Source: an archaeon (GTDB lineage: Archaea; Nanobdellota; Nanobdellia; Pacearchaeales; GW2011-AR1). From it: a DNA stretch of 64,000 bases. This document shows, piece by piece, positions 1 through 64,000 of this stretch. A program made the translations under genes and the position numbers. Under the pieces are notes generated by a model. That model did no database searches and was not told where the DNA came from. It worked only from the letters and a program-made list of their open reading frames with translations. Every line of letters begins with the position of its first letter. Positions within the stretch are counted from its first letter, which is position 1. The DNA lies in assembly GCA_038121585.1 (NCBI GenBank), contig JAYONY010000003.1, positions 25,866 to 89,865 on the forward strand, read 5' to 3'.

Positions 1-177
1 CCTGCCTCTACAGCAGTCATATTCTTCCCAACTTCATTATACCCACCAATAGGGTGTATCGTGATGCTCATGCTAGTAATGGATACCCTCTTTTTCTTCT
101 GCTAGTACACATCATGAGTTTTTATAGCTTACCTGCAAGACACACTTCACAAACTATTTATACGCTCAAACGTTATT

Positions 178-1029
178 TTGATTATGCGCGTACACATCAA
201 TGTATTGTATGGGCTTATAGTGGTGTTACTAATGCTCAATATTGTTTCGTTTGTTAGCATGAGCTCACACGCTTCTCGCATCGTTTCAGACCAAGAACGT
301 TTGCGAGACGATCTTGATGACTATATTGCTGAAGTACGACAAGAAAATCAAGGGAATGTTAATGAAATTGTCAGAATTATTGCCCGTCAAAACGAAGCTA
401 TAGCACTACAACGAACTGACTTCACAACTGAAATTCAAGAATTACGAGTCTCACAAGACAGCGGTTTCTCAGAGGTTATCGCACCAGCTATTCAAAGCAC
501 TGTTAGTATTCGAACTGATAGATCAACAGGCACAGGTTTCTTTGTCACTCCTGACGGCTATATTATAACTAACAACCATGTCATTAACGGAGCAGACTTT
601 GTATTAGTAGAATTATATGATGATACAACACTCGAAGCTGAAATTATAGGTGTTGATACCGTAACTGATGTTGCACTCCTTAAAGTACCTGGAACATTCA
701 CGTATTTTGAACTCGCCAATTCAGACAGTGTTTCAATCGGTTCAGCAGTTATTGCAGTGGGCAACCCATTAGGGCTTGCATTCACCGTAACTGAAGGAAT
801 TGTTTCAGCAACAAACCGTCAAGGACCAAATGGCCTTTACTCCTATATTCAAACTGATGTTACACTTAACCCCGGAAATTCCGGAGGACCGCTCATAAAC
901 CGCGAAGGAGCCGTTATTGGCATTAATAATTTCAAAATTGGAGGTGCTGAAAGTCTTGGTTTTGCGCTTGAGAGCAATGTTGCACGAGAAATTGCAAATA
1001 GCCTCGCTGACCAAGAACTCGTTCCGTAA
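178..1029 (+). CDS. HtrA/DegP-like trypsin-family serine protease with an N-terminal TM anchor and no obvious PDZ domain
   Basis: N-terminal hydrophobic segment. Trypsin-fold motifs TNNHVI (His), DVALLKV (Asp) and GNSGGPL (Ser) are present. Confidence 0.75.
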   Translation: MIMRVHINVLYGLIVVLLMLNIVSFVSMSSHASRIVSDQERLRDDLDDYIAEVRQENQGNVNEIVRIIARQNEAIALQRTDFTTEIQELRVSQDSGFSEVIAPAIQSTVSIRTDRSTGTGFFVTPDGYIITNNHVINGADFVLVELYDDTTLEAEIIGVDTVTDVALLKVPGTFTYFELANSDSVSIGSAVIAVGNPLGLAFTVTEGIVSATNRQGPNGLYSYIQTDVTLNPGNSGGPLINREGAVIGINNFKIGGAESLGFALESNVAREIANSLADQELVP

Positions 1030-1304
1030 TGGTCTTAAAAACACGCCCTTCAGCACGATTGCATCGCCGATACTTACTCATTGAAGGATCTCGCAAAGCT
1101 ATTGAAGCAGCAATACTCGAGTATATTGGCACACTTGGTTGGGCGAAAGCAGCACCACTCTTTGTAAAGAAACATGCTGGAGCACACGTCCTTGCAATAC
1201 GACGAGAATCACTTGATGTTGTGCGCGGAGCGTTTGCTGTAACCGCAGATACCATTATCGTGAAAAAAGTGTCTGGCACGCTCAAAGGGCTTGGCGTACA
1301 ATGA
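1029..1304 (+). CDS. rnp2: RNase P protein component 2 (Pop5/Rnp2 family)
   Basis: RYLLIEG near the N-terminus and C-terminal VSGTLK resemble Pop5 RYIxFEI and SGTIK. Its TAATG overlap with the upstream gene and the psmA neighbourhood match the archaeal exosome superoperon. Confidence 0.55.
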   Translation: MVLKTRPSARLHRRYLLIEGSRKAIEAAILEYIGTLGWAKAAPLFVKKHAGAHVLAIRRESLDVVRGAFAVTADTIIVKKVSGTLKGLGVQ

Positions 1305-1687
1305 AAAAAACACACATTATTCTCTTAGCGGCGAGTATTGTAGTTGCAATAGTTGTTTTATTAGGATTTGGACTACTCAACCAAGACATCCCCCATGCAT
1401 GTACTGCCGATGCAAAGCTCTGTCCTGATGGAAGCTCAGTTGGACGTGATCCAGACAATAACTGCTCATTTTATCCCTGTCCTGAAGATGATATAGTGTA
1501 CTGTCAACCAGACGAACGCAACGTTGGAGCATGTATTGAAATATACCAACCAGTATGCGGCTATTTTGACCCTGAAGAAATCGTGTGTGTAACCGCACCA
1601 TGTGCCGTAACCTTCTCAAACAGTTGCTTTGCGTGTGACGATCCAACCATACTCTACTATACCCAAGGAGAATGCGAATTTGCATGA
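1301..1687 (+). CDS. small Cys-rich membrane-anchored or secreted protein with a Kazal-like inhibitor motif
   Basis: N-terminal TM/signal segment and many Cys residues. The C-terminal PVCGYFD...TFSNSCFAC resembles Kazal VCGsDgxTYxNxCxxC. Confidence 0.4.
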   Translation: MKKTHIILLAASIVVAIVVLLGFGLLNQDIPHACTADAKLCPDGSSVGRDPDNNCSFYPCPEDDIVYCQPDERNVGACIEIYQPVCGYFDPEEIVCVTAPCAVTFSNSCFACDDPTILYYTQGECEFA

Positions 1688-1874
1688 AGTTGCACAATGT
1701 TTAAATACAAAGCACATTTGAGGAAAGTATTCTAAACGAGTCGTGTAATATGGAAACATAAAAATCTTCGATTTTTAGCATCCATTTTTGCACGAGAGGA
1801 AAAAAACACCAAAATGGAAACAAAGACAATGAAACATTCTCAAGCCTCCATCTTACAAGGAGGAAGCCAGTAAA

Positions 1875-2600
1875 ATGGAGATGCCAACAGAAATGCAGCA
1901 CCAGGCGATGGGATACGACCGCGCCGCAACAATGTTTTCCCCAGACGGGTTACTTCTGCAAGTAGAATATGCTGAGAAAGCAGTTCGCCTTGGAAGCAGC
2001 AGTGTAGGGCTCGTATGTAAGGATGGCGTTGTAGTTGTTGCTGACCGACGAATCAGAGATAAACTCATCGCTCCTGAGTCAGCTAATAAGATTTTTGAAA
2101 TTGATGAACACATTATTGCAACCGCAGCAGGCATCACTTCAGACGCTCGAATCCTTGTTGACAATGCACAAGTACTCGCACAACAACACCGCGTAACCTA
2201 TGATTCGCCAGTTCAGCCAGTCGATGTAATCCGAATGCTTGCAGATAAGAAACAAATGGCAACACAATACGGAGGCATGCGACCGTTTGGCATTGCACTC
2301 ATGCTAGCAGGCGTTAACGGAGGACAACCACACCTGTATGCTACTGATGTTACAGGAGGCTACCTAGCATATCGTGCTAATGCGATTGGAGAAAACGATG
2401 AGCAGATTAAGGAAAAACTCCGTAGCGACTTCAAAGACTCAATGACTGTCGATCAAGGAATAGCCTTTATCTTTGGCATTTTCAAAGAAATACTTGAAAA
2501 AAACTTTGATGTTAATCGATTTGACGTCGGCTACATCTTAAAAGAAGATCACAAACTCGTGAGAATGCACGGCGAAGCTTTGAAAAAGTATGTTAAGTAA
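1875..2600 (+). CDS. psmA: proteasome alpha subunit
   Basis: The N-terminus has YDRAATMFSPDGLLLQVEYA, the alpha-subunit signature. Length is 241 aa. Confidence 0.9.
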   Translation: MEMPTEMQHQAMGYDRAATMFSPDGLLLQVEYAEKAVRLGSSSVGLVCKDGVVVVADRRIRDKLIAPESANKIFEIDEHIIATAAGITSDARILVDNAQVLAQQHRVTYDSPVQPVDVIRMLADKKQMATQYGGMRPFGIALMLAGVNGGQPHLYATDVTGGYLAYRANAIGENDEQIKEKLRSDFKDSMTVDQGIAFIFGIFKEILEKNFDVNRFDVGYILKEDHKLVRMHGEALKKYVK

Positions 2601-2880
2601 TTTCTGAATACGAATCAATACGTTTTAATACCTTATTTATCGACGATAATCTATGCAAAACGGCACAAACTACTATCATATTCCAAATACTCCTTTTCAT
2701 TTCCTTGGATGGTCTAAAGAAGAGATTATTGCGACTGCGAAGATTGTTCTAGCAGAAAACAAATCCTTACGTGATAAAGCAGTAGTGCCATAACCTTCAG
2801 AGATAGAAAAAAGGGCTGATTCAAAAATTGTTTCAGCACTCCCATCATATAAGACGGGCCAATTTCTTGAGGCGAAAATT

Positions 2881-3138
2881 TTGGATGATGCCACTATGAA
2901 AGTTAACGCGAATGCATTTGATTATGTACGTAAAACAGTACAACACCCCCTTCGCCTTAGAATTGGATTTCACCACCTTTTTGATTCTGGAGCAACCGGT
3001 ACATGGTATCTGGGCAATGAAGTTATGCAAGCTGCCAAAGCGTATAACTGGAACCAACACACCTCCCAAGTTGACCAGTGGTTAGGCTCAAGAGAACAAA
3101 TACTTGATAGTCTTAACGACTATTTTCATCGAGAGTAA
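2881..3138 (+). CDS. hypothetical small protein
   Basis: ORF sits in the gap between psmA and sbds. No recognisable motif. Confidence 0.25.
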   Translation: MDDATMKVNANAFDYVRKTVQHPLRLRIGFHHLFDSGATGTWYLGNEVMQAAKAYNWNQHTSQVDQWLGSREQILDSLNDYFHRE

Positions 3139-3170
3139 TCGAGTGCAGATACTTTTATAAAAAAGCTTTT

Positions 3171-3857
3171 TTGATATATACCATGCCTAATGTTGAAGCA
3201 CGCATTAAAGTGAAAGGAAAACAATATGAAATTTCCGTTGATGTAGATGAAGCCTTGAAGCTTAAGAAAGGTGATGGTGACATCACTGCAGCACTTAATT
3301 CTACTGCAGTATACTACGATTTACGCAAAGGGACAACCGTTTCTAATGATGACCTAATGGAAGCGTTTGGAACCACTGACATATACGAAATTGGGACTAA
3401 GATTATCAAAGATGGAGAAGTACAAAAGCCACAAGAATATCGTGATGCTGAACGAGAAGCTAAAATTAAGCAAGTTGTGGACCTTATAGTTCGTAATGCT
3501 GTTGACCAGAACGGTAATCCGTACACCGAAGAACGAATTAAGCGAGCGATTGATGAAGTGCACTATAACTTCGATAAACGCGCTCCTGAAGCACAAATGA
3601 ATGAAGTAGTCCACAAACTCAAAGAAATCTTACCGATTAAGATCGATACTAAACGCCTTAAATTGACAGTTCCAGCACAATACACTGGCCAAGCGTATGG
3701 CCTCTTTAAAGACTACAAAGAAAAAGAAGAATGGCTCCCTAATGGAGATTTACAAGTGATTATTAGCATTCCAGCAGGCCTTCAGATTGATTTCTTTGAA
3801 AAAATTAATGCTGTAGCACATGGCGCTATCCAATCTGAAGAGCTCTCAACAGAGTAG
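3171..3857 (+). CDS. sbds: SBDS/Sdo1 family ribosome maturation protein
   Basis: Length and N-terminal FYSH-like region fit the family, as does its position in the exosome superoperon. Confidence 0.8.
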   Translation: MIYTMPNVEARIKVKGKQYEISVDVDEALKLKKGDGDITAALNSTAVYYDLRKGTTVSNDDLMEAFGTTDIYEIGTKIIKDGEVQKPQEYRDAEREAKIKQVVDLIVRNAVDQNGNPYTEERIKRAIDEVHYNFDKRAPEAQMNEVVHKLKEILPIKIDTKRLKLTVPAQYTGQAYGLFKDYKEKEEWLPNGDLQVIISIPAGLQIDFFEKINAVAHGAIQSEELSTE

Positions 3858-3889
3858 TTATCGATGGCAACATTTTTTTTTTGACCCAT

Positions 3890-3960
3890 CTAGTTTAGTA
3901 ATTAGTTAATTAGTGTATTTTATTTAGTAAAGTAATTAACTAATTAACCAAAAAATTTAA
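3890..3960. terminator. AT-rich inverted repeat (TTAATTAGTTAATTA / TAATTAACTAATTAA) after a T10 run; putative terminator or regulatory hairpin
   Basis: A T-run at ~3877-3887 is followed by two near-palindromic 15-nt arms about 25 nt apart. Confidence 0.35.
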
Positions 3961-4044
3961 ATAGGCTAACGCATACAGAACAATAGAATTTGGGGTGTCA
4001 TGCTGAATTCTACAACAATACAAAAAAAGAGGTACAAAGGAGGA

Positions 4045-4851
4045 ATGATAACTTTGAAAAAGACAACTAACAGACTAGCGCTATTTGGGCTAGGTTTTTT
4101 CATGGTTCTTGCAATGTTCATGGTTTTTGCATCAGCACAACTAAACGGGGCTTCAGTAAGCGAAGTTAGAACTGAACGGGCGCAAAATGCATCACCAACA
4201 ACTGACGGTGCATATGCCGGAAACGTAACAGAACTAACGATTACTGGAACTTCCACCACACAATCCTGGCAAGGTTACTTTGGTAATGTTTCAGGAGCAA
4301 TTGAACTTGCAGATTCCTCAGGAAATGCGCTGTACAACTGGTCACTTGCAAATCCAAGTGGAGAAGTATACGCTTCAGTGAACGGGAGTATTACCTGGTC
4401 AAACATCCAGTGTTTCAACTTCACCGCAAGTGAAGCTGGAGGGGACGAGTCAGGTAACGGAGGAACTACGAATGCTCAAGGAATTAATGTTACAACACTT
4501 GAGACTCGATACGGCCTTGGTTCAACAGATACCGACGGAGTAGATGAAACATTTTCACTAGTTGGTTCAGTTCACGACGCATTTTTCACCGCAAGTCAAT
4601 CATTTAGCGCCGGGGAATGTCCAAGTACAGCATTATACGACAGTACTGGAGCAGGAGTTGATGGAAACTTTGAAGAAGCACTCTTGTACGAACCAGCTAC
4701 AGGAGCAGTAGTTTTCGCATCACTACTTGAGTCAGGAAGCGTGAATGGGTTTGATGGCTCAGACTATGACTTCGAAATGCTAGTACTTGAAGATGGCCAC
4801 TCAGGAGACGTGTCCACTACGACGTACTACTTCTTCGTAGAACTCGAATAA
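4045..4851 (+). CDS. secreted or membrane-anchored protein with many N-glycosylation sequons
   Basis: AGGAGG lies upstream of the ATG at 4045. N-terminal hydrophobic segment; at least 8 N-x-S/T sequons; no catalytic motif. It sits between sbds and rrp4. Confidence 0.5.
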   Translation: MITLKKTTNRLALFGLGFFMVLAMFMVFASAQLNGASVSEVRTERAQNASPTTDGAYAGNVTELTITGTSTTQSWQGYFGNVSGAIELADSSGNALYNWSLANPSGEVYASVNGSITWSNIQCFNFTASEAGGDESGNGGTTNAQGINVTTLETRYGLGSTDTDGVDETFSLVGSVHDAFFTASQSFSAGECPSTALYDSTGAGVDGNFEEALLYEPATGAVVFASLLESGSVNGFDGSDYDFEMLVLEDGHSGDVSTTTYYFFVELE

Positions 4852-4986
4852 ATTTAGATTTTTATTTTTTATAACCCTTTTTTCTTTTTATTTACCAAAA
4901 CTTTTAAAAAGCCCATCAAATTGGGAAGAGCGTACATAGAGAGAAGCAAACAATTATGATTACGCTTCAAAAGTACTGATTACGCA

Positions 4987-5706
4987 ATGAAAAACGAAAT
5001 TAACGAAGCACACGATAGCGCACCAGAAAGCGCACAGACACCTTCTAAAGAACGACGAATAGTCGTACCTGGCGAAATTATTGTTACAGGCGATGATTAC
5101 CTTCCTGGCGACGGCGTTGTTCGAGAAGGAGAAAAAATAGTGGCTCACCGGTACGGACTTGGAGAAGTAGTTGGTCGAGTCGTAAAGATTATTCCCTTGT
5201 CAGGAGCATTTGTACCACGACGAAATAATGTTGTACTAGGCCGCGTTGTAGACCTTACGCACAACGGCTGGTTAATTGATATTGATGCTGCAAGCAACGC
5301 ATTCCTCCCAATCGCTGAATCACCACGATTTATCAATAAGCATGAAATGGACCAATTCCTCGCAATTGGAGACATGGTAGCTGCTAAAATCTGGTCAGAA
5401 AGCGGCCGAGGAATAGACCTTAGCATGAAAGGAAAAGGCCTGGGTAAGCTTGAAGGCGGATTTGCATTTAGAATTAACCCAAGCAGAGTACCTCGCATTA
5501 TCGGACGCGAAGGAAGCATGATTAACCTTATTAAGGAACGAACAGGCTGTACAATCACTGTTGGCCAGAATGGTTGGGTTTGGGTACGAGGAGAAACACT
5601 AGACAAAGAAATACTCGCACGCAATGTTATCACCTTTGTGGCTGATAAAGTATATGTTGATGGATTAACAGACAAGGTAGAAGCCTGGTTTGAGGAGCAC
5701 AAATAA
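4987..5706 (+). CDS. rrp4: exosome complex RNA-binding subunit Rrp4 (S1 + KH)
   Basis: S1-like segment followed by a KH motif IIGREGSMINLIKERTGCTI. Followed by rrp41 and rrp42. Confidence 0.85.
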   Translation: MKNEINEAHDSAPESAQTPSKERRIVVPGEIIVTGDDYLPGDGVVREGEKIVAHRYGLGEVVGRVVKIIPLSGAFVPRRNNVVLGRVVDLTHNGWLIDIDAASNAFLPIAESPRFINKHEMDQFLAIGDMVAAKIWSESGRGIDLSMKGKGLGKLEGGFAFRINPSRVPRIIGREGSMINLIKERTGCTITVGQNGWVWVRGETLDKEILARNVITFVADKVYVDGLTDKVEAWFEEHK

Positions 5707-6407
5707 TGGTACAACGAACAGACGGTCGGAAAGCAGATGAACTACGCCCAGTAACAGCACAAGTAGGCGTAGTGCCAAATGCAGACGGATCAGCACTTTT
5801 CACACTTGGAAAAACAGTAGCTATTGCAGCAGTATACGGTCCTCGAGAACTCCACCCGCGAAACCAACAAGATCCTGCAACCGGCATCCTACGAGTTAAT
5901 TACGATCTATTAAGCTTTTCAGTAGCTGACAGAAAGCGACCGGGACCATCACGACGAAGTAAAGAAATTTCAAAAGTAACTGAATGGGCACTTACCCCTG
6001 CAGTTAAGATTGAAGAATTCAAGAACACAGTTATTGACGTACAGATTTATATTCTACAGGCAGATGCTAGTACGCGAACAGCAGGCATCAATGCTGCATC
6101 AATGGCACTAGCACATGCAGGCATCCCAATGCGTGACCTTGTAACAAGTGTTGCAATCGGTAAAATGGATAAAGACTTAGTTGTTGATGTTACAAAAGAA
6201 GAAGAAGACTATCACGAAGGAGAAGGAGCAACTGACTTTGCAATGGCAAAAATTGCTAACTCAGACGAATACACACTCCTACAACTCGACGGTAAAATTC
6301 AACCTGAAAAAATTAATGAAGCAGTGAAAATGGCAGATAAAGCATGTGCAGACCTCTATGAAATACAATCTAAAGCGCTTAAAGCAGTTGTGGAGGAAGG
6401 AAAATGA
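5706..6407 (+). CDS. rrp41: exosome complex exonuclease Rrp41 (RNase PH-like)
   Basis: RTDGRKADELRP...GSALF N-terminus is typical of RNase PH domain 1. ATGA overlap with rrp4. Confidence 0.85.
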   Translation: MVQRTDGRKADELRPVTAQVGVVPNADGSALFTLGKTVAIAAVYGPRELHPRNQQDPATGILRVNYDLLSFSVADRKRPGPSRRSKEISKVTEWALTPAVKIEEFKNTVIDVQIYILQADASTRTAGINAASMALAHAGIPMRDLVTSVAIGKMDKDLVVDVTKEEEDYHEGEGATDFAMAKIANSDEYTLLQLDGKIQPEKINEAVKMADKACADLYEIQSKALKAVVEEGK

Positions 6408-7240
6408 GCTCAATGAATATTTCAAACCTAACACGTGATATGATGCGAAAAATGTTCGCAGAAGGAAAGCGATTTGACGGACGAGGACTTACAGACCTTG
6501 ATGATTTCAGCGTAGAATACAAAGTAAGTAACAAAGCAGAAGGATCAGCACGCGTACGCCTTGGGAAAACAGACGTTATCGCAGGTGTGAAAATGGAACT
6601 TGGAACACCCTACTCCGACAGCCCTAACAAAGGAAACCTCATGGTATCAGGCGATTTATTGCCTTTAGCATCCCCACGATACGAACACGGACCACCCAAG
6701 TTTGATGCTATAGAACTACCACGACTTATTGATCGAGCAATTCGAGAGTGCGGGCTCATTGACTTTGAAAAACTCTGCGTAGAACCAGGAGAAAAAGTTT
6801 GGACGATAATCGTAGACATTTACCCACTTAATGATGATGGAGCAGTTATTGATGCGGCAAGTATTGCAACAATCGCAGCACTTCGAAACGCTAGAATACC
6901 AGGCATTAAAGAAAGCGGAGCAGTCGATTATGAAAACATGACAGACCAGAAGCTACCACTCCACCCAGACGTGAACCCTATATCATTCACTTTCTATAAA
7001 CTTGATAATTCCCTCTACCTCCACCCAACACGAGAAGAAGAAGAAGCAGCAGAAGCAAAAGTTGTTTGGGGAATTAGCAAATGGCATGATGGCCAGTACA
7101 TGATTAACTCCTGTCAGAAAGGCCTCATTACACCGTTTAGTGCTGAAGAGGTAGCTACCATGATGAAACTCATTACTGAGCGATACGATCAGCTCCTAAA
7201 GAAACTTGATGTATACCTTAAGGAGGGTTCTTCAGGCTGA
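6404..7240 (+). CDS. rrp42: exosome complex subunit Rrp42 (RNase PH-like, inactive)
   Basis: RNase PH-like fold motifs. Operon order rrp4-rrp41-rrp42 with overlapping stop/start. Confidence 0.8.
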   Translation: MSSMNISNLTRDMMRKMFAEGKRFDGRGLTDLDDFSVEYKVSNKAEGSARVRLGKTDVIAGVKMELGTPYSDSPNKGNLMVSGDLLPLASPRYEHGPPKFDAIELPRLIDRAIRECGLIDFEKLCVEPGEKVWTIIVDIYPLNDDGAVIDAASIATIAALRNARIPGIKESGAVDYENMTDQKLPLHPDVNPISFTFYKLDNSLYLHPTREEEEAAEAKVVWGISKWHDGQYMINSCQKGLITPFSAEEVATMMKLITERYDQLLKKLDVYLKEGSSG

Positions 7241-7310
7241 TCAAGAATGCCATTGTCACCATTCTCGACATAATGGCAAAGCTTAAGAAGGATCTTGAGT
7301 AATCACCACT

Positions 7311-7697
7311 ATGACTCAGAAACACCAATTTACCCAATACGAAGTTGCACGCATTATTGGAGCGCGAGCGTTACAAATCGCAATGGACGCACCACTCCTC
7401 ATGGACATTCCTAAAGATGAACTTGAAACAATGCACTATGATGCTATACGCATTGCAGAGAAAGAATTCAAGTCAGGCGTACTACCAATCTCCGTTAATC
7501 GACCACTACCTGGCAAGAAACACGATAAGCTTGAAGCAGTAAAGGAAGACAAGATTGATGACGCAAAAATAATCGCGAAAGAACGAGAAATCGAGCGAGA
7601 AATCAGTGAGAAAGCTGAAGAAATGGGCTTTGCATCAGAAGATGAAGGTGATGAAGCACGAGCTAAAGCATCAGAAGCAGAAGAGAAAAATCTTTAG
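7311..7697 (+). CDS. rpoK: DNA-directed RNA polymerase subunit K (Rpo6) with an acidic/Lys-rich C-terminal extension
   Basis: EVARIIGARALQI...PLLMD is the Rpb6/RpoK signature. It lies upstream of eno-rps2, as in other archaea. Confidence 0.8.
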   Translation: MTQKHQFTQYEVARIIGARALQIAMDAPLLMDIPKDELETMHYDAIRIAEKEFKSGVLPISVNRPLPGKKHDKLEAVKEDKIDDAKIIAKEREIEREISEKAEEMGFASEDEGDEARAKASEAEEKNL

Positions 7698-7742
7698 GTT
7701 TCTATATAAAAACTTATAAATGAGACACTTTTTTATTCGCAA

Positions 7743-8549
7743 ATGCGAGAGAGCCAAAAGTTAAGTCATGAGAAAAAAGTTCATGAGGACTATTATACTA
7801 CTGATCAAAACACACATTCTATGAGGTATCAATGGTACGTTAAGAAATTCTTTATGAATGTTCATTCTAAAAAAATTTTAGAAATTGGCTGTGGTGATGG
7901 AGGAGTGATTAATTTTTTAAAAGAAACTAATGAAGTACACTCAGTTGATATCTCTGCAAGTGCGGTCTCACAACTAAAGAAAAAAGGGATTCCTGCAAAA
8001 CAAGTAGACATTAGCAATGAATCACTACCCTACAAAAAAGCAACATTTGACTATGTTATAATCCTTGAAACCCTTGAACATCTTAAATCCCCCCATCACG
8101 CAATTGAGGAGATTCAAAGAGTCCTAAAAGAACGAGGAATGATGATTTGTTCAGTACCTAACCCCCGAACAGAACACCCCCTTATGTATCCTGCATTATT
8201 TACGTTTAAAAATTTTAAAAAGTACCTTGAGAACAGCGGATTTACTATTCAAACTGCAACAACGTATGGCATTTGCCCACCAATGTGGAGAGTGCTTAGA
8301 CATCGAATCACAAAAAACTGGAAAGCAGAAAAAAACAAAATTGCACCCATAACCGACTTAAAAAAAGAAGCATCACAACCCCTCCCCCTACTAACAAGAA
8401 TTGCAAGAATTGCATCAACCGATGCATTCAGCATGATAAAACCTACTTTTCTAGGCTGGAGCTTTGTATATGCAGGTATTAATTCAGACGCTCATGGAGC
8501 AAAAAAGCTCTATGAAACAATAGCAAATGAGACAAAAGGAGCATACTAG
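7743..8549 (+). CDS. class I SAM-dependent methyltransferase
   Basis: ILEIGCGDGG (motif I) and an acidic residue after beta-2 (VHSVDIS). Confidence 0.7.
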   Translation: MRESQKLSHEKKVHEDYYTTDQNTHSMRYQWYVKKFFMNVHSKKILEIGCGDGGVINFLKETNEVHSVDISASAVSQLKKKGIPAKQVDISNESLPYKKATFDYVIILETLEHLKSPHHAIEEIQRVLKERGMMICSVPNPRTEHPLMYPALFTFKNFKKYLENSGFTIQTATTYGICPPMWRVLRHRITKNWKAEKNKIAPITDLKKEASQPLPLLTRIARIASTDAFSMIKPTFLGWSFVYAGINSDAHGAKKLYETIANETKGAY

Positions 8550-8599
8550 CCAAACCCCTACATTGTAAGCTTTATTAATTCTGTAATCTACAACTAGTA

Positions 8600-9760
8600 A
8601 TGATACTCAAAAAAGTGGTTGCGCGTGTTGTCAAAGACTCACGTGGACGAGATACGATTGGCGTTCGCGTCAATAATGGCCCAGAAGCAAGCGCTCCTGC
8701 AGGATCATCAGTCAGCGGATTTGCAAGCCCCTTGTGGTATGGATCACTTAAAGAAAGCAGTATGATACTGAATACATGGGACCTGCCACTAACGATTAAT
8801 TCATTTAGCGATCTTACAAAGCTTGAAGCGACACTCATCGCACAACATAAACTCAAACGAATCGAAGATTTTGGAGCAAATGTTTTGATGGCATTTGAAG
8901 GAGCAGTACTCAAAGCACTAGCTAAAGAACAAAAAAAATCTGTTTGGGAACTAATTAATCCGCGAGCTAGAAAAATGCCACGCCCCGTAGGCAACGTAGC
9001 AGGAGGCGGGTTACACACAGACTCACGAGGGGTTGTACCTGACTTTCAAGAATTCTTAATCATCCCACGAGAGAAAACATTTCGCGCAAATGTGAGTGCA
9101 ATGCAAGCAATTCATCGTAAACTCAAAAACTATTCGACAAAAATCATAAATGATGAAGGAGCATGGATAATCCCCATGCGAGAAGACCACCTCCTAGATC
9201 TTCTTGCACACATGGTACACCGCCACGATTTTGATTGTGACTTAGGACTTGATGTTGCAGCAAACTCATTGTATGAAGACGGTAAATACTACTACAGTAC
9301 CAAACATCTGCGACGGACACAACACGCAAAACAACTTCTTGCAATGACCTACAAGTACAATCTGCATTACGTAGAAGACCCCCTGCAAGAAAGAGATATG
9401 AAAGGATTTGCAACATTTACAAAAAACGCTCCTAAAAAAACACTAATCGTCGGTGATGATTTAATCGCCACACAACCCGAACGACTTGCGAAAGCAATAG
9501 CGTACAAAGCAATCAATGCAATCATTGTTAAACCAAATCAGCACGGTTCACTCTTGACCGTGCGCGAAATAATAAAATTGTGTAAAAAGAATGGCATCAA
9601 AACAATCATGTCACACCGTTCAGGCGAAACACTTGACAACGTACTAGCAGACTACGCATTTGGGATGGGAGTCGACTACGTTAAATTCGGAGTTGCTACA
9701 AAATGGCGAACAGCGAAGCTGAATCGCATGGTGGCGATTGAGCGATCGCTTAAGAAATAA
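8600..9760 (+). CDS. eno: enolase
   Basis: C-terminal SHRSGETLD, VKPNQHG and VGDDL match enolase, as does GGGLHTD...DFQEFLIIP. Conserved rpoK-eno-rps2 context. Confidence 0.8.
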   Translation: MILKKVVARVVKDSRGRDTIGVRVNNGPEASAPAGSSVSGFASPLWYGSLKESSMILNTWDLPLTINSFSDLTKLEATLIAQHKLKRIEDFGANVLMAFEGAVLKALAKEQKKSVWELINPRARKMPRPVGNVAGGGLHTDSRGVVPDFQEFLIIPREKTFRANVSAMQAIHRKLKNYSTKIINDEGAWIIPMREDHLLDLLAHMVHRHDFDCDLGLDVAANSLYEDGKYYYSTKHLRRTQHAKQLLAMTYKYNLHYVEDPLQERDMKGFATFTKNAPKKTLIVGDDLIATQPERLAKAIAYKAINAIIVKPNQHGSLLTVREIIKLCKKNGIKTIMSHRSGETLDNVLADYAFGMGVDYVKFGVATKWRTAKLNRMVAIERSLKK

Positions 9761-9874
9761 TAACCTTTAAATACAGACGATTTATCGATATCCTAATGAT
9801 CTACCCTCGAGGTAGTGGTTTGCAGGTACCGGCTGAAACAACCCCGGATTCACCCCTGCGCTTATTATAATACA

Positions 9875-10816
9875 ATGGCAACAAAAACACCTGAAGAGAA
9901 AGAACTCGCTAAAGCAGAGAAAGACTTAGCTAAGGCAGTCGATGATGTAGAAGAAGCTGAAGAAGACCTTAAAGAAATTAAAAAAGACTTAGAGAAAGAC
10001 ACTACTAAGACTAAAGCAGCGACTAAAAAGAAGACTACCACTAAGAAAACAACAAAGAAAAGTTCTGAATCAAAAGAAGAAGCACCTTCTAAAGAAGACA
10101 AATTAGCAGCACTTAAAGCTAAAGCAGCAGCACTCGCTGGTAAAGTAGACGATGCTGAAGAAATTGAATCTAAGAAACTTAAGGAAAGTGTTAAAGGAGA
10201 AAAAATTGAGGAAGGAGATACACTCGTACCAATTGAAGACTATCTTAAAGCAAGCATTCATTTAGGAACACGAGTTATTACACCACACATGCGACAGTTC
10301 GTATACCGACGACGAGCTGACGGACTCGCAGTTTTTAACACTGCAATGTTTGATGATAAGATTAAGGAAGGAGCAAAGTACTTATCACAATTTGCACCAG
10401 AACAGATTATTGTTGCATGTAAGCGAGAAGCTGGTTGGAAAGCAGTGAAGAAATTCGCAAACACATTCGGGATTAAAACCTACACTAAGAAATATCCTGC
10501 AGGTGCAATCACTAACCCTAACCTTGACGTGTTCGTTGAACCAGACTGTATCATGATCACTGACCCGTGGATTGACAAGAACATACTCAAAGATGCGAAC
10601 CGTGTAAAAATCAAAGTAGCAAGTATTTGTGATACAAACAACTATACATTCGGTATTGACCAGATAATTCCAGGAAACAATAAAAGTTACAAAAGTATCG
10701 GTATGATTTATTACCTCTTAACAAAGCTTTATGCTGAATACCGCAATATTGAAATTGAGGAACCAAAGATTGAAGATTATGTCGAAGGCTGGGCAACACT
10801 CCAACCACCGAAGTAA
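9875..10816 (+). CDS. rps2: 30S ribosomal protein uS2 with a ~110-aa K/E/T-rich N-terminal extension
   Basis: The core has IHLGTRV...RQFVY. The low-complexity N-terminal tail begins at MATKTPEEKE. Follows eno. Confidence 0.8.
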   Translation: MATKTPEEKELAKAEKDLAKAVDDVEEAEEDLKEIKKDLEKDTTKTKAATKKKTTTKKTTKKSSESKEEAPSKEDKLAALKAKAAALAGKVDDAEEIESKKLKESVKGEKIEEGDTLVPIEDYLKASIHLGTRVITPHMRQFVYRRRADGLAVFNTAMFDDKIKEGAKYLSQFAPEQIIVACKREAGWKAVKKFANTFGIKTYTKKYPAGAITNPNLDVFVEPDCIMITDPWIDKNILKDANRVKIKVASICDTNNYTFGIDQIIPGNNKSYKSIGMIYYLLTKLYAEYRNIEIEEPKIEDYVEGWATLQPPK

Positions 10817-11277
10817 TTCTATCGAAGATATTTCAATTCATAAAGGCCTCGTTTCTTTTTTAATAACCCGCCATTACATCAACTGAATAGCTAGAAAATT
10901 GAAATTGCTAGACTAAAGATTCATTTGTCGAGGAAAGCTTTATATACTCTCAATAATGCGAACACAGTATCACGATGGTAACTTTTATGAGTACCTTAAT
11001 GCTAGACAACGGTAATCGTGCCGTTTAAGTTAGGGTATGATGTATGCGAGCGAACGAGTTGTAATGGCTCAAAGATCATGTTGATTTTTGAGCATGAGTA
11101 CAAAACTCTTTCCAATAATATTCTTTTAATTCAGTCAGGAAAAAACTCTGGAGGAGAGTGAGAAAAACATTTCTCTTCATGATAATCTGCATCATTTTAT
11201 TCACAACAAAAATGATGCCAAACAGAGATTCTTTCGAATCTCTAATTGAAAATTTCATCGAGAAAAAATTTTCAACA

Positions 11278-12725
11278 AATCCAGTTGATCCTGCTGGAGA
11301 TTGCGGCTATTTGGTTTGCAATTAGGCATGCAAGTTTTTTTGTTTTCTTCGGAGAGTGAAAAGCGAACTGCTCAGTAACACGTAGTTAATCTACCCTTAC
11401 GCCTGCGATACCCACGGGAAACTGTGGTTAATAGCGGATAGATGATAGATACTGGAATGTTCTTTCATTCAAAGTTTGCGTAAGGATGAGACTGCGGTGG
11501 ATTAGGTTGTTGGCGGGGTAATGGCCCACCAAGCCGATGATCCATAAGGGCTTTTAGCGAAGGAGCCCTGAGAGGGAATCTGAGACACTATTCCCAGCCC
11601 TACGGGGTGCAGCAGCTAGGAAACTTCTACAATGCACGAAAGTGTGATAGAGCAAGCCAAAGTGATCTCCTCTATTTGGAGATCTTTTGTGGGATGTAAA
11701 AAGTCCCACGAATAAGGACCGGGCAAGACTGGTGCCAGCCGCCGCGGTAATACCAGCGGTCCAAGTCGCAATCACTTTTATTGGGTCTAAAACATCCGTA
11801 GCTTGTGTGGTCAGTCTCTTGTGAAATCCTATGTCTCAAGCATAGAACTGCGAGAGATACTGCCATGCTAGAGACCGGGAGGGGTAAGGAGTACGATTAG
11901 AGTAGCGGTTAAATGCGTTGATCCTTTTCGGACTATCAATAGCGAAGGCACCTTACCAGAACGGATCTGACAGTCAGGGATGAAGGCTAGGGGCGCAAAA
12001 CGGATTAGATACCCGTGTAGTCCTAGCAGTAAACACTGCACACTAAACATCGGGGCCTCTTCGAGAGGTTTCGGTGCTGTAGGGAAGCCGTAGAGTGTGC
12101 TACCTGGGAAGTATAGTCGCAAGGCCGAAACTTAAAGGAATAGGCGGGGGAGTACTACAACGAGTGACGCGTGCGGTTTAATTAGATTCCACACCGTGAA
12201 CCTCACCAGGACCGACAGCAGAATGAAGGTCAGTCTAAAGGGCTTACCTGACACGCTGAGAGGAGATGCATGGCCGACGTCAGCCTGTGTTGTGAGATGA
12301 CCTGTTAAATCAGGTAACAGGCGAGACCCGCGTGTATATTTACTATGTGTACAATATACAGACTGCCTTGGTAACAAGGAGGAAGGTGCGGGCTACGTTA
12401 GGTGAGTACGTCCCGAATGCCCTGGGCTACACGCGCGCGGCAATGCTACATTCAAAGGGCTGCGACACCGAAAGGTGAAGCTAATCTCATAATCTGTAGC
12501 TTAGTTCAGATTGAGGGTTGCAACTCACCCTCATGACGCTGGAATTCGTAGTAATCGGGTGTTATCAGCGCCCGGTGAATATGTCAATGCTCCTTGCACT
12601 CACCGCCCGTCAAACCAACCGAGTTTTGCATTGGTGAGGTTCGTCAGAAACGAGCCTTTGTAAGACAAGGTAGGTTAAGTCGTCACAAGGTATCCGTAGG
12701 GGAACCTGCGGATGGATCACCTCCT
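11278..12725 (+). rRNA. rrs: 16S rRNA (small-subunit rRNA)
   Basis: 5' end is AATCCAGTTGATCCTGCTGG, the 515 region is GTGCCAGCCGCCGCGGTAATACC, and the 3' end is GGATCACCTCCT. About 1.45 kb. Confidence 0.9.
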
Positions 12726-12889
12726 AATATATACCAACATGACTGAACGAGAATACGACGGAACTTACAGTAATGAATTCGTTCGCATACAGTTACCATC
12801 TTTGATATTCACCAGTACATTTCGGTGTTACTGTCTTAGAACTTCATGACCGAAGTTTTAAAAAGCACTGAGACGCAAAGGTCACTATA

Positions 12890-12960
12890 GGGCCCGTAGT
12901 CTAGTGGTAAAATACCTCGTTTGCACCGAGGAGTCCCGTGTTCGATTCACGGCGGGTCCA
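12890..12960 (+). tRNA. tRNA-Ala (anticodon TGC) in the 16S-23S spacer
   Basis: Cloverleaf GGGCCCG...CGGGTCCA with anticodon loop TTTGCAC. No CCA encoded. Spacer position is typical for archaea. Confidence 0.85.
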
Positions 12961-13304
12961 CTCACTATGAGTTGACTTCTGCGCAATCGGACAATCACCA
13001 ATCATATTCACTCACGTGAAGTTCTGGGAAGAACGCAAACATCCACAAGCTTGGCGAGCGACCCAAAATCGTTTGTCATGCAGAGAAATCAACCTAACGG
13101 TTTACCCCGGTAGGCGACAAGGACGTGCTGTGCTCCGCACAGAACAAAACACGAACTTGCTTGATATTCAATGACGCGCGTAGGCAACCACAAGACACTT
13201 TTGAAACACACAGCAATGTGTGTCTAGAAAGTAAACACTTAGCGACGCGCACTTATGTGCGCTGAGTAGAGTAAAGAATGAACAAAAAGCTTATTTTTTG
13301 ATCT

Positions 13305-16126
<2,822 letters not shown>

Positions 16127-16236
16127 CAGAAAATAAGGTTTAGTTCAGTGGTTGCCTACGCGTGTTTTGATTTCTGAAATATTCTTATTCGACGATTAAA
16201 TTTAAAATAGGGTAATGAATTTGAAAGGAAATTACT

Positions 16237-16599
16237 ATGAAAAAAACAATTCGTTATTCACTAACCGATCTTAGTCAGCAAAAAGAACTTATGCAAACGC
16301 TTGCACGAGTCCGTACCTCCATCATACACGATTTTGGATATGCCTTAAAGACTAGACGGATTGATAGTGCAACTAAAAAAGATGCGTTTGAAGAAATAGG
16401 AATTATTACTCAAAGGGATGAATTCAAAGATGCCCTTGATAGAAAAATAGTCTATGTTACTGAAGAATATGAGCCCCCACTATTTGAGGGAAGTCTAACC
16501 CCTATCTTTCATAAAGGAGCATATACCATTGAAGGTGAGCCAAAAAACCGAAGCCTTCCTAGCTTTATTGAAGAGGAACTTAGGCCCTATCTTTGTTAG
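16237..16599 (+). CDS. hypothetical protein
   Basis: 120-aa ORF downstream of the rRNA operon with no recognisable motif. Confidence 0.3.
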   Translation: MKKTIRYSLTDLSQQKELMQTLARVRTSIIHDFGYALKTRRIDSATKKDAFEEIGIITQRDEFKDALDRKIVYVTEEYEPPLFEGSLTPIFHKGAYTIEGEPKNRSLPSFIEEELRPYLC

Positions 16600-16731
16600 T
16601 TGTTACTTACTATGGAGTGGTATCAATAGTAAGCTTTAAATAGCGCCCATTATTGCCACCATCATGAAGAATAGAATAAACTATAGCACCCATGACAAAC
16701 GTCAAAAAGAAGATTTAGTAGAGGGTACACA

Positions 16732-17097
16732 ATGAAAATAATCGTAAAAGAAAAAGAAAAAAGTTTTGAAGGCAAGATTATAGAAGGAAAAGCAAGTCCT
16801 TTCGGTAATAGCGCGCACATTCCAATAAGCAAAGAACACGTTGGGAAAATCCTTAATGTAATCATACCAGAAAACACTAAGTATTGCTGGTTACTCTCAA
16901 CCAAAGAAATTAATGAATTCTTACAATACGCTAAAAAACACGTTATGCAAAGCGAAGGCAGACTAGCACATCATAAAAAAGCATTATTAACAGAACTAGC
17001 AGAAGACACGTTCAGTATTGAAACATTAGAAAAAGTATTATCGTACTTACCAAGTAATGATTTAACACGTAAAATCAAGAGTAAGTACAATCTATAA
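16732..17097 (+). CDS. hypothetical protein with an AbrB/SpoVT-like N-terminal region
   Basis: GKIIEGKASPFGNSAHIPISKEHVGKILNVII resembles a swapped-hairpin AbrB/MazE fold. Confidence 0.3.
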   Translation: MKIIVKEKEKSFEGKIIEGKASPFGNSAHIPISKEHVGKILNVIIPENTKYCWLLSTKEINEFLQYAKKHVMQSEGRLAHHKKALLTELAEDTFSIETLEKVLSYLPSNDLTRKIKSKYNL

Positions 17098-17174
17098 TAA
17101 TAGAATATTAATACTCTTACTACTTCTCAAAAGCGTATCCTATACTGAACGCACGGCTAGAAACAATTGAAACA

Positions 17175-17471
17175 ATGATTGAAGAAAACGGATTTTCAAA
17201 AGAAACATCCACTTCGGGATCGCTCGAAATCCCCTTATCAGATGGGACCTCAGCAATTACTAGAACTGGAAATCATTTGTACACCAATACAACAAGTGGT
17301 GAAAAAGTATTTCTCCGAACTGAAGACCACGACCCCTACCTCCTCGCGGTATTCCCTACCGCTCAGAAAGTTTATCAAAGCGGAAGTATTCACTTACTAG
17401 ATTCAAAAGCAGATAAAGAACCAGCGATTATGCAAGCAATACGTAATACATTACGACCCTATGCCTATTAA
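17175..17471 (+). CDS. hypothetical protein
   Basis: 98-aa ORF with no motif. Confidence 0.25.
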   Translation: MIEENGFSKETSTSGSLEIPLSDGTSAITRTGNHLYTNTTSGEKVFLRTEDHDPYLLAVFPTAQKVYQSGSIHLLDSKADKEPAIMQAIRNTLRPYAY

Positions 17472-17477
17472 TCATTG

Positions 17478-17909
17478 TTAGGAATCATCAAAAGTTTCCC
17501 CAGCACTCTTGCCAGCATTCTTAAAGAACTTAATAAAGTAAAACACGATATACCCCCCAGAGAGCAGACCAATCAAAATCTGAAAGAGGGTAGTGTATGG
17601 CCCCTCAAAACGATATTTGAAACTAGATATTACACTAGCAATCACAATCATGCCAATAATGAGCCCTAGATACGGCCGTGTTTTAATGAAACCCTTCAAC
17701 CAAACTAAAAACGTGCCAGCAAGCACTCCAATGATAAGGGCGAAAAGAACTGATGTGAACCCAAACGAGTATTGATTAGGCTCTCCAGGGCCTGCCTGTG
17801 AGGCACTAGCAGCACTCAGCATCACGAAAAAAGTAATTGCCACAATAAAGAATACTGCACCAACAAAAATGGCTTCACGATATCGTTCAAACCAACCATC
17901 TCCTTCCAT
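17478..17909 (-). CDS. integral membrane protein (about 4 TM)
   Basis: Four hydrophobic helices with no conserved motif. Confidence 0.45.
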   Translation of the reverse strand: MEGDGWFERYREAIFVGAVFFIVAITFFVMLSAASASQAGPGEPNQYSFGFTSVLFALIIGVLAGTFLVWLKGFIKTRPYLGLIIGMIVIASVISSFKYRFEGPYTTLFQILIGLLSGGYIVFYFIKFFKNAGKSAGETFDDS

Positions 17910-18039
17910 TTTTATTGTGAGCCTACGCGATTTATATAGATTTGTAAAAGACCATATGCAAACACTTAAAAGGGGTTTCTAAGTTGTTTTTGTGTGAGTC
18001 GGTTAGCTAACTGTCGAAATGTAGCTTTTGAATAAGCAG

Positions 18040-18290
18040 TTGTTTGAATGAACGACACATTTTGAGGAAGGTCCGGACATCCCTTACAATGTAAGGAGCG
18101 TGGCGAGGTATGAAAGTACCCTGTCGTGAGGCAGAGCTCTAAGATAGAAACGACACAGCCTCCATTGAGCTATGAACTGTGAAGGAAGTGCAGACATGGA
18201 GGATTTGATGGAACGCCGCTGGGGATACCCTCGGTGCTCTTAGAAACCACCCGGTTTTTATGAGTAAGTATCTTCGCCGATGCAAGAGTC
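18040..18290 (+). ncRNA. rnpB: candidate RNase P RNA (rnpB); boundaries approximate
   Basis: ORF-free stretch. GAGGAAGGTCCGGAC matches the P4 5' strand GGAAAGUCCGG. TAGAAACCACCCGGTTTTTA matches the P4 3' strand ACAGAAnCCGGCUUA. GGTATGAAAGTACC is CR-II-like. Confidence 0.45.
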
Positions 18291-18363
18291 TTTGGCGCTC
18301 GCATAGACGGATGTTAGCACGCACGGTTTGCGAATAAAGGCGCAACGTACGACACAATCTGGC

Positions 18364-18795
18364 CTACGACCGACTCACATTTCTATTCATAAAATCTGTA
18401 ATAAGCCATATTCCATTCGCCATCGATTTGTAGGGTTTTGCTTCAACATTAGGACTGCCGAGAATCATGCGTGACACTTGCGTACCTTCTTTTTCTCGAT
18501 AGAGCGCAAGAACAGGCCTATCAAGCCCTGATGTGAACTTACCAATTTCATACCCTACCCCTAAACTTGGATTTGTTATTTCAGTAACAAGCACATTTGA
18601 TTTGAGCAGATCATCAAGATTTCTGTCATGCACTTCTTCGCTGGTTACACCCACCTCCCCTAGTGCTGAGAGATTTTTGTCACCCACATGTTCTGGACGC
18701 ACGTCACCAAATTGTTTTAGATGATTGATGAATGTGCTGTATGTTTCAACATCATCCCGACCTCCTGTAATAGAACCTGCAAAATAAATTTTCAT
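18364..18795 (-). CDS. DNPH1/Rcl-like 2'-deoxynucleoside 5'-phosphate N-hydrolase (nucleoside 2-deoxyribosyltransferase family)
   Basis: N-terminus MKIYFAGSITGGRDD matches the family motif IYFxGSIRGGR. Length 143 aa. Confidence 0.65.
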   Translation of the reverse strand: MKIYFAGSITGGRDDVETYSTFINHLKQFGDVRPEHVGDKNLSALGEVGVTSEEVHDRNLDDLLKSNVLVTEITNPSLGVGYEIGKFTSGLDRPVLALYREKEGTQVSRMILGSPNVEAKPYKSMANGIWLITDFMNRNVSRS

Positions 18796-18893
18796 TCTAC
18801 TACACTACCCTTTACAATATAAGAATATTATGCTACTGCAAACCCTTTACAGCAACGTTTAAAAGCATCTATCCTGTGAGTAATCCATACTCG

Positions 18894-18965
18894 GGAACGT
18901 AGCTCAGTGGGAGAGCACACGACTGAAGCTCGTGGTGTCGAGGGTTCGATTCCCTCCGTTCCCAT
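18894..18965 (+). tRNA. tRNA-Phe (anticodon GAA)
   Basis: Acceptor GGGAACG/CGTTCCC. Anticodon stem CACGA/TCGTG with loop CTGAAGC. T-arm GAGGGTTCGATTCCCTC. Discriminator A, no CCA. Confidence 0.85.
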
Positions 18966-19060
18966 TGGGATCGAACCCTGGTTCGATTGGTGCAACTTCT
19001 GCAGATTGAAGTTGCAGCTCCCACAGCACATAGTGCTGAGTGGACCATCCGTTCCCATTT
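18956..19060. repeat. direct repeat TCCGTTCCCATT (tRNA-Phe 3' end) at 18956-18967 and 19049-19060 flanking ~80 bp of hairpin-rich sequence
   Basis: 12/12 identity (14/15 with flanks). The intervening segment contains a perfect 9-bp inverted repeat TGCAACTTC...GAAGTTGCA and CAGCAC.ATA.GTGCTG. Confidence 0.5.
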
Positions 19061-19191
19061 CGTCTGCCGACGGATTGAGGTCCGCAAGTCTTGCTGAGGA
19101 ACCTAAAGACTAGAGCAGATCGAAATGAAAGCTTACATATTTAACCACACCTTTAAATTATCAAATACCATTGAGTATTTAGAGGTGCATA

Positions 19192-19587
19192 ATGGCTAAC
19201 AGCTGGATTTTAGGACTTGCAGGAACAGGATTTATTATCTCTGCGTATGCCTACTACGTCAGATATCGTGCAATGCGTTCAGTGCGTTACAAGGCATGGT
19301 GTGATGTAAATGAAAAAATTTCATGCACTGCAGCACTAACAAGCCCTCGTGGATCAATTATTGGAGTAAGTAATTCAATGCTAGGGATGATCCTATACGC
19401 ACTTATTTTTGCTAGTGCAATTAACAATATTATCGATATCGTATTCTATCTTTCACTCATTGCAACACTAGCATCGCTTTACTTAGCACATGTTCTCGTC
19501 AGAGAAATAAAACACTGGTGTATTATTTGTATTAGCACGTACTTCATTAATGCATTACTGTTGACAATTAGCTTTGTAGAGTTGTAA
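19192..19587 (+). CDS. vitamin K epoxide reductase (VKOR) family membrane protein
   Basis: Loop Cys pair WCDVNEKISCTAALTSP and TM CXXC (HWCIIC) match VKOR signatures. Four TM segments. Confidence 0.65.
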   Translation: MANSWILGLAGTGFIISAYAYYVRYRAMRSVRYKAWCDVNEKISCTAALTSPRGSIIGVSNSMLGMILYALIFASAINNIIDIVFYLSLIATLASLYLAHVLVREIKHWCIICISTYFINALLLTISFVEL

Positions 19588-19624
19588 GCGAAGCTTTTAT
19601 ATAACAGAATCTCTAAAAAGACCC

Positions 19625-19921
19625 ATGGTAGAAAAAAAGGTGAAACAATCAGAGACTCGTGCTAAGAAGGCTACTGAGTTTGACCACAATGGTTTTGGAA
19701 TTGTTGGCGTTATTATGGGCATTCTAAGCGTTCTTTCATTATCTATCGGTGGAACCGTAATGGGCGTTGTAGGACTCGTATTTAGTATGCAGCAGAAAAA
19801 GCGTGAAGCAAATTCATGGTCTAAAGCAGGGATTATCCTCAACTGGATCGGCATTATTCTAGGTATTGTTGCAACAACACTCATCATCTCATTTAGTGAG
19901 CAACTAGGAATTACAGGTTAA
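19625..19921 (+). CDS. small membrane protein (2 TM)
   Basis: Two Gly-rich hydrophobic helices. Confidence 0.4.
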   Translation: MVEKKVKQSETRAKKATEFDHNGFGIVGVIMGILSVLSLSIGGTVMGVVGLVFSMQQKKREANSWSKAGIILNWIGIILGIVATTLIISFSEQLGITG

Positions 19922-20478
19922 TGATACGCGTACGAAACAAACACGGAGCTTTTGAAATGTCAATGAGCACAGTTGTCGTAATTGTTATAGCAATGGCATT
20001 CTTAATTCTGGGACTTGTTCTTGTGCGAAATATCTTTACGGGCGCTACAGGAGCTACTGATTTGATTAACGATAATGTCCGTGCACAAATTGAAGAATTA
20101 TTCCTCTCAGATACGACTGCGAGAACAATTATCTTTGCACCTGATAATGAAGCAGACGTTCCACGAGGAGAAACTAAAGCGATGGATATCGCGATACGAA
20201 ATACTGCAACGTTAGAATCAGAAGAGAGCACGTTCTCCTATGAAATTCTCGTTGATAGTGTTGAGCGTGGTTGCCAGTTTACTGACTCAGCCGCTCAAAA
20301 CCTCATTACATTAGGCGAAGATGGAGAATTTCCAATCGCACCTGGACGAGTTGCTGAACGCAAAGTTAATATTCGTGTCCCAGACGACGCACCAACTTGT
20401 AAAGTATCATTTAACTTAATCGTACGAAAGGATGGTCAATCATACGATACAAACCAGTTCTACGTTAATATGCAGTAA
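19921..20478 (+). CDS. possible class III signal peptide (pilin-like) secreted protein
   Basis: Charged leader RVRNKHGA is followed by a hydrophobic stretch FEMSMSTVVVIVIAMAFLILGLVLV. Confidence 0.35.
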   Translation: MIRVRNKHGAFEMSMSTVVVIVIAMAFLILGLVLVRNIFTGATGATDLINDNVRAQIEELFLSDTTARTIIFAPDNEADVPRGETKAMDIAIRNTATLESEESTFSYEILVDSVERGCQFTDSAAQNLITLGEDGEFPIAPGRVAERKVNIRVPDDAPTCKVSFNLIVRKDGQSYDTNQFYVNMQ

Positions 20479-20482
20479 GTAC

Positions 20483-21262
20483 TTAGTACAACCAGTCAAA
20501 GAATCGATTGGATAAAAATCCTGAACGGCTAGCACTTCCTGAAGATGAACCACTAGCTGCATTTCGTAAGGTGTACGCATCAGATGAAACATCTCGAAAA
20601 TCAAGATTGATTTCATTAAACCCTGCAGTACTTGATCGTCCGAAGTTATTATTTGCAACTCCACCCATATCAAAATAACCATAATTCACACTGTTAGATC
20701 CAGCACGATTAAAGGCGTACCCATTACAAATTTCTTCTGTGAAACGAACATCATTACGCTTACCTTTTACATCGTAGTGTACTTTTCGCGTCATACAAGG
20801 TGCTTGACTCTCACTATACACATTGTTTTGTGATACCGTGCCAAACTGACCGAAATCTCGCGTGTTAGAATTACTAAACCCAGCAACGTCATTAACATCT
20901 ACGCGACCAGTTTGTTGTTGAATATTTTGAAAATCACGATTAAAATCACGATTTTCACTGAAATCATTGTTTTGATTGAATGCTTGATTGAAATCGAACT
21001 CTTGTTCTTGCTGTAATCGAACAAAGGGTAATCGAGCCGTTGTTTCAGAGAAAATTGGTTGAATAGCAAATGAACCAGTAGGGCTATAATATGAATTACC
21101 TGATGTTACGTACGGCTGAAAATCATGTTGAAAGCTCGTTGCAGTATCATATCCCCTGCGGTCCTGTATGTAGTTACCATCGAATACTACTTGAGCACTT
21201 GCTGATGCAACTAAAAGAATACTGAGTACTGCAATAAGTGCAAACTTCATGTGTTTCATCAT
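20483..21262 (-). CDS. secreted low-complexity protein rich in N/Q/F/D
   Basis: Signal peptide MKFALIAVLSILLVASASA. Repetitive DF/NQ segments (FDFNQAFNQNNDFSENRDFNRDF). Confidence 0.5.
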   Translation of the reverse strand: MMKHMKFALIAVLSILLVASASAQVVFDGNYIQDRRGYDTATSFQHDFQPYVTSGNSYYSPTGSFAIQPIFSETTARLPFVRLQQEQEFDFNQAFNQNNDFSENRDFNRDFQNIQQQTGRVDVNDVAGFSNSNTRDFGQFGTVSQNNVYSESQAPCMTRKVHYDVKGKRNDVRFTEEICNGYAFNRAGSNSVNYGYFDMGGVANNNFGRSSTAGFNEINLDFRDVSSDAYTLRNAASGSSSGSASRSGFLSNRFFDWLY

Positions 21263-21323
21263 AATTCCACGTCGATGAAACCCTATTTAAACTTTTCTAT
21301 TTTGTTATTACCCTTGAGTTACA

Positions 21324-22754
21324 CTAGTAAACTATTCTAGGACCATATCCCCACTTTTCAACCGCACGGGCTAACGCAGAATACGGCCGCATATCAACAT
21401 AATGCTTGAGGGGCACGCCTTTCATTACAGCATCACGAGCTTGCTCAACAGCCTCAACACCAGCAACAACACCGTCAGGATGGCCTAACAAACCTCCACC
21501 ACACTGCAAAATAATATCCTCACCAAGCTCATGCATCACAAACTCAAAATCACCAGGATGTAAGCCTCCAGAAGCAGTCATCCAAACAGGCTTAATATGC
21601 TCCCAATTCTGTCCGAGCGAAGGAATTTTTGTATCGGGCTTCGTTATTCTATCTTGCAATACATGCCGAATATATACGGCCTCCCCATAATCCTCCATTT
21701 TCGCTAAAGGCGAACCACCATGCAATGAATCGACACCAAGTAATCTAAAGAGCTTTGCTAAAAAAACCATTGAAATAGAAAACCCGTGCAAATCACCTTT
21801 CCCATGCACTCCCGGAGAATTATCCCGGGTAATGAATCCGTGCATCGCACGATGTGCGTGAATTGCAAGACCCAAGTCAGCTCGACGAACAGAATCAACA
21901 CCAGTAAACCCAGTTGTAACTACATCCATCATCATAAAAATACCTTCATTGTCCTTAATGCATTTTGCGCGATCAAACATTGTAGCAATATTTGAATGAG
22001 TGATATTTGCTAAGTAGAATTTTTTATTACCTGTGCGATGATGTGCTCGCTTAGCCTCATGCAAAATTTTTCTTGTTCTTGTTGTAAAATGATTAAATGA
22101 TAAGCTCGTCAAATTCTCATCATCCTTAATGCCATCATAGGTGCCATCACCTGCAGTAAACAACATCTCTGCAAGCGCTGCTTGTTCTGCATCTGAGCGA
22201 CCAATTTTTGGCTTTGGCACGGTAATGACTAACGGCCCTTTAGGTTTATTTAGCATCTTACGAATACCTGCAACCCCAAACTTAGGACCTACAAACGCAC
22301 GAACCATTTTAGGAGGGAATAGAACATCATACACGCGCATCGCAGCAACCATTTTCATACCTGCAATATTACCAACAATCCCTGCTAAAAGACCTGAAAT
22401 ATTATCCTTTTCAAATAATTCGAGCGGGTATGCAACTTTGAACATGTGATTCTTATAATCAAGGTCAAACGCTAAAGCCCTATACTTTGCAGCACGATTC
22501 ATACCCGAGCCAGGCCCGTCATATACGTTCGTCCACGTACCCGTTGACGATTCAGCAGCAACAGTAGCTGCAGCACTCTCAAATAATTTCTGTTTAGGAA
22601 TCTTATGTTTTTTAGCTTCCTTAAGCGCACTCTCACTTAATTGCACCTTCAGTAGCGTAATAATAAAATCGCTCTTACGAGGCCTCCACCCTTTTTTTGC
22701 AACATAGTCTAATTGAACAGCCATTGTTTCACCTCTCGGAATAAAAGAACTCAT
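21324..22754 (-). CDS. rbcL: ribulose-1,5-bisphosphate carboxylase large subunit, form III-like (archaeal type)
   Basis: AAESSTGTWT, GIKDDENL, IHAHRAMHG and CGGGLLGHPDG match RuBisCO large-subunit signatures. Confidence 0.85.
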   Translation of the reverse strand: MSSFIPRGETMAVQLDYVAKKGWRPRKSDFIITLLKVQLSESALKEAKKHKIPKQKLFESAAATVAAESSTGTWTNVYDGPGSGMNRAAKYRALAFDLDYKNHMFKVAYPLELFEKDNISGLLAGIVGNIAGMKMVAAMRVYDVLFPPKMVRAFVGPKFGVAGIRKMLNKPKGPLVITVPKPKIGRSDAEQAALAEMLFTAGDGTYDGIKDDENLTSLSFNHFTTRTRKILHEAKRAHHRTGNKKFYLANITHSNIATMFDRAKCIKDNEGIFMMMDVVTTGFTGVDSVRRADLGLAIHAHRAMHGFITRDNSPGVHGKGDLHGFSISMVFLAKLFRLLGVDSLHGGSPLAKMEDYGEAVYIRHVLQDRITKPDTKIPSLGQNWEHIKPVWMTASGGLHPGDFEFVMHELGEDIILQCGGGLLGHPDGVVAGVEAVEQARDAVMKGVPLKHYVDMRPYSALARAVEKWGYGPRIVY

Positions 22755-22767
22755 TCCCTATTAAACA

Positions 22768-23412
22768 TTATGTTTTAAGCAATCGATTAATATAGTCTTC
22801 TTGATCTTCAAATACGTGCGCTGAAATTGAATACGTCGTTATCGAACCACATTTTTTCTTAAGTGCCTTCGCGATATAATCCTGCAGTACTGAAACTTGA
22901 TAGACATTCGCTGGCCATCCGAAAAAAACATCATTACTACGAATAATAGTTGTTACATCAAGCATCTCGCCCTTAACATTACAATTCATCATTATCATAC
23001 CAGGCATGTCTTTCCTATCAATCATTGCATCTTTACTTGGCTCATAAAAGACAATGGTTGCCCTGCGACTCGTTGGATCATCCTTAAGGAGTGGGATAAG
23101 ATAGTCATCAATTTGATTACTCCCCGTATGATTAAAAGCTCGTGCACCATACGTATAATACAATCCAGGAATTTCTTTTTTTGTGAGCATGACTCGCTCC
23201 ATTTCCTCAAGTGGAGGATATACGAATTTTCCAGAACTATGCAGTATTCTAATAGGTTCTGCAATATCCCCTTTTGCAGGAACACGAATCGTGAGCCCGA
23301 GTACCTCCCTGCAGGCACGTCCATCAGTATCTGCAAACACAGTACCCTGCTTGCTAATATACGCTAATGCCTGTTCCCATGCATGCCGTGCTTTATTATT
23401 ATGAATTTCCAT
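22768..23412 (-). CDS. thymidylate synthase (ThyA)-like protein, divergent
   Basis: RSNDVFFGWPANVYQVSVL matches ThyA RSxDxxLGxPFNIASYALL. It is short (214 aa) and the catalytic Cys context is not canonical. Confidence 0.5.
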   Translation of the reverse strand: MEIHNNKARHAWEQALAYISKQGTVFADTDGRACREVLGLTIRVPAKGDIAEPIRILHSSGKFVYPPLEEMERVMLTKKEIPGLYYTYGARAFNHTGSNQIDDYLIPLLKDDPTSRRATIVFYEPSKDAMIDRKDMPGMIMMNCNVKGEMLDVTTIIRSNDVFFGWPANVYQVSVLQDYIAKALKKKCGSITTYSISAHVFEDQEDYINRLLKT

Positions 23413-23413
23413 A

Positions 23414-24166
23414 TTACAAAAAGTCCGTTAGTTTTGCGTCACCCGCAACACCTGAAAAACTATAATTGAAAAGAGGAATTGTATGGCGCTTAAGAAGTAC
23501 TGAAATTTGCTCAATAATCTCACTCGCGTCAAACTCTCCAGCATAATGAATTGTTACTTCATCACCTCCATCAAACACACCCCCCATAGACTCTCTAAGC
23601 GTTAACGCTTTACGAATAGCAGCAGTATCAAAATCTTTTGTTTCACTCACTTCAAGCCGCCCATATTCCGATGTTGAAAGATTGCCTGCAGTACCATATG
23701 CAGGTGCCATGGCAATCTTGAATCGTGTCGCCATACCACAGCTTTTGTAAATTGTTTCCTCAGCCCTTGTAAAAGCATTAACCTTCTTTTTTGCCTCATA
23801 GAGCATTGTTATTACTTGCTGAGGATCAGTCCCTTCCTGGAACAACCCAAAATTCCATAAGCGAATATAATTTCGAGCAATACTTAGAATATCTTCCGCA
23901 TTATCCTCATCATTGCCTGTGAAAAATTCAGTTGCTCGCCTTCGCTGCATCGAGTTAGCTGCAAGAATTGCTTTAGCAGTGCTAACCGCAAGTTCAGAAA
24001 AGCGTTTTGTGTCCATACCATACTCCTTAAGAAAAACCCCTACATCAATATTTGCAGTTGTTTGCGCACTGCTCAGCAGCGTGGTGTCTGAAGAAACACT
24101 CAAACCATTTATGCGATAAAACTTAAAATGCGTGCACTGCTTAGAAGAGTATGCGCGACTATACAC
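23414..24166 (-). CDS. hypothetical protein (true start may be the internal MDTKRF)
   Basis: 250-aa ORF in an operon with the ThyA-like and RuBisCO genes. No motif recognised. Confidence 0.4.
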   Translation of the reverse strand: MYSRAYSSKQCTHFKFYRINGLSVSSDTTLLSSAQTTANIDVGVFLKEYGMDTKRFSELAVSTAKAILAANSMQRRRATEFFTGNDEDNAEDILSIARNYIRLWNFGLFQEGTDPQQVITMLYEAKKKVNAFTRAEETIYKSCGMATRFKIAMAPAYGTAGNLSTSEYGRLEVSETKDFDTAAIRKALTLRESMGGVFDGGDEVTIHYAGEFDASEIIEQISVLLKRHTIPLFNYSFSGVAGDAKLTDFL

Positions 24167-24729
24167 AATATCGATGGTTTTTCACGAGCAATAATGTACT
24201 TGTTGTTGGTGGAAAAAGTGCTGAGCAAAATGATGCCCTCTTAACACGAATTAAAGATACTGAGAGAGAACATGTTGTTATGCACACATCTCATCCTGGA
24301 TCACCCTTCTGCATACTAATTGAACATCCAGCAAACCTTTCCAAACAAGACCTGGCAGAATGCGCGCAATTTTGCGGGTGCTTTTCACGCGCATGGAAAG
24401 AGCGAAAGAAGACTACAAATGTCCATATGTTTGCGAGCGAGCATGTGCATAAAGAGAAAGGAATGAAAGTTGGAACGTGGAGTGTATCCGGAGAAATTAC
24501 GGACTTTATTGTTGAACTCAAGCTTGTGTTCACTAAACAACAAGGCATCTATCGTTGCGTTCCACCGAGTGTAGCGGAAGGAATCATTATTAGACCTGGC
24601 ACCACCGATAAATCAAAACAGATAGACAAATTAAGAAAAGCACTTAAAGATGAAAAAGCTACAAGTGATGCATTATTATCTGCGCTACCTCCAGGCGGGG
24701 TGAGAATTATAGCCACAAAGAGCGTTTGA
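24151..24729 (+). CDS. NFACT-R (DUF814) domain RNA-binding protein
   Basis: HVVMHTSHPGSPFCILIEH matches the NFACT-R core HxxxxxGSHVxL. Confidence 0.5.
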   Translation: MRDYTQYRWFFTSNNVLVVGGKSAEQNDALLTRIKDTEREHVVMHTSHPGSPFCILIEHPANLSKQDLAECAQFCGCFSRAWKERKKTTNVHMFASEHVHKEKGMKVGTWSVSGEITDFIVELKLVFTKQQGIYRCVPPSVAEGIIIRPGTTDKSKQIDKLRKALKDEKATSDALLSALPPGGVRIIATKSV

Positions 24730-24805
24730 ATTTTTAGATATACATTTAAACAATTTTTTCCTACATTGAGCATGAAGTCAAAGAGAGAGAGGAATAGATA
24801 TTTTT

Positions 24806-25555
24806 TTGCTCGCAATCTACCCCCTTATTGCATTTACTCTTTCTTTTTTACTCCCACTGAACTTCTTTTATTCAATACTGCTTTTTCTAGCACTACCTTC
24901 CGCATACCTCACACTTCGTGCAAAGAAATATGTTAAAAAAGCATCTATCTTTTCCATTATTGCAAGTGTGCCACTCATTATAGTCATAGACTATATCGGT
25001 CAGCAATCCCTCTCGTGGGCATTTGCATCAAGCATTATACCATTTACCCTGTTTGGAATAGTGCAGTTAGAGGTAATTCTTTGGGCATTTTTCAATATTT
25101 ATTTTGTTATTCTTTTTTACGAATACTTTCTTGATAATCATAATCGTGTTGACTACTGGAAACCACGTATGAAAGTTCTTATTTGGTTCGTTGCTATCTT
25201 AATTTTCAGCTTTTTCTTCTTATATCTTGTAACCGCAGGCAATTTAGCAATCCCTTATTTCTACTTGTGGTTTGGCTCATTATTATTTGGATTCCCCCTC
25301 ATAATGCAACTTATCTATTATCCAAAAACAATGAGTAAAATAATGCTGACGGGAGCCTATTTCTGCTACCTCTCTCTACTGTATGAATATGCTGCAGTTA
25401 TCAAAGGCTGGTGGCACTTTCCAGGAACTGAATTTATCGGATGGATAACGTTGCTTGGAGTATCATTCCCGCTTGAAGAATTTATTTTTTGGATAGTCCT
25501 CTTTGCTATCTCAGTTCTTTGCGCATTTGAATACCTTGATGATGATGAACGTTGA
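24806..25555 (+). CDS. polytopic membrane protein, possibly lycopene-cyclase-domain-like (PLEE motif)
   Basis: About 7 TM segments. SFPLEEFIFWIV resembles the CrtYcd PxEE motif. Weak call. Confidence 0.3.
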   Translation: MLAIYPLIAFTLSFLLPLNFFYSILLFLALPSAYLTLRAKKYVKKASIFSIIASVPLIIVIDYIGQQSLSWAFASSIIPFTLFGIVQLEVILWAFFNIYFVILFYEYFLDNHNRVDYWKPRMKVLIWFVAILIFSFFFLYLVTAGNLAIPYFYLWFGSLLFGFPLIMQLIYYPKTMSKIMLTGAYFCYLSLLYEYAAVIKGWWHFPGTEFIGWITLLGVSFPLEEFIFWIVLFAISVLCAFEYLDDDER

Positions 25556-25650
25556 TAACGAACAAAAATAATACACTCCGCCTTGCCACCTGGCGGAATA
25601 CGGATTACGAAGGTTTAAAAGCAATTTTCTAGTTGCAAGAACGATAAAAC

Positions 25651-25689
25651 AATGAAATTCCAACTCAGAAGCTCACACTTCTGGCAGTA
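25651..25689 (+). promoter_or_regulatory. 12-codon upstream ORF (MKFQLRSSHFWQ) that duplicates the start of the downstream gene
   Basis: AAAACAATGAAATTCCAACTC is repeated about 62 nt upstream of the yhbY-like ATG. The uORF ends in TAA. Confidence 0.35.
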
Positions 25690-25712
25690 ATTTCACCAAT
25701 AGAAACAAAACA

Positions 25713-25949
25713 ATGAAATTCCAACTCGGTAAACAAGGAATCACTGAAGGCGTTATTACTAGTTTGACGAACGCGTTCAAAACGCATAAATCAATTCGTA
25801 TTTCAGTGCTCCCAAGCGCATCAGAAGACCGTAAAACACATATGAAACAGCTTGCTGACGAGCTCTGTGCTAAACTACCAGGAACCTATAGCTACACCAT
25901 TATCGGATTCGTAATCGTCCTTAAACGAAAAGGAGCACCTGCCCATTAA
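25713..25949 (+). CDS. YhbY/CRS1 (CRM domain) RNA-binding protein
   Basis: LGKQGITEGVITSLTNAFKTHKSIRISVL matches the CRM motif GKxGxTxxvxxxixxaxxxhELIKVkvl. Confidence 0.6.
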   Translation: MKFQLGKQGITEGVITSLTNAFKTHKSIRISVLPSASEDRKTHMKQLADELCAKLPGTYSYTIIGFVIVLKRKGAPAH

Positions 25950-25989
25950 TAACAAGATTTATAAGGGCTTTATTTTAGGTTAGCATACT

Positions 25990-26415
25990 ATGAACAGTGT
26001 ACAATCAGTTGAACCAGGAGTATTTAACACGCAATTAGCACAAGCCCTCAAAGAACGCAAAGCAGAGTTTGAAGCCCCAGAATGGGCCGCACTTGTTAAA
26101 ACAGGAACGCATACTATGCGACCAACTGCAAATCCTGACTTTTGGCATGCTCGAGCAGCAAGTATTCTCCGTCAAATATACCTTCAAGAAACAGTGGGAG
26201 TGCAACGCCTACGAACACGATATGGTGGAAAGAAGAATCGTGGTGGAAAGCCAAGCAAATTCAAGCGTGGCGGAGGAAAAATTATTCGAATAATACTCCA
26301 ACAAGCAGAAACAGCAGGCCTCGTGCAAAAAGCACCTGAAGGACAAAAAGCAGGAAGACAATTAACACCTGAAGGTAAAGAATTCTTAGAAAACGTTGCG
26401 GGAGCAAAGCAATGA
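25990..26415 (+). CDS. rps19e: 30S ribosomal protein eS19
   Basis: PEWAALVKTG...DFWHARAASILRQIY...YGG is the S19e signature. Confidence 0.85.
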   Translation: MNSVQSVEPGVFNTQLAQALKERKAEFEAPEWAALVKTGTHTMRPTANPDFWHARAASILRQIYLQETVGVQRLRTRYGGKKNRGGKPSKFKRGGGKIIRIILQQAETAGLVQKAPEGQKAGRQLTPEGKEFLENVAGAKQ

Positions 26416-26497
26416 AACTCACAACAACTATGAGTTTCATACAACGAGAATCAATGATTCTCGAGCTTGAACATTCCCTGTTTGGAGGAATGTTCAA

Positions 26498-26704
26498 ATG
26501 ACTCGCTCACATCAAAAAAAGATTAAGTTAGGCGTTGCGGGACGTCGAACAAAATGGGCCCCTGTTTGGGCTGTTTTGCGTAAAGTGGGACAAGGCCAAT
26601 CACGACGAACACACCCATCACAACTTACTGCTCAACGACGCCACTGGCGAAGAACCAAACTAAAAATTACTCCGCGAAAAGCGAAGAAGAAACACCTCGG
26701 ATAA
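26498..26704 (+). CDS. rpl39e: 50S ribosomal protein eL39
   Basis: PVWAVLRK and RRHWRRTKLKI are hallmarks of L39e. Confidence 0.8.
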   Translation: MTRSHQKKIKLGVAGRRTKWAPVWAVLRKVGQGQSRRTHPSQLTAQRRHWRRTKLKITPRKAKKKHLG

Positions 26705-26705
26705 A

Positions 26706-27008
26706 ATGATGGACACCTATGATTATTTTACAGATCCTGAAGCACGAATGATTACAAAAGCATATCGTGTAGACGGCATGAGTAATGAAAAACTATCCGT
26801 ACAATTAGCTATTGCAGAAAGAGATGGTGAATATGGGGAAGTATATCGATCATTTCCAACCCACCCCTCTAACGTTAGAGTTGGATACGGACACGGAGAA
26901 GGAACCCTCATTGTACGTTCACCACGAGAAGCAGTTGACGATTTTCGAACCAGCCTAGAAACTGACCTAGGAACAATTTTACAGGAGATAGACAATGGCA
27001 GAGAGTAA
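26706..27008 (+). CDS. hypothetical conserved protein in the rpl39e-rpl31e cluster
   Basis: 100-aa ORF that overlaps the rpl31e start. No motif recognised. Confidence 0.4.
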   Translation: MMDTYDYFTDPEARMITKAYRVDGMSNEKLSVQLAIAERDGEYGEVYRSFPTHPSNVRVGYGHGEGTLIVRSPREAVDDFRTSLETDLGTILQEIDNGRE

Positions 27009-27546
27009 GACAGAACGAGATTATATTGTACCACTACGACAATCATGGATTAAGAAAGTACGGTATAAGCGTACACGCGCAAGTGTAATGGCAATTAAAG
27101 AATTTGTTGCACGCCACATGAAAGTACCTGACCGTGATATATCAAAAGTTAAGCTTGATACCTACTTGAATAATGAACTTTGGTTCCGCGGAGCTCGCAA
27201 ACCACCTGCAAAAGTAAAAGTACATGTTAAACGAGACGGTGATTTTGTACTCGTAACCCTTGCAGAAACACCTGAACTTGTTAAATTTGCGCAAAAGCGA
27301 CAAGAAAAGCGCCACAAGCCAGCAACAACTAAGAAAGCTAAGAAAGAAGACTCTGCCCAGGGTGCCTCAAAGACAGAGGAAAAGAAAGACGATAAATCTG
27401 AAGATGAGAAGAAAGCAGAATCTGAGAAAGAAAAGTCAGTAGCAGCAGCAGGACAACAGCAAGCGCAACAAACTGCTAAAGCACAAAAACACACTGTGCA
27501 AACACAAAAAACTCCTCAAGTGCAACGAAAAGCTTTGAAGAAGTAA
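26995..27546 (+). CDS. rpl31e: 50S ribosomal protein eL31 with a K/E/Q-rich C-terminal extension
   Basis: RDYIVPLRQSW...KRTRASVMAIKEFVARHMK...LNNELWFRGARKPPAKVKV matches L31e. The low-complexity tail runs 110-183. Confidence 0.8.
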   Translation: MAESKTERDYIVPLRQSWIKKVRYKRTRASVMAIKEFVARHMKVPDRDISKVKLDTYLNNELWFRGARKPPAKVKVHVKRDGDFVLVTLAETPELVKFAQKRQEKRHKPATTKKAKKEDSAQGASKTEEKKDDKSEDEKKAESEKEKSVAAAGQQQAQQTAKAQKHTVQTQKTPQVQRKALKK

Positions 27547-27589
27547 AGCTTTATCAACTTCTAGTAATTACTTTAATTGAGGTGAGACA

Positions 27590-28747
27590 ATGGCTAAATT
27601 TGTAGTATTTGGATCAGGACGTATGGCACACGCTATTGTGTATGATTTACTCAAACAGCGAAGAACTGAACTTGTAACAATAGCAGCACGCGACCAGCGA
27701 GCAGCCAGAGCACTCGTACAAAAACTCCCTAAAGGGAAACGAAACAATGTGCACGTGAAAAAAGTCTCACTTGATAATCGCCCTACAGTACTAAGCATCA
27801 TGCACGAACATACAGTCGCTATTAGTACCATCCCCTATCAGTATAATTATGAATTGGCAAAAGCCGCCATTGCTGCACGATGCCACTTTCTTGATTTAGG
27901 AGGGAATAATACCGTTGTGAAGAAACAATTTACTCTTGCGTCACAAGCAAAGAAAGAACGAGTAGCCATACTCCCCGATGCAGGACTAGCCCCAGGACTA
28001 ACGAGCGTGCTCGTAGCACAAGGACTGACCCACTTTAAGAAAATCAAAGATGTAACCTCAGTGCAAATACGCGTCGGAGGATTACCTCAAAATCCTCACG
28101 GACCCCTCAACTACAAACTAGTCTTCTCAGCTAATGGGTTGCTTAATGAATATATTGAACCTGCAGTAGAGATTGTTCGTAAAAAAGTTGTTGAACTACC
28201 TTCGCTCGAACAATTAGAACGATTGCACTTTAAAGAAGTAGGGTGGTTTGAAGCATTTACCACCTCAGGAGGAACCTCAACAATGCCCCAAACATTCAAA
28301 GGGCTTATTGGAGAACTCAATTACAAAACAATACGCTACCAGGGACACGCAGATATAATGCGCACACTCATACGACTCGGACTTGGCTCATCAAAACCAA
28401 CAATTATTGACGGAGTGCCAGTCAAGCCACGAAAATTGCTCGAACACCTCCTCACCAAAAACCTCACGTATCCAGGAGAGGATATGGTGCTCATACGCGT
28501 AGTCTTACAAAACCCCCACAAAGGAATTATACTGGAATGTGTTGATAGGGAACAACAAGGACTCACTGCTATGCAACGATGCACTGGCTTTCCAGCAGCC
28601 ATAACTGCAGGAATGCTCGGGGACGGAACCATCCGAGGGCGCGGAGTACTCAAGCACGAACTAGACGTACCCCCCGAAAAAATGATTGCTGAACTTGCAA
28701 AACGAGACATTGTGTTTACAACAAAAGGTGCGCAACACGAACAGTAA
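27590..28747 (+). CDS. saccharopine dehydrogenase family NAD(P)-binding oxidoreductase (possibly carboxynorspermidine-dehydrogenase-like)
   Basis: N-terminal Rossmann VVFGSGRMAHAIVYDL. Length and hydrophobicity pattern fit the Sacchrp_dh family. Confidence 0.5.
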   Translation: MAKFVVFGSGRMAHAIVYDLLKQRRTELVTIAARDQRAARALVQKLPKGKRNNVHVKKVSLDNRPTVLSIMHEHTVAISTIPYQYNYELAKAAIAARCHFLDLGGNNTVVKKQFTLASQAKKERVAILPDAGLAPGLTSVLVAQGLTHFKKIKDVTSVQIRVGGLPQNPHGPLNYKLVFSANGLLNEYIEPAVEIVRKKVVELPSLEQLERLHFKEVGWFEAFTTSGGTSTMPQTFKGLIGELNYKTIRYQGHADIMRTLIRLGLGSSKPTIIDGVPVKPRKLLEHLLTKNLTYPGEDMVLIRVVLQNPHKGIILECVDREQQGLTAMQRCTGFPAAITAGMLGDGTIRGRGVLKHELDVPPEKMIAELAKRDIVFTTKGAQHEQ

Positions 28748-28778
28748 CCTTAAGTACCGATTTTTAGTTGTTTTTTCA

Positions 28779-29639
28779 ATGATAGACTTACAAAAAATCA
28801 AAGCGAATAAAACAACTGCAGAACTCCTTGAGTTTGGCCTGATAAATATTGACAAGCCAACTGGACCGACATCATTTTGGACATCCCAGTTTGTGAAAAA
28901 ACAACTAGGGCTCAAAAAAACAGCACATTTAGGAACGCTTGACCCAATGGTAACAGGCGTTTTACCAGTAGCCTTGGGACGTGCTTGTCGCTTGAATGAA
29001 TACTTCATGCACCGAGACAAAGTCTATGTAGGCATTATGAGAATTCATGAAGACATTGATGAAAACGTACTCAAAGAAAAAATGCAAGCATTTCTAGGGA
29101 CAATAACTCAATTACCCCCCGTGCGTGCACGTGTTAAACGAGCGAATCGTCAGCGAACCATTAACAAATTTGAACTGCTTGAAAAACAAGGTAAGGACGT
29201 ACTCTTTATTTCTGATGTACAAGCAGGAACCTACATTCGAAAACTTATACATGACCTTGGAGAACAAATAGGTGGAGCACATATGCTTGAGCTACGACGA
29301 ACACGAGCAGGCATGTTCACTGAACAAGAAATCTACACCATGTACGATTTCGAAAAAGCAGTGGCTGCTAATAATGAAGGAGATGAAACACTCCTGCGAG
29401 ATATGATTGTCCCAGGAGAAATTGTTTCAGAACTACTCCCAATCATTACAATTAGCAAGGAATATTTGCAAAAATGTTTGACAGGCTCACCGATTTTTGA
29501 AAGCTTTATTGTAGAACAACCAGCAGATTTAGAAGCAGGAGATAAAGTATGTGTATTCTGTGAAGCACAATTTGTTGGCTGTTACAATTTTATAGGAAAA
29601 GATGATGTAGTTGCTAAAGCAGAATTCGTCTATAATTAA
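28779..29639 (+). CDS. cbf5: H/ACA RNP tRNA/rRNA pseudouridine synthase Cbf5 (TruB family) with a C-terminal PUA domain
   Basis: INIDKPTGPTSF and HLGTLDPMVTGVLPV are TruB motifs. Start chosen at MIDLQK to avoid overlap with the upstream gene. Confidence 0.8.
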   Translation: MIDLQKIKANKTTAELLEFGLINIDKPTGPTSFWTSQFVKKQLGLKKTAHLGTLDPMVTGVLPVALGRACRLNEYFMHRDKVYVGIMRIHEDIDENVLKEKMQAFLGTITQLPPVRARVKRANRQRTINKFELLEKQGKDVLFISDVQAGTYIRKLIHDLGEQIGGAHMLELRRTRAGMFTEQEIYTMYDFEKAVAANNEGDETLLRDMIVPGEIVSELLPIITISKEYLQKCLTGSPIFESFIVEQPADLEAGDKVCVFCEAQFVGCYNFIGKDDVVAKAEFVYN

Positions 29640-30328
29640 AGAGAAGAGTTAGAATCGCCATGAGCGCGTACAATACGATCATCACTTGCAAGATAATCAA
29701 GTGCCTCAAATTGCAATTGCATAATGCGTGATTTTGAAAGCCTCATTTTCCCTGCAATTTTGTGATAGGGAATTCCTTCAAGATAATTACTCTGAATTAT
29801 ATCTGAAAGTTCAAGCGGTAAATCTTGAATTGCACTGCGCACATCCCTATTTGCCTCATGCGAAAGCGTTCTTCTTTCAGACTCTTTAGCATAGATATCA
29901 AGGTTTTCATATGCTAGCTCGCGAAGTAGCTTACCATTACTACGCCATAAGTTATTTTTTAGAGCTTGAGTAAAGTACGAAGAAAACTTTATTCCCTTTT
30001 CAGTAAATCGCTCAGCGCATTTTACTAGTGTCTCAAACCCTTCACCAATAGCATCTTCAAACGGCAATTTCCAAAACTGTTTCCAAACACGCGGAACAAG
30101 CGCATACACGAGATTGATATTCTCCCCAATGAATGAATTACGCTCTTGTAGAAACCGTTCACGAGCACCAGGCACTTCCTGCTCCACTTCTTTTGAAAGA
30201 ACACTCATTCTTTTAGCATACGCTTGCTCTTCTTTTCGAGAGAGTCCTTTACTTTCTGGATTATATCCCCCGTATTCACTTAAAACCTCGCCAATATCGA
30301 TATACATTTGAGTACATAGCTCAATCAA
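29636..30328 (-). CDS. sigma-70 family-like protein (region 2 and region 4 like), unexpected in an archaeon
   Basis: NLVYALVPRVW...FEDAIGEGFETLVKCAERFTEKGIKFSSYFTQALKNNLWR resembles sigma region 2.1-2.4. LPLELSDIIQSNYLEGIPYHKIAGKMRLSKSRIMQLQFEALDYL resembles the region 4 HTH. Confidence 0.45.
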   Translation of the reverse strand: MIELCTQMYIDIGEVLSEYGGYNPESKGLSRKEEQAYAKRMSVLSKEVEQEVPGARERFLQERNSFIGENINLVYALVPRVWKQFWKLPFEDAIGEGFETLVKCAERFTEKGIKFSSYFTQALKNNLWRSNGKLLRELAYENLDIYAKESERRTLSHEANRDVRSAIQDLPLELSDIIQSNYLEGIPYHKIAGKMRLSKSRIMQLQFEALDYLASDDRIVRAHGDSNSSL

Positions 30329-30381
30329 CCTTTAAAAAAATACGTGCAAATCATTAAAACCCTTGATTTCTCCATAGACGT

Positions 30382-30999
30382 ATGCGATCATTCATTTATT
30401 ACTCATCAACCGCGCCTACAATCGGGAAGTTTGGGACTGACCTTATGAAAGCCGGGCGACTTGACATTGCAATACACACAGTCATCGCCTCATTTTTCTT
30501 AAGCCATTCATTTCGCGAAGATGTTCGATTGCACCTTGTGTTTGATGGACCGTCAGACCCACCAAAACACTTAGAACTCAAACCAGTCACTGAAGGGCAA
30601 ACTGGTGTTGACAAGATATACTTGAATAAAAGCAATATTGCAGACGTCATCCGCAAGATGTTGTATAAGTACAAAGAAGGCACTAAGAACGAAGTGTTTC
30701 CCGGCTACTGGGTTGAGAAAAAACCACTTATTGAAGTCTTAAAAGACCGTATTGCACAAGGCGAGCATATTTATGTGTTAGACCGCAAAGGAGAAGACTT
30801 ACGTGACGTCGAACTTGCTGAAAATCCTGTCTTTCTCTTAGGAGATCATCAAGGCAACTTACCAAAACTCAATTCGAAAGAAATGAAACGTTTGAAAGAA
30901 TCAATCACACCCGTCTCAATTGGGAAACGAACGTACTTCGCATCACAAACCGTGGCAATCGTGAATAACGAACTTGATAGACGCGAAGATAGAGCATAG
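30382..30999 (+). CDS. trmY: tRNA (pseudouridine54-N1)-methyltransferase TrmY (SPOUT, COG1901)
   Basis: MRSFIYYSSTAPT...AGRLDIAIHTVIASFFLSHSFREDVRLHLVF matches the TrmY N-terminal consensus. Length 205 aa. Confidence 0.6.
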   Translation: MRSFIYYSSTAPTIGKFGTDLMKAGRLDIAIHTVIASFFLSHSFREDVRLHLVFDGPSDPPKHLELKPVTEGQTGVDKIYLNKSNIADVIRKMLYKYKEGTKNEVFPGYWVEKKPLIEVLKDRIAQGEHIYVLDRKGEDLRDVELAENPVFLLGDHQGNLPKLNSKEMKRLKESITPVSIGKRTYFASQTVAIVNNELDRREDRA

Positions 31000-31033
31000 A
31001 TTAGTATTTAAAGAACTAACCGCATAGACGTGT

Positions 31034-31267
31034 ATGGAAAAGAGCGTGTTAGTAATTGCAATACTCGTTTCAGCAGGAATTGTTGTAGGACTAGCACTTA
31101 ATACGCCTGAAACTGTTCAAAACGCACCCCCGGGACTTCTTGAATGTGGTCAAGAACGCCCACATGAATATAAGTTTGATGAAATCTCAGGTTACTCTGA
31201 AAATGCAGATGAAGCTAAGGCGAAGGAAGCATGCGTTAGGTCTGCTTTTGTATTCGTAATGCCTTAG
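31034..31267 (+). CDS. small secreted or membrane protein
   Basis: N-terminal hydrophobic segment. 77 aa. Confidence 0.3.
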   Translation: MEKSVLVIAILVSAGIVVGLALNTPETVQNAPPGLLECGQERPHEYKFDEISGYSENADEAKAKEACVRSAFVFVMP

Positions 31268-31315
31268 GAGTATGTTTGTGTCTGGAATGACTGTGATGAA
31301 GGGTGTTGGAATGAT

Positions 31316-31519
31316 GTGAAGGATGTTGAGGCAGATATTACGTACGACTGCACTAATGAAATATTAGAAAATAAGCGATGGATGTGCACCTGTACACTAA
31401 AACCAAAAAAAGACTCAGAGTATATTTTAGTAACCCACATGTGTACTCCATGTGAAGATGAAGATTGTCTTTCGTGTAATGTAGAAGATGATTCAAAATT
31501 GGTTACTGGTAGAGGCTAA
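31316..31519 (+). CDS. small Cys-rich protein, possibly the continuation of the preceding ORF
   Basis: 8 Cys in 67 aa. 48-nt gap to the preceding ORF. Confidence 0.25.
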   Translation: MKDVEADITYDCTNEILENKRWMCTCTLKPKKDSEYILVTHMCTPCEDEDCLSCNVEDDSKLVTGRG

Positions 31520-31642
31520 ATTAATTGCTATCTATGGCTCTTTACTTTCATGATTCTCCTCATTACTGCCTAGTTAATAACGAGCTTGATCACCGAGACG
31601 ATGCTTAGATGATTATTTATAGTCCTGCGCGTTTTTTAAGCT

Positions 31643-31969
31643 ATGAGAAGTAAATTGTATTCTTGGAATATAGTTTTGAATATACTACTTCTAGCGATTA
31701 TTCCTGGCTTCTTTCTAATGGGCCTGTTTCGCTCGAGTGGCGCACTTGGCGATTGGGCGTTACTGAATTCAATACTTGTGCTTTTCTTTGCTATTCCAAC
31801 GCTCATCCTGGTGAATTGTGGGCTATCCATACTACACCTTAGGATAATCAAAAAAAATTCTTTGACTGAAGGCAAGAAAGCAGCGATAGCAGGCATTGTA
31901 ATTTCGCTGCTTGTCCTTATTTTTCACATTTGGTTCTATATCAGTGCAGCGGCTGCTTTTCCAACATAG
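31643..31969 (+). CDS. small membrane protein (3 TM)
   Basis: Three hydrophobic helices. Confidence 0.4.
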   Translation: MRSKLYSWNIVLNILLLAIIPGFFLMGLFRSSGALGDWALLNSILVLFFAIPTLILVNCGLSILHLRIIKKNSLTEGKKAAIAGIVISLLVLIFHIWFYISAAAAFPT

Positions 31970-32036
31970 ATAGCCCTTACCGACGACAAACCAATAGCGC
32001 TTGTCTACTATAACAATCATTAAAAACCAATCCTAA

Positions 32037-32813
32037 TTGCTTTTTATCATGGTAAAGGGTGTCTCAGCCAGGTTTGTAACGTACGAGGAAACAGTTCCTA
32101 AACTTCTCAAAATAATCAAATTCGATGATGAACTTAAGAAACACGAGAAAATCGTGTTTAAAGTTGATTTAAGCGAAGATCCGGTGGGTGGATCTCAAAA
32201 AGAGTTTGTTGAAGCGGTGATTAGATATGCCGTCATGCATAAAGCACCGGGTGCAGAAGTAGCTCTTGCTGAAGGGGCTGACGGGGAAGATACGATGGAA
32301 CTTTTTGAGCGACTTGGTTATTCAGAACTTGCCGAAAAGTACGGTATTGGCCTTATTGACCTAAACCAATCAGAAGTAGAAGAAGTTACGAGTCCCCGGT
32401 TTCTCCGATTTGACAGCATTAAGTTTCCAACTACACTCAAAGATTGTTTCCTCATTACACTCCCGCTTCTTCGACCAGATGATGAGTTGCAAATGACTGG
32501 TTCACTAGCCAGCATGCGCGCAGCATTTCCTGCAAGACATTACAAAGGATTCTTCACAAAGCGAAAAAGCAAGATTGCAAGCATACCTGCAAAGTATCAG
32601 ATTCATGATATCATCCAATGTCGCGCACCAGACTTTACCCTTACTGATGCCTCACAACACGGCTATATCCTCGCAGGCCATGCAATGCCGATGGATCAAC
32701 AATCCGCAAAACTCTTAGGTATGGACTGGCGCGATATCACCTACTTGCACCTTATGGATGACTCAGAGCACACGTCTGAACAAGAAAACGAAAACCCTAT
32801 TAATGAGAAATAA
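32037..32813 (+). CDS. hypothetical protein (DUF362-like?)
   Basis: 258 aa. No firm motif. Confidence 0.35.
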   Translation: MLFIMVKGVSARFVTYEETVPKLLKIIKFDDELKKHEKIVFKVDLSEDPVGGSQKEFVEAVIRYAVMHKAPGAEVALAEGADGEDTMELFERLGYSELAEKYGIGLIDLNQSEVEEVTSPRFLRFDSIKFPTTLKDCFLITLPLLRPDDELQMTGSLASMRAAFPARHYKGFFTKRKSKIASIPAKYQIHDIIQCRAPDFTLTDASQHGYILAGHAMPMDQQSAKLLGMDWRDITYLHLMDDSEHTSEQENENPINEK

Positions 32814-32857
32814 CTAGAAAGAGAATATGCTGAAATATCAGCAATGAGGAGTTCAAA

Positions 32858-33133
32858 GTGAAAAAATCAATACGACTAATTATTGCAGGTTCTGTCCAAC
32901 CCGTATTTTTTAATCAGTTCATCAAAGAACATGCTGACAAACTAGGCGTTAAGGGATTTATCAGGAGTAAAGATGCTGGCAATGTAGAGATTTTTATTGA
33001 AGGAACAATTGATGCAGTCAATCAAATGATTCCTATTTGCAAACGCGGACCGCAACACGCACAAATTCGGTCTGTTGAGGAACGCGCAGAACACTTCCAG
33101 GATTTTAAGGATTTTAAGGTTCTTGGTTTTTGA
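32858..33133 (+). CDS. acylphosphatase-like domain protein
   Basis: IAGSVQPVFFNQFIK...LGVKGFIRSKDAGNVEIFIEG resembles VxGxVQGVxFR...GWVRNxxDGSVE. Confidence 0.45.
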   Translation: MKKSIRLIIAGSVQPVFFNQFIKEHADKLGVKGFIRSKDAGNVEIFIEGTIDAVNQMIPICKRGPQHAQIRSVEERAEHFQDFKDFKVLGF

Positions 33134-33434
33134 AGCAACAACGTCTTTGAGGCCTCAAGATTTGAAGCAATCAAATCTTGACGTTTTAAGGTTCTTGGCA
33201 TCTAATAGAAATTATTAAATTCGGGTAACCACCTAGGATTTAATGAAAAACGAAAAAACTAGCGTACTAGATAACCTCAATGGAATCTATACAGAAGAGC
33301 GAGCCCAAGAAATTGAACAAGAGATTAAAGAAACACGTAATAGGCACAAACTAATGCATTCAAATAGGAATGTAAAAACACTCCAAACATATTAGAATTC
33401 TAAAAATTAAAAATTAAAATAAAAAATCGAGGAA

Positions 33435-33731
33435 TTAATTTTCTTCTTCCTCTTCTTCTGACTCTTCTTCGGAGTCATCATCCTCTGATTCTTCATCTTC
33501 TTCTGAATCGTCGGATGATTCTTCTTCAGAACCGTCATCACTGGATTCCTCTTCTTCGGATTCTTCTTCCTCAGAGGATTCAGTTTGCTCTTGATTTTCT
33601 TCTTCTTCTGGCATTCTCTTTTTTGACCCCCTTGTACTTGTGAGGGAGTCAATATTCCACCCTATAAAAAGCCTGTCTATCATCGGCCCGTGACAACGAA
33701 ACGTATAATGGGCGTATACGGCTTCTAGCAT
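33435..33731 (-). CDS. questionable ORF encoding a poly-acidic (E/D/S) tail protein
   Basis: (GAA)n-like purine-rich tract. The same tract reads as a K-rich ORF in another frame. Coding status uncertain. Confidence 0.2.
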   Translation of the reverse strand: MLEAVYAHYTFRCHGPMIDRLFIGWNIDSLTSTRGSKKRMPEEEENQEQTESSEEEESEEEESSDDGSEEESSDDSEEDEESEDDDSEEESEEEEEEN

Positions 33732-33764
33732 AGGTTTTTAAAGGATTAGTCCCTCCGCCTTTGC

Positions 33765-35294
33765 ATGGGACGACAGGAGCAGATTGTTAATGAACGTCTG
33801 CGTAAGGTTTCTGAGTTGCGAGAGAAAGGAGTGAATCCATATCCACAACGCTATGATGTAACGCATCATGCGCAAGACTTACAGAAAAAACACGCAAAAC
33901 TCAAAGCAGGAACTGCTGCAAAACAAACTGTTTCTATCGCAGGACGAGTTATGACCTATCGTGATTTTGGTAAAATCGCATTTGGCGTACTACAAGATAG
34001 CTCAGGCACTATTCAAATCACGTTACAAAAAGGAAAAACATCTGAAGACCTGATGCAACTCTTCAAGAAATACGTTGACGCTGGTGACTTTGTAGGGGTA
34101 GCTGGAACGATTCATCGAACTGAACGTGGAGAATTAAGCGTTTTAGTTAAGAAAGCTGAAATTCTAACCAAGTCAATCTTACCATTACCAGAGAAATGGC
34201 ATGGGCTTCAAGAAAAAGAAGAGCGATACAGAAAAAGATATCTTGATTTAATTATGGACAGTGATGCACGGAAGCGATTTGCAACTCGAAGTACGATTAT
34301 CAGTTCACTACGAGCGCTCCTCATTGATGAAAACTTCTTAGAAGTAGAAACTCCAACACTCCAATCAGTGTACGGAGGAGCTTCAGCAACACCATTCACT
34401 ACTCATCTTAATGCTCTTGATATCGACTTATTCCTCTCAATCTCCCCAGAACTCTATTTGAAACGACTTATCGTTGGAGGATATGATCGAGTATTCACCA
34501 TCTGTAAAAACTTTAGAAATGAGGGAATTGATCGTGAGCACAATCCTGAATTTACCATGATGGAATATTATGCAGCATACAAAACGTACGAGTACCACAT
34601 GGAATTCACTGAAAAACTCTTTACTAAACTCAAGAAAGCACTCAAGACAGGCGAAACCATAGAATATTACGGTCAGAAGATCAGCCTCAAAACCCCTTTC
34701 AAACGAATCACCTTCCAAAAACTCATGCTCGAACAAACAGGGATTGATATCAACAAAGAATCGACATTCGATACACTCGCAAAAGCTATCAAAAGTAAAA
34801 AACTCAAAGGAGTAGATATTGCAGGATGCAAGCACTACGGAGCACTTCTTGACGAATTATACAAACGAATCGTACGACCAAACATTATCCAACCAACATT
34901 CCTCACGCACTATCCAGTAGAGATGATCGCACTCGCAAAACGAAATGAAGATGACAAATCAAAGATTAACAGTGTGCAACTCATCATTAACGGCGCAGAA
35001 ATAATGAAAGCCTACGATGAATTAAATGATCCAATCGACCAAGAAAACAGATTACGAGAACAACAAGAACACCTCGCAGCAGGTGATGATGAAGCAATGC
35101 CTATGGACGAAGACTTTATTACCGCGCTCAAACATGGGATGCCGCCAACAGCAGGGTACGGAATGGGTATTGATCGACTCACAATGCTCTTTACAGGACA
35201 AGACTCAATACGAGACGTTATCCTCTTTCCATTCATGCGTCCAGAAACACATTCGAAACATTCGAACAAAAAAGTAAAAGGAGGTACAAAATAA
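33765..35294 (+). CDS. lysS: lysyl-tRNA synthetase, class II
   Basis: N-terminal OB-fold anticodon-binding region. FRNEGIDREHNPEFTMMEYY is class II motif 2. GMGIDRL is motif 3. Confidence 0.9.
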   Translation: MGRQEQIVNERLRKVSELREKGVNPYPQRYDVTHHAQDLQKKHAKLKAGTAAKQTVSIAGRVMTYRDFGKIAFGVLQDSSGTIQITLQKGKTSEDLMQLFKKYVDAGDFVGVAGTIHRTERGELSVLVKKAEILTKSILPLPEKWHGLQEKEERYRKRYLDLIMDSDARKRFATRSTIISSLRALLIDENFLEVETPTLQSVYGGASATPFTTHLNALDIDLFLSISPELYLKRLIVGGYDRVFTICKNFRNEGIDREHNPEFTMMEYYAAYKTYEYHMEFTEKLFTKLKKALKTGETIEYYGQKISLKTPFKRITFQKLMLEQTGIDINKESTFDTLAKAIKSKKLKGVDIAGCKHYGALLDELYKRIVRPNIIQPTFLTHYPVEMIALAKRNEDDKSKINSVQLIINGAEIMKAYDELNDPIDQENRLREQQEHLAAGDDEAMPMDEDFITALKHGMPPTAGYGMGIDRLTMLFTGQDSIRDVILFPFMRPETHSKHSNKKVKGGTK

Positions 35295-35653
35295 TGGCAG
35301 AAGCAGAACTTATTGTTAAGAGTAAGGTAAAAGCATGTGTTAAGGACTGTAACGTATCAAGCGATGTTGCAGAGCGACTCAACGAGCTCGCAAATCAACT
35401 CGTTCACAGCGCAGCAGACCGAGCAGATGCTAACGGCCGAAAAACACTCCAAGGCAAAGATGCTTTCATTGGTAAAAAATCAGCTAAAGAAATGATCGTA
35501 GTTAAATCTAAGATTAGAGATGCAGCTGGAGAACACAATGTATCAGCAGACTTTGCAGAAGCACTCAACGAGATGCTTGTTTGGACAGTACAGCAAGGCG
35601 CAGAACGCGCTAAAGCAAACGGTCGACGAACACTACAAGCTCGTGATCTTTAA
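35294..35653 (+). CDS. doublet histone-fold protein (two tandem archaeal-histone-like folds)
   Basis: Two ~55-aa repeats each end in NGRKTLQGKD / NGRRTLQARDL, like the HMf AGRKTIKAEDI motif. Confidence 0.5.
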   Translation: MAEAELIVKSKVKACVKDCNVSSDVAERLNELANQLVHSAADRADANGRKTLQGKDAFIGKKSAKEMIVVKSKIRDAAGEHNVSADFAEALNEMLVWTVQQGAERAKANGRRTLQARDL

Positions 35654-35712
35654 ATCATAATACAGGAGTCCGGGAAGTAACGCTTATATAGTATTTTCAG
35701 ACTTATGAGTGT

Positions 35713-36480
35713 ATGGCCCGGCTCCGTCTTTTTTTTGCATTATCCCTTAGTCTTTTCTTTCTTATTCAAACCGTGAGTGCACTCTCAGTACTCAATATTT
35801 ATGTTGACAGTTCAGGAACAGCACTCATCCTAGGGGAAACAGACCTTTCAGAAGGACTCCCTACAAATATCCAGATAAGCGATATGGGAGAAGTAACTGG
35901 CAGCACTTCAGCACTCACTTCTAAAAATGGAGAAGTCTGGACATTCTCACTTGATTTGCCTGAGACTGACATGACCGTCTTTCTACCACCTACTGCTACC
36001 ATAACCTCAATTAGCGGAGGGGAAATCTCACTATCTGGAAGCCGAATAGCAGTGTACGCTTCAGACGCACTCCAAGTAACGTACGTACTTGGGAGTGGAG
36101 AACTAGCAGTAGAACCATTTCCCCTAGCACTCCTCGGGTGGATACTAGTCGGGGCAGTAGCACTCATCGCCCTAGTCTTTTTACTCAACTGGTTTAATAG
36201 AGAAAATAAAATCAGACTTCCAAAACTCAGACCACATCCAGTGCACCAGCATAAAGCAGCGCATGATAAAATCGAATCATTACGTGGAGTTCTTAATGAA
36301 CGAGAACAGCAAATCGTTGATGAACTTAAAAGCCTTGGTAAAGTTAAAAGTTCCTACTTACGTCGAACAGTCGATATACCAAAAGCATCATTCTCACGAC
36401 ACATCCAAGAACTAGAACGTAAAGGCATCATTAAGAGAACAGGCGAAGGCCGGAACAAGTTCGTGGAATTAATTAGATAA
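35713..36480 (+). CDS. membrane-anchored transcriptional regulator: signal peptide, extracellular domain, one TM, cytoplasmic winged-helix HTH
   Basis: Signal MARLRLFFALSLSLFFLIQTVSA. TM LALLGWILVGAVALIALVFLL. C-terminal QQIVDELKSLGKVKSSYLRRTVDIPKASFSRHIQELERKGIIKR is a MarR/TrmB-like wHTH. Confidence 0.5.
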   Translation: MARLRLFFALSLSLFFLIQTVSALSVLNIYVDSSGTALILGETDLSEGLPTNIQISDMGEVTGSTSALTSKNGEVWTFSLDLPETDMTVFLPPTATITSISGGEISLSGSRIAVYASDALQVTYVLGSGELAVEPFPLALLGWILVGAVALIALVFLLNWFNRENKIRLPKLRPHPVHQHKAAHDKIESLRGVLNEREQQIVDELKSLGKVKSSYLRRTVDIPKASFSRHIQELERKGIIKRTGEGRNKFVELIR

Positions 36481-36527
36481 GGTCCACCTACTCGTTCCAC
36501 TTACGTTCCAGATGACTTACATAAAGA
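36481..36527 (+). promoter_or_regulatory. upstream element: three GKTCC direct repeats at ~11-13 bp spacing followed by ACGTTCCAGATGACTTACATAAAGA
   Basis: Near-identical (25/26) to the element at 37316-37363 upstream of the next gene. Confidence 0.45.
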
Positions 36528-36573
36528 ATTAATTTCTTGATTTTGCATGACAGATGTAAGGGGGCAACCCACC

Positions 36574-37275
36574 ATGAAGAAGCAGATTTTAGTTGCATTA
36601 GGCGTAGTTGCATTACTCGCACTCATACTCGTGCCACTTGGCATTGCACAGTTTGGAAAAACTCCAAGCACGATTGCTACAACAACAGAAGATGCTGCAG
36701 TACAAACTACAGGAGGTAGTTCACAATCAGTATTTGATGACTCACGCAGCAATTCAGTACTTGAAAACGTACTTGATAGCACAACGAATGTAGATGCTGA
36801 TGAAGCAGATGCTATCGCACAAGCACTCTTCGAAGGAACAACAGATCGTATCGAACAAGCTATTGAAGATGGCGTTCTCGTCTGGAAGGTACGTATCACT
36901 GCTGATGGACAAGAAGCTAATGTACGCATTGATGCAGACACTGGCGAAATTGTACGATACCGTGTTGAAGATGCTATTGGTTCAGAATTTGAATTTCGAG
37001 ACGATTCATTCGATGATAGTTTTGATGACTCATTAGACGACAATAGCAACGATGGCGCCTTAGAGTCAGTTGTTGACAGTACAACACCTATCAGCTCTGA
37101 TGAAGCAATTAGTATTGCACTCGCAGAGTTTGAGGGGACAGTCGACCGAGTAGAGCAAGAGTTCGAAGACGGCATCCTTGTCTGGAATGTACGTATTGAC
37201 AGATCAGGAGACGTTGAAGCAGACATTCGTATTGACGCACAAACAGGCGACATTGTACGATTTCGAATCAAGTAA
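36574..37275 (+). CDS. secreted protein with two PepSY domains
   Basis: Signal peptide. Two repeats of ...DEAxxIALxxFEGTxDRxEQExEDGxLVWxVRIxxxGxxAxxRIDAxTGxIVRxR. Confidence 0.6.
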   Translation: MKKQILVALGVVALLALILVPLGIAQFGKTPSTIATTTEDAAVQTTGGSSQSVFDDSRSNSVLENVLDSTTNVDADEADAIAQALFEGTTDRIEQAIEDGVLVWKVRITADGQEANVRIDADTGEIVRYRVEDAIGSEFEFRDDSFDDSFDDSLDDNSNDGALESVVDSTTPISSDEAISIALAEFEGTVDRVEQEFEDGILVWNVRIDRSGDVEADIRIDAQTGDIVRFRIK

Positions 37276-37315
37276 TCGCCACTTTTTATTTTATTTTATT
37301 TTTTAACCAACAATA

Positions 37316-37363
37316 GGTTCCGGAATTAGGTTCCGAAAACGTTCCAGAGGACTTACATAAAGA
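37316..37363 (+). promoter_or_regulatory. second copy of the GKTCC-repeat promoter element (ACGTTCCAGAGGACTTACATAAAGA)
   Basis: Same architecture as 36481-36527, ~90 nt upstream of the ATG at 37453. Confidence 0.45.
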
Positions 37364-37452
37364 CATCTAATCATACTCAAGTAACCACCTCATGCTTACA
37401 AGAGCTCAGAAATGAGTACTTGAAACAAAGCTGAAAGGAGGACAGAAAACAC

Positions 37453-38673
37453 ATGACACAACGAAACAGAACACTCGGCGTGATTGCGATACTCGCACTC
37501 CTACTTGGAAGTGTATTTTCCGTAGGAATTGCTAGTGCCGCATCAGGTAAAGGCAAATTCGGTACTGACAATGATGACAATGACTTTGAAGAAGATGATT
37601 TTGAAACAAACAATTTCTTTTCAGCTCGCGAACCAATCCCAGTAACTGATTTTGATGATAAAGACGTGGAAAAAGGTGACGTGAATGAAGACGAATCAGT
37701 CGACATCTTAGACTTCACCATGCTCTCCCACTTCGTTACTGGTAGTCGTAACTCAATAAACAATGAAGTAGCAGCTGACTTTGACGATGATGGATTTATC
37801 ACTTGGTACGATGTTGTAAAACTCGGTAATTACTTGTTTATGAATAATGATGTAGTGCTCTTAGGAGATGCTAATGATGACGGCAACGTTGACATAGCAG
37901 ACATTGCAGTACTCGGACAGTATGTGAATAAACGCCATATAATGGTTGACTTAGAAAACGCTGACTATAACGAGGATGGTACCATAGACAATGCTGACCG
38001 AATCGCATTACAAGACTACTTATTTGGTGAAGACGGCCCTATCTCAAAACGATTTGAGGACAAAGCACGAGTACGAGTACAAGATGTTACGAAAGTTTTG
38101 AACAGCATCCGTGAACACGACAGTGAAGGATTTAGTTTCCCAGTCATCCAATATACTGGCTACAGTGATGACCATGACGGCATGAAGTTTGTACTTTTTG
38201 AAAAACGAAGTACGAGCGACCCAACCGCTGAAGATATTATTGTAACAGACCGTTACTTTTCAGGAACTATTGGTCTTGCTAACGGTGTACGCTATTCACT
38301 CGAAGGCGACGCACTAGATGCGCTAAACGTATTTGCACAAGACGATACAGCAAACGCTGCAGGAACAGTAGCTGTTGACTTCGAAGATGAAGTACTGAGC
38401 ATAATCATTGATAGTGAAGAAACACGGTACTCATTAGACGATGTTGATCGGAAAGCAATTAAAACACAAGGTATTGGAGCAGTTATTGCACCTATTGCTA
38501 AGAGCCAAAACTCAGGCAAAGGTAACAATGACCTCTCTGTCCGCATTCGCGAACGAGTAGATGATGACACTGGCGAAACACAGCTTGAAATTAAAGGCAA
38601 AGGACTTGACACTAGTCAAGGCCAAAGCTTTTGGAAGCGACTCGTATCGTGGTTTAGATTCCAACGAAACTAA
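37453..38673 (+). CDS. secreted protein with four dockerin-like (EF-hand-like Ca-binding) repeats and a C-terminal domain shared with the next gene
   Basis: Signal peptide. Repeats GDVNEDESVDILDFTML, ADFDDDGFITWYDVVKL, GDANDDGNVDIADIAVL and ADYNEDGTIDNADRIAL. The C-terminal domain YTGYSDDHDGMKFVLFEKRS... is paralogous to 38809-39780. Confidence 0.6.
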   Translation: MTQRNRTLGVIAILALLLGSVFSVGIASAASGKGKFGTDNDDNDFEEDDFETNNFFSAREPIPVTDFDDKDVEKGDVNEDESVDILDFTMLSHFVTGSRNSINNEVAADFDDDGFITWYDVVKLGNYLFMNNDVVLLGDANDDGNVDIADIAVLGQYVNKRHIMVDLENADYNEDGTIDNADRIALQDYLFGEDGPISKRFEDKARVRVQDVTKVLNSIREHDSEGFSFPVIQYTGYSDDHDGMKFVLFEKRSTSDPTAEDIIVTDRYFSGTIGLANGVRYSLEGDALDALNVFAQDDTANAAGTVAVDFEDEVLSIIIDSEETRYSLDDVDRKAIKTQGIGAVIAPIAKSQNSGKGNNDLSVRIRERVDDDTGETQLEIKGKGLDTSQGQSFWKRLVSWFRFQRN

Positions 38674-38808
38674 CTACAACTAGCTTTATTTTTTTATTTT
38701 TTTATGTGTCAAAAACCTTGCAATATAGGTTCTTGAGCACCAAGATTTGTTTTTTCCACAAATCTTTTGTTTCGTTTATTTTATATACACCCTCGCCTCA
38801 TTATCAAT

Positions 38809-39780
38809 ATGGGTAAAGCATTCATTCTTTTTACGTTAGCATTACTAGTTATTGTACCGCTTGCAGTCGCTAAATCGGCGTTTGAATATGAGTATCGTGT
38901 AAAAGATGATGGCGAAATTCGTGAGCGCATTTCACTCTCAGGTGATGAAGCAACTATTTTACCAGGAGTAAAACCACCGGTTGATGAAGAAACAATTATT
39001 CCAAGCATTACAGGACGTGTTGTTGATGAAGATTCCGACGTAATATGGAGAAAAGGAGCGCTTTCGCCTGAAATTGTAACAGGTGAAGGGACTACTATCA
39101 CGAAAGCAACACGTATCCCTGAAGCCAGTAGTATTTTAGACCCTAAAGATGCTGCCTTGCGCGTTCCTTTCAACTATGATGAATACACAGCACTTATTCC
39201 TTCTCAAAAAGAAGATGCACTGCACTTTCCAACCATTGCATACTACGGATACGGGGATGCTTTCAAATTTATCGTGTTTGAACAACGAAGCGTTGTTGAA
39301 GATGACACTACTGCAATTACTCGTTCTTTCTCTGGGCGACTAGTAATTACTGATTCGCAACTTCCTGAACAAGAATTTACGCTGGACGGTGAAGAACTAC
39401 GTTCCTTAGTATTATTTGTTACTGGAGAACAAGTTGGGACTGCATCCTTTGATTTTGAGAACAACAAACTCAGTATTACCGCATACAATCAAGAATTTTC
39501 ATTTACTATCTTTGAAGCTGCTCGCGCACCAGTTCGAGAACGAGAAGGGGTTGACCCAGAACTCGTGATTGAAAAAAGCGGAGATATTCCAACTGCGCAA
39601 GAACGTGAGCAGTTTGAAAAAACATTGCAGGACGCTGTTGCTGCAGTTGATGAAAAAACCGAACCAGCAGTTCGAAAAGCTGGAGAGAGTGCGAGCGAAA
39701 TAACTGACATTTCACAAACAGAAATTCAACCTGGATTCTTAAGTTGGATTCGAAGCAAACTTATTGGTTTTTGGGGCTAA
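38809..39780 (+). CDS. secreted protein sharing the C-terminal domain of the upstream dockerin protein
   Basis: Signal peptide MGKAFILFTLALLVIVPLAVA. YYGYGDAFKFIVFEQRS...FSGRLVITD aligns with the 37453 protein. Confidence 0.5.
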   Translation: MGKAFILFTLALLVIVPLAVAKSAFEYEYRVKDDGEIRERISLSGDEATILPGVKPPVDEETIIPSITGRVVDEDSDVIWRKGALSPEIVTGEGTTITKATRIPEASSILDPKDAALRVPFNYDEYTALIPSQKEDALHFPTIAYYGYGDAFKFIVFEQRSVVEDDTTAITRSFSGRLVITDSQLPEQEFTLDGEELRSLVLFVTGEQVGTASFDFENNKLSITAYNQEFSFTIFEAARAPVREREGVDPELVIEKSGDIPTAQEREQFEKTLQDAVAAVDEKTEPAVRKAGESASEITDISQTEIQPGFLSWIRSKLIGFWG

Positions 39781-39938
39781 AACCCACTTTTAAACATAGA
39801 TTTACCTTATAAAGTTCGGATTAAATAATCTTTGGAAGAAACTTTTAAATAATGAAAAGATTATTTCAAATCAAGAAAGTCTGGGGATAAGAGGTGATAT
39901 ACTGATTCTCAAAGACACTTTACTAGAGATAACTCAAT

Positions 39939-42482
39939 GTGTTAACAATACACGAAAAACGACTAGCAATAGTAGCTTCAATATGCGCAATAGTAATAGT
40001 CGGAACAGTCTTAGGTGCAAATAGTGCGACAGCACCAGACCTAGCACCACGTTACGATGCAAAATCGCAAGACACACTCTCTAAATTTGAGAGAAGTAAA
40101 GGCACTGCGGGAGATGTTAACAATGACGGACGATTTGATATTGCAGACCCACGAGATCTTGCAGCACACTTGAGCGGAATAGGCAAGGCAACTAATTATG
40201 AAAACGGCGACTTTAATACTGACCGAGCAATTGACGGACGAGACGTTCGTGACATGCTTATCGCTCTTGAACGAGTCTACTTGTCTAATACCCTTGAACC
40301 AGGATTAGAACAGGAAATCGTCTATCTTCAAGGCACAGGCATCCAACCAATGCCATGGGAATGTAATGGACCATTTATTCGAGGTGATGCAAACGATGAC
40401 GGTACAGTGAATCTTGCAGATGTAGTAACAATGCTTGATAATTTATTCGTAATTAATCCACCATACCAGCCAACACCACGAAACTGTCGGGACCAAGTAG
40501 ATGCAAACGACAATGAAGGTTATAACATAGCAGATCCTATCACCGTTGCAATCTCACTCTTCCCCATTACAGGACAACCACCAGTTAGTATTCCGGAACC
40601 AAACGTGCTTGGACATGATGAAGACGCATACGGAGCGCTAGCTTGTAATGGAGTAGATGAAGATGGCGACTGCCCAGGAGACACTAACGGAGATGGAGTA
40701 GTTTGTAGTTATGGCGATATTGGCGTTGACGAAGGAGAATGTAAAGTGCGTTATGATGCCCATATCGGAGAAAGCATTGGTACAATTGGCCCAACACTCC
40801 TTACTGAACTTGACTTTGAAGCAATACTAACATCTGGAACATTCGCTGGGTCAACAACCACACAAACAGTAGAGCTAGCGAATGCACCACTGCTATCATT
40901 CATTCACTTCAAAGATAATGACTTCTTTGATGAGGGACCAGCACTTGGGCTTGCGATAGATAATTTCGATGAACTATTCACTCATCGTATAACATTTAAC
41001 CCGCCTGCTGTCGCCACAATTGCATCAGGATTAGACGAGTTTGCTGGTGAAACACTCACCACACTAGGACGAGACCTTTTTGTAGTCTATGCAGCTTACA
41101 CTCCAAACAATTTGGTAATGGAACTTGTTGATCAAGATATTCAAGATACACTTAGCTTTGGATCAATCGGTAACTATAACCATAACGGACAAGCATTCCA
41201 AGTGCAAATCTCATTCATTTCCCCAACACAAGCCCAGTTTGTCGTTAATGGGGAAGTTACTGGCCCGCTTAATGAGCAAAATTCATGGACCCTAACAAAT
41301 GATTACACCATTGTAGTTGATGAAATAATTGGTAATGACGTAACATTTGTCCTTGGACGAAATGAATATTACATGCAAAGCAATGGAGCCGATCTAGAAA
41401 TTAACAGTATTGATGTAGATCAATTTACTGATTACAAATGGACCTCTTCATTTACTTACACTGCTACACCCACAACAATTGAGCTCTCTGAAATTGCGCT
41501 TCTTAACCGGGCCGATGATGAAGTTGTGTTTGGTTTCCCAACATGCACCCCAACAACACCCGGATGTGGAACGCCAACCTCTGGAAGTGCTACGGATTAT
41601 CCATTAATTGACGCACTAGAGTTCACAATCACAAACGGGCTTGTACCAGGCGATTATGAAGAGCTTTCCATAGTGCCTGATGGCGATGATAGTTTTACGC
41701 TAACAGCACCAGTGACTGATGGAGTAGCAAGTCTTAATTTACTTTACAAAGACTCATCTGATACGTTTGCAGGCACCGGGTTAAATCCAGGCAGTTTACT
41801 TGCTAGCTCTATGATAAACACACTCTTTGTTGATGAAGACATTCACGATTGGTTTGTTGTATCGTATAATAATCCAGCAATAGAAGTACCCGAATCTTAT
41901 GTTATGAAAATTGACAACATCGATGACAGTGATCCATTCAACCCGACAGTAACTCTTAGAAGTACCGCAGTGGGATCAAACGTACAAGTATCCCTACAAG
42001 TAGGAGAAACAGAGGATATTGGTGGGGCGGCAATAACGCTCAACTTTGCAGATGATAACACGGGAGAAATTCAACTTCAAGCGGCGAACCCTTACACTCG
42101 ATTCGATAGGCTCTATACTAAAGAAGGTTTACGTGTAGACTTACCAGTCCAGTGTTCAACCGCTGCACCCCCCATACCAGAGTGTAACTTTAGCCCTGGA
42201 ACTACATCAACATATGTACTAAACTTGAATTACGAAGCAGGTATTGCAGATACTGCAATTACGCTTGGAATAAATTCATTTGAGACTTCAGTCGTAGGGG
42301 TTGGACCGCAACCAGACTATGAAACATATGACAACACTGGTATTTATGAAGGATTTTCCCAAAGTGAAAATCCAATCAGGACATTCTATCATACGGGCTT
42401 CGATCAAGACTTTGTCGAAATTCTCTACTACTACCATGATACCTACGGTCAGATAACACTCAACGGAAGAGCTTGGATTTAA
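39939..42482 (+). CDS. large (847 aa) secreted protein with N-terminal dockerin-like repeats
   Basis: TM/signal. Repeats GDVNNDGRFDIADPRDL, GDFNTDRAIDGRDVRDML, GDANDDGTVNLADVVTML and VDANDNEGYNIADPITVA. Large beta-rich remainder. Confidence 0.55.
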   Translation: MLTIHEKRLAIVASICAIVIVGTVLGANSATAPDLAPRYDAKSQDTLSKFERSKGTAGDVNNDGRFDIADPRDLAAHLSGIGKATNYENGDFNTDRAIDGRDVRDMLIALERVYLSNTLEPGLEQEIVYLQGTGIQPMPWECNGPFIRGDANDDGTVNLADVVTMLDNLFVINPPYQPTPRNCRDQVDANDNEGYNIADPITVAISLFPITGQPPVSIPEPNVLGHDEDAYGALACNGVDEDGDCPGDTNGDGVVCSYGDIGVDEGECKVRYDAHIGESIGTIGPTLLTELDFEAILTSGTFAGSTTTQTVELANAPLLSFIHFKDNDFFDEGPALGLAIDNFDELFTHRITFNPPAVATIASGLDEFAGETLTTLGRDLFVVYAAYTPNNLVMELVDQDIQDTLSFGSIGNYNHNGQAFQVQISFISPTQAQFVVNGEVTGPLNEQNSWTLTNDYTIVVDEIIGNDVTFVLGRNEYYMQSNGADLEINSIDVDQFTDYKWTSSFTYTATPTTIELSEIALLNRADDEVVFGFPTCTPTTPGCGTPTSGSATDYPLIDALEFTITNGLVPGDYEELSIVPDGDDSFTLTAPVTDGVASLNLLYKDSSDTFAGTGLNPGSLLASSMINTLFVDEDIHDWFVVSYNNPAIEVPESYVMKIDNIDDSDPFNPTVTLRSTAVGSNVQVSLQVGETEDIGGAAITLNFADDNTGEIQLQAANPYTRFDRLYTKEGLRVDLPVQCSTAAPPIPECNFSPGTTSTYVLNLNYEAGIADTAITLGINSFETSVVGVGPQPDYETYDNTGIYEGFSQSENPIRTFYHTGFDQDFVEILYYYHDTYGQITLNGRAWI

Positions 42483-42616
42483 CCATGTTAACAGTACACG
42501 AACGACGACTAGCAATCCACAATCAAAAGTCGATTTACACTATTACGACGATGGCGCACTTGTTGAAATATTCTTACTCGCATAACCAATAAATACTCAA
42601 CTAGATTATTTCTGTA

Positions 42617-43012
42617 ATGCCAAGCAACAAATCTAAAGGGTCACGTGTTGAGCGAGAATTACTCAAACTATTTACTGCGTCGGGTTGGCGGGCAGCGCGA
42701 GTTGCGGGCAGTGGCGTGCATGATGATTCACCGTGTGATTTAATTGCGGGAAAAATTGGCCGGAAAGGCTACGCTGTCGAGGTTAAATCAAGCAAGGCAA
42801 AAACAATTTACATTTCTAACGCGCAAGTCGAAGACTTCCTTGTATTCGCACATTCAATCGGGCTCAAACCAGTTATTGCAGTCAGATTTAATCGTGAAGG
42901 ATGGCTATTCCTCGATCCAAAACACATGCGCGACACAGGAAAAAATTGGGCTGTTGATTTAGAACTTGCAAAAGAGAAAGGGAACAAATTTAGTCAATTC
43001 TTCGAGCGTTAA
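42617..43012 (+). CDS. hjc: Holliday junction resolvase Hjc
   Basis: GSRVERELLKLFTASGWRAARVAGSG...CDLIAG...VEVKSS...AVRF matches the Hjc consensus, including the catalytic E and K. Confidence 0.75.
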   Translation: MPSNKSKGSRVERELLKLFTASGWRAARVAGSGVHDDSPCDLIAGKIGRKGYAVEVKSSKAKTIYISNAQVEDFLVFAHSIGLKPVIAVRFNREGWLFLDPKHMRDTGKNWAVDLELAKEKGNKFSQFFER

Positions 43013-43095
43013 CGCACTCGAGGCCATTCAACTTTCATAAGTTGAAGGTTTTGAAAAGCAATATATAAATAGCATCTTTCCGAAATAGTGTTGTA

Positions 43096-43887
43096 ATGAA
43101 AAAATCAATTATGCTTCTAGGAGTGTTCGTAGCCATTGCGTTTGTTCTAACAATCTTATTCTTTCCCTCCAAAACGATATTATCAGAAAGAGAATTATCG
43201 AATCAAATAGGAATTGAAATGCAAGAACGAGCAGCAGAGATAACATTACCCGAATCTTATTCGGTCATGTTTACTACGAGCTCATGTCAGGGCTCACATT
43301 GCTTTACAGTAATTGATGAAACGTACACCTACGAAATTGCTAATGGAGCAGTTAGCACCTACTCAGGAAGTAAAGAGATGAGAGGCTATACGTCGCTTGA
43401 TTGTACGTATGACTATGATACAATCACTGAAAGCGAATTATGTACTTGCTTTGATTTTCCAGAAACAGAACAAGAAATAAGCTGTGAACCTCACCCTTCA
43501 AAACGCGACGCACTAATCGATCTAAAACTGTTACTTGCTGAGGTGGAATCAGTGCAGCTGGAGACAGTGCGATATTCTCATAGACCCATAGGAGCAACTA
43601 AAGTAACACCCTCTGAGAATTCAGAGGATAAACCATTAGAAAATGCTTGGACACATTGTGAAACAAAACACGGCATTTCAGCACGTTATAACCCTGCCAC
43701 AGAATCTTATGAAGTTGAGTGTTATCAGAATGGCTGTGAAATATCAGCCCAAGGAGTAACTGAATGTACTGAAGTAGAAGAGTACTGCATTAGTTATTAC
43801 AGTGAAGAAAAAAGCACCTCCTTATGCTACAAAAATGATGTATTAGTATCAATAGAAACTAGCGAGGGAACATATACCCTTGTTTGA
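43096..43887 (+). CDS. secreted Cys-rich hypothetical protein
   Basis: Signal/TM MKKSIMLLGVFVAIAFVLTILFF. 16 Cys. Confidence 0.45.
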   Translation: MKKSIMLLGVFVAIAFVLTILFFPSKTILSERELSNQIGIEMQERAAEITLPESYSVMFTTSSCQGSHCFTVIDETYTYEIANGAVSTYSGSKEMRGYTSLDCTYDYDTITESELCTCFDFPETEQEISCEPHPSKRDALIDLKLLLAEVESVQLETVRYSHRPIGATKVTPSENSEDKPLENAWTHCETKHGISARYNPATESYEVECYQNGCEISAQGVTECTEVEEYCISYYSEEKSTSLCYKNDVLVSIETSEGTYTLV

Positions 43888-43947
43888 TTTTCAAACAACT
43901 CCTTTTCCGAAACACATATTTATAAACTATAGTTGAACTATAGGAAC

Positions 43948-44193
43948 ATGGTTACAACAATACAGATTAGTGAATCACTCAAAGATAGGCTTGTAGCACT
44001 CAAGAGATCCCATAAAGACTCGTACGAAGATGTAATAGCTGCAGCGCTTAATCGTCAGGAAAAAGAACTAACAGACTATGAAAAAAATATGGCCGAAGGG
44101 TATATTGAGATGGCCGAAGAGACAATGAAAATAATGGATGAGTTCAAATATGCTGATGCAGAGATAGATTGGGAGTGGGATGGAGATCTTTAG
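43948..44193 (+). CDS. putative antitoxin (RHH-like), partner of MazF
   Basis: Its 3' end overlaps the mazF start by 14 nt. The N-terminal TTIQISESLKDRL is homologous to the 45397-45609 antitoxin. Confidence 0.55.
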   Translation: MVTTIQISESLKDRLVALKRSHKDSYEDVIAAALNRQEKELTDYEKNMAEGYIEMAEETMKIMDEFKYADAEIDWEWDGDL

Positions 44194-44524
44194 AGGCGAC
44201 ATTATAGTTGCTAATTTTGAACCAATCATTGGTTCTGAACAAGGAGGTGTTCGACCAGCATTAGTTATTCAAAACAATCTCGGAAATAAATATGGTCGAA
44301 CAACCATTGTTGCCCCCTTAACGACAACCACCTACCACCAAAAACATCCAACACGCGTGCCAATCAGCAAAAAGGAATCTAAACTCAAAAAAGATTCAAC
44401 AGTTTTGCTCCATCAAATACGGGTTATAGATAAGCGAAGAATTGGAAAACGAATTTCACGCATACCAATACACATACAGTATAAAGTTGATTCCGCGATT
44501 AAAGAAAGTCTCGGCCTTGCCTAA
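44180..44524 (+). CDS. mazF: MazF/PemK family toxin (mRNA interferase)
   Basis: RGDIIVANFEPIIGSEQGGVRPALVIQNN...TTIVAPLTT matches the PemK fold consensus. Confidence 0.8.
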   Translation: MEIFRGDIIVANFEPIIGSEQGGVRPALVIQNNLGNKYGRTTIVAPLTTTTYHQKHPTRVPISKKESKLKKDSTVLLHQIRVIDKRRIGKRISRIPIHIQYKVDSAIKESLGLA

Positions 44525-45042
44525 ATATTTGCTTCGCCAGGCTTCCACTCAACAGGGCATAATCCGCCAGTCTTGAACGCTTTTAGAACTCTAAGTGTCT
44601 CGTCAATAGAACGACCAACGTCGTGGTGTGAAATAACCGCGTATTTGAGTTCGTTCTCAGGAGAGATAATGAAGGTCCCACGCAAAGCCTTACCATCCTC
44701 TTCAAGCACGTTAAACATATTTGCAATCTTATGAGTTGTGTCGGCAATCACTTCAAACTTAACCTCTGGCAAATCACGCTCAAACCAGGCCTTGTGGGAG
44801 TGTTCTGAATCAGTTGAACATCCTAAAATAACAGCATCTTCCTTCTTGAATTCCTCTTCAAGCTTTGCAAACCCACGAATTTCTGTCGGACAGACAAACG
44901 TGAAGTCACGCGGATAAAAGAATAATACCTTCCACTTCTTGCCGTGATCAGTTAACATTTTCTTCACAAACTCACCGTTATGATAAGCAGTATATTCAAA
45001 ATCTTCAACTTGTTCGCCGACTTTCATTGTGATAACACGCAT
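44521..45042 (-). CDS. peroxiredoxin (AhpC/TSA family)
   Basis: FFYPRDFTFVCPTEI peroxidatic-Cys motif. Start set at an internal Met; the ORF extends to 45096. Confidence 0.85.
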   Translation of the reverse strand: MRVITMKVGEQVEDFEYTAYHNGEFVKKMLTDHGKKWKVLFFYPRDFTFVCPTEIRGFAKLEEEFKKEDAVILGCSTDSEHSHKAWFERDLPEVKFEVIADTTHKIANMFNVLEEDGKALRGTFIISPENELKYAVISHHDVGRSIDETLRVLKAFKTGGLCPVEWKPGEANI

Positions 45043-45076
45043 TACTAGAACTTTAAAAGTGTTGTGGAAACGGTGT

Positions 45077-45415
45077 TTACAATACTTCTTCCCCAATCTT
45101 TCGTAGAATATTTGTTATTTCAGCAATGACTTTTTGCTGGCTTTTTTTGTCAGACATACGAACGAATTTGATGAGGAGCGTAATTAGTTCTTCTTTTGAG
45201 AATACCTTGAGCTTGTGCTCATCGACAAGAAAATAGAATCTGAATCCTTTGTACTTGAGTTCTTTTATCGCAATGCCCCCAACACGACCAACCGGTTTGC
45301 CTTTGTGCGGATTATCGCCTAATGACTTCATCAATCGAAACACTTTGATAGATTCACCCTTAAACTTAGCGAACACTTCTTCGCGTAATTCCTTGACTAT
45401 TTCGACTCGGGCCAT
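45077..45415 (-). CDS. RelE/ParE-like toxin
   Basis: LGDNPHKGKPVGRVGGIAIKELKYKGFRFYFLVDE resembles the RelE core. Overlaps the upstream antitoxin gene. Confidence 0.5.
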   Translation of the reverse strand: MARVEIVKELREEVFAKFKGESIKVFRLMKSLGDNPHKGKPVGRVGGIAIKELKYKGFRFYFLVDEHKLKVFSKEELITLLIKFVRMSDKKSQQKVIAEITNILRKIGEEVL

Positions 45416-45609
45416 CGTCGCTTAGCCTCTTTAATTGCCTCTTCAATAGGTACGCTGTCCTCAGACGACATTAAGAATTCTCGTAGCTGCGTTTTTACCG
45501 CCATTTCGTAGAGTCTTGACAGTATTGTGTCATAGCTCTCGCCTTTGATGCCAAACGAGGCAATTTTCTTCTTGGTCGCGTCAGATACTTGAATTGTAGT
45601 GGTTCCCAT
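45397..45609 (-). CDS. putative RHH-type antitoxin
   Basis: MGTTTIQVSDATKKKI...SYDTILSRLYEMA is homologous to the 43948 antitoxin. 19-nt overlap with the toxin gene. Confidence 0.5.
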   Translation of the reverse strand: MGTTTIQVSDATKKKIASFGIKGESYDTILSRLYEMAVKTQLREFLMSSEDSVPIEEAIKEAKRRWPESK

Positions 45610-45701
45610 TTTGTACGTTCTCTCGTGAAGTGGGAATTATCCAGGAAGGACGGTTCCCATACTATAATTGCTATAGGAGCTATAGTATTTATAGTTTGGT
45701 A

Positions 45702-46106
45702 TTATACAAAAAACACATAGAGAAACGTTAGAACACCAGTCACTGCAACTTCAAGCAATGGCGAAATGCCAACCCCGAAAATTGTAGGCATTTTTGTAGA
45801 ATACTCCCATCGTTTCATTCTAAGAGATAGTTTTTCATCGGTAAATGAAAACAATATGGCCAAACAAGTAAAGAAGATGAGTTGCGGCGCATTTGTTAGA
45901 ATATTCACTGTACCAAATACAAGCGTGCTCAAAAGGAAAAATACAACTATCCACACACCATCTTTCAACGAAGCACCGAGCACGGAAGGAATGTATTTTT
46001 TAACTGATTCTCGCAAACACGTCACATAGAGTTGACTGTGCACTACTTCCCAAACAAGATTAAGCAAAAACGCAACAAGAAAGATTTCTATTGTGATAAG
46101 CAACAT
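45702..46106 (-). CDS. membrane protein (4 TM)
   Basis: Hydrophobic helices. Confidence 0.4.
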   Translation of the reverse strand: MLLITIEIFLVAFLLNLVWEVVHSQLYVTCLRESVKKYIPSVLGASLKDGVWIVVFFLLSTLVFGTVNILTNAPQLIFFTCLAILFSFTDEKLSLRMKRWEYSTKMPTIFGVGISPLLEVAVTGVLTFLYVFFV

Positions 46107-46137
46107 ACATACTACAGAAGATTAGAGATTATAATCG

Positions 46138-47094
46138 TTACGTCGCCTGAACACGTTTTTGATTAATGTACTCGTATGCTGAGTGCGCGCCAATACATCC
46201 TTCTGCTACGCCCGTAATTAATTGTTTGAATGGTGTGTCAGCACAATCGCCAGCTGCGAACACGCCTTCAACGTTTGTCCGCGCTTCCTTATCAGTAACG
46301 ATTTCTTTCTTCCTATTACGCTTCACACCAAGCGTTGCTGCAAGTTCAGTGAGTACTTCGTGACCAATAGCGACGAATACCCCTTGCATCTCCATTTCTT
46401 TCTTACCCTTGTAGGGTTTTGTAAGTTCAATAGACGAGACTAATTGCTCTCCTTTAATCGCTGCAATCTCAGTTCCTTCAATCACTTCAATGTTTTTTGC
46501 GTCCTTAACGCGCTGAGCATTAATTGGTTCTGGATGGAGTGTTGAACGTGCAATAATATAGACTTTCTTCGCGTGTTCAGCTAACACTAACGCATCTTTC
46601 GCTGCAGAGTCAGACCCGCCAACAATGCATGTAATCTTATTTCTAAAGAGCGGTGCATCACACAACGCACAGTACGCAATACCTTTATGTTCGAATTCTT
46701 TCGCGCCAGGCACTGATTCAGGCAATTTCTTCCATTTCGTACCTGTTGCAATCATAATTGCTTTTGACGTGTAGGTTCCCTTATCAGTTTTAACCGTGAA
46801 TCCCTTCGCTGTCTTTTCAGCAGTGTTAGCTTTCTCTTCTTTAATCGTCACAAGATCATACTCGCGAGCATGCTCTTCAATTTTTTGTGCAAGATCAGGA
46901 CCAGAGATTGATTTGAACCCAGGATAATTCTCAACTAAGTGCGTCGTCGTAATAACACCGCCCACTGGTAACTCCGCCATGTGCGAGAAGCCTAAACAGA
47001 GCGATTTAAGCCCTAAACGAGCTGCATACATTGCTGAAGCAAGGCCAGAGCCACCGGCGCCAATAACAATATAATCATACTTTTCAGTTACCAT
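46138..47094 (-). CDS. trxB: thioredoxin-disulfide reductase (TrxB)
   Basis: N-terminal FAD motif DYIVIGAGGSGLASA. Redox-active CALCD. Second dinucleotide motif CIVGGSDSAA. C-terminal GVFAAGDC. Confidence 0.85.
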   Translation of the reverse strand: MVTEKYDYIVIGAGGSGLASAMYAARLGLKSLCLGFSHMAELPVGGVITTTHLVENYPGFKSISGPDLAQKIEEHAREYDLVTIKEEKANTAEKTAKGFTVKTDKGTYTSKAIMIATGTKWKKLPESVPGAKEFEHKGIAYCALCDAPLFRNKITCIVGGSDSAAKDALVLAEHAKKVYIIARSTLHPEPINAQRVKDAKNIEVIEGTEIAAIKGEQLVSSIELTKPYKGKKEMEMQGVFVAIGHEVLTELAATLGVKRNRKKEIVTDKEARTNVEGVFAAGDCADTPFKQLITGVAEGCIGAHSAYEYINQKRVQAT

Positions 47095-47095
47095 T

Positions 47096-47329
47096 TTACT
47101 TAATCTTTAATGCTTTCTTGAGTGCGTCCTCATCAAACCCAATGATAATCTCACCATCAACATCTATGACTGGAACGCCCGTTTGACCTGATAATTTCAC
47201 CACTTCCTCAGCCTTCTCAGGATGCTCAGTAATGTTAACTTCAGCGTACTTCACATCGTGCTCCTTAAACCATTCCTTAGTCTTTTTACACCATGTGCAT
47301 GTACTCGTCGAATAAATTGTTACGTTCAT
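47096..47329 (-). CDS. glutaredoxin-like protein (NrdH/Grx-like, CxxC)
   Basis: TIYSTSTCTWCKKTKEW followed by GVPVIDVDGEIIIGFD matches the Grx fold motifs. Confidence 0.8.
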   Translation of the reverse strand: MNVTIYSTSTCTWCKKTKEWFKEHDVKYAEVNITEHPEKAEEVVKLSGQTGVPVIDVDGEIIIGFDEDALKKALKIK

Positions 47330-47397
47330 AGTTTACTCCTCCTTATTCGCTGAAATACAAACAGTTATTTAAACATTGCGTGGTCAGGGTTAACAGA

Positions 47398-47874
47398 ATG
47401 GACAAATCACTCAAAGACTTCTTAGACAATAACAAAATTACGTATGAGGAATTCACACACCCAGCTATCTTCACCGTTGCAGAAGGGAAGAAGCTAAAAG
47501 AGAACCTTCCAGGACTGCACTGCAAATGCTTGTTTCTCTATGATGAGCAGAAACGCTACTACTTACTCGGTATGCAGGCTAACGCACGATGTGATTTGAA
47601 AGGATTGCGCAAACAACTTGGTGTCAAGAAACTCCAGTTTGGGAGTGAGGAAAAGCTCTGGGACTATCTTAAAGTTAAACCAGGCAGCGTAAGCATCTTT
47701 GCAATGATACATGCTGAAGACAAGGTCAAACTCTTGCTCTCTAAAGAAGTGTGGGATGCTGACAAAGTAGGATTTCATCCGAATGTGAATACTGCTACTA
47801 TCGTGGTCGATCATGCAAACCTAGTTAAATGTGTTGAAGCACTATCTAGAACGTTTGAGATAGTTATAGTATGA
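47398..47874 (+). CDS. YbaK/ProX-family aminoacyl-tRNA deacylase
   Basis: HCKCLFLYDEQKRYYLLGMQANARCDLKGL resembles the YbaK HxKnLfL core. Confidence 0.6.
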   Translation: MDKSLKDFLDNNKITYEEFTHPAIFTVAEGKKLKENLPGLHCKCLFLYDEQKRYYLLGMQANARCDLKGLRKQLGVKKLQFGSEEKLWDYLKVKPGSVSIFAMIHAEDKVKLLLSKEVWDADKVGFHPNVNTATIVVDHANLVKCVEALSRTFEIVIV

Positions 47875-47943
47875 AAGATGAAAAAGAATTACAGGCTTTT
47901 GTTTTTGAAGCACAAAAAGAATGTATGAAACAAATTTGGGATA

Positions 47944-48429
47944 ATGAATATGATGAAGTCTGGGAAAGGGTTTAGTAAACGAGAAGTCACCGTCATTATC
48001 TTTATGATTGCATTTTCGCTCGGGTTTTCCTATGCGTTTGATTATACCCCCGTACAACCAGAAGGACCACTCGCGTGCTTTGACGACACGTGCTTCACAA
48101 TTGAAGTTGTTGATACACCTGAAACACGACAAGTCGGCCTCATGTACCGCGAGTACCTTGCGCCTGACAGCGGGATGTTATTTATCTTTGAAGAAGAAGC
48201 AATTTATCCATTCTGGATGAAAAATACTTTGATAGAACTCGATATGATTTGGATGAATGCAGATTATGAAGTCGTCTACATTGCTCGAAATGTACCACCG
48301 TGCGAAGTTGAACAATGCCCCTCATATAACCCTGGTGTTGCAGCATTATACGTTTTAGAAGTTGCAGGCGGGCGTGCTGCAGAATCTGGAATTACCGTCG
48401 GTGATACGATGTACGTACGTTATTCTTAG
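47944..48429 (+). CDS. DUF192 family protein
   Basis: GLMYRE...GMLFIF...FWMKNTLIELDMIW...LYVLEVAGG matches the DUF192 consensus. N-terminal TM. Confidence 0.65.
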   Translation: MNMMKSGKGFSKREVTVIIFMIAFSLGFSYAFDYTPVQPEGPLACFDDTCFTIEVVDTPETRQVGLMYREYLAPDSGMLFIFEEEAIYPFWMKNTLIELDMIWMNADYEVVYIARNVPPCEVEQCPSYNPGVAALYVLEVAGGRAAESGITVGDTMYVRYS

Positions 48430-48469
48430 CGTAAAATTTAAAAATTAAACTTGTATATATCATTTTATC

Positions 48470-48991
48470 ATGGTATCCCCCAAATATAATTGGAGAAATT
48501 TTAAGGGTGAATCAGCAGACGACTTAGAAGCATTTGGTATTAGCGCCGATATTCCTGACCTTCATGCAATCAATACACATTCCGCATTTGAAGATCCTCG
48601 AGGGGAAAAAACTCTTGGTACTTTAATTAATGAGGGTGAAGTCACTGCCAGGGAAGTATACACTCGTGCCCATACCCCCTATGGTGGGGAAACCCAAGTA
48701 GGAAAAGATGAACCTTTTGATTATGCAGGTACAATTTCACGTGCGCATGAACGAGACACTCATAGAACGAGGGAAATATTTCGTAGTCTTCTAGAAGATG
48801 GAAAGAACAAAGACCATGCAAAATTCCTCGGAATGCTCTATCGGAATGCGTCCCCTGCAGCTTATGAAGAAGCTCGAAAAGACCTTCGTGATGAACCCTA
48901 TCGACCGGATTTTGGAAAAGAGGATACAGGCATATTAAAATTAAAGGCAAAACTTGATGCTAAACTTGACATGTCGTATGACAACGAATAA
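48470..48991 (+). CDS. hypothetical protein
   Basis: 173 aa, hydrophilic. No motif. Confidence 0.35.
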   Translation: MVSPKYNWRNFKGESADDLEAFGISADIPDLHAINTHSAFEDPRGEKTLGTLINEGEVTAREVYTRAHTPYGGETQVGKDEPFDYAGTISRAHERDTHRTREIFRSLLEDGKNKDHAKFLGMLYRNASPAAYEEARKDLRDEPYRPDFGKEDTGILKLKAKLDAKLDMSYDNE

Positions 48992-49046
48992 AACAGTTTC
49001 ATTTCTGCAAGAATAATTAATTAGTTTTTATCAACAATACACTAGC

Positions 49047-49781
49047 ATGAAAAAACATCATGCATTACTAATAACGGGACTATTCATGTTACTCGTACTT
49101 GCAAATACATTTATCTTTTCCCAGGCATTTACTGATTCCCGAGAAGCAGTCATTATCCTCAACGTCCTTGATGGCGATACAGTAAAACTTGAAGATGGGC
49201 GTAGTATTCGCATGCTTAACATTAATGCTGCAGAAAAAGGACGTGCTCATGCAGATGAAGCAACAACATACCTCAAACAATATGAGAACACGACAGTCTT
49301 ACTTGATGCTGCTGGAACCGGGCAGTATGGGCGAACACTCGGAAGATTATACACGCAAGATAACATATACATCAACTTAGAACTTGTTGCACAAGGACTC
49401 GTGCACGCGTATCTTGTTGATGATTCTGAAACCCGTGATTTTTCAGAAGTAGAGCAAATAGCTATTGCTCAGGGAAAAGGGCTTTGGCAACACTCCCCCC
49501 ACTACGAGTGCTTAGACGTAATGCTCAATTATGTAGAAGAATTTGTTACTCTAACCAACTATTGTCAAACAAACATGACTGATTGGACGCTCAAGGATTT
49601 ATCGACGAGAAACTATAAATTTAAGAAGAATACACCTGCTTCTTTTACACTCTATTCAGGCAATGGCATTGATACAAAAACAGAATACTATTGGGGGCGT
49701 GGAAGCGCCTGGAATGATGATGGCGACGCGATATTTATTCGTGATGCTGACGGTTTGCTTGTGTATTATGAGCAGTACTAG
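49047..49781 (+). CDS. secreted staphylococcal-nuclease-like thermonuclease (SNase) with a C-terminal lamin-tail-like domain
   Basis: Signal peptide. VLDGDTVKL...RMLNINAAE...YGRTLGRLY...NLELVAQGL matches the SNase fold. The C-terminal region resembles an LTD. Confidence 0.65.
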   Translation: MKKHHALLITGLFMLLVLANTFIFSQAFTDSREAVIILNVLDGDTVKLEDGRSIRMLNINAAEKGRAHADEATTYLKQYENTTVLLDAAGTGQYGRTLGRLYTQDNIYINLELVAQGLVHAYLVDDSETRDFSEVEQIAIAQGKGLWQHSPHYECLDVMLNYVEEFVTLTNYCQTNMTDWTLKDLSTRNYKFKKNTPASFTLYSGNGIDTKTEYYWGRGSAWNDDGDAIFIRDADGLLVYYEQY

Positions 49782-50529
49782 TGCACAACCCGAAGACATC
49801 ACAATAGTAGAAGTAGAAAGTAATCCTGCAGGAGTAGATAGTGGGAACGAATGGGTAGAATTGTATGTTCCCCAAAATCTGAGCGCTTCATTCTTCGTAC
49901 TAGAAAATAATGATGGCGATACCATAGAACTCACAGGTAATTTTTCAGCAGGCTACTTTGTATACACATTTGAAAGCGGATGGCTTGATAATAGTGATGA
50001 AAAAGTAATGCTTAAGCTACTTGACGTTGTAGTGAGTGAAACCCCTGTATTTGCAGATAGCGATAATGATGAGTCAACACTACAATTGTGTGGTACTGAA
50101 TGGATTGAAGCACCACATACTCCCGGAACTGCAAATGACTGTCCTGAAGAACCAGAGGAAACTGCCCCTGAAGATACAGTAGAGTCCGAACAAACCACTA
50201 CAGAATCTGAAACCACTGATGAAGAGCCCGAAGATGAAGTACAAGCAGAGAATGAAGAAACTGATGAACCTTCAAGCACTACTACACACTCTCCCGAACC
50301 ACTACAACTTGAGCGTAAAGAAAGCTCAGCTGTACAAGAACAAGGATTTATCATTGAGCGCATCCCCACACAAAACCAACCAATAATTCTGAATGAACCA
50401 GTAGAAACAGCACCTATCCAAGAGACAACCTACCTCTCCCGTGATGGACTGGTACAACGACTCATGATTGGAGGGTTTATTTTTCTCCTTATTGTCCTCG
50501 TAAGCCTTATTATCTTACGGAGAACATAA
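49714..50529 (+). CDS. membrane-anchored lamin-tail-domain (LTD) protein with a T/E-rich acidic linker
   Basis: Signal peptide. IVEVESNPAGVDSGNEWVELYVPQN...GDTIELTG is an LTD motif. C-terminal TM LMIGGFIFLLIVLVSLIIL. It overlaps the preceding gene in a different frame. Confidence 0.55.
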   Translation: MMMATRYLFVMLTVCLCIMSSTSAQPEDITIVEVESNPAGVDSGNEWVELYVPQNLSASFFVLENNDGDTIELTGNFSAGYFVYTFESGWLDNSDEKVMLKLLDVVVSETPVFADSDNDESTLQLCGTEWIEAPHTPGTANDCPEEPEETAPEDTVESEQTTTESETTDEEPEDEVQAENEETDEPSSTTTHSPEPLQLERKESSAVQEQGFIIERIPTQNQPIILNEPVETAPIQETTYLSRDGLVQRLMIGGFIFLLIVLVSLIILRRT

Positions 50530-50562
50530 ACATTTATATACGAATGAAATAATTTTTTCATA

Positions 50563-52056
50563 ATGAAAAGAGGGGCATTAGCATTAATTATAATCGGACT
50601 CGTTCTTGTAATGCTTGGCATGATTAGCATAGGCATAAGCCCAACAGGATACGTCGTTAGTGAAGACGTGCAAAAACAAATTGATTCTATACTTGCTACA
50701 AAAAATGTAGAGTCACGAGCAACAGTTGCAACAGCACCAACAACAGAAGGGACTGCAGTACAAGCACAAACATTACCTGAAGCAGAAGAAGAAGAAATAA
50801 TCAAGCAAATAACCGCAGTACAACGAGGAGAAACGAACATTGTTACTCGAACATTCCGTAAATTTTTCAGAAATAAACTTGATGCCGACGGTGATGGAGT
50901 AGTCGCTCTTAGTGATGCAGTACTTTTTGTGAAAGAACGTAATTATGCAGCTGCAGAACAAGTCTTTGAAACAATGTATGGTGGAGAGCCACTCGTATAC
51001 CAATTATCAACGGGGCAAGATACAACTACGTTTACAACCAAAGGCCTAAGCGGTACCTATGAACAAACATTTATTCCGCTCCAAACAAACTCCTCAGGCA
51101 ATAGCACTAACAGCACGGGCGGTAGCTCATCAAGCAGTGGCAGCAGCTCAGGTGGAGGAACACCAGGAGGACTTCCAATGCCCCCAGTATGTACAGGCAC
51201 ATTTGTAAGAGGTAATGTGAATAATGACCAACTATCTCTTATTGATATTGCAGATGTCATTTACGCACTAGAATTCTTATTCCAAACTGGAAACGCACCC
51301 CCATGCGGTGACATTGCAGACATCAATGATGATAACGTACTTGACATTAGCGACCCAGTCTACTTACTCGGATACCTCTTTGGAAATGGAGGGCAACCAT
51401 ACGAGCCATTTCCAACCACTGGCTATGACGAACAAGGAGAAGGAGCATTAACAGGATCACCATGGTCACTTTGTGATGGAATAAATAATGACGCAGCAAC
51501 TGGCGACTTACTCTGTGATGAAGGAGAAGGATGCCCAGGACCTAATGGATGTGGTATGGGCGGTGGCAATCCGACAAATAATACTAATAGCACTAACTCA
51601 ACCAACCCAACAATGCACCTCGAATGTGTCGGACTTCAATGCTTACCAGTACCAGGCGCAGGAGCAAACTTATGTGCAACAGACTTTGACTGTATGAATA
51701 CTACGAATACGAGCTTGCCAGATTTAGTTGTAGCATTTAATACAACAGTACTAAATCCAAGCACTAATAGCACTAATGGAACAGTGTTAGTAGGACTCGT
51801 AGTTACAAACGTCGGTCAGGCAAGTGCAGGACCGAGCCAAACAAGTCTTGCAATAGCACTTTCAGGATCACTTTACTCGCAAGAATCACTTGCTACACCA
51901 GCCCTCACGCCCGGAGCTTCAGCATCTCTCTTTTCAACACTCTCTTCATTCCCTGGAGGATCATATACTACTGATGCTTCCGCAGACGCAGGACAGGCAG
52001 TTGCAGAAAGTAATGAGAATAACAACGACGCAACAGGTAGCTTCATAGTACCCTAA
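50563..52056 (+). CDS. secreted protein with a dockerin-like duplicated segment and a C-terminal CARDB domain
   Basis: Signal/TM. GNVNNDQLSLIDIADVIYAL...GDIADINDDNVLDISDPVYLL is dockerin-like. The CARDB domain has LPDLVV...VTNVGQASAGP...ESNENNND at the C-terminus. Confidence 0.55.
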   Translation: MKRGALALIIIGLVLVMLGMISIGISPTGYVVSEDVQKQIDSILATKNVESRATVATAPTTEGTAVQAQTLPEAEEEEIIKQITAVQRGETNIVTRTFRKFFRNKLDADGDGVVALSDAVLFVKERNYAAAEQVFETMYGGEPLVYQLSTGQDTTTFTTKGLSGTYEQTFIPLQTNSSGNSTNSTGGSSSSSGSSSGGGTPGGLPMPPVCTGTFVRGNVNNDQLSLIDIADVIYALEFLFQTGNAPPCGDIADINDDNVLDISDPVYLLGYLFGNGGQPYEPFPTTGYDEQGEGALTGSPWSLCDGINNDAATGDLLCDEGEGCPGPNGCGMGGGNPTNNTNSTNSTNPTMHLECVGLQCLPVPGAGANLCATDFDCMNTTNTSLPDLVVAFNTTVLNPSTNSTNGTVLVGLVVTNVGQASAGPSQTSLAIALSGSLYSQESLATPALTPGASASLFSTLSSFPGGSYTTDASADAGQAVAESNENNNDATGSFIVP

Positions 52057-52087
52057 CCTTTAAAATAGCAAGTATTCTATAGAACCC

Positions 52088-52609
52088 ATGAGTAAAAAGA
52101 TTCAGGCACGATTAATTATTGAGATTATGGGACGCCCACCAGAGCATATTGCAGAAACCCTACAAACACTCGTTGTGCGACTTGGTTCTGAAAACGGAGT
52201 GAGTATTCTTGAAAAGAGTTTTTTTGATCCTCAACCACTAGAAGATACTGATAATCTCTTTACTGCCTTCGCAGAAGTAGAAGCAGAGTTTGAGAACACA
52301 CAGTCATTCTTTGGGATTGTATTCAATTACATGCCTGCTAATGTAGAGATATTATCACCGAAAGAACTTAAGACGAGTAGTGCTGAACTCAGTGAGCTCT
52401 CAAACTTTATTTTACAACGACTCCACCAATACGATGCAATAACAAAACGTGTTGTGGGAGAACGAGATATTTTACTACGTCAAGTGAAGCACTTGCAAGG
52501 CAAAGGCCCTGGACCAGAAAACGCTACGAAAAAAGATACCCCTGCTAAAAGCACATCAAAACGTAAAGGCTCTAAGAAAAACACTAAGAAATCTTCTAAG
52601 AAGAAGTAG
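52088..52609 (+). CDS. hypothetical protein with a K-rich C-terminal tail
   Basis: 173 aa. No motif. Confidence 0.35.
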   Translation: MSKKIQARLIIEIMGRPPEHIAETLQTLVVRLGSENGVSILEKSFFDPQPLEDTDNLFTAFAEVEAEFENTQSFFGIVFNYMPANVEILSPKELKTSSAELSELSNFILQRLHQYDAITKRVVGERDILLRQVKHLQGKGPGPENATKKDTPAKSTSKRKGSKKNTKKSSKKK

Positions 52610-53843
52610 GCTTTCTTGGTGGCGGCATTGCTTCCTTACTCATTTTATTCTTTCGAGGACCATTACTCTTTGTTTTTAGGTATCTCGCAACGATAATGAT
52701 GAGAACGATTAAGACTATAGAAGCTATGAGCCACCCAATAACTACCCCGATTCCTTGCTCACCATCACCATCAAGACACTCCCCAAGACAACATTGTGAA
52801 TAATCAAGTGAAGTAACAGTCTCCCCATCACAAGTTTGTGAACCCAAGCAATCATTACCACCGAGATCTTCATGACAGAGTAATTGTGCAGTTTCTGGAG
52901 GCTCTTCCCCAGTATACTCAATACTAATTGGGACATCAACAGAAATCTCCCCGTTCGAAATTCTAATAACTTCTTGAATTGGTTGGTTAGATTCGACAGG
53001 AGTGAGCAAAACATCAACCGTTGTACCAGGAGCAATGCTTGGAATAAAGGCCGGTTGAGCAGTTAATAGTGAATCATCATATACCACAACTACATTATCT
53101 ATAGCGTCCGCGGTAGGATTATGAATGCTTAAAGTATAACTTTGTAGATTATCAATAACTACCAAACTATCAATCTGCTCAGGAACTACAGAGAAAATAA
53201 ATTCTTCAGTGATAGTTTGATTTTGTTCCGAGGTTGTATTTTGAGCTGGACCCTCACCAAGTGATTGTCCAACATATACCGGCACAGTATACGCCCCAAC
53301 AGTTACCCCCATAAACCCTATTGGAGTGCTTTCAGGAAGAGTAACATAGATATCATTCTCTCCAGGACTAATAGCCACCTCATTACCGCCAGCAGTAATA
53401 GTGCCTGGAAAGTCTTCGTAGGACGTATAGGTGAATTCTAGCACTGTGTCTGTAGCGCGAACAATCCCTGGTCGAATAGTCGCTACTGCGCTTTGATTTG
53501 TTACCCTAAATGAATCAGCAATATCCTCAAAAACAACTACTCCATTCGATACGGTTGCAACGTCGTGAACATACAACGTGTAATTGTTCTGACTACTTGG
53601 AGCAACACCCCATATAAACCATGAACTACCAAGCCGTTTCACCCCATATTCAAAAGGCACTTGCACATTATTACGCTTGAGTTCGATTTGATCAGGAGTG
53701 ATTGGTTGCAACACAGCACCTCCAATTTCAACAATCATAGTTTCTTGCTGCGCATACGTTTCAGCAAGCGTAGTTGAGAGAGCTGTTACACCACTTACTG
53801 ACATCAACACCAACACACACACAAATACTGTCCTATACATCAT
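52596..53843 (-). CDS. surface protein: signal peptide, ectodomain, Cys-rich stalk, C-terminal TM and a basic cytoplasmic tail
   Basis: SP MMYRTVFVCVLVLMSVSGVTA. Cys cluster LLCHEDLGGNDCLGSQTCDGE...CCLGEC. TM VVIGWLIASIVLIVLIIIV. KR/P-rich tail. Confidence 0.55.
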   Translation of the reverse strand: MMYRTVFVCVLVLMSVSGVTALSTTLAETYAQQETMIVEIGGAVLQPITPDQIELKRNNVQVPFEYGVKRLGSSWFIWGVAPSSQNNYTLYVHDVATVSNGVVVFEDIADSFRVTNQSAVATIRPGIVRATDTVLEFTYTSYEDFPGTITAGGNEVAISPGENDIYVTLPESTPIGFMGVTVGAYTVPVYVGQSLGEGPAQNTTSEQNQTITEEFIFSVVPEQIDSLVVIDNLQSYTLSIHNPTADAIDNVVVVYDDSLLTAQPAFIPSIAPGTTVDVLLTPVESNQPIQEVIRISNGEISVDVPISIEYTGEEPPETAQLLCHEDLGGNDCLGSQTCDGETVTSLDYSQCCLGECLDGDGEQGIGVVIGWLIASIVLIVLIIIVARYLKTKSNGPRKNKMSKEAMPPPRKPTSS

Positions 53844-53844
53844 T

Positions 53845-55662
53845 CTATCGACTAATTTGCTTTAATTTTCTAAGTGTATCGTTAAGCTCTTTATCAGTGC
53901 GTGAATTTCTAGGCACTCTTCGAGCTGGTGGTGTGCCACGAGGCATGCCTGATTGCATTCTTGCAGGAGCAGCTCCAAAAGATGGAGGAGGACTATCACG
54001 ACCAAAACCGCCAGGAGGCATCTTACCAGCACTTTTTGGAGGTTTCTTCTGGAATAATCGCCTCAAACGCTTTCTAAAGAGTAAGAGGATGAGCAACAGT
54101 ACAATAAGAGCTATTAATACAATAATCACGATATTAATGGTGCCATCATCTACTGGATCTGTATCAACCACACAACACACAAGCCCTGGGTCTGAACACT
54201 CAAAATCTTTTTGTTCCTCATCAAGGGAAGGGTTACAACTTAGATAACAAGTTCCACCAAAATCAGTACATTCATCCTGAGTATTTGTCACGATAGGCTC
54301 ACATACGGAAGTACAACAGCTCCCTTCAGAAGAAGGCTCTACTGGCCCAGTACATTGCTCGTTAGAATCACACAATACTCCGCCCTGATCTGAACAAGTA
54401 GGTTCTTCAACAGGAACGGTACAACAAATGTCAAGACTACTTGTACAAGCCGCAACGGGAACTCTTGTCCCACCAGCACTATTACATGCAGGGCCAGGCT
54501 CAACACAGTATCCCGGAACACTAACTCCACAAATAAGTGTTTCACCACCACCTCCTGAAACAGTTGGTACTGAAGTCGGCCACCCGGCGTACAATAAGAA
54601 TGCAGTATCACGCAAATTATCTCCGTTCCAACACCCTGCAGGAGTCTGTACATTAAGCAAATATTCGTACGTATCAATCACTTCTTGAGCTGAAGAACCT
54701 TGCAGTGCTAAAAGTGCTAATGCAGTATTATAGAACTTCCCATAGCCTGAGCCTGGCGCCTGCCAATATTGTCCCTGAATCTGTGACTGAATAATCGCGT
54801 CATATTGATCATCACCTTGCGCAACTTTATACAAAAAACTATCAGGGAAATATTTCACATTATCTTCCGCAAGAGCTAGTAAATAAGGCAGATACGGAGT
54901 AATATCCTCCCCTATTTTTGCAAGTGTTAACGCACCCCAAAGTGTTCCCTCATATGAACATTGAGAACCTTGCTTTAAACAAAGAGAATTAACAGATTCT
55001 TCAGTAGTCCCTGACGAAGCAGCTGAGTGCGTATTTGGGGATATGAAAATAGTGCTTGAACCATCTTTTTGGTAGAGCATATTCGTTACAAAATCCTGGT
55101 CACAACTAATTTGAAAGGTTTCATCAAGACAAGACGTTTTAACCTTAAGCCAGTATCCAGAGGAAGTGATATCAAAACAATTACCTGGCGCGCCACTTAA
55201 CGTCATATCATCAAGTACTGAGACAGAATGCGTGTTACCTTGATAGTTCAACGTGCATTCTGACGCCGCATGGTTATTAATATCAATTTGTAAGAACCAA
55301 GAAAGATCATCCGAGGTATCAGTTTGTGCAAGAAGCCATTCTCCAATAGGAGCGGTATCAAGATTCACTCGATCATACGCAAGCCCTACTAGCGCAGTAT
55401 CTCGCACTTTACAACTCCCTTCAGGCCAACAATCATCACCGCCTAAATCCCCAAGCCGGCTTATTAGTTTAGCATCTGCACCAACTGAGAGCATGCCAAA
55501 CACTGCTTCGTCAAGTGAAAGAGCACTTTCTTCTCTTGCATCAATAAGATCATCAAGACATTGTCGAGCAAGTGTAACGCCTGGTGGCTCAGATTGTGCA
55601 ACTGCAAGTGGTACAAGCACTACCACTAGCATTAATGCGAGAATCACCCCTCGTTTTCCCAT
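53845..55662 (-). CDS. large surface protein with prenyltransferase/terpene-cyclase-like alpha-toroid repeats, Cys-rich stalk, TM and Pro/Arg-rich tail
   Basis: SP. Repeats such as GCWNGDNLRDTAFLLYAG and TLWGALTLAKIG. Many CC/CxC pairs. TM IVIIVLIALIVLLLILLL. Tail PPGGFGRDSPPPSFG. Confidence 0.5.
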   Translation of the reverse strand: MGKRGVILALMLVVVLVPLAVAQSEPPGVTLARQCLDDLIDAREESALSLDEAVFGMLSVGADAKLISRLGDLGGDDCWPEGSCKVRDTALVGLAYDRVNLDTAPIGEWLLAQTDTSDDLSWFLQIDINNHAASECTLNYQGNTHSVSVLDDMTLSGAPGNCFDITSSGYWLKVKTSCLDETFQISCDQDFVTNMLYQKDGSSTIFISPNTHSAASSGTTEESVNSLCLKQGSQCSYEGTLWGALTLAKIGEDITPYLPYLLALAEDNVKYFPDSFLYKVAQGDDQYDAIIQSQIQGQYWQAPGSGYGKFYNTALALLALQGSSAQEVIDTYEYLLNVQTPAGCWNGDNLRDTAFLLYAGWPTSVPTVSGGGGETLICGVSVPGYCVEPGPACNSAGGTRVPVAACTSSLDICCTVPVEEPTCSDQGGVLCDSNEQCTGPVEPSSEGSCCTSVCEPIVTNTQDECTDFGGTCYLSCNPSLDEEQKDFECSDPGLVCCVVDTDPVDDGTINIVIIVLIALIVLLLILLLFRKRLRRLFQKKPPKSAGKMPPGGFGRDSPPPSFGAAPARMQSGMPRGTPPARRVPRNSRTDKELNDTLRKLKQISR

Positions 55663-55707
55663 ACGGTAGTGAGGACGCTGTTGTTTTTAAAGATATAGCA
55701 ACGGCGA

Positions 55708-56265
55708 CTACTTCTGAGTGCGCAAATAGTTTGCAAAGTGCTTCATTGCAGGTTGAACCATTGATCGAGCATACCGTGCAGCTTCTTTTTTTCCGAGTTC
55801 TTCAGACCAGACTAACCGTTCATTTTGTTCGATAGCGCTTAGCACTTGCAAAGCTTCCCTCGCTGTGTCTAAGCGCCTTGTTTGCATTGGAACTATGCCA
55901 AACGCCGCGTAACGTTCCAGACTCGTGGCGTACTCATGCATGACGGCATAGGGATGGCTTTGACCAACCAGAACCCCGTTTTCATAAGAGGGAATTCGCA
56001 CCTTTGCTTGTCTGAGCAAGTCAAGCGAACCATACAGCTTTGTTGTTTCAAAAGACTTTTTTTTAAGAGTGTTTTGATTTTTAGATGAAACACTTACTTT
56101 TTTTCGAGGTTTCTTAAGTACAGGAAGCGCGTTAGCAATTTGTGTATTCTCTGCTTCTTGAAAAACCTTTTTTTCCAAGGAGGGCGCCTGCTGCGAGTCA
56201 TCATAATTTGCACACCCACTCAGTCCGAGGGTAAGTGCTGTCGCTAAAATAGAAGTTCGCTTCAT
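55708..56265 (-). CDS. putative lipoprotein
   Basis: Lipobox-like LTLGLSGC after the signal sequence. Confidence 0.45.
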   Translation of the reverse strand: MKRTSILATALTLGLSGCANYDDSQQAPSLEKKVFQEAENTQIANALPVLKKPRKKVSVSSKNQNTLKKKSFETTKLYGSLDLLRQAKVRIPSYENGVLVGQSHPYAVMHEYATSLERYAAFGIVPMQTRRLDTAREALQVLSAIEQNERLVWSEELGKKEAARYARSMVQPAMKHFANYLRTQK

Positions 56266-56295
56266 GAAACTATTTTTTCAGAGTTCTATAAATAT

Positions 56296-57891
56296 CTATT
56301 GGTCAGAATGCTTTTGTCGACGGATAGAACGCATAATCTCACTCAAAGGATTCTTATCCTGAGGAGGCTTATCAAATAACTGAAGATCGCGATAAAATGA
56401 AGGGTTTGAGTAATTTGGAGGTAGGATTTTACGTTTTTGCTTCAAGTGCCAATCAATCTGAGAAGCAAGATACCCTTCCTTGAGCGGAGGGTCATTCTTC
56501 TTATTCCATTCGCGAACCTTGTCATTAATGTATTCTGGAGAGAAATTACACGCCCGTAAGAACGTAATGAGGACAAAAGCCCCTCGCTTACGGCCATCAG
56601 TAAGCCCCTTCATTAATTTTTTAATAGGCCGAGGAAACATCTCCTCAGTCACACCCTCAATAGAAATTTGCTCATGATTTGCATAACTCTTTTTACGAGT
56701 CGCCTCTTGCGTTGCATCATCAACTTTCTTCCATTCTAAAGCAGCCGCAAGTAATTTTTCAGCCTCACCCACACGAACTTCCTGTGGAAAGAAGGATTGC
56801 ACCTCTTTAAGCTTGAGCGGGTGTGCATCACGAGGAGAAAACGAATCAATCTGTGACTTCTCCATCACAACCGAAGCTAACGCAGTCTTTTCGTGCAAAG
56901 AATACGGCATGCGAAATAAGTGCCTTGACGCAACAAGCACTAAGTCTAAAGAAGCAATAGCCTCACCAGAAACTTCCTCTTTAAAATCAGCAGCCTCAGC
57001 CTTATTTCGCGCTTCTTGCGTGTAGGTAACTTTCGACCCGGAAGCATAGGTTTTGTCAACCGAATCAGCACCGCAATGCTCGCACTTAAAATAGTCCTGT
57101 TGTGACCCCACTAAAAGTTCACCAGGGCATGTATCATCAATACACTTGAGTTTACGCTTCGTAATTTTTGGGTCGCGACGTTGTACCGTAGTAGCACAGC
57201 GCGAACATCTAAAATCAACAATCACCCCTTTTTTTGCGTCTTTACCACAACTCGGACAGACCGTTTGGGTAATATCCTCTTTTTTGAGTTTAGTACGTTC
57301 TTCAAGCGCTTTAAAATTAATATTCTGAGCAGATACAATCTTGTTATATTCAGGCCGAATTTCCTTAAGAAGAAATTCTGAAATAGCCCGCGGCCACTCT
57401 GGAAACATCTCGGCAGTTTGAACCCCTGCAAACACTCGCGGAAACGCCTTAGCTGGAACGATTAGATGAAACCCCTTACTACCTGAAAACTTCAGACCAT
57501 AGTTAGTGATGCCATACTTTTCAAGCTGTGCAATTATTAACTTAGCAGCAATTTTTGAATAATCAAGGTACGGAGAGTCAATATCGACCAGCAAATCCCA
57601 CCCCTTACGCAGCTCAGTCAGTTCATGTTGTGCCATGTCAGATGAAATTTCCAACGGATTATGCCAGAGTTCTTCCGAACAATGAAACGATGTCGCCCCC
57701 TTACCTACCAACCCCGCTGCATCAGACGGGTACTGCAAGGCATCTGGACGCTTCCCAAACCCCTGATAGAACCGCGGGACAACCTCCCGGTCAGTCGCAA
57801 ACTCAAAAATGGCACTGAGCACTTTGGGATTACTGTAATACAGCTGTGCTATCTGCTTAACACGAGGAACTTGAGGCATGTAGTTCTGCAC
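56296..57891 (-). CDS. priS: DNA primase catalytic subunit PriS with a long C-terminal extension (possibly a fused PriL-like domain)
   Basis: DLLVDIDS (motif I), KFSGSKGFHLIVP (motif II) and Zn-knuckle CPSCG...CSRCA. 531 aa is longer than a typical PriS. Confidence 0.6.
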   Translation of the reverse strand: MQNYMPQVPRVKQIAQLYYSNPKVLSAIFEFATDREVVPRFYQGFGKRPDALQYPSDAAGLVGKGATSFHCSEELWHNPLEISSDMAQHELTELRKGWDLLVDIDSPYLDYSKIAAKLIIAQLEKYGITNYGLKFSGSKGFHLIVPAKAFPRVFAGVQTAEMFPEWPRAISEFLLKEIRPEYNKIVSAQNINFKALEERTKLKKEDITQTVCPSCGKDAKKGVIVDFRCSRCATTVQRRDPKITKRKLKCIDDTCPGELLVGSQQDYFKCEHCGADSVDKTYASGSKVTYTQEARNKAEAADFKEEVSGEAIASLDLVLVASRHLFRMPYSLHEKTALASVVMEKSQIDSFSPRDAHPLKLKEVQSFFPQEVRVGEAEKLLAAALEWKKVDDATQEATRKKSYANHEQISIEGVTEEMFPRPIKKLMKGLTDGRKRGAFVLITFLRACNFSPEYINDKVREWNKKNDPPLKEGYLASQIDWHLKQKRKILPPNYSNPSFYRDLQLFDKPPQDKNPLSEIMRSIRRQKHSDQ

Positions 57892-57965
57892 CCCTTCGTG
57901 TTTATATTCTTGTTGTCGCTAGCGACCACCATAATCCTTAAAAGTTCGAGAGGGTACGCTACTCA

Positions 57966-58694
57966 ATGCAAGTAAAACTTGAAGACCCCCGATTTTTCGC
58001 CAATTTGATAGGCATTATCTCAGAACTAGTGACAGAAGTGCGCATCAAGCTCAATGATAAAGGAATGCACCTTGTCGCAATAGATCCTGCTTCAGTGGCA
58101 ATGGTACACTTCAATATCCCAGCAGAGCTGTTTGCTAACTACAATGTAGAAAAAGAAGAAGTGCTCGGGGTAAATCTTGATAATCTCAAAGCAATATTGC
58201 GCCGATGTAAACTCGGCTCATCACTCATTATGAGTCGAGAAGAAAATCTGCTTAAGATACGCATTCCAGAGAAAATAAAACGAGACTTTACATTAGCATT
58301 GATTGATGTTGAAGGTGAAGATAAAGAAATGCCAGAATGGGAATTTTCATCAGTTGTTAAGATGGACTCGCAAGACTTTGTTGATGCAGTAGAAGACTGT
58401 GCTATTGTATCTGACGCATGCACATTCAAAACAGAACCAAAATCATTTGTTATCGAAGCTAAAGGCCTAAACTCCGCACGAGCAGAATTCTCATCTGAAG
58501 AAGTAGATATTTTTGCAGACAGCAGTGTTGCGAGATTCTCACTTGAATACCTTATGAAATTCATCAAAGGAGCTAAAATCTCTAATCGAGCAGAAATCAA
58601 CTTCTCAGACAATCACCCAATGAAACTTAACTTCCCAACAGGCAAGGTAATGCTAAGTTTTGTACTAGCACCACGTGTCGAACAGGACGATTGA
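57966..58694 (+). CDS. pcn: DNA polymerase sliding clamp PCNA
   Basis: 242 aa. N-terminus MQVKLEDPRFFANLIGIIS...KLNDKGMHLVAIDPASVAMV and the two-domain pattern are typical of archaeal PCNA. Confidence 0.8.
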   Translation: MQVKLEDPRFFANLIGIISELVTEVRIKLNDKGMHLVAIDPASVAMVHFNIPAELFANYNVEKEEVLGVNLDNLKAILRRCKLGSSLIMSREENLLKIRIPEKIKRDFTLALIDVEGEDKEMPEWEFSSVVKMDSQDFVDAVEDCAIVSDACTFKTEPKSFVIEAKGLNSARAEFSSEEVDIFADSSVARFSLEYLMKFIKGAKISNRAEINFSDNHPMKLNFPTGKVMLSFVLAPRVEQDD

Positions 58695-58826
58695 CATCGT
58701 CCTGTGCTTTCCAACTTTTAGACCTTGCCTACGCAAGGAGTCAGCCAAAAGTTGTCAACGAACAGGAGGACTAAGTCTCACTGAACAAGACGATTGATTT
58801 TTATACTTTCCAACGCTGTTTACACA

Positions 58827-59606
58827 ATGAAAAAGGGGTGTTTGCAAGGGTTTAACTCTCGAGGACAGATGACTATGTTCATTATCATCGCTCTCGGACT
58901 CGTAGGCGCAATGCTCATCTACCTCATTGTTCGAGGTGATCAAAACCCTTTTGGACTTTTTGATGGGGATGAAGAACCTGCAACGTTTGTTCGGACCTGC
59001 GTTCGTGACACCGCCCGTGAAACAATAGCCACAATGCTTCCTCAAGGCGGATTTGTCACACCAAGCAATTACATACTGTACGGAGGAGCGCAGATAGAAT
59101 ATATTTGTAGCACACCAAACTTCTATGATACGTGCACCATGCAACACCCATCATTCACTACGGTCTTACAAGAAGAATTACGCGCGGAAATAACAGATGA
59201 GATAAGCGCGTGCTATACGAGCCTTGAAGAAAATTTGCGAGACGAAGGATTTAGCGTATCAGCAGAAGGAGAAGACATACTAGTTACCGTCCTGCCTGGC
59301 ACTGTGCGCGTAGAAGTGCAACGATCAATAACCTACACTGGAGAATCAACCCAAACAGTGCCTCACGTAACAACCTCGTTTCAAACACCACTCTACGAGT
59401 TTGGCATGCTCGCCTCAACCATCGCTAATGCAGAAGCAGCAAACTGCGACTTTGATTATATACTGTACATGCAAAATTACCCTCAATGGGACTTGCGCAA
59501 ATGGACAACATCTGATGGGAGTAAAATTTACACAATGCATGATTTAGAAAGCGATACTACCATGAACATAGCTACACGGGGGTGCGTTTTACCCGCAGGA
59601 CTATGA
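58827..59606 (+). CDS. class III signal peptide (archaeal type IV pilin/archaellin-like) protein, paralogue A
   Basis: Leader MKKGCLQGFNSRGQ then MTMFIIIALGLVGAMLIYLIV, a prepilin-peptidase motif of the form [KR]GQ followed by hydrophobic residues. Paralogue of 62929-63693. Confidence 0.55.
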   Translation: MKKGCLQGFNSRGQMTMFIIIALGLVGAMLIYLIVRGDQNPFGLFDGDEEPATFVRTCVRDTARETIATMLPQGGFVTPSNYILYGGAQIEYICSTPNFYDTCTMQHPSFTTVLQEELRAEITDEISACYTSLEENLRDEGFSVSAEGEDILVTVLPGTVRVEVQRSITYTGESTQTVPHVTTSFQTPLYEFGMLASTIANAEAANCDFDYILYMQNYPQWDLRKWTTSDGSKIYTMHDLESDTTMNIATRGCVLPAGL

Positions 59607-62600
59607 AACGATATATCATTCTAACACTTTTACTCCTCGGGATGGTGAGTGGCCAGGTCCAAACCTGTGTTCAAAGCGTTACTGACGGCGTGTGCGTTGA
59701 ATATGCACCAGACGAATGCGCAAGTCAGTGTCAAGGAACATGCGTTCCAACACCATCAGATAACATCCCTGATTGTGCACTTGGGTATTGTGTAAGCCCT
59801 ACTACCGGAATGTGTGATCAGCAAGTACCCCACATAACCTGTGAAGCACTCGGAGGGGTGTGGTCAGCAACACCACTTGTGCAGTGTAATCTCGGATGTT
59901 GTCAATCAGCAGAAGGGGTCTTATTTAACACAGAAGCTGCATGTACGCAATACAGCGATATCACAGGAGTAGATACCACATGGCAAGGAGGACTAACTGA
60001 GCAAGAATGCCTTGTACTCAATCAAGTACAAGAAGAAGGAGCATGCCTCTTTGAAAATGAATTTGAGCCAAATGAATGTTCGTTTACAAGCACCTCTGAA
60101 TGTGCATCACTCGGCGGACAATTCTACCCAGGTTATTTATGCACTCATCCAGATTTAGGAACGGATTATGAAAAACAAGCAACAACAGGGTGCGTTGATG
60201 GTCGCGATGAAGTGTTCTGGTTTGACTCTGAAGGAAATCGAGAAAACGTGTATGATGCTAACAAAGTACGGAGTTTTAACGATGGCTTCTTGCAAAGCAC
60301 CCCTGAATGTGACCTCGCACTAGCAAACGATCCACTCGGCAATCAAGCAACGTGTGGAGCGTGCCAACGAGTAGGAAGTTTTGTAAGCACTACATGTGGC
60401 ACCCCAACACCAGGGGATGCACAGCCAGCAGAAGGCTCATTTGTTTGTCGCGACCTAACCTGCACAGATGATCAAGGAAACACTCGCCAACATGGAGAAT
60501 CGTGGTGTGCGTATGAAGGAGTAGTTGGATTTGCAGGGGAATCAAACGATGGACGAAGCCGTGACGTCCCAGGAAGTTCACATTACCGCATGGTTTGTAA
60601 TAATGGAGAAGTCGTTATTGACCAATGTCAAACAGCACGGCGAGAAATTTGTATTGAAAGTCAAGTAACAGGCCAGAGTAATGCAGATTGTAGAATTAAC
60701 GCATGGCAACAATGTGTATTTTACAATTCTGAACCAGACACCATGGTAGAAGATTGCACGAATGATGCATATTGCTCACTTAAGGAAGTTGCAGTTGATT
60801 CAGGCTTTGCATTCTCACGATGCGTTCCCCGCTTCCCACCGGGCTTTATTGAAGGGAACACTCGCAGCGAAGTTAGTGCAGAATCACTCTGTAGTTTAGC
60901 GAGTCAAAGCTGTGTTATATCCTACCAAAAAAGAAGCCTAGGAGGAGGGTATCGATGCATTAAGAATTGTAATTGTCGTGGCGCGATTTTTACTCAGACA
61001 ATGAATAACTTTTGCACGAGCCTCGGGGACTGTGGAGCAGCATACAATGTTGCAGGAACCTACACCGACACAGGGATGTCCTTTGCTGGAAAAGCACCCC
61101 CACCAACACAAGAGTATATTGATGCGCTCGGACTCATAGAAGCAGAAGAAGGAGCGTATATTGATGCTGCAGGATTTGAGATTAAAGATAATGCAGCAAT
61201 AACCGAGAATTTAGTTAGAGAGATAAACCAAATGCCCGTTAGCGCAGATGGCCTACACTTTGGAGAGTGGGACCGACTTCTTTTCGCGTGGGAAGAATAT
61301 CTCTCAAATCTTGGAAATCCAATAGATTTTGTGAATGCACTTTGGACAACCGCATGGGGCAATATCTTTGGAGGATTCGGTGAAGGTAAAACACGCTATG
61401 CTACTTTTGAATGCTTACCCTGGGATGCTCCCAGAGGAGGAGACGATTGCAGTGCGTGTGATGATAATGGACTCGGATGTACGGAATACAAGTGTTCAAC
61501 ACTTGGCAATTGTGAGTTCTTATTTGAAAATGAAGGCATTGAAGGGGCCCCGCTCTGTGTTGCCAATGATGTTAATGACGTTAATCCACCAGTTATTAGT
61601 CCAGGAACACTCGAAGGGAATCAACCATACGAATATGTTAATGTAGGGCCAAATGGGTTTACTATCCAACAAACAGACGGTAGTTGCCTCGAAGAATATA
61701 GCGCTGTAACAATATCGGTTGCAACAGATGAAGTGGCACGATGTAGAATTTCTGCAGAACCAGGACTTACGTACAGTTCCATGGAACACTTTGGAACACC
61801 AAACTACTTACTTGAACAATCTGAAACAGTGCCTATCCCAAGTCTCTCATCACTTTATCTCGATACACCAATACCGGATGATGTAGGAGATTATACGCTC
61901 TACATGCGATGTACTGACCGCAATGGTAATGGAGAAGAGGTTCAAGAATATGCAATTAATTATTGCATCAGTGAAGGTCTCGACCTTGAACCAGCAGAAA
62001 TAGGACCATTCGTTCCTGAAACAGGAGCTGTAGGGTTTGAAGCTGAAAACTATAATTTCCTCTTCTATGTTGGGGAACCAGCCGAGTGTCGATGGGACAC
62101 TCAAGACCTTGACTATTCGCTCATGCAACACGAAGCAGTATGTGCAACAGATTTCTTTGCAGGAACACTACAAGGATGGCCGTGTATTGTGCAAACACCA
62201 GTTGAAGATTTAGGCCCAACACTATATGTACGATGCCTTGACCAACCATGGATTGATGACCCAGACTTTGAAGCAACAGTTGAGGGCGCAGCACGCAACG
62301 CAAACCAGCAAAGTCAAACATACGATGTAGACTTTAGTACGAGCCCACTTGTAATTGAAGTTGTTAACCCAACAGGCGATGAACCAATTGTGACTGGGGC
62401 ACCACCAGCAATAATCGACTTAGAAATTACAACTTCAGGTGGACTTAACGGCAACGCACAATGTGAAGTAAGCTTTAATGGAGGGGTACAATACACCCCA
62501 TTCTTTACAACAGGCGGAAGCACGCATGAATACAATAATTTGCAAGCATACGACCAGGGCGACTACACCTATGATATGCAATGCATTGATACTGCAAGTA

Positions 62601-62890
62601 ATGAAGCTAACGCAAGTGTAACATTTACTGCAATCGTAGATACTGCGGGACCAACTATTACTCGCGCGTATGAGCTTAATGGATTGCTCCACGTAATAAC
62701 TAATGAACCTGGAGACTGCTCCTACAGCCTTGGAAGCTGTACGTTTGCATTTGATGATGGCCTGACCATGAGCAGTTTTGACATGGAACACACAACAGCA
62801 TATGAACAAGGACTCACTAAATATGTGAAGTGTCAAGACGAATTTGAGAATATAGGGCAATGCGTTGCCCTAGGTGGCGGGTATGCATAA
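59582..62890 (+). CDS. giant (1102 aa) secreted cysteine-rich protein, paralogue A
   Basis: Signal peptide MKRYIILTLLLLGMVSGQ. More than 80 Cys. Its N-terminal module is homologous to the ORF starting at 63690. Overlaps the upstream pilin-like gene by 25 nt. Confidence 0.6.
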   Translation: MRFTRRTMKRYIILTLLLLGMVSGQVQTCVQSVTDGVCVEYAPDECASQCQGTCVPTPSDNIPDCALGYCVSPTTGMCDQQVPHITCEALGGVWSATPLVQCNLGCCQSAEGVLFNTEAACTQYSDITGVDTTWQGGLTEQECLVLNQVQEEGACLFENEFEPNECSFTSTSECASLGGQFYPGYLCTHPDLGTDYEKQATTGCVDGRDEVFWFDSEGNRENVYDANKVRSFNDGFLQSTPECDLALANDPLGNQATCGACQRVGSFVSTTCGTPTPGDAQPAEGSFVCRDLTCTDDQGNTRQHGESWCAYEGVVGFAGESNDGRSRDVPGSSHYRMVCNNGEVVIDQCQTARREICIESQVTGQSNADCRINAWQQCVFYNSEPDTMVEDCTNDAYCSLKEVAVDSGFAFSRCVPRFPPGFIEGNTRSEVSAESLCSLASQSCVISYQKRSLGGGYRCIKNCNCRGAIFTQTMNNFCTSLGDCGAAYNVAGTYTDTGMSFAGKAPPPTQEYIDALGLIEAEEGAYIDAAGFEIKDNAAITENLVREINQMPVSADGLHFGEWDRLLFAWEEYLSNLGNPIDFVNALWTTAWGNIFGGFGEGKTRYATFECLPWDAPRGGDDCSACDDNGLGCTEYKCSTLGNCEFLFENEGIEGAPLCVANDVNDVNPPVISPGTLEGNQPYEYVNVGPNGFTIQQTDGSCLEEYSAVTISVATDEVARCRISAEPGLTYSSMEHFGTPNYLLEQSETVPIPSLSSLYLDTPIPDDVGDYTLYMRCTDRNGNGEEVQEYAINYCISEGLDLEPAEIGPFVPETGAVGFEAENYNFLFYVGEPAECRWDTQDLDYSLMQHEAVCATDFFAGTLQGWPCIVQTPVEDLGPTLYVRCLDQPWIDDPDFEATVEGAARNANQQSQTYDVDFSTSPLVIEVVNPTGDEPIVTGAPPAIIDLEITTSGGLNGNAQCEVSFNGGVQYTPFFTTGGSTHEYNNLQAYDQGDYTYDMQCIDTASNEANASVTFTAIVDTAGPTITRAYELNGLLHVITNEPGDCSYSLGSCTFAFDDGLTMSSFDMEHTTAYEQGLTKYVKCQDEFENIGQCVALGGGYA

Positions 62891-62928
62891 AGCTAAAGGA
62901 TTAAAAATATAGAGGGACTCAGTAGACT

Positions 62929-63693
62929 ATGCGCGGAAAAAAAGGACAGGTGACACTATTTATTTTCATAGCACTTTTGATTGTAGGAGCGCTAGTCGTG
63001 TATCAATTTTTCCCAGAATTTTTACCTGCACAACTCCAAACTGATGTTCGACCAACCAAATACTTACAGGAATGTATTAGTCCACACGTCGAAGAGATCA
63101 CTGCAGCAGTGTATACCCAAGGAGGGTATATCGACCCAACTCACTCACTAACCTACAGAGATACTGAAATACAATACTTGTGTTATACCGATGCAAATTT
63201 TGAACCGTGCCTCGTTATGCAACCGCTACTGCGCCAACACGTTGAAAACGAACTCGAAGACTACCTCACCCCCATAGCACAAACATGCGTTCGTGATCTT
63301 GAAGCAGAATATGAATCTCGCGGATTCACCGTACAAAGTTCGCTTGGAGATATGGAAGCAGAGTATGTTCCTGGAACACTCGAACTAAACTTTGATTCAA
63401 CCATGACCATAACCGGTGAAGGAACACAACAATTCGATCGGTTCGGGGTGAGCATTCCTTCAGAAATGTATAATTTACTCCTAACCGCGACAAATATTAT
63501 TCAGTTCGAATCAGTGTATGGGGATTCTGAAACGTTAGCATACATGCAGTTTTATCCTGATCTAAAAGTAGAAAAGATAAAAAGGGATGAGGATACCGTA
63601 TATATACTCACAAATGTCTTAACAGACGAGTCATTTACGTTTGCAACACGAAGCCTCGTCTGGCCGGCAGGATATGGAGCAAACGAACTATGA
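62929..63693 (+). CDS. class III signal peptide (pilin/archaellin-like) protein, paralogue B
   Basis: Leader MRGKKGQ then VTLFIFIALLIVGALVV. Aligns with the 58827 protein through QGGF/Y, YIC/YLC and VLPAGL/VWPAGY. Confidence 0.55.
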   Translation: MRGKKGQVTLFIFIALLIVGALVVYQFFPEFLPAQLQTDVRPTKYLQECISPHVEEITAAVYTQGGYIDPTHSLTYRDTEIQYLCYTDANFEPCLVMQPLLRQHVENELEDYLTPIAQTCVRDLEAEYESRGFTVQSSLGDMEAEYVPGTLELNFDSTMTITGEGTQQFDRFGVSIPSEMYNLLLTATNIIQFESVYGDSETLAYMQFYPDLKVEKIKRDEDTVYILTNVLTDESFTFATRSLVWPAGYGANEL

Positions 63694-64000
63694 AAAAACT
63701 AGGATTACTTTTTGGATTAACGATACTGCTACTTACGTTTGCAAGCGCACAAACAAGCACTGTTTGTTGTGAGCAGACAACGTCAGGAGCGTTATGTCAA
63801 AACGTTCCTGCATCAGAATGTGCTCCAGGAGCGCAACAAGTACCGACGGCATGTAGTTCAACCAGTTTTTGTCAACCAGGCGTCTGCTTTGACTCAACAG
63901 AAGGGATTTGCATGAGTAACACACCACAGCTTGTCTGTAATGACAATGGAGGCATTTGGAGTGCTACGGACGTACCACAATGTGAACTTGGGTGTTGCAT
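63690..64000 (+). CDS. N-terminal part of a second giant Cys-rich secreted protein, paralogue B (runs off the window)
   Basis: ATGA overlap with the upstream gene. Signal peptide MKKLGLLFGLTILLLTFASA. CNDNGGIWSATDVPQCELGCC parallels CEALGGVWSATPLVQCNLGCC in paralogue A. Confidence 0.5.
   Translation, partial: MKKLGLLFGLTILLLTFASAQTSTVCCEQTTSGALCQNVPASECAPGAQQVPTACSSTSFCQPGVCFDSTEGICMSNTPQLVCNDNGGIWSATDVPQCELGCC

Follow-up and report, generated by a model that had tools for sequence, protein, structure and literature searches.

The protein encoded on the minus strand between cbf5 and trmY in the archaeal DNA analysed here (a stretch of 64,000 nucleotides, the window) was confirmed by sequence comparison to be a genuine member of the sigma-70 family, with a resemblance far beyond chance. 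This protein, P0001, matched the NCBIfam model TIGR02937 with 56.9 bits against a cutoff of 42.9 (E 1.8e-15), residues 64-213 aligning with positions 4-161 of the 165 in the model. A by-eye match to sigma region 2 and to a C-terminal, region 4-like HTH had been reported in a first-pass annotation, and both were recovered by the Pfam profiles: Sigma70_r2 (PF04542) scored 27.0 bits (gathering threshold 24) and Sigma70_r4 (PF04545) 25.0 bits (24.1). The ECF-type profile Sigma70_r4_2 (PF08281), also named there, stayed below threshold at 14 bits against 25.7, and P0001 is therefore not ECF-like. An exhaustive phmmer search of 1.84e9 representatives returned 100 matches at E<1e-3, all of those examined belonging to the sigma-70 family, and the consensus of the family alignment displays the motifs of sigma regions 2 and 4. 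The sole close relative found in this search was P0002, at 32% identity.

The Pfam scores of P0001 exceed their thresholds by just 1-3 bits, as might be expected were the resemblance false and the protein a diverged TFB or a member of another helical HTH family. Sigma70_r4 alone is not diagnostic, as the archaeal TFB encoded beside P0002 itself gets 26.2 bits with this profile; the Sigma70_r2 score is also marginal, yet it is backed by an alignment to SigA region 2. Against a false resemblance, the TIGR02937 match spans both domains, and the statement in the first pass that the protein is not TFB was borne out: both the Zn ribbon and the TFIIB repeats are absent (no match to PF08271 or PF00382), and hhalign gave a probability of 0.4% against TFB. 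An AlphaFold (AF2) model was obtained with a pLDDT of 89.5, and bacterial sigma factors made up all 50 of the 50 PDB matches listed by Foldseek (best E 8.6e-5), TFB being absent among them; as the input alignment for the model was made of sigma factors, the sigma fold is not independent evidence. We regard false resemblance as highly improbable. The first pass had left a choice between remote likeness and horizontal acquisition, and it is the latter that is supported, given significant region 2 and region 4 profiles, a sigma fold and an archaeal host. Judged from these alignments, P0001 is an extremely diverged member of the family, with about half of the family-conserved positions kept and about half lost.

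The minus-strand frame at 29636..30328 is real, with a TTG start at 30328 and 230 amino acids in the ORF list, and the two peptide stretches quoted previously were both found in its translation. Judged by public gene calls and by the geometry of the promoter, the in-frame ATG at 30307 is a likelier start than the TTG, and three public assemblies all call the identical 223-aa product (Table 1). The placement between cbf5 and trmY was verified by a Pfam scan of the flanking genes, one of which encodes Cbf5/TruB (TruB_N 1.4e-21, TruB_C_2, DKCLD) and the other a TrmY-type protein (PF04013, 1.6e-33). These neighbours are housekeeping genes, and no mobile-element hallmarks were found around the sigma gene. 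No anti-sigma gene adjoins it, and no sigma paralogues were found within the window.

Table 1. Coordinates of the sigma gene and associated features in the window
Feature	Residues of P0001	Positions	Strand	Description	Basis
Sigma-70 family CDS	223 aa	29636..30307	(-)	ATG at 30307	ORF list, public gene calls
TTAA stop-stop overlap with convergent cbf5		29636..29639		4 nt	Sequence
Region-1.2-like N-terminal segment	4-42	30182..30298	(-)	Clade-specific GYN motif and L..EE motif	
Sigma2 domain, regions 2.1-2.4	48-125	29933..30166	(-)	Contains EGFETLVKCAERF and KFSSYF	Sigma70_r2, 27 bits
Short helical linker	126-158	29834..29932	(-)	Replaces sigma3 domain and region 3.2 finger	
Sigma4 domain	159-207	29687..29833	(-)	HTH LSKSRIMQLQ	Sigma70_r4, 25 bits
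Archaeal TATA-like box		30331..30340	(-)	TTTTTTTAAA(GG), centre 27 nt upstream of ATG	Sequence

The archaeal context proposed for the gene was correct. The window holds an archaeal rRNA operon (SSU/16S, LSU/23S) and encodes exosome, proteasome, SBDS, PCNA, primase, S19e, L31e, Cbf5 and TrmY proteins, and the relatives of its LysRS at 65-73% identity carry Pacearchaeota/Nanoarchaeota labels. On these markers the host belongs to the Pacearchaeota/Woesearchaeota group of DPANN archaea. Surface or secreted proteins are numerous in the window (dockerin, PepSY, CARDB, SNase). No RNAP subunit genes were found within it, and no bacterial-type RNA polymerase has been reported for DPANN archaea (PMC8204110).

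When a bacterial-type gene appears on a metagenome-derived archaeal contig, the usual first suspicion is an artefact of assembly or binning, by which a bacterial gene has been misjoined to archaeal DNA. With cbf5 on one side, which it overlaps by 4 nt, and trmY on the other, the sigma gene sits on a contig of 137 kb, and both of its junctions are 100% identical in contigs from two other samples. As three independent assemblies share both junctions, a chimera was ruled out, and the native composition and promoter of the gene also speak against one; the probability left to an artefact is negligible.

The foreign GC or codon signature for which a check had been proposed was absent: measured against 49 genes of the window, the z scores were -1.06 for GC, -0.84 for GC3 and -0.70 for synonymous-codon likelihood. 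Native GC and codon use point to an acquisition that is old rather than recent. The TATA-like box upstream of the gene has the same spacing as the TATA-like 8-mers of other window genes, whose modal position is -25 to -30. The LysRS gene carries the same TTTTTAAAGG core at -26, and the gene for P0002 has TTTTTTAAAG at a similar upstream distance. The box at -27 probably drives a leaderless mRNA and might serve the divergent trmY as well. A scan for bacterial -35/-10 promoters would not discriminate here, since the AT-rich TATA boxes of archaea look like -10 elements.

The domain layout of P0001 was examined by profile, alignment and model. The N-terminal segment has modelled helices at residues 5-11 and 24-42; L22 and E27 match family columns conserved at 87% and 85%, respectively, and RpoD/SigA models and structures align from residue ~30-40. 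Sigma2 aligns with region 2 of a cyanobacterial SigA, and the core-binding motif of region 2.2 is partly kept, the aligned D85, E89-G90, L94 and F101 being retained. The gap between regions 2 and 4 is ~33 residues long and is the least conserved internal segment, with pLDDT down to 62. In sigma4, residues S191, R194, Q197, A202 and L206 agree with family-conserved columns. The Pfam scan of P0001 gave no Sigma70_r3 (PF04539), r1_1 (PF03979), r1_2 (PF00140) or PF07638 match. By these comparisons P0001 is built of a region-1.2-like segment, sigma2, a short linker and sigma4, and lacks both region 1.1 and sigma3.

In regions 2.3 and 2.4 of E. coli, recognition and melting of the -10 element depend on the aromatic residues Y430, W433 and W434. 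The counterparts of K426, F427 and Y430 are preserved in P0001 as K107, F108 and Y111, and the equivalents of W433/W434 are Q114/A115 in P0001 and deleted in P0002; such positions vary in alternative sigmas too. Because the region 2.3 tryptophan pair has been replaced in the one protein and deleted in the other, promoter opening by the canonical primary-sigma route is unlikely.

P0001 and P0002 are the two known members of their family. The gene for P0002 has an intact frame of 252 codons and adjoins an archaeal TFB gene and a tRNA; it lies tail-to-tail with the TFB gene, in the same stop-stop overlap geometry as the sigma gene and cbf5. Cbf5 was considered as the neighbour of P0002, which would have meant conserved synteny, and was rejected, the neighbour being TFB. 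Identity between the two proteins is 36% in sigma2 and 39% in sigma4, falling to 18% in the linker and 6% in the tail, and this alignment shows here that both putative DNA-recognition domains have been selectively retained. Six of seven syntenic loci in related genomes had no sigma gene, and the seventh carried an unrelated ECF-type sigma. The distribution of the gene, as shown here by these loci, is patchy, and the slot that it occupies is variable. With P0002 as the one relative among 1.84e9 representatives, the gene is also lineage-restricted.

Wider searches returned little else. Those with a word index, run with P0001 and P0002, recovered one Anaerolineales sigma besides the queries, and no related loci were found in GTDB genomes, JGI metagenome contigs or IMG/VR. 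The degenerate pattern EGFxTLxxCAExF gave four matches, all of them GC-rich chance matches. A phage origin was considered and found to be unsupported: the PHROG and BFVD matches are to generic sigmas, and tblastn against 50,697 phage records gave no match. A link to defence systems was also rejected, the MzaA/PADLOC matches spanning generic region 2 or region 4 parts and falling far under the curated cutoff.

Extreme divergence, marginal domain scores, the loss of about half of the consensus residues, and a variable slot that is empty of the gene in most relatives are what a functionless relic of horizontal transfer, slowly decaying, would leave behind. However, a frame of 223 codons has stayed open in a genome that is small and densely packed with genes, and that of P0002 is likewise intact despite 32% identity between the products; conservation is centred on the two functional domains, the native promoter is well placed and codon usage is native. 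Decay of this kind is distinctly unlikely as an account of the gene.

The explanation that we prefer, plausible though short of an even chance, is that the gene is an old acquisition from bacteria whose product now serves as a gene-specific accessory regulator and not as a general initiation factor; this function is inferred from the features described above. The host lineage would have taken up a sigma-70 gene in the distant past from bacteria, or from phages of bacteria, and the gene would now be resident in the archaeal chromosome and expressed, being transcribed by the TBP/TFB-dependent machinery from an ordinary archaeal TATA promoter. The HTH of sigma4 would recognise a particular DNA motif close to target promoters; as the second point of contact, sigma2 would touch DNA or a partner protein, for example the clamp of RNA polymerase. 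P0001 would thereby modulate initiation driven by TBP, TFB and RNAP. Against the regulator, the losses at family-conserved positions and the marginal Pfam scores are also compatible with drift. Free sigma factors are usually poor DNA binders without RNA polymerase, so that a stand-alone regulator is not the default for a sigma fold. Sigma2 and sigma4 are moreover conserved to the same degree, which points rather to a sigma-like mode of action bound to a scaffold.

In one alternative, P0001 is a true sigma-like factor that acts in initiation or promoter specificity with the archaeal RNAP, redirecting this enzyme to promoters of a dedicated class or competing with TFE/Spt5. Sigma2 would then sit on the Rpo1 clamp coiled-coil, and sigma4 near the flap/wall; this coiled-coil corresponds structurally to the beta-prime clamp helices of bacteria and is also the site that TFE and Spt5 use. 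Consistent with such a factor, conservation takes in the two sigma domains together and leaves out the linker, the core-binding motif of region 2.2 is partly preserved at the aligned residues, the gene for P0002, the sole close relative, runs tail-to-tail with that for TFB, and sigma-fold proteins are otherwise known to act only on RNAP. However, the sequence of the clamp tip differs between archaea and bacteria, region 2.3 has lost its tryptophan pair and the adjacency to TFB is a single case; a core-factor role is impossible, because the gene is missing from most close relatives. Overall, a sigma-like factor of this type is unlikely, if the foremost of the alternatives. A hybrid is also conceivable, in which the sigma fold has been re-fitted to the archaeal RNAP and works beside TFB, competing or cooperating with TFE/Spt5 on the Rpo1 clamp coiled-coil, and this too we consider rather unlikely.

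A sigma factor would act on a bacterial RNAP without re-engineering, and P0001 might then be an effector, delivered by an episymbiont archaeon to a bacterial host or neighbour and reprogramming the bacterial RNAP there as phage sigmas do. The possibility that some DPANN archaea have bacterial hosts was raised by Castelle et al. (PMC8204110), and many surface or secreted proteins are encoded in the window. However, no signal peptide or linkage to a secretion system was seen in P0001 or its gene, no bacterial host is known, and the distance from all bacterial sigmas (~30% identity or less) speaks against a conserved bacterial RNAP as the target. Phage-like relatives were also not found in the 50,697 phage records or IMG/VR, and an effector is very improbable.

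Sigma factors on the one hand and TBP/TFB on the other are the textbook markers of bacterial and archaeal transcription initiation, and an archaeon that retains a sigma gene behind its own promoter raises the question of whether the two initiation systems can mix. Contact between P0001 and the archaeal polymerase, if it occurs, would be the first pairing of a sigma factor with an archaeal RNAP seen in nature, and would bear on the deep homology that has been proposed for sigma and TFB (PMC4581349). If the hybrid is true, some DPANN archaea would gain a sigma-like layer of promoter selection atop TBP/TFB. If P0001 is merely a DNA-binding regulator, a core bacterial factor would have been demoted to an ordinary regulator after transfer. 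P0001, together with P0002 and the TFB beside it, is a compact and well-defined candidate for biochemistry.

Castelle et al. (2021, PMC8204110) have already reported sigma-70 genes in DPANN archaea; mis-binning was ruled out in that work, anti-sigma genes were not found, and how the sigmas act was left unclear. The gene described here exemplifies that phenomenon, and since the phenomenon is already in print, the value lies in characterising one case of it and not in the discovery. The family fam00359 of that study (Castelle et al. 2021, Front Microbiol, PMC8204110) is likewise of bacterial type and found on verified Woesearchaeota/Pacearchaeota contigs, the link between it and P0001 resting on shared annotation and host group. 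The DPANN sigmas are not one uniform set but heterogeneous, as a related Pacearchaeon bears a different, ECF-type sigma.

Among bacterial sigmas, the best fold matches were to group 3 (sigma32/RpoH, FliA/WhiG, SigF/SigK), namely sigma32 (8hkc_E) and WhiG (7lq4_A). FliA/WhiG was also the best subfamily HMM, at 30 bits against a cutoff of 190, every subfamily cutoff lying far above the score of P0001. Group 3 sigmas and P0001 both have an r4-type (not r4_2) HTH and lack region 1.1; P0001 differs in lacking sigma3 and the region 3.2 finger, and in a host without a known bacterial RNAP. The ECF (group 4) sigmas share with P0001 the two-domain arrangement of sigma2 and sigma4, the short linker and the TIGR02937 match, whereas P0001 has a region-1.2-like N-terminal extension of ~47 aa, a Sigma70_r4_2 score below threshold and no anti-sigma neighbour. 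For the primary and primary-like sigmas (groups 1-2), the RpoD/RpoS models gave 18-24 bits against cutoffs of 350-530. Phage sigmas (PHROG 351 / 1740) are also sigma-70 relatives outside the bacterial chromosome, often short and highly diverged; phrog_351 matched P0001 at E 9e-11, and the BFVD fold matches were at E ~1e-5.

Archaeal DNA-binding regulators with a sigma4/LuxR-like HTH are known, namely Tfx, HTH_10/Bat and LuxR solos (PMC5413776). These regulators lack sigma2, whereas the sigma2 of P0001 is full and conserved; by analogy, they are the functional model that we favour for P0001.

The minus-strand ORF flagged as sigma-like in the first-pass annotation is present at 29636-30328, opens at TTG and encodes 230 aa, including both peptide stretches cited there. 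Public gene calls start at an in-frame ATG at 30307, a choice supported by promoter geometry (the spacing of a TATA-like box), giving the 223-aa protein P0001. Residues are numbered on the 223-aa form; hmmscan coordinates (Pfam, NCBIfam) follow the 230-aa form, which adds 7 to each position.

P0001 is genuinely sigma-like. The by-eye matches to sigma region 2 and a region 4-like HTH were both borne out by hmmscan (PF04542, Sigma70_r2, 27.0 bits vs gathering 24; PF04545, Sigma70_r4, 25.0 bits vs 24.1). The suggested PF08281 (Sigma70_r4_2) was sub-threshold, and Pfam hmmscan found no family beyond these three even at E<=10. The sigma-70 superfamily model TIGR02937 matched full-length across both domains (56.9 bits vs cutoff 42.9, E 1.8e-15). 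phmmer, run exhaustively over 1.84 billion representatives, found 100 matches below E 1e-3, all of those examined belonging to the sigma-70 family, and region 2 and region 4 motifs are present in the family alignment consensus. Among PDB sequences, phmmer paired aa 39-124 with cyanobacterial SigA region 2 (P0001 stretch klpfedaigEGfetLvkcaerFt.ekGiKFSsYftqalknnlwR). The AlphaFold2 model is confident (pLDDT 89.5) and all helical, and all 50 listed Foldseek PDB matches were bacterial sigma factors, including sigma32, WhiG, SigA, sigmaS and sigmaE; because the 97-sequence input alignment was made of sigma factors, the fold result depends on the sequence result. It is very improbable that the resemblance is false and P0001 not truly a sigma protein.

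The N-terminus of P0001 resembles region 1.2, since matching to RpoD/SigA models and structures begins at ~aa 30-40 and L22 and E27 fall in family-conserved columns; Pfam r1_2 gave no match. Sigma2, a linker and sigma4 follow (see table), and Pfam detected neither a sigma3 domain nor region 1.1. An ECF-type assignment was rejected (r4_2 and PF07638 fail), as was a primary sigma (RpoD/RpoS models 18-24 bits vs cutoffs 350-530). Of the positions conserved at >=50% in 95 other family members, P0001 keeps about half and has lost the rest. Those kept include N63, L66, V67, D85, G90, L94, F101, G105, F108, S109 and Y111 in sigma2, and L163, S191, R194, Q197, A202 and L206 in sigma4. In E. coli sigma70 numbering applied to the phmmer SigA alignment, P0001 retains the equivalents of F419, K426, F427 and Y430; the W433/W434 pair is Q114/A115 in P0001 and deleted in P0002, its only close relative. 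In region 4.2, the equivalents of R586 and Q589 are retained and that of R588 is lost. Several substitutions, such as A->C97 and A->F112, are common to P0001 and P0002. The pattern fits a folded, selected protein that still binds DNA but has drifted from canonical promoter melting; that P0001 is instead a relic is unlikely.

TFB had been discounted in the first pass for want of a Zn ribbon or cyclin folds, and Pfam indeed found no Zn-ribbon or TFIIB-repeat match. A diverged TFB was rejected: when the P0001/P0002 pair was compared with a bona fide archaeal TFB, hhalign gave 0.4% probability and an overlap of just 25 HTH columns. This TFB, encoded beside P0002, itself passes Sigma70_r4 at aa 265-295 (26.2 bits, over 24.1 gathering), so this model alone cannot tell sigma from TFB, which fits the sigma/TFB homology proposed by Burton and Burton (PMC4581349).

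The surroundings are archaeal, as first thought. The window holds an archaeal 16S-tRNA(Ala)-23S operon and encodes proteasome alpha, SBDS, exosome Rrp4/Rrp41/Rrp42, PCNA, primase small subunit, S19e, L31e, Cbf5, a TrmY-type methyltransferase and RuBisCO. The class II LysRS 3.4 kb away (PF00152/PF01336) has its nearest named relatives, at 65-73% identity, in many 'Candidatus Pacearchaeota archaeon' and 'Nanoarchaeota archaeon' MAGs. Together, these features place the host in the Pacearchaeota/Woesearchaeota group of DPANN archaea. Class II LysRS is usual in bacteria and class I common in archaea; LysRS is another bacterial-type gene, but a stably inherited one. Within the window there is no gene for TBP, TFB, TFE or an RNAP subunit, and no second sigma-like ORF.

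An assembly artefact has a negligible probability: the gene sits on a 137-kb contig, and the cbf5|sigma and sigma|trmY junctions recur with 100% identity in short contigs from independent assemblies of two other samples. The suggested GC and codon comparison revealed no outlier, with GC 0.394 (z = -1.06), GC3 0.29 (z = -0.84) and synonymous-codon likelihood z = -0.70 lying within the spread of 49 window genes. The gene is neither an artefact nor recent. With HMM matches significant, TFB rejected and the host archaeal, the suggested horizontal acquisition with an unknown role is supported.

Upstream of the P0001 ATG, and centred 27 nt from it, lies a TATA-like box, TTTTTTTAAAGG (30340-30329). 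Good TATA-like 8-mers in window genes have their modal position at -25 to -30 (14/35), and LysRS carries the same TTTTTAAAGG core at -26. The P0001 gene is thus wired to the host's own promoter type; its promoter is probably leaderless, and it is presumably transcribed by TBP/TFB/RNAP.

P0002 (252 aa, 32% identity, E 7.5e-11, full length) was the sole protein above generic sigma background in phmmer; a profile of the pair scored >380 bits for the two and <=70 bits for all else. Searches of GTDB genomes, JGI metagenome contigs, phage genomes and IMG/VR yielded no relatives. On its 1.9-kb metagenome contig (L004), P0002 is flanked by an upstream tRNA-Leu gene and a convergent, unmistakable archaeal TFB gene (TFIIB repeats 5e-46, Zn ribbon); the stop-stop overlap has the geometry of sigma/cbf5 at window 29636-29639. 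These neighbours, and a TTTTTTAAAG box upstream of its ATG at a distance similar to that of P0001, indicate that P0002 is archaeal too. The two proteins are 36% identical in sigma2 and 39% in sigma4, but 18% across the linker and 6% over the C-terminal tail. That both domains are equally conserved, and that TFB adjoins P0002, leans towards the main rival to the model favoured below, a true sigma-like factor that binds RNAP and docks on the Rpo1 clamp coiled-coil, which we consider rather unlikely. P0006 (203 aa; L016, GCA_053534875.1) shares the short region 1.2-sigma2-sigma4 layout, and a TATA-like CCTTATATATTT box precedes its ATG by ~25 nt; it is a possible third archaeal sigma of the short type. 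Its contig also carries a regulator gene of HTH_10, a typically archaeal family.

LysRS neighbourhoods were compared in seven related genomes (L009-L015), among which a TrmY-(variable)-DUF362-acylphosphatase-LysRS block is conserved. The cbf5-trmY slot is empty in L014; L009 and L013 have a VTT-domain membrane protein there, and L010 an adenine glycosylase; in the remaining loci this region is rearranged. Searching all ORFs of these loci with the family HMM found just one sigma-like gene, located between trmY and DUF362 in L010. This gene is of the ECF type (TIGR02937 68.9 bits, many ECF subfamily matches), and its product has no pairwise similarity to P0001. Sigma genes are patchy and heterogeneous in this lineage, which suggests that they were acquired repeatedly, or diverged very fast, in a variable region and are no core inherited factor. 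The L010 gene overlaps the trmY 3' end, in a related Pacearchaeon whose LysRS is 72% identical to the window's; two distinct sigma subtypes thus occur in one variable neighbourhood. Variable slots of related genomes also hold toxin-antitoxin pairs (ParE, MazE, PemK, PIN/RHH), with an RVT_1 reverse transcriptase in L015, and the neighbourhood looks like an insertion hotspot.

Elsewhere in the window, RuBisCO recurs in the syntenic regions of L009, L013 and L014. Four large ORFs, with dockerin, PepSY, CARDB and SNase genes nearby, look like a cluster coding for surface or secreted proteins. A 98-aa ORF, a called gene in the public assembly to which no family was assigned, has a long acidic Ser/Glu/Asp-rich low-complexity C-terminal tail. 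In the ribosomal protein S2 ORF, the match to the Pfam S2 model is confined to aa 242-304 and to the model's C-terminal third; either its start is set wrongly or its N-terminal part is long and non-canonical.

Features of P0001, its relatives, related loci and the window
Feature	Location	Position	Strand	Remark
Sigma2	P0001	~aa 48-125
Linker	P0001			~33 residues between sigma2 and sigma4; low model confidence, low conservation
Sigma4	P0001	~aa 159-207
P0002	L004	228-986	+
TFB	L004	983-1927	-	tail-to-tail with P0002, 4-nt overlap (TTAA)
ECF-type gene	L010	7999-8541	-
P0006	L016	7001-7612	+
Toxin-antitoxin	L011	12053-12570, 18547-19015
Toxin-antitoxin	L012	13706-14345
Toxin-antitoxin	L014	11720-12306
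Toxin-antitoxin	L015	11999-13354		slot with RVT_1 reverse transcriptase
LysRS	window	33765-35294	+
98-aa ORF	window	33435-33731	-	gene call L001 6577-6873
S2 ORF	window	9815-10816	+	333 aa from GTG
RuBisCO large subunit	window	21324-22754	-	near the next two genes
Nucleoside 2-deoxyribosyltransferase-like	window	18364-18795	-	close to RuBisCO
Thymidylate-synthase-like	window	22768-23412	-	close to RuBisCO
ORF, 847 aa	window	39939-42482	+	no Pfam match at E<=1e-4
ORF, 1102 aa	window	59582-62890	+	no Pfam match at E<=1e-4
ORF, 605 aa	window	53845-55662	-	no Pfam match at E<=1e-4
ORF, 415 aa	window	52596-53843	-	no Pfam match at E<=1e-4
Dockerin	window	37453-38673		near large ORFs
PepSY	window	36547-37275		near large ORFs
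CARDB	window	50563-52056		near large ORFs
SNase+LTD	window	49047-49781		near large ORFs

The patchy distribution excludes a general factor role. The favoured model, held tentatively at a little short of an even chance, is that P0001 regulates the transcription of specific genes in an accessory role. A DNA motif would be read by sigma4, with sigma2 making a second contact, and TBP/TFB-dependent initiation would thereby be modulated. Bacterial-type HTH regulators, including sigma4-like ones, are used routinely by archaea (PMC5413776).

In the literature searched for Pacearchaeota and sigma factors, Castelle et al. 2021 (PMC8204110) was the only report, and no functional study was found. Those authors describe sigma-70 genes (fam00359) in DPANN genomes, 'particularly prevalent in Woesearchaeota', with mis-binning ruled out, no anti-sigma factors and an unclear mechanism. 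They also raise the possibility of bacterial hosts for some DPANN; P0001 acting as an effector against bacterial RNAP would be a long shot. A sigma gene in an archaeon may surprise the non-specialist, but is documented. The role of a sigma fold beside the archaeal polymerase is an interesting question, for which the compact P0001 would be a reasonable test case. Such genes are already published, and P0001 is a new, unusually diverged member.

What the first reader, a model, noticed from the sequence alone, without database searches (positions are those of the whole stretch)
35713..37453. Membrane-anchored winged-helix regulator beside two promoters sharing a GKTCC-repeat element
The 255-aa protein has a signal peptide, an extracellular domain, one TM and a cytoplasmic MarR/TrmB-like wHTH, a one-component transmembrane regulator layout. 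The upstream regions of the next two genes (PepSY protein and dockerin protein) share a near-identical element (36481-36527 and 37316-37363). Each has three GKTCC direct repeats at roughly helical-turn spacing, followed by ACGTTCCAGAKGACTTACATAAAGA (25/26 identical). That is the signature of an operator for a multimeric wHTH protein placed over a promoter. I found no other copy of the motif in the window.
Basis: seen in the sequence. Interest (0 to 1): 0.6.

Follow-up and report, generated by a model that had tools for sequence, protein, structure and literature searches.

The report
Membrane-anchored regulator with GTTCC-repeat promoter
A small archaeon of the DPANN group encodes a gene regulator anchored in the cell membrane, and the genes next to it carry three GTTCC repeats just ahead of their promoters; the same regulator, repeats and secreted-protein gene recur together in dozens of related uncultured archaea, giving one of the first readable gene-control circuits for this group.

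Summary
The 25-nt block ACGTTCCAGAKGACTTACATAAAGA occurs exactly twice in the window (36503-36527 and 37339-37363; 0 expected). Each copy is preceded by two more G(G/T)TCC repeats.

The 255-aa protein models confidently as signal peptide, all-beta ectodomain, one transmembrane helix, flexible basic linker and C-terminal winged helix.

The element is not local to this window. In about 30 of 40 loci encoding a homolog, 2-4 GTTCC(A) repeats at a 10-13 bp period abut a TATA box. In 28 of 28 full copies an ATG lies exactly 37 nt after the proximal repeat, which makes it a start codon at the transcription start. The repeats replace the A-rich BRE of ordinary promoters in these genomes.

The conserved target is an unannotated secreted beta-rich protein. 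Its window ortholog is the dockerin gene 37453-38673. The PepSY gene is a window-specific insertion carrying a duplicated promoter.

A clade whose recognition helix has Gly in place of Arg229 has GTTCT/GTTCR sites instead.

Best reading: a type-I transmembrane one-component regulator that binds head-to-tail to the repeats and controls adjacent surface-protein genes, probably as an activator. Binding, its sign and the signal are inferred.

Verdict: a new variant of a known kind.

The parts
35684..35690 (+). TATA box (TTATATA) of the regulator's own generic leaderless promoter; no GTTCC repeats here
   Evidence: Centre lies 26 nt upstream of ATG 35713. It matches the generic promoter profile of these genomes, TTTAtAAA at -32..-25.
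35713..36480 (+). Transmembrane one-component regulator (REG), 255 aa. Signal peptide aa 1-23, beta ectodomain aa 24-~130, TM helix aa ~138-160, basic disordered linker aa ~161-185, wHTH aa 186-253.
   Evidence: ORF. Weak wHTH Pfam hits: DUF7343 23 bits, MarR_2 21.7 bits. AF2 model pLDDT 88. Foldseek wHTH matches. Positive-inside rule. 81 full-length homologs. 437 cluster representatives at E<1e-10.
36268..36471 (+). Cytoplasmic winged helix-turn-helix domain (aa 186-253); recognition helix PKASFSRHIQELERKG
   Evidence: Helices 186-192, 196-208, 213-220 and 224-236 plus wing strands 240-243 and 250-253. The recognition helix is nearly invariant in the family. Recognition-helix classes.
36481..36509 (+). 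Site 1 repeat array, starting right after the REG stop codon: GGTCC (36481-85), GTTCC (36494-98), GTTCC (36505-09)
   Evidence: Sequence. Same position and period as in relatives.
36510..36527 (+). Site 1 BRE/TATA region AGATGACTTACATAAAGA (TATA-like TTACATAAAG 36517-36526)
   Evidence: TATA centre about 26 nt upstream of ATG 36547. Consensus GTTCCAGacag.aTa.ATAAA across 28 promoters. It lacks the A-rich BRE of generic promoters.
36547..36549 (+). ATG exactly 37 nt after the proximal repeat. Predicted transcription start and leaderless start codon, in frame with the downstream ATG at 36574, which is preceded by GGGGG (36560-64).
   Evidence: 28/28 promoter copies have ATG at this offset. In L008 and L015 the equivalent ATG is the regulator's own start codon. 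The leader frame is open in 26/27 cases.
36574..37275 (+). PepSY-domain protein (two PepSY domains, N-terminal signal/anchor); window-specific regulated gene
   Evidence: Pfam PepSY 92.2 bits against cut-off 24. No PepSY homolog in any of the 27 related loci.
37283..37306 (+). T-rich tract after the PepSY gene; likely archaeal oligo-T terminator
   Evidence: Sequence only; not tested.
37317..37345 (+). Site 2 repeat array: GTTCC at 37317-21, 37330-34 and 37341-45
   Evidence: Sequence; motif scan.
37346..37363 (+). Site 2 BRE/TATA region AGAGGACTTACATAAAGA. Predicted TSS near 37383. There is no ATG at +38 here; the 5'UTR is ~70 nt with a Shine-Dalgarno sequence GAAAGGAGG at 37433-37441.
   Evidence: Sequence; geometry inferred from the 28-promoter alignment.
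37453..38673 (+). Dockerin + conserved beta-domain secreted protein (DocX). Window ortholog of the conserved target family; C-terminal tail FWKRLVSWFRFQRN.
   Evidence: Dockerin_1 67.3 bits. A profile built from the targets of other loci hits it at E=7e-13, aa 189-410. Family alignment.
38809..39780 (+). Paralog of the target beta-domain protein (X2), with its own generic leaderless promoter (TATA 38779-38787). No GTTCC repeats, so probably not under this control.
   Evidence: Alignments A2 and A4; upstream sequence.

Best explanation
REG (35713-36480) is a type-I single-pass membrane protein. A cleaved signal peptide leaves a ~105-residue beta ectodomain outside the cell. One helix spans the membrane. 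A ~25-residue basic flexible linker tethers a minimal winged helix on the inside.

Several REG molecules, all oriented alike by the membrane, bind head-to-tail to the three GTTCC(A) half-sites. These lie on one face of the DNA, at about -42, -53 and -66 from the start point. They directly abut a promoter whose BRE departs from the A-rich consensus of these genomes.

Binding most likely helps TFB/TBP load, which is activation. It would switch on the adjacent genes for secreted surface proteins in response to a cue sensed by the ectodomain. In this window those genes are the PepSY protein and the dockerin/beta-domain protein.

Shown: the motif, its conservation and its fixed promoter geometry, the protein architecture, and the linkage of regulator, repeats and target across lineages.

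Inferred: that REG is the protein that reads the repeats, the sign of regulation, action from the membrane, and the nature of the signal.
For: 1. The motif is real and unique in the window.
2. In 27 genome loci holding a REG homolog (332 kb with the window), tandem GTTCC arrays occur almost only on the REG strand within ~10-700 bp after its stop codon. About 2 such pairs are expected by chance in the whole set (my estimate).
3. The geometry is fixed. The consensus is GTtCcA.taT.GTTCCAtTtt.GTTCCAGacag.aTa.ATAAA, with an ATG exactly 37 nt after the proximal repeat in 28/28 copies and the TATA centred at -26/-27.
4. The REG, repeat and target module persists where flanking synteny is lost (L009, L016, L020-L023, L026). 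It also persists in distant lineages, Diapherotrites and 'Euryarchaeota' loci L148-L155.
5. In L152 a toxin-antitoxin pair sits between REG and the target. The repeats stay with the target promoter.
6. L008 and L015 carry the same repeat, TATA and +38 ATG architecture in front of REG itself, which is the layout expected for autoregulation.
7. Covariation: the clade with LSG/LTG instead of FSRH in the recognition helix (L149, L153, L156) has GTTCTG...TATCGTTCR and no GTTCC. All loci with Arg at that position keep GTTCC.
8. Generic promoters in these genomes have an A-rich BRE, whereas the regulated ones have CCAGACAG there. Archaeal activators such as EarA, TFB-RF1 and Ptr2 bind just upstream of weak BRE/TATA elements (PMC5512572).
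9. Protein architecture and topology.
Against: - There is no binding or expression data.
- Much of the adjacency is inherited synteny (LysRS, histone, REG, target, o42617). The loci are therefore not independent observations.
- The covariation rests on one clade (3 loci).
- Some relatives have an extra GTTCC between the TATA box and the start (L148, L151, L155). The G-type clade has sites on both sides of the TATA box. That layout looks repressive.
- The closest relative by sequence (L157, 54% identity), and also L010 and L013, have the regulator without the repeats.
- The motif-first scan of metagenomes was uninformative.
Confidence: 0.7

Rival explanations
1. Same protein and same sites, but REG is a repressor. 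The proximal GTTCC at -42..-38 and the conserved AGACAG overlap the BRE, so bound REG blocks TFB. The external signal relieves this block.
For: The proximal repeat abuts or overlaps the BRE position. Relatives L148, L151 and L155 have an extra GTTCC just downstream of the TATA box. The G-type clade flanks the TATA box on both sides. A conserved TTTCTWRG element lies between the TATA box and the start in many copies.
Against: In the window and the core DPANN group, all clear repeats lie upstream of the BRE and the BRE is non-consensus. That is the pattern described for archaeal activators (PMC5512572). T-richness between the TATA box and the start is generic in these genomes.
Confidence: 0.3
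2. The GTTCC array belongs to the target gene's promoter and is read by some other, soluble factor. REG lies next to it only because the gene order is inherited.
For: Strong block synteny in about 15 loci. No direct binding evidence. Some genomes have REG without the repeats (L157, L010, L013).
Against: The pair stays together in unrelated genomic contexts and across phyla. The repeats also precede REG itself in L008 and L015. The change of motif coincides with the change of REG's recognition helix. The window's inserted PepSY gene acquired the same element next to REG.
Confidence: 0.12
3. REG does not act from the membrane. Regulated proteolysis in or near the TM helix, or in the disordered linker, releases the soluble wHTH, which then binds the repeats.
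For: A disordered, poorly conserved linker of ~25 residues lies between the TM helix and the wHTH. Proteolytic control is known for CadC and TcpP (abstracts listed).
Against: No protease gene is linked to the module. The operator starts directly after the REG stop codon and the targets are secreted proteins. Both facts fit capture of nearby DNA at the membrane. Cells of this group are tiny, so reach is not a problem (established knowledge, not tested here).
Confidence: 0.15
4. The two window copies are a neutral by-product of a local duplication that inserted the PepSY gene, and have no regulatory meaning.
For: The two copies are 24/25 identical over the block. They share the unusual 13-nt distal spacing and the atypical TATA box TTACATAAAG, which indicates a recent duplication.
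Against: The same repeat and promoter architecture is conserved in dozens of distant genomes at 35-55% protein identity, where neutral DNA would have decayed.
Confidence: 0.02

Closest known systems
Transmembrane transcription regulators (TTRs), membrane-bound one-component systems such as ToxR, TcpP and CadC (Demey et al. 2023, PMC10269533)
   Same: One polypeptide joins an extracytoplasmic domain, a single TM helix and a cytoplasmic winged-helix DNA-binding domain. The sites are direct repeats at a helical-turn period next to a promoter. ToxR's sites are also direct repeats (my recollection, not checked here).
   Different: The topology is reversed: signal peptide and ectodomain first, DNA-binding domain at the C-terminus. 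The wHTH is a minimal MarR/ArsR-like type, not OmpR-type; no Trans_reg_C hit appeared. It acts on an archaeal TBP/TFB promoter. There is no detectable sequence relationship.
ArnR/ArnR1 of Sulfolobus acidocaldarius (PMC6396743)
   Same: Archaeal membrane-bound one-component transcription factors that control genes for cell-surface structures.
   Different: From my own knowledge, ArnR has an N-terminal HTH and C-terminal TM helices. REG has the opposite order, plus a cleavable signal peptide and a folded ectodomain. The lineages differ (Crenarchaeota versus DPANN). Sequence similarity to ArnR was not tested.
Archaeal activators acting upstream of a weak BRE: EarA, TFB-RF1, Ptr2 (PMC5512572)
   Same: Several short repeated sites lie immediately upstream of the BRE/TATA of a promoter whose BRE departs from consensus. 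EarA uses four 6-bp sites upstream of the fla BRE.
   Different: Those factors are soluble. REG is membrane-anchored and belongs to a different family. Activation by REG is inferred from site position only.
Co-component systems VtrA/VtrC and ToxR/ToxS (Kinch et al. 2022, PMC9214523)
   Same: A transmembrane wHTH regulator is encoded next to a fast-evolving, exported beta-rich partner. The target-family model is a 9-strand beta meander with weak Foldseek matches to calycin-type barrels, including VtrC (5kev_B, E 5e-3).
   Different: The partner here has its own REG-type promoter rather than an overlapping operon. It has a signal peptide rather than a TM anchor. The fold match is weak and the model's pLDDT is 57. 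No interaction was tested.
MarR family / DUF7343 winged-helix proteins
   Same: The wHTH fold and weak profile matches (MarR_2 21.7 bits, DUF7343 23 bits). Many homologs carry precomputed PF12802, PF01047 or PF24034 hits.
   Different: Scores are below the Pfam cut-offs for the window protein. There are no N- or C-terminal dimerisation helices. The sites are direct repeats, not palindromes. The protein is membrane-anchored.

Membership tests
Transmembrane transcription regulators (TTR; defined in PMC10269533 as a DNA-binding domain plus at least one TM region) | Predicted DNA-binding domain | tested here: met
   AF2 wHTH at aa 186-253 with pLDDT >90. Foldseek matches MarR/ArsR/HlyU wHTH domains. 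Weak Pfam wHTH hits.
Transmembrane transcription regulators (TTR) | At least one transmembrane region, with the DNA-binding domain on the cytoplasmic side | tested here: met
   Hydrophobic helix at aa 138-167. K+R counts are 0.96 before against 7.3 after the TM helix across 23 members.
Transmembrane transcription regulators (TTR) | Binds DNA and regulates transcription while in the membrane | not testable with these tools
   Only comparative inference is available: repeats linked to the gene.
ToxR/CadC-like receptors | N-terminal cytoplasmic OmpR-type wHTH (Trans_reg_C) followed by a TM helix and a C-terminal periplasmic sensor | tested here: not met
   The domain order is reversed. No Trans_reg_C hit at E<=0.1.
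MarR family (PF01047/PF12802) | Profile match above the Pfam gathering score | tested here: not met
   MarR_2 21.7 bits against cut-off 27. MarR 16.4 bits against cut-off 24.6. Best PDB sequence hit has E=0.08.
MarR family (PF01047/PF12802) | Dimerisation helices flanking the wHTH, and palindromic operators | tested here: not met
   The cytoplasmic part is only ~70 folded residues. The sites are direct repeats.
DUF7343 (PF24034) | Profile match above the gathering score | tested here: inconclusive
   23 bits against cut-off 27.6 for the window protein. Several homologs carry precomputed PF24034 hits.
Co-component systems (VtrA/VtrC-like, PMC9214523) | A transmembrane regulator gene adjacent to a gene for an exported lipocalin-like beta-barrel partner | tested here: inconclusive
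   Adjacency is met. The fold evidence is weak: model pLDDT 57 with core 60-90, and Foldseek E>=1e-3 to calycin-type barrels and VtrC.
Co-component systems (VtrA/VtrC-like) | Obligate heterodimer of the two extracytoplasmic domains | not testable with these tools
   No complex prediction was available.
Archaeal BRE/TATA promoter with an upstream activating site | TATA box centred ~26/27 bp upstream of the start, with sites immediately upstream of the BRE | tested here: met
   The TATA centre is 26 nt from the invariant ATG. Repeats lie at -42, -53 and -64 in the consensus. The start point itself is inferred, not mapped.
PepSY domain protein (PF03413) - gene 36574-37275 | Profile match above the gathering score | tested here: met
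   92.2 bits against cut-off 24, in two stretches.
Dockerin type I (PF00404) - gene 37453-38673 | Profile match above the gathering score | tested here: met
   67.3 bits against cut-off 22.9, in two stretches.

The most novel reading that the evidence does not exclude
REG and its neighbour may form an archaeal co-component sensor. The secreted beta-meander (calycin-like) protein encoded next to REG would dock on REG's ectodomain at the cell surface and form a ligand-binding unit, as VtrC does with VtrA and ToxS with ToxR. REG would in turn drive the partner's promoter, giving a self-reinforcing surface-sensing loop. This loop would be conserved from DPANN archaea to Hydrothermarchaeota. In this genome it would be extended to PepSY and dockerin proteins, possibly for contact with a host cell.
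Probability: 0.15. Interest if true: 0.8.

Novelty: new variant of a known kind. Interest (0 to 1): 0.62.

Why it matters
DPANN archaea are uncultured, have small genomes and are mostly dependent on host cells. Almost nothing is known about how they regulate genes.

This finding gives a complete, testable circuit read from sequence alone:
- a sensor-regulator in the membrane;
- its probable DNA code (GTTCCA at an 11-bp period);
- an exact promoter geometry;
- a conserved secreted target.

The circuit sits in the core genome beside the lysyl-tRNA synthetase and histone genes. It also shows a membrane-tethered regulator of reversed topology working on a eukaryote-like TBP/TFB promoter.

The half-site and the recognition helix are nearly invariant across the family. 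One DAP-seq or EMSA experiment with a ~90-residue domain would therefore define the regulon for hundreds of metagenome-assembled genomes.

In this window the circuit has been extended to PepSY and dockerin proteins. That points to control of the cell surface, where contact with a host or substrate happens.

Tried and rejected
- Motif-first scan of metagenome contigs with GTTCC-N6-GTTCC-N6-GTTCCAGA. Only 5 hits had the full promoter architecture. Four of these lay directly after a REG homolog and one at a contig edge. The scan is not a usable test of specificity.
- Homology search with the C-terminal half of the dockerin protein found nothing. A profile of 18 target proteins found only 4 proteins. 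The target family evolves too fast for the word-indexed search.
- PDB sequence searches with both family profiles gave nothing significant.
- Rfam found no RNA family in the region. An RNA-element reading was dropped because the repeats keep a fixed distance to the TATA box and the start, and they move with the target promoter in L152.
- The inverted repeat I9 that spans site 1 (74% complementary) was judged to be chance.
- MarR membership was rejected on score, architecture and site symmetry.
- My first regular expression for recognition-helix classes returned nothing. It was replaced by hmmalign.
- P0171 could not be examined because no DNA was held for it.
Full report
CONTEXT

The window is archaeal. 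It holds a 16S rRNA gene (11278-12725), a tRNA-Ala, a 23S rRNA gene (13304-16126) and a tRNA-Phe. All close homologs of the proteins studied here come from metagenome-assembled DPANN archaea labelled Woesearchaeota, Pacearchaeota or Nanoarchaeota.

THE OBSERVATION

The 25-nt block ACGTTCCAGAKGACTTACATAAAGA occurs only at 36503-36527 and 37339-37363. No other match exists with up to 3 mismatches, and none appeared in 100 shuffles. The repeat finder gives the same pair (D9).

- Site 1 starts directly after the stop codon of the 255-aa ORF. Its repeats are GGTCC 36481-85, GTTCC 36494-98 and GTTCC 36505-09.
- Site 2 has GTTCC at 37317-21, 37330-34 and 37341-45.
- Spacing is 13 and then 11 nt in both sites.

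THE PROTEIN

Pfam gives only sub-threshold wHTH matches at aa 182-253: DUF7343 23 bits, MarR_2 21.7 bits, and weaker hits to HVO_A0114, HTH_20 and TrmB.

An AlphaFold2 model built on 23 family members has mean pLDDT 88. It shows:
- helix 2-19;
- nine beta strands in 25-126;
- a long helix 138-167;
- a disordered stretch 168-185;
- a four-helix plus beta-wing domain 186-253.

Foldseek places the C-terminal domain on MarR, ArsR, HlyU, SqrR and AspA winged helices (TMt 0.4-0.9, rmsd 1-3 A). The ectodomain has only a weak match to LppM.

The N-terminus has the n-, h- and c-regions of a signal peptide ending in a conserved S-A. Basic residues are rare before the TM helix and dense after it: 0.96 against 7.3 K+R across 23 members. 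The wHTH is therefore cytoplasmic.

The family is sizeable and uniform in length. There are 81 hits in the word-indexed search. Among 1.84 billion cluster representatives, 80 score E<1e-30 and 437 score E<1e-10. The recognition helix PKASFSRHIQELEKKG and the wing GEGKNKF are nearly invariant. Source annotations are generic: 'hypothetical', 'uncharacterized membrane protein' or 'MarR family/wHTH regulator'.

THE ELEMENT IN OTHER GENOMES

I fetched 27 genome loci with a homolog. In about 22 of them the regulator's stop codon is followed, usually within 10-100 bp, by 2-4 GTTCC repeats on the same strand. In the 332 kb examined, such arrays are essentially confined to that position. I estimate about 2 chance pairs for the whole set.

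Anchoring all copies on the proximal repeat gives an ungapped consensus:

GTtCcA.taT.GTTCCAtTtt.GTTCCAGacag.aTa.ATAAA...ttTTTtttT....a.a.cATGaAAAA

An ATG lies exactly 37 nt after the proximal repeat in 28/28 copies. The TATA box is then centred 26-27 nt upstream of that ATG, which is the canonical archaeal distance from TATA box to start (PMC5512572).

In L008 and L015 the same architecture precedes the regulator gene, and the +38 ATG is the regulator's start codon. The ATG therefore marks a leaderless start at the transcription start.

A survey of 280 long ORFs in these loci shows that leaderless genes with TTTAtAAA at -32..-25 and an A-rich BRE are the norm. Only about 10% have a Shine-Dalgarno sequence. 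The regulated promoters differ precisely in the BRE position, where they carry the proximal repeat plus AGACAG.

THE TARGET

The gene after the repeats encodes a protein of about 280 aa in nearly all loci. It has a signal peptide, a conserved beta-rich core and a C-terminal GFWxRxxxFFG tail. No Pfam family matches it.

A profile built from the other loci's targets hits the window's dockerin protein at E=7e-13, aa 189-410. Gene 37453-38673, with site 2, is therefore the ancestral target.

Synteny is strong: o30382, o32037, acylphosphatase, LysRS, histone, REG, target, o42617. Relatives have one gene between REG and o42617. The window has four there: PepSY, DocX, a paralog X2 and an 847-aa dockerin-like protein.

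PepSY has no counterpart in any locus. It is a lineage-specific insertion. The two window copies share an atypical TATA box and the 13-nt distal spacing, which points to a recent duplication of the promoter. X2 has a generic promoter without repeats.

IS REG THE PROTEIN THAT READS THE REPEATS?

This cannot be shown here, and inherited gene order weakens simple adjacency. Five lines of evidence go beyond adjacency.

1. The three-part module survives where flanking synteny is lost (L009, L016, L020-L023, L026). It also survives in distant lineages with other neighbours. L148 (Diapherotrites, next to RadA), L150 ('Euryarchaeota'), L151, L152, L154 and L155 all keep GTTCC arrays.
2. In four of these distant loci the next gene still matches the target profile at E 2e-11 to 6e-7.
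3. In L152 an inserted PIN/RHH pair separates the genes, and the repeats stay with the target promoter.
4. Some genomes place the repeats before REG itself (L008, L015).
5. The only clade with Gly instead of Arg229 in the recognition helix (LSG/LTG; L149, L153, L156) has GTTCTGRRTCAARA...TATCGTTCR and no GTTCC. All loci with Arg there keep GTTCC. This is one clade, so it is a hint rather than a statistic.

Against the link, L157 (the closest relative at 54% identity), L010 and L013 have REG without repeats.

MECHANISM

Three half-sites at a period of about 11 bp lie on one DNA face and point the same way. This suits monomeric wHTH domains that hang in parallel from a membrane. It is unlike the palindromes used by MarR dimers.

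The position at -42, -53 and -64 (or -66), next to a non-consensus BRE, is the position used by the archaeal activators EarA, TFB-RF1 and Ptr2. I therefore favour activation by helping TFB/TBP to load.

The rival is repression by occluding the BRE. It is kept at about 0.3 because relatives have a further site between the TATA box and the start.

The operator begins at the regulator's stop codon and the targets are secreted proteins. Membrane insertion of the nascent proteins would keep this DNA near the membrane. That is inference.

COMPARISON WITH WHAT IS KNOWN

Transmembrane one-component regulators are a known and widespread class, in archaea too (PMC10269533). ArnR and ArnR1 are archaeal examples (PMC6396743). 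No paper found here describes this family, its repeats or DPANN promoters of this type.

The differences from the known examples are:
- the type-I topology with a C-terminal minimal wHTH;
- the archaeal BRE/TATA context;
- the tightly conserved regulator, repeat and target module.

I rate it a new variant of a known kind.

AN UNEXPECTED LEAD

A low-depth model of the target family has overall pLDDT 57 and 60-90 in the core. Its core is a nine-strand beta meander. The weak Foldseek matches are to calycin-type barrels and include VtrC of the VtrA/VtrC bile-salt receptor (5kev_B, E 5e-3).

VtrA/VtrC and ToxR/ToxS are 'co-component' systems, in which a transmembrane regulator pairs with an adjacent, fast-evolving lipocalin-like partner (PMC9214523). 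The resemblance in gene layout is striking, but the fold evidence is weak. I give this reading about 0.15.

SIDE FINDING

The leaders of the target mRNAs appear to be translated from the 5' ATG. The reading frame set by that ATG is open up to the Shine-Dalgarno-led ATG in 26/27 leaders. The other two frames are open in 4/27 and 8/27.

The leader ORF has one of two layouts:
- in frame with the main ORF (13 cases, including window 36547 to 36574);
- ending in an ATGA overlap with the main start codon (10 cases).

VERDICT

- Confidence that REG reads the repeats and controls the adjacent genes: about 0.7.
- The sign of regulation, the signal and the role of the target remain open.

Noticed in passing
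window 36547-36576; loci L001-L027, L051, L067, L091, L099, L119 at +38 from the proximal repeat: Target mRNAs seem to have a translated leaderless leader. The frame of the 5' ATG stays open to the Shine-Dalgarno-led ATG in 26/27 leaders, against 4/27 and 8/27 for the other frames. The leader ORF is either in frame with the main ORF (13 cases) or ends in an ATGA overlap with its start codon (10 cases). Leader peptides begin MKNK.../MEK... and often contain KGG, which is encoded by the Shine-Dalgarno sequence.
   Followed up: yes
window 37433-37441, and the equivalent position in most related loci: The target genes carry a strong conserved Shine-Dalgarno sequence, GAAAGGAGGT. Only about 10% of long ORFs in these genomes have one, and most genes are leaderless. 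It is unclear why these genes combine both modes of initiation.
   Followed up: partly
window 36534-36541 (TTTCTTGA); L002, L011, L017, L024, L051 between the TATA box and the +1 ATG: A conserved TTTCTWRG-like element lies about 10-17 nt upstream of the start. It could be the generic T-rich proximal promoter element or a degenerate downstream regulator site. This bears on whether REG is an activator or a repressor.
   Followed up: partly
window 38620-38670 (C-terminus of DocX) and the C-termini of targets in L002-L027: The target family ends in a conserved aromatic/basic tail, GFWxRxxxFFG (FWKRLVSWFRFQRN in the window). It may be a membrane-binding or sorting signal. No known family matched.
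   Followed up: no
window 35294-35653: A 119-aa protein made of two histone-fold-like halves (internal 186-nt repeat, families D3, D6 and D10; weak CBFD_NFYB_HMF hit). Its ATG overlaps the LysRS stop codon. Relatives have a single ~60-aa histone at this position, so this looks like a tandem-duplicated (doublet) histone.
   Followed up: partly
window 30382-43012 compared with L001-L024: Conserved core-genome block: o30382, o32037, acylphosphatase, LysRS, histone, REG, target, o42617. The window has expanded the slot between REG and o42617 from one gene to four: PepSY, DocX, X2 and an 847-aa dockerin-like protein.
   Followed up: yes
L152 3942-4421: A PIN-domain/RHH toxin-antitoxin pair is inserted on the opposite strand between the regulator and its target. 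The GTTCC repeats remained with the target promoter.
   Followed up: yes
L149 2935-2975 and 3930-3950; L153; L156: In the Hydrothermarchaeales-type relatives a different shared element, TTATATCGTTCGAAC/TTGTATCGTTCGGCAC, follows the TATA box of both the regulator's own promoter and the next gene's promoter. This suggests autoregulation with a changed half-site.
   Followed up: partly
window 33435-33731 (- strand): A 98-aa ORF with an extremely acidic Ser/Glu/Asp-rich tail lies between the acylphosphatase and LysRS genes. It was not examined and could be spurious or a real acidic protein.
   Followed up: no
window 11278-16126: rRNA operon with tRNA-Ala(UGC) at 12890-12961 in the 16S-23S spacer. 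No 5S rRNA was reported next to it at the Rfam gathering threshold.
   Followed up: no
L031, L041, L068, L107, L147 (metagenome contigs): Unrelated tandem repeats with an 11-nt unit containing GTTCCAGAC (for example GTTCCAGACAG repeated many times) occur in non-DPANN contigs. They explain many hits of the motif-first scan.
   Followed up: no

Follow-up and report, generated by a model that had tools for sequence, protein, structure and literature searches.

Secreted proteins with dockerin-type repeats in a small-genome archaeon raise the question of what these proteins dock to, and whether they build a cellulosome-like complex, an anchor to a host or another kind of surface assembly. We analysed a window of 64,000 nt (the whole stretch of DNA considered here; contig JAYONY010000003.1, positions 25,866 to 89,865), in which a first-pass annotation had noted three consecutive secreted proteins of 406, 337 and 847 aa, here named P1, P2 and P3. 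All three open reading frames (ORFs) were recovered, and each encoded a hydrophobic N-terminal signal sequence. The assignment to a small-genome archaeon also held: the host organism is supported as a DPANN archaeon of the Pacearchaeota type, because the window contained an archaeal rRNA operon and the 70 closest loci of the Holliday junction resolvase Hjc were without exception from Pacearchaeota, Woesearchaeota or Nanoarchaeota metagenome-assembled genomes (MAGs). The lineages that include this organism are generally viewed as symbionts.

Dockerin modules and the cellulosome question

The three proteins, their dockerin modules and a third dockerin carrier of the window were located as follows.

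37453..38673, + strand: P1, 406 aa (ORF, Pfam, BLASTP, AF2)
37672..37842, + strand: P1 dockerin module 1, aa 74-130 (repeats from aa 76 and 109; PF00404 stretch 74-128)
37861..38034, + strand: P1 dockerin module 2, aa 137-194 (repeats from aa 139 and 171)
38767..39780, + strand: P2, 337 aa (ORF, BLASTP to P1); in the database copy, with 323 aa, the start is the ATG at 38809
39939..42482, + strand: P3, 847 aa (ORF, Pfam)
40107..40274, + strand: P3 dockerin module 1, aa 57-112 (local dockerin HMM 5e-10; PF00404 16.8 bits, below the cut-off)
40353..40580, + strand: P3 dockerin module 2, aa 139-214 ('C-x-G-P-F-I-R-G-D' subtype, two conserved Cys)
40779..42479, + strand: P3 body, with neither relatives nor repeats detectable
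50563..52056, + strand: secreted CARDB protein, third dockerin carrier (CARDB 42.9 bits, domain C-terminal)
51181-51399, + strand: its single P3-type dockerin module (local HMM 3e-8)

The dockerin-type repeat pattern occurred four times in P1, four times in P3 and in none of the remaining ORFs of the window. The eight occurrences compared with 0.025 expected from shuffles, approximately 300-fold above chance. Calcium-ligand positions 1, 3, 5 and 12 were D or N in all eight repeats, and position 9 was D or N in seven repeats and Thr in one. The four repeats first described in each of the two proteins were therefore real, and they form two modules per protein, with those of P3 being divergent. 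Failure against the dockerin HMM had been named beforehand as the result that would speak against dockerins; P1 scored 67.3 bits over two stretches of PF00404 (cut-off 22.9). The best PDB sequence match of P1 was the Clostridium thermocellum CelS dockerin (1daq, E=9.6e-9, to module 2), and both modules together aligned with the two-module chain 8x39_A (E=1.3e-4). AlphaFold modelling, as proposed at first pass, placed the helices of module 1 at a pLDDT of 70-87, and the modelled modules superposed on solved type I dockerins (Foldseek TM 0.68-0.87, rmsd 0.8-2.2 Å, probability 1.00). The P1 modules are genuine type I dockerins.

P3 alone stayed below the Pfam cut-off. A profile of four modules of the P3-module-2 type matched 25 PDB sequences, all of them dockerins or dockerin-containing (best 7e-8), and the P3 cassette aligned with the dockerin cassette of L083 (E=2e-14), a relative whose 62.7 bits lie above the Pfam cut-off. 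On these profile matches, the P3 modules are classed as divergent dockerins. From their sequences, the dockerins are predicted to bind calcium. In P1, the signal peptide was followed by an acidic stretch, the double dockerin, a beta-domain (A-type), a disordered linker and an amphipathic tail; in P3, it was followed by the two divergent dockerins, an Asp/Cys-rich linker and an orphan body of ~570 aa. Among 5.8 billion proteins, the P3 body matched only itself; it had no matches among the sampled loci, and internal repeats were not found in it.

Beyond P1 and P3, two more dockerin proteins, overlooked at first pass, were present in the same genome: the CARDB protein, whose ortholog in L003 had an identical layout, and a fourth protein located ~2.5-3.9 kb upstream of the window. 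P3 and a P3 paralog were 39% identical in their first 280 aa (E=1e-43) and unrelated in their C-termini, and the divergent P3-type cassette was carried on unrelated bodies by at least three proteins of the window genome.

Type I dockerin modules are a hallmark of cellulosomal enzymes, and the best PDB matches of P1 were cellulosomal dockerins, which would suit the cellulosome-like, polysaccharide-degrading complex suggested at first pass. In line with the initial impression, Pfam found no cohesin in those window proteins that looked secreted or membrane-bound, and none was present among the precomputed Pfam labels for about 8-10 kb past either window end. Within about 82 kb of genome, no cohesin, scaffoldin or CAZyme domain was found, and none of the five dockerin carriers of the window organism and L003 had a glycoside hydrolase, carbohydrate esterase, lyase or carbohydrate-binding module in Pfam. 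Archaeal dockerins are, moreover, known beyond cellulose degradation (PMC9012536). A cellulosome-like complex was thus already disfavoured, and we regard it as very improbable. Since neither cohesins nor cellulose-degrading enzymes were found within this region, the proteins point to a surface-assembly or adhesion kit rather than a cellulosome.

A rare beta-domain and its association with dockerins

P1 and P2 were related by BLASTP (28% identity over 123 aa, E=1e-11) through a domain located as follows.

38128..38469, + strand: P1 A-type beta-domain, aa 226-339 (nine predicted strands; AF2 pLDDT about 90)
39202..39540, + strand: P2 A-type beta-domain (BLASTP to P1, alignment)

A shared C-terminal domain of ~150 aa had been described. 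The sharing was borne out, but the size and the very C-terminal position were not: the common globular domain comprised ~115 aa, and behind it came a disordered linker (~50-65 aa) and then a conserved tail of 15 aa. P2 consisted of a signal peptide, an unassigned N-terminal region, the A-type domain, linker and tail, and lacked a dockerin. The proposed novelty of the domain was corroborated, as no Pfam family matched and its fold had no match at E<=0.001 in PDB or BFVD; the closest folds were LolA/LolB/nitrobindin with a TM of about 0.2. Six relatives of the P1 and P2 domains were found, five among 1.84 billion cluster representatives and one in a metagenome, giving eight unique family members in all. 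The A-type beta-domain is a very rare new domain. The beta-domain of the tail protein at the equivalent genomic position in relatives usually differed from the A-type. A-type and B/C-type domains were not detectably homologous (HH probability 2-7%), and a single family with a swapped domain is therefore suggested only by position, layout and tail.

Dockerins were fused to A-type tail proteins in P1, P0004, P0006 and L083 and to C-type tail proteins in L131 and L087, in at least three different architectures. In L003, the double dockerin and the A-type domain were encoded by separate adjacent genes, the double dockerin standing alone. Most tail proteins of relatives carried no dockerin, so the core function of the family is independent of dockerins.

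The occurrence of the same parts fused in four proteins and adjacent in L003 is a Rosetta-stone pattern, consistent with a self-contained assembly without cohesins in which the A-type domain would itself be the dockerin receptor. P2 would then serve as membrane anchor, P1 could chain head to tail, and the cargo recruited would be P3, the P3 paralog and the CARDB protein. In the sample, the P1-type double dockerin occurred only in organisms with the A-type domain (four of six, compared with none of nine B/C-type loci; Fisher p=0.011, with samples that are not independent), both dockerin types and the A-type domain were confined to one narrow sub-lineage among the sampled loci, and the lack of a nearby cohesin would be expected. 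However, the A-type domain was unlike cohesins by HMM, its Foldseek PDB list held no cohesin even though PDB contains cohesin-dockerin complexes, and its best folds were those named above. AF2 modelling of dockerins plus domain gave a pTM of 0.46, a low-confidence linker and no confident packing, which is a weak test without interface output. The association of dockerins is also not specific to the A-type domain, because L131 and L087 fuse them to the unrelated C-type domain. We therefore consider this self-assembly improbable.

The LysRS-Hjc slot and the C-terminal tail

The P1-P3 cluster occupied a variable slot with lysyl-tRNA synthetase (LysRS) on one side and Hjc on the other, containing the following further features.

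33765..35294, + strand: LysRS, upstream edge of the slot (Pfam labels)
35713..36480, + strand: membrane-spanning winged-helix (wHTH) protein (weak HTH matches to DUF7343, MarR_2 and HVO_A0114)
36504..36527, + strand: 24-nt promoter-like element, copy 1, CGTTCCAGAKGACTTACATAAAGA, 20 nt upstream of the PepSY start codon
36547..37275, + strand: secreted PepSY protein; the domain is present twice (PF03413, 92 bits over two stretches)
37340..37363, + strand: 24-nt element, copy 2, with GTTCC boxes before it; 90 nt upstream of the P1 start codon
38626..38670, + strand: P1 tail, SFWKRLVSWFRFQRN (tail HMM E=8e-5; hydrophobic moment 0.71; net charge +4)
39733..39777, + strand: P2 tail, GFLSWIRSKLIGFWG (tail HMM E=1.7e-4)
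42617..43012, + strand: Hjc, downstream edge of the slot and synteny anchor (NF040854 105 bits)

Synteny around Hjc extended over 70 loci, and in most relatives LysRS was directly or almost directly upstream of Hjc. The usual slot content in Pacearchaeota and Woesearchaeota MAGs was a conserved membrane-spanning wHTH regulator and one secreted tail-bearing protein, and the order LysRS, wHTH, tail protein, Hjc recurred across loci. With A- and B/C-type domains exchanged at one position, the orphan P3 body, and P1, P2 and P3 each a singleton at 90% identity, the slot is fast-evolving, a pattern typical of interaction surfaces.

The wHTH protein consisted of a signal peptide, an outside domain of ~125 aa ('LNIYVD..G'), a transmembrane helix and a cytoplasmic winged helix with the motif 'SFSRHIQELE.KG.IKRTGEG.NKFVEL'. 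Like the one-component regulators ToxR and CadC, it combines an outside domain, one transmembrane helix and a DNA-binding domain, and adjoins candidate target genes. In contrast to ToxR and CadC, the topology is reversed (outside domain N-terminal, wHTH C-terminal), and the family, an archaeal one, shows only weak similarity to DUF7343, MarR and HVO_A0114. The PepSY gene was missing from the equivalent position in relatives and is a lineage-specific insertion. The 24-nt element, common to the PepSY gene and P1, had two matches in the window compared with zero expected and was seen solely in contigs of the window organism. Adjacency and this common element suggest that the wHTH protein may regulate both genes.

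The tail was cationic and amphipathic (motif FWxRxxxFFxR; hydrophobic moment 0.3-0.86, net charge +2 to +6) and was kept across A-type and B/C-type proteins. Its helix was modelled at low confidence (pLDDT about 50). Phe/Trp with Arg/Lys and a high hydrophobic moment is the look of interfacial membrane-binding helices, and by this analogy the tail may bind membrane. The amphipathic membrane-targeting helices of MinD and FtsA are likewise short terminal segments in which Phe/Trp/Leu and Lys/Arg abound and the hydrophobic moment is high (0.78 for Escherichia coli FtsA). The resemblance is one of kind, with no homology, and MinD and FtsA work on the cytoplasmic face of bacterial membranes and not outside the cell. 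Because the tail proteins are exported, their tails would contact a membrane, archaeal or foreign, from its outer side.

Alternatively, the tail may direct sorting or processing, or it may be bound as a peptide by another protein, for example an S-layer component or the outside domain of the wHTH regulator, with which the tail protein would form a signalling pair. Linkage of the two genes was tight: an A- or B/C-type protein was encoded downstream of the wHTH gene in 31 of the 43 metagenome loci having a downstream ORF, and the genes were linked in 9/11 loci of another sample. The wHTH orthologs that adjoin tail proteins were far better conserved (42-47% identity) than the neighbouring tail protein, in which identity was undetectable, yet the tail itself was kept. 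When the tail profile was run against 1.16 Mb of loci and the window, all significant matches (E<1e-3) were its own training sequences, all slot proteins; the sole new match, L014, came from the same slot (E=0.048, compared with 0.084 for the training member L072). Because nothing convincing was found outside the slot, a general anchor or sorting tag is argued against. On the other hand, the tail had neither a transmembrane helix nor a known archaeal sorting motif, an NCBIfam search returned no CTERM-type model, its composition resembles that of interfacial membrane-binding helices, and four B-type tail proteins (L035, L036, L039 and L043) had no wHTH neighbour. A role of the tail other than anchoring therefore seems unlikely to us.

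Candidate partners and role of the dockerins

Non-cellulosomal dockerin and cohesin proteins are known from Archaeoglobus fulgidus and ANME-1/-2, for which surface assembly or cell-cell interaction was proposed (PMC9012536). As in these archaea, type I dockerins occurred here on secreted proteins unconnected with cellulose degradation. In contrast, cohesins are encoded there (up to five in ANME proteins), whereas none was found in about 82 kb here, and the carriers comprised the orphan P3 of 847 aa, the CARDB protein and a protein with the new beta-domain and tail. In the literature library searched, no paper tied dockerins to Pacearchaeota, Woesearchaeota or Nanoarchaeota. Two complete tandem modules are also present in C. 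thermocellum dDoc_0689 (S8 protease), which is probably the chain of 8x39, judging from molecule name and length. This protein is bacterial and cellulosomal and binds known scaffoldin cohesins, whereas the P1 double dockerin is archaeal, N-terminal and fused to a new beta-domain and tail. Double dockerins are rare, some 'with no partner' domain (PMC12484212), which the stand-alone double dockerin of L003 resembles. Omnitrophota nanobacteria encode a giant ORF with nine non-cellulosomal dockerins, proposed as adhesins (PMC10066038). They are likewise ultra-small and probably host-dependent, but bacterial and with a single giant protein, compared with several small proteins of one or two modules each here.

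The Omnitrophota and ANME proposals, together with the symbiotic reputation of the lineages, the fast-evolving slot and the lack of a self-encoded cohesin in about 82 kb, are consistent with host-anchoring adhesins, in which the dockerins would bind a cohesin-like or other host surface protein and fasten an episymbiont. The same evidence fits a self partner equally well, and we hold host anchoring to be rather unlikely.

The reading that we favour, at about an even chance, is that a surface-protein locus was expanded in this particular lineage and that its tail-anchored proteins dock a partner through dockerins. The ancestral unit between LysRS and Hjc would have been the gene of a membrane-spanning wHTH regulator followed by that of one Sec-exported tail protein, whose small beta-domain follows a signal peptide and leads, through a disordered, acidic stalk, to a cationic and aromatic amphipathic helix at the C-terminus. 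In the window lineage, a tail protein with the rare A-type domain would have been duplicated into P1 and P2, P1 would have acquired two type I dockerin modules in tandem at its N-terminal end, and the PepSY protein and P3 would have been added beside them. After export, the tail would sit in the membrane interface and tether P1 and P2, with the stalk keeping beta-domain and dockerins off the surface. The dockerins would bind calcium and dock a protein partner that is no recognisable cohesin and is not encoded nearby; no receptor was found in about 82 kb. The result would be a non-enzymatic, dockerin-linked surface assembly, most plausibly serving cell-surface architecture or cell-cell contact.

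Dockerin modules on secreted proteins

The archaeal origin of the window was evident from its 16S-tRNA(Ala)-23S operon, RuBisCO large subunit and Hjc. All 70 loci fetched via the neighbouring Hjc gene came from MAGs labelled Pacearchaeota, Woesearchaeota or Nanoarchaeota, with Hjc identities of 55–72%, so the host is rightly described as a small-genome DPANN archaeon. The same sequence was present in the Logan assemblies of SRR26337539 and SRR26337537, and in NCBI. The RuBisCO large subunit (21324–22754, minus strand; 206 and 93 bits for its two Pfam domains) was encoded in an otherwise reduced-looking genome and is presumably of the nucleotide-salvage type known from DPANN. The three consecutive ORFs of the cluster were present as first described, each with a hydrophobic N-terminal export signal. 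No anomaly in base composition was observed across the cluster, and thus no sign of recent foreign origin. Two more dockerin carriers were found in the same genome.

Secreted proteins of the cluster and further dockerin carriers
37453–38673: P1, 406 aa; dockerins at aa 74–194
38767–39780: P2, 337 aa (database copy from the ATG at 38809, 323 aa)
39939–42482: P3, 847 aa; dockerin cassette at aa 57–214
50563–52056: CARDB protein, secreted dockerin carrier
L080 (Logan contig) 4220–5635: P3 paralog, 471 aa; approximately 2.5–3.9 kb upstream of window position 1, if the contig is collinear

The dockerin is a well-understood calcium-dependent plug. Type I dockerins were recognised by a Pfam Dockerin_1 (PF00404) score above the cut-off of 22.9 bits, two tandem F-hand segments of about 22 residues with calcium ligands (D/N) at loop positions 1, 3, 5, 9 and 12, and a fold of paired F-hands with two long helices and a short one. 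P1 scored 67.3 bits in two stretches, which corresponds to two complete modules with two F-hand repeats each. Scores in related loci were similar (68.5 bits in L003, 58.3 and 62.7 bits in L083 and 65.2 bits in L131). P1 and P3 each contained the repeat pattern four times, and it was absent from the rest of the window (eight matches, 0.025 expected). All eight repeats had D/N at ligand positions 1, 3, 5 and 12, and seven had it at position 9, the remaining one having Thr. The P1 modules matched the sequences of solved dockerins, including the CelS dockerin (1daq, 9.6e-9) and, along both modules, the two-module chain 8x39. The helix pattern of the AF2 model fitted the dockerin fold, and the modelled modules aligned with 4fl4, 2mte, 3ul4 and 6kge in Foldseek (TM 0.68–0.87, rmsd 0.8–2.2 Å, probability 1.00). 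The dockerin repeats reported for P1 in the first-pass annotation thus passed the HMM check, with ligands and modelled fold in agreement, and the P1 modules are genuine type I dockerins.

P3 and its paralog scored 16.8 and 17.8 bits on PF00404, below the cut-off. A four-sequence profile of the P3 second-module type, built from P3, the P3 paralog and two CARDB proteins, gave 25 PDB matches, all of them dockerins or dockerin-containing proteins (best 7e-8). Additionally, the whole P3 cassette aligned to that of the metagenomic relative L083, which scores 62.7 bits on Pfam (E=2e-14). From the profile matches and this alignment we accepted the P3 modules as putative divergent dockerins; the earlier assignment stood in this form, but not for P3 scored alone. 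The P3 paralog, for which no Pfam label was on record, shared with P3 the signal peptide, the double-dockerin cassette and an Asp/Cys-rich linker (39% identity over 280 aa, E=1e-43), whereas its C-terminal body was unrelated to that of P3. Dockerins used as targeting tags show this arrangement, in which a common export-plus-dockerin cassette is joined to different bodies. The P3 body itself is an orphan: it had no internal repeats, and neither the loci nor 5.8 billion proteins searched by word index yielded a relative. In L083, the P3-like dockerin protein had a body (8150–9112) that was also unrelated to the P3 body and consisted of repeats of the form 'EGGYIITGYT...YLVK.DA.GNEEWS.TFGG..ADEG.SVQPTS', and a similar repeat was observed in a partial ORF of L069.

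The A-type domain and its C-terminal tail

P1 and P2 shared a domain, here called A-type, at 28% identity over 123 aa (E=1e-11). No match to Pfam or NCBIfam was obtained for this region, and the first-pass description of a common domain outside known families was borne out. When the P1 C-terminal region was searched by word index against 5.8 billion proteins, zero matches were obtained. Exhaustive searching of 1.84 billion cluster representatives with HMMER recovered five true relatives, and a sixth was later found in a metagenome. Three further matches (P0005, P0008 and P0010) were set aside as probably spurious, being repetitive, apparently bacterial surface-repeat proteins lacking the family's layout of signal peptide, domain, linker and tail. 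The layout was the same in every family member. After the signal peptide came, in some of them, a double dockerin, then a domain of about 115 aa, a linker that was disordered and mostly acidic, and finally a tail of about 15 aa.

AlphaFold modelled the A-type domain as nine beta-strands with a pLDDT of about 90; the linker was disordered and the tail was a short helix of low confidence. Foldseek searches against PDB and BFVD gave no significant match, the nearest being meanders of the LolA/LolB/nitrobindin type (E≥0.086, TM about 0.2). A hidden cohesin (PF00963, a nine-strand jelly-roll) was ruled out, as there was neither an HMM match nor a cohesin among the Foldseek PDB matches. Homology with the B/C-type domain, the beta-domain of other tail-bearing proteins, was likewise not detectable: the hhalign probability was 7%, then 2% with larger profiles, and iterative HMM searches started from one type never reached the other. 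The similarity of L104 and L105, two candidate bridges between the types, was confined to linker and tail. The B/C-type domain was homologous within itself (HH probability 96%).

The tail, of the form FWxRxxxFFxR, was C-terminal in all A-type family members. Over 11 residues, 14 tails had a hydrophobic moment of 0.31–0.86 and a net charge of +2 to +6. As short terminal segments that would be amphipathic as a helix, cationic and aromatic, the tails are consistent with an amphipathic-helix membrane anchor, which is a functional class and not a homologous family. An archaeal C-terminal sorting signal of the PGF-CTERM kind, which is processed by an archaeosortase and has a signature motif ahead of a TM helix and a basic cluster, was rejected because a tail of about 15 aa is too short and too charged for a TM helix; no CTERM-type NCBIfam model was reported for P1–P3. 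The tail was also rejected as a general sorting tag, since its profile had no convincing match outside the slot between LysRS and Hjc in approximately 1.2 Mb.

The slot between LysRS and Hjc

LysRS lay just upstream of Hjc in most relatives, and in a subset two genes stood in between: a regulator, then a secreted protein with the same kind of tail. The regulator (about 250 aa) had a signal peptide, a conserved outside domain of about 125 aa, one TM helix and a C-terminal winged helix; in the window's copy the outside domain spans approximately aa 25–135. Its family comprised window positions 35713–36480 (plus strand), L004 229–963, and genes in L014, L023, L045, L070, L072, L076, L077 and L082–L131, with 42–47% identity and weak Pfam HTH matches; in Pacearchaeota/Woesearchaeota-type genomes it adjoined fast-evolving tail-bearing secreted proteins. 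A metagenome scan anchored on the regulator added 50 loci, 43 of which had a downstream ORF. This ORF encoded a tail-family protein in 31 of the 43 (30 B/C type, one A type), and Hjc came next in all 13 metagenome loci where it was detected. Together with eight reference-genome or Logan organisms, the module of regulator and tail protein was thus present in 39 Pacearchaeota/Woesearchaeota-type loci. Since syntenic tail proteins carry A-type or B/C-type domains with no detectable relationship, it is the globular domain that differs, against a conserved position, layout and tail. The tail could alternatively serve as a ligand, or as a signal for sorting, in connection with the adjacent regulator; this reading rivals that of a membrane anchor, with the conserved adjacency on one side and the amphipathic, cationic character of the tails on the other.

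In the window's lineage the slot has been enlarged to PepSY, P1, P2 and P3. The order in L083 was that of the window, with LysRS, the regulator and a P1-like protein followed by one carrying a P3-type dockerin cassette. L003 encoded a stand-alone double dockerin beside a dockerin-free A-type protein, and in L131 and L087 dockerins were fused to C-type tail proteins. Taken with the A-type fusions, dockerin and tail protein were therefore joined in at least three different architectures.

A 24-nt element, CGTTCCAGAKGACTTACATAAAGA, was observed upstream of the PepSY gene (36504–36527) and of P1 (37340–37363), in exactly two copies where none were expected by chance. It contained a TATA-like 'ACATAAAG', was preceded by repeated GTTCC boxes and occurred only in contigs of the window's organism. 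Element and boxes lie at 36481–36546 and 37300–37363. The element may be a shared promoter or operator, perhaps for the adjacent wHTH protein. Long T-runs resembling archaeal poly-T terminators directly followed the stop codons of the PepSY gene (37276–37310) and P1 (38674–38705), and point to separate transcription of PepSY, P1 and P2, as opposed to one operon.

Several other genes were recorded in the window and its relatives. A small DUF7557-like gene overlapped a PemK-family toxin gene (43933–44524), and the pair, a likely toxin-antitoxin, also occurred in L003; a second DUF7557-like gene lay slightly beyond it on the opposite strand. In L076, the relative encoding the A-type protein P0006, a short RVT_1 gene and an NTP_transf_2/Polbeta gene (3017–4196, minus strand) stood just past Hjc and thioredoxin reductase and could be part of a retroelement. 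Exported enzymes were a staphylococcal-nuclease homolog fused to a lamin-tail domain (49047–49781) and a trypsin-like serine protease (178–1029), which fit a scavenging lifestyle. The window ended in an extended run of hardly annotated secreted or membrane proteins (59582–64000, and 6675–20765 of L078), of 1095–1102, 254, 507, 185, 692, 157, 309, 175, 167 and >782 aa, with weak Big_13/DUF4625 matches only. A similar set was present in L020, and the run may be a surface-structure gene cluster.

Candidate dockerin partners

The first-pass annotation had seen no cohesin in the window, and the HMM scan agreed: no secreted or membrane-looking protein of the window matched PF00963 at E≤1. Cohesin was also absent from the precomputed Pfam labels 8–10 kb beyond either window end (approximately 82 kb covered in total) and from the slot in related lineages. 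The large surface proteins at 52596–55662 (minus strand) had been put forward as possible cohesin carriers but gave no cohesin signal by HMM; they are two secreted proteins of 415 and 605 aa without Pfam match, conserved in L003 (392 and 616 aa). No GH, CE, PL or CBM domain was found on P1, P3, the P3 paralog or the CARDB proteins. With no cohesin in approximately 82 kb and no carbohydrate-active domain on any dockerin carrier, the label 'cellulosome-like' found no support, and a true cellulosome is disfavoured. Archaeoglobus is an early known case of non-cellulosomal dockerins in archaea, and ANME have them in abundance (PMC9012536). Tandem double dockerins, described in C. thermocellum, are a rarity (PMC12484212), and for Omnitrophota nanobacteria an adhesin role of dockerins has been suggested (PMC10066038). 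No link of dockerins with Pacearchaeota, Woesearchaeota or Nanoarchaeota was found in the literature searched. As a variant of non-cellulosomal dockerin proteins the locus is well documented; new here are the A-type domain family, the conserved tail, the module of regulator and tail protein, and its repeated fusion with dockerins.

The best-supported reading is that P1–P3 and the other carriers form a non-enzymatic, dockerin-linked surface-protein set. The amphipathic tails would tether P1 and P2, a disordered stalk would hold them outward, and the dockerins of P1, P3, the P3 paralog and the CARDB protein would dock onto a partner. That the A-type domain is itself this dockerin receptor is attractive, given the pattern of fusion and adjacency of the two and their restriction to one sub-lineage, but it is weakened by the fold data and by the dockerin fusions to C-type proteins. 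The AF2 model of P1 (pTM 0.46), a weak test, likewise gave no support for dockerins packing on the beta-domain. We consider it improbable that docking is cohesin-free with the A-type domain as a new non-cohesin receptor, P2 as tail-anchored base, P1 as self-linking adaptor and P3, its paralog and the CARDB protein as cargo, in a minimal DPANN surface scaffold switched by the wHTH sensor, possibly on host contact. A partner on a host cell would also be plausible.

To our knowledge, little is known about surface construction and attachment to other cells in DPANN archaea, whose secreted proteins mostly lack annotation. For the dockerin-linked set, the locus offers concrete candidates, with true dockerin modules on several otherwise uncharacterised surface proteins. 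If the dockerin partner were found, whether on the organism itself, on a host or in the new beta-domain, it would show whether docking of the cohesin-dockerin type is used for symbiont surface assembly, and might reveal a new dockerin receptor fold.
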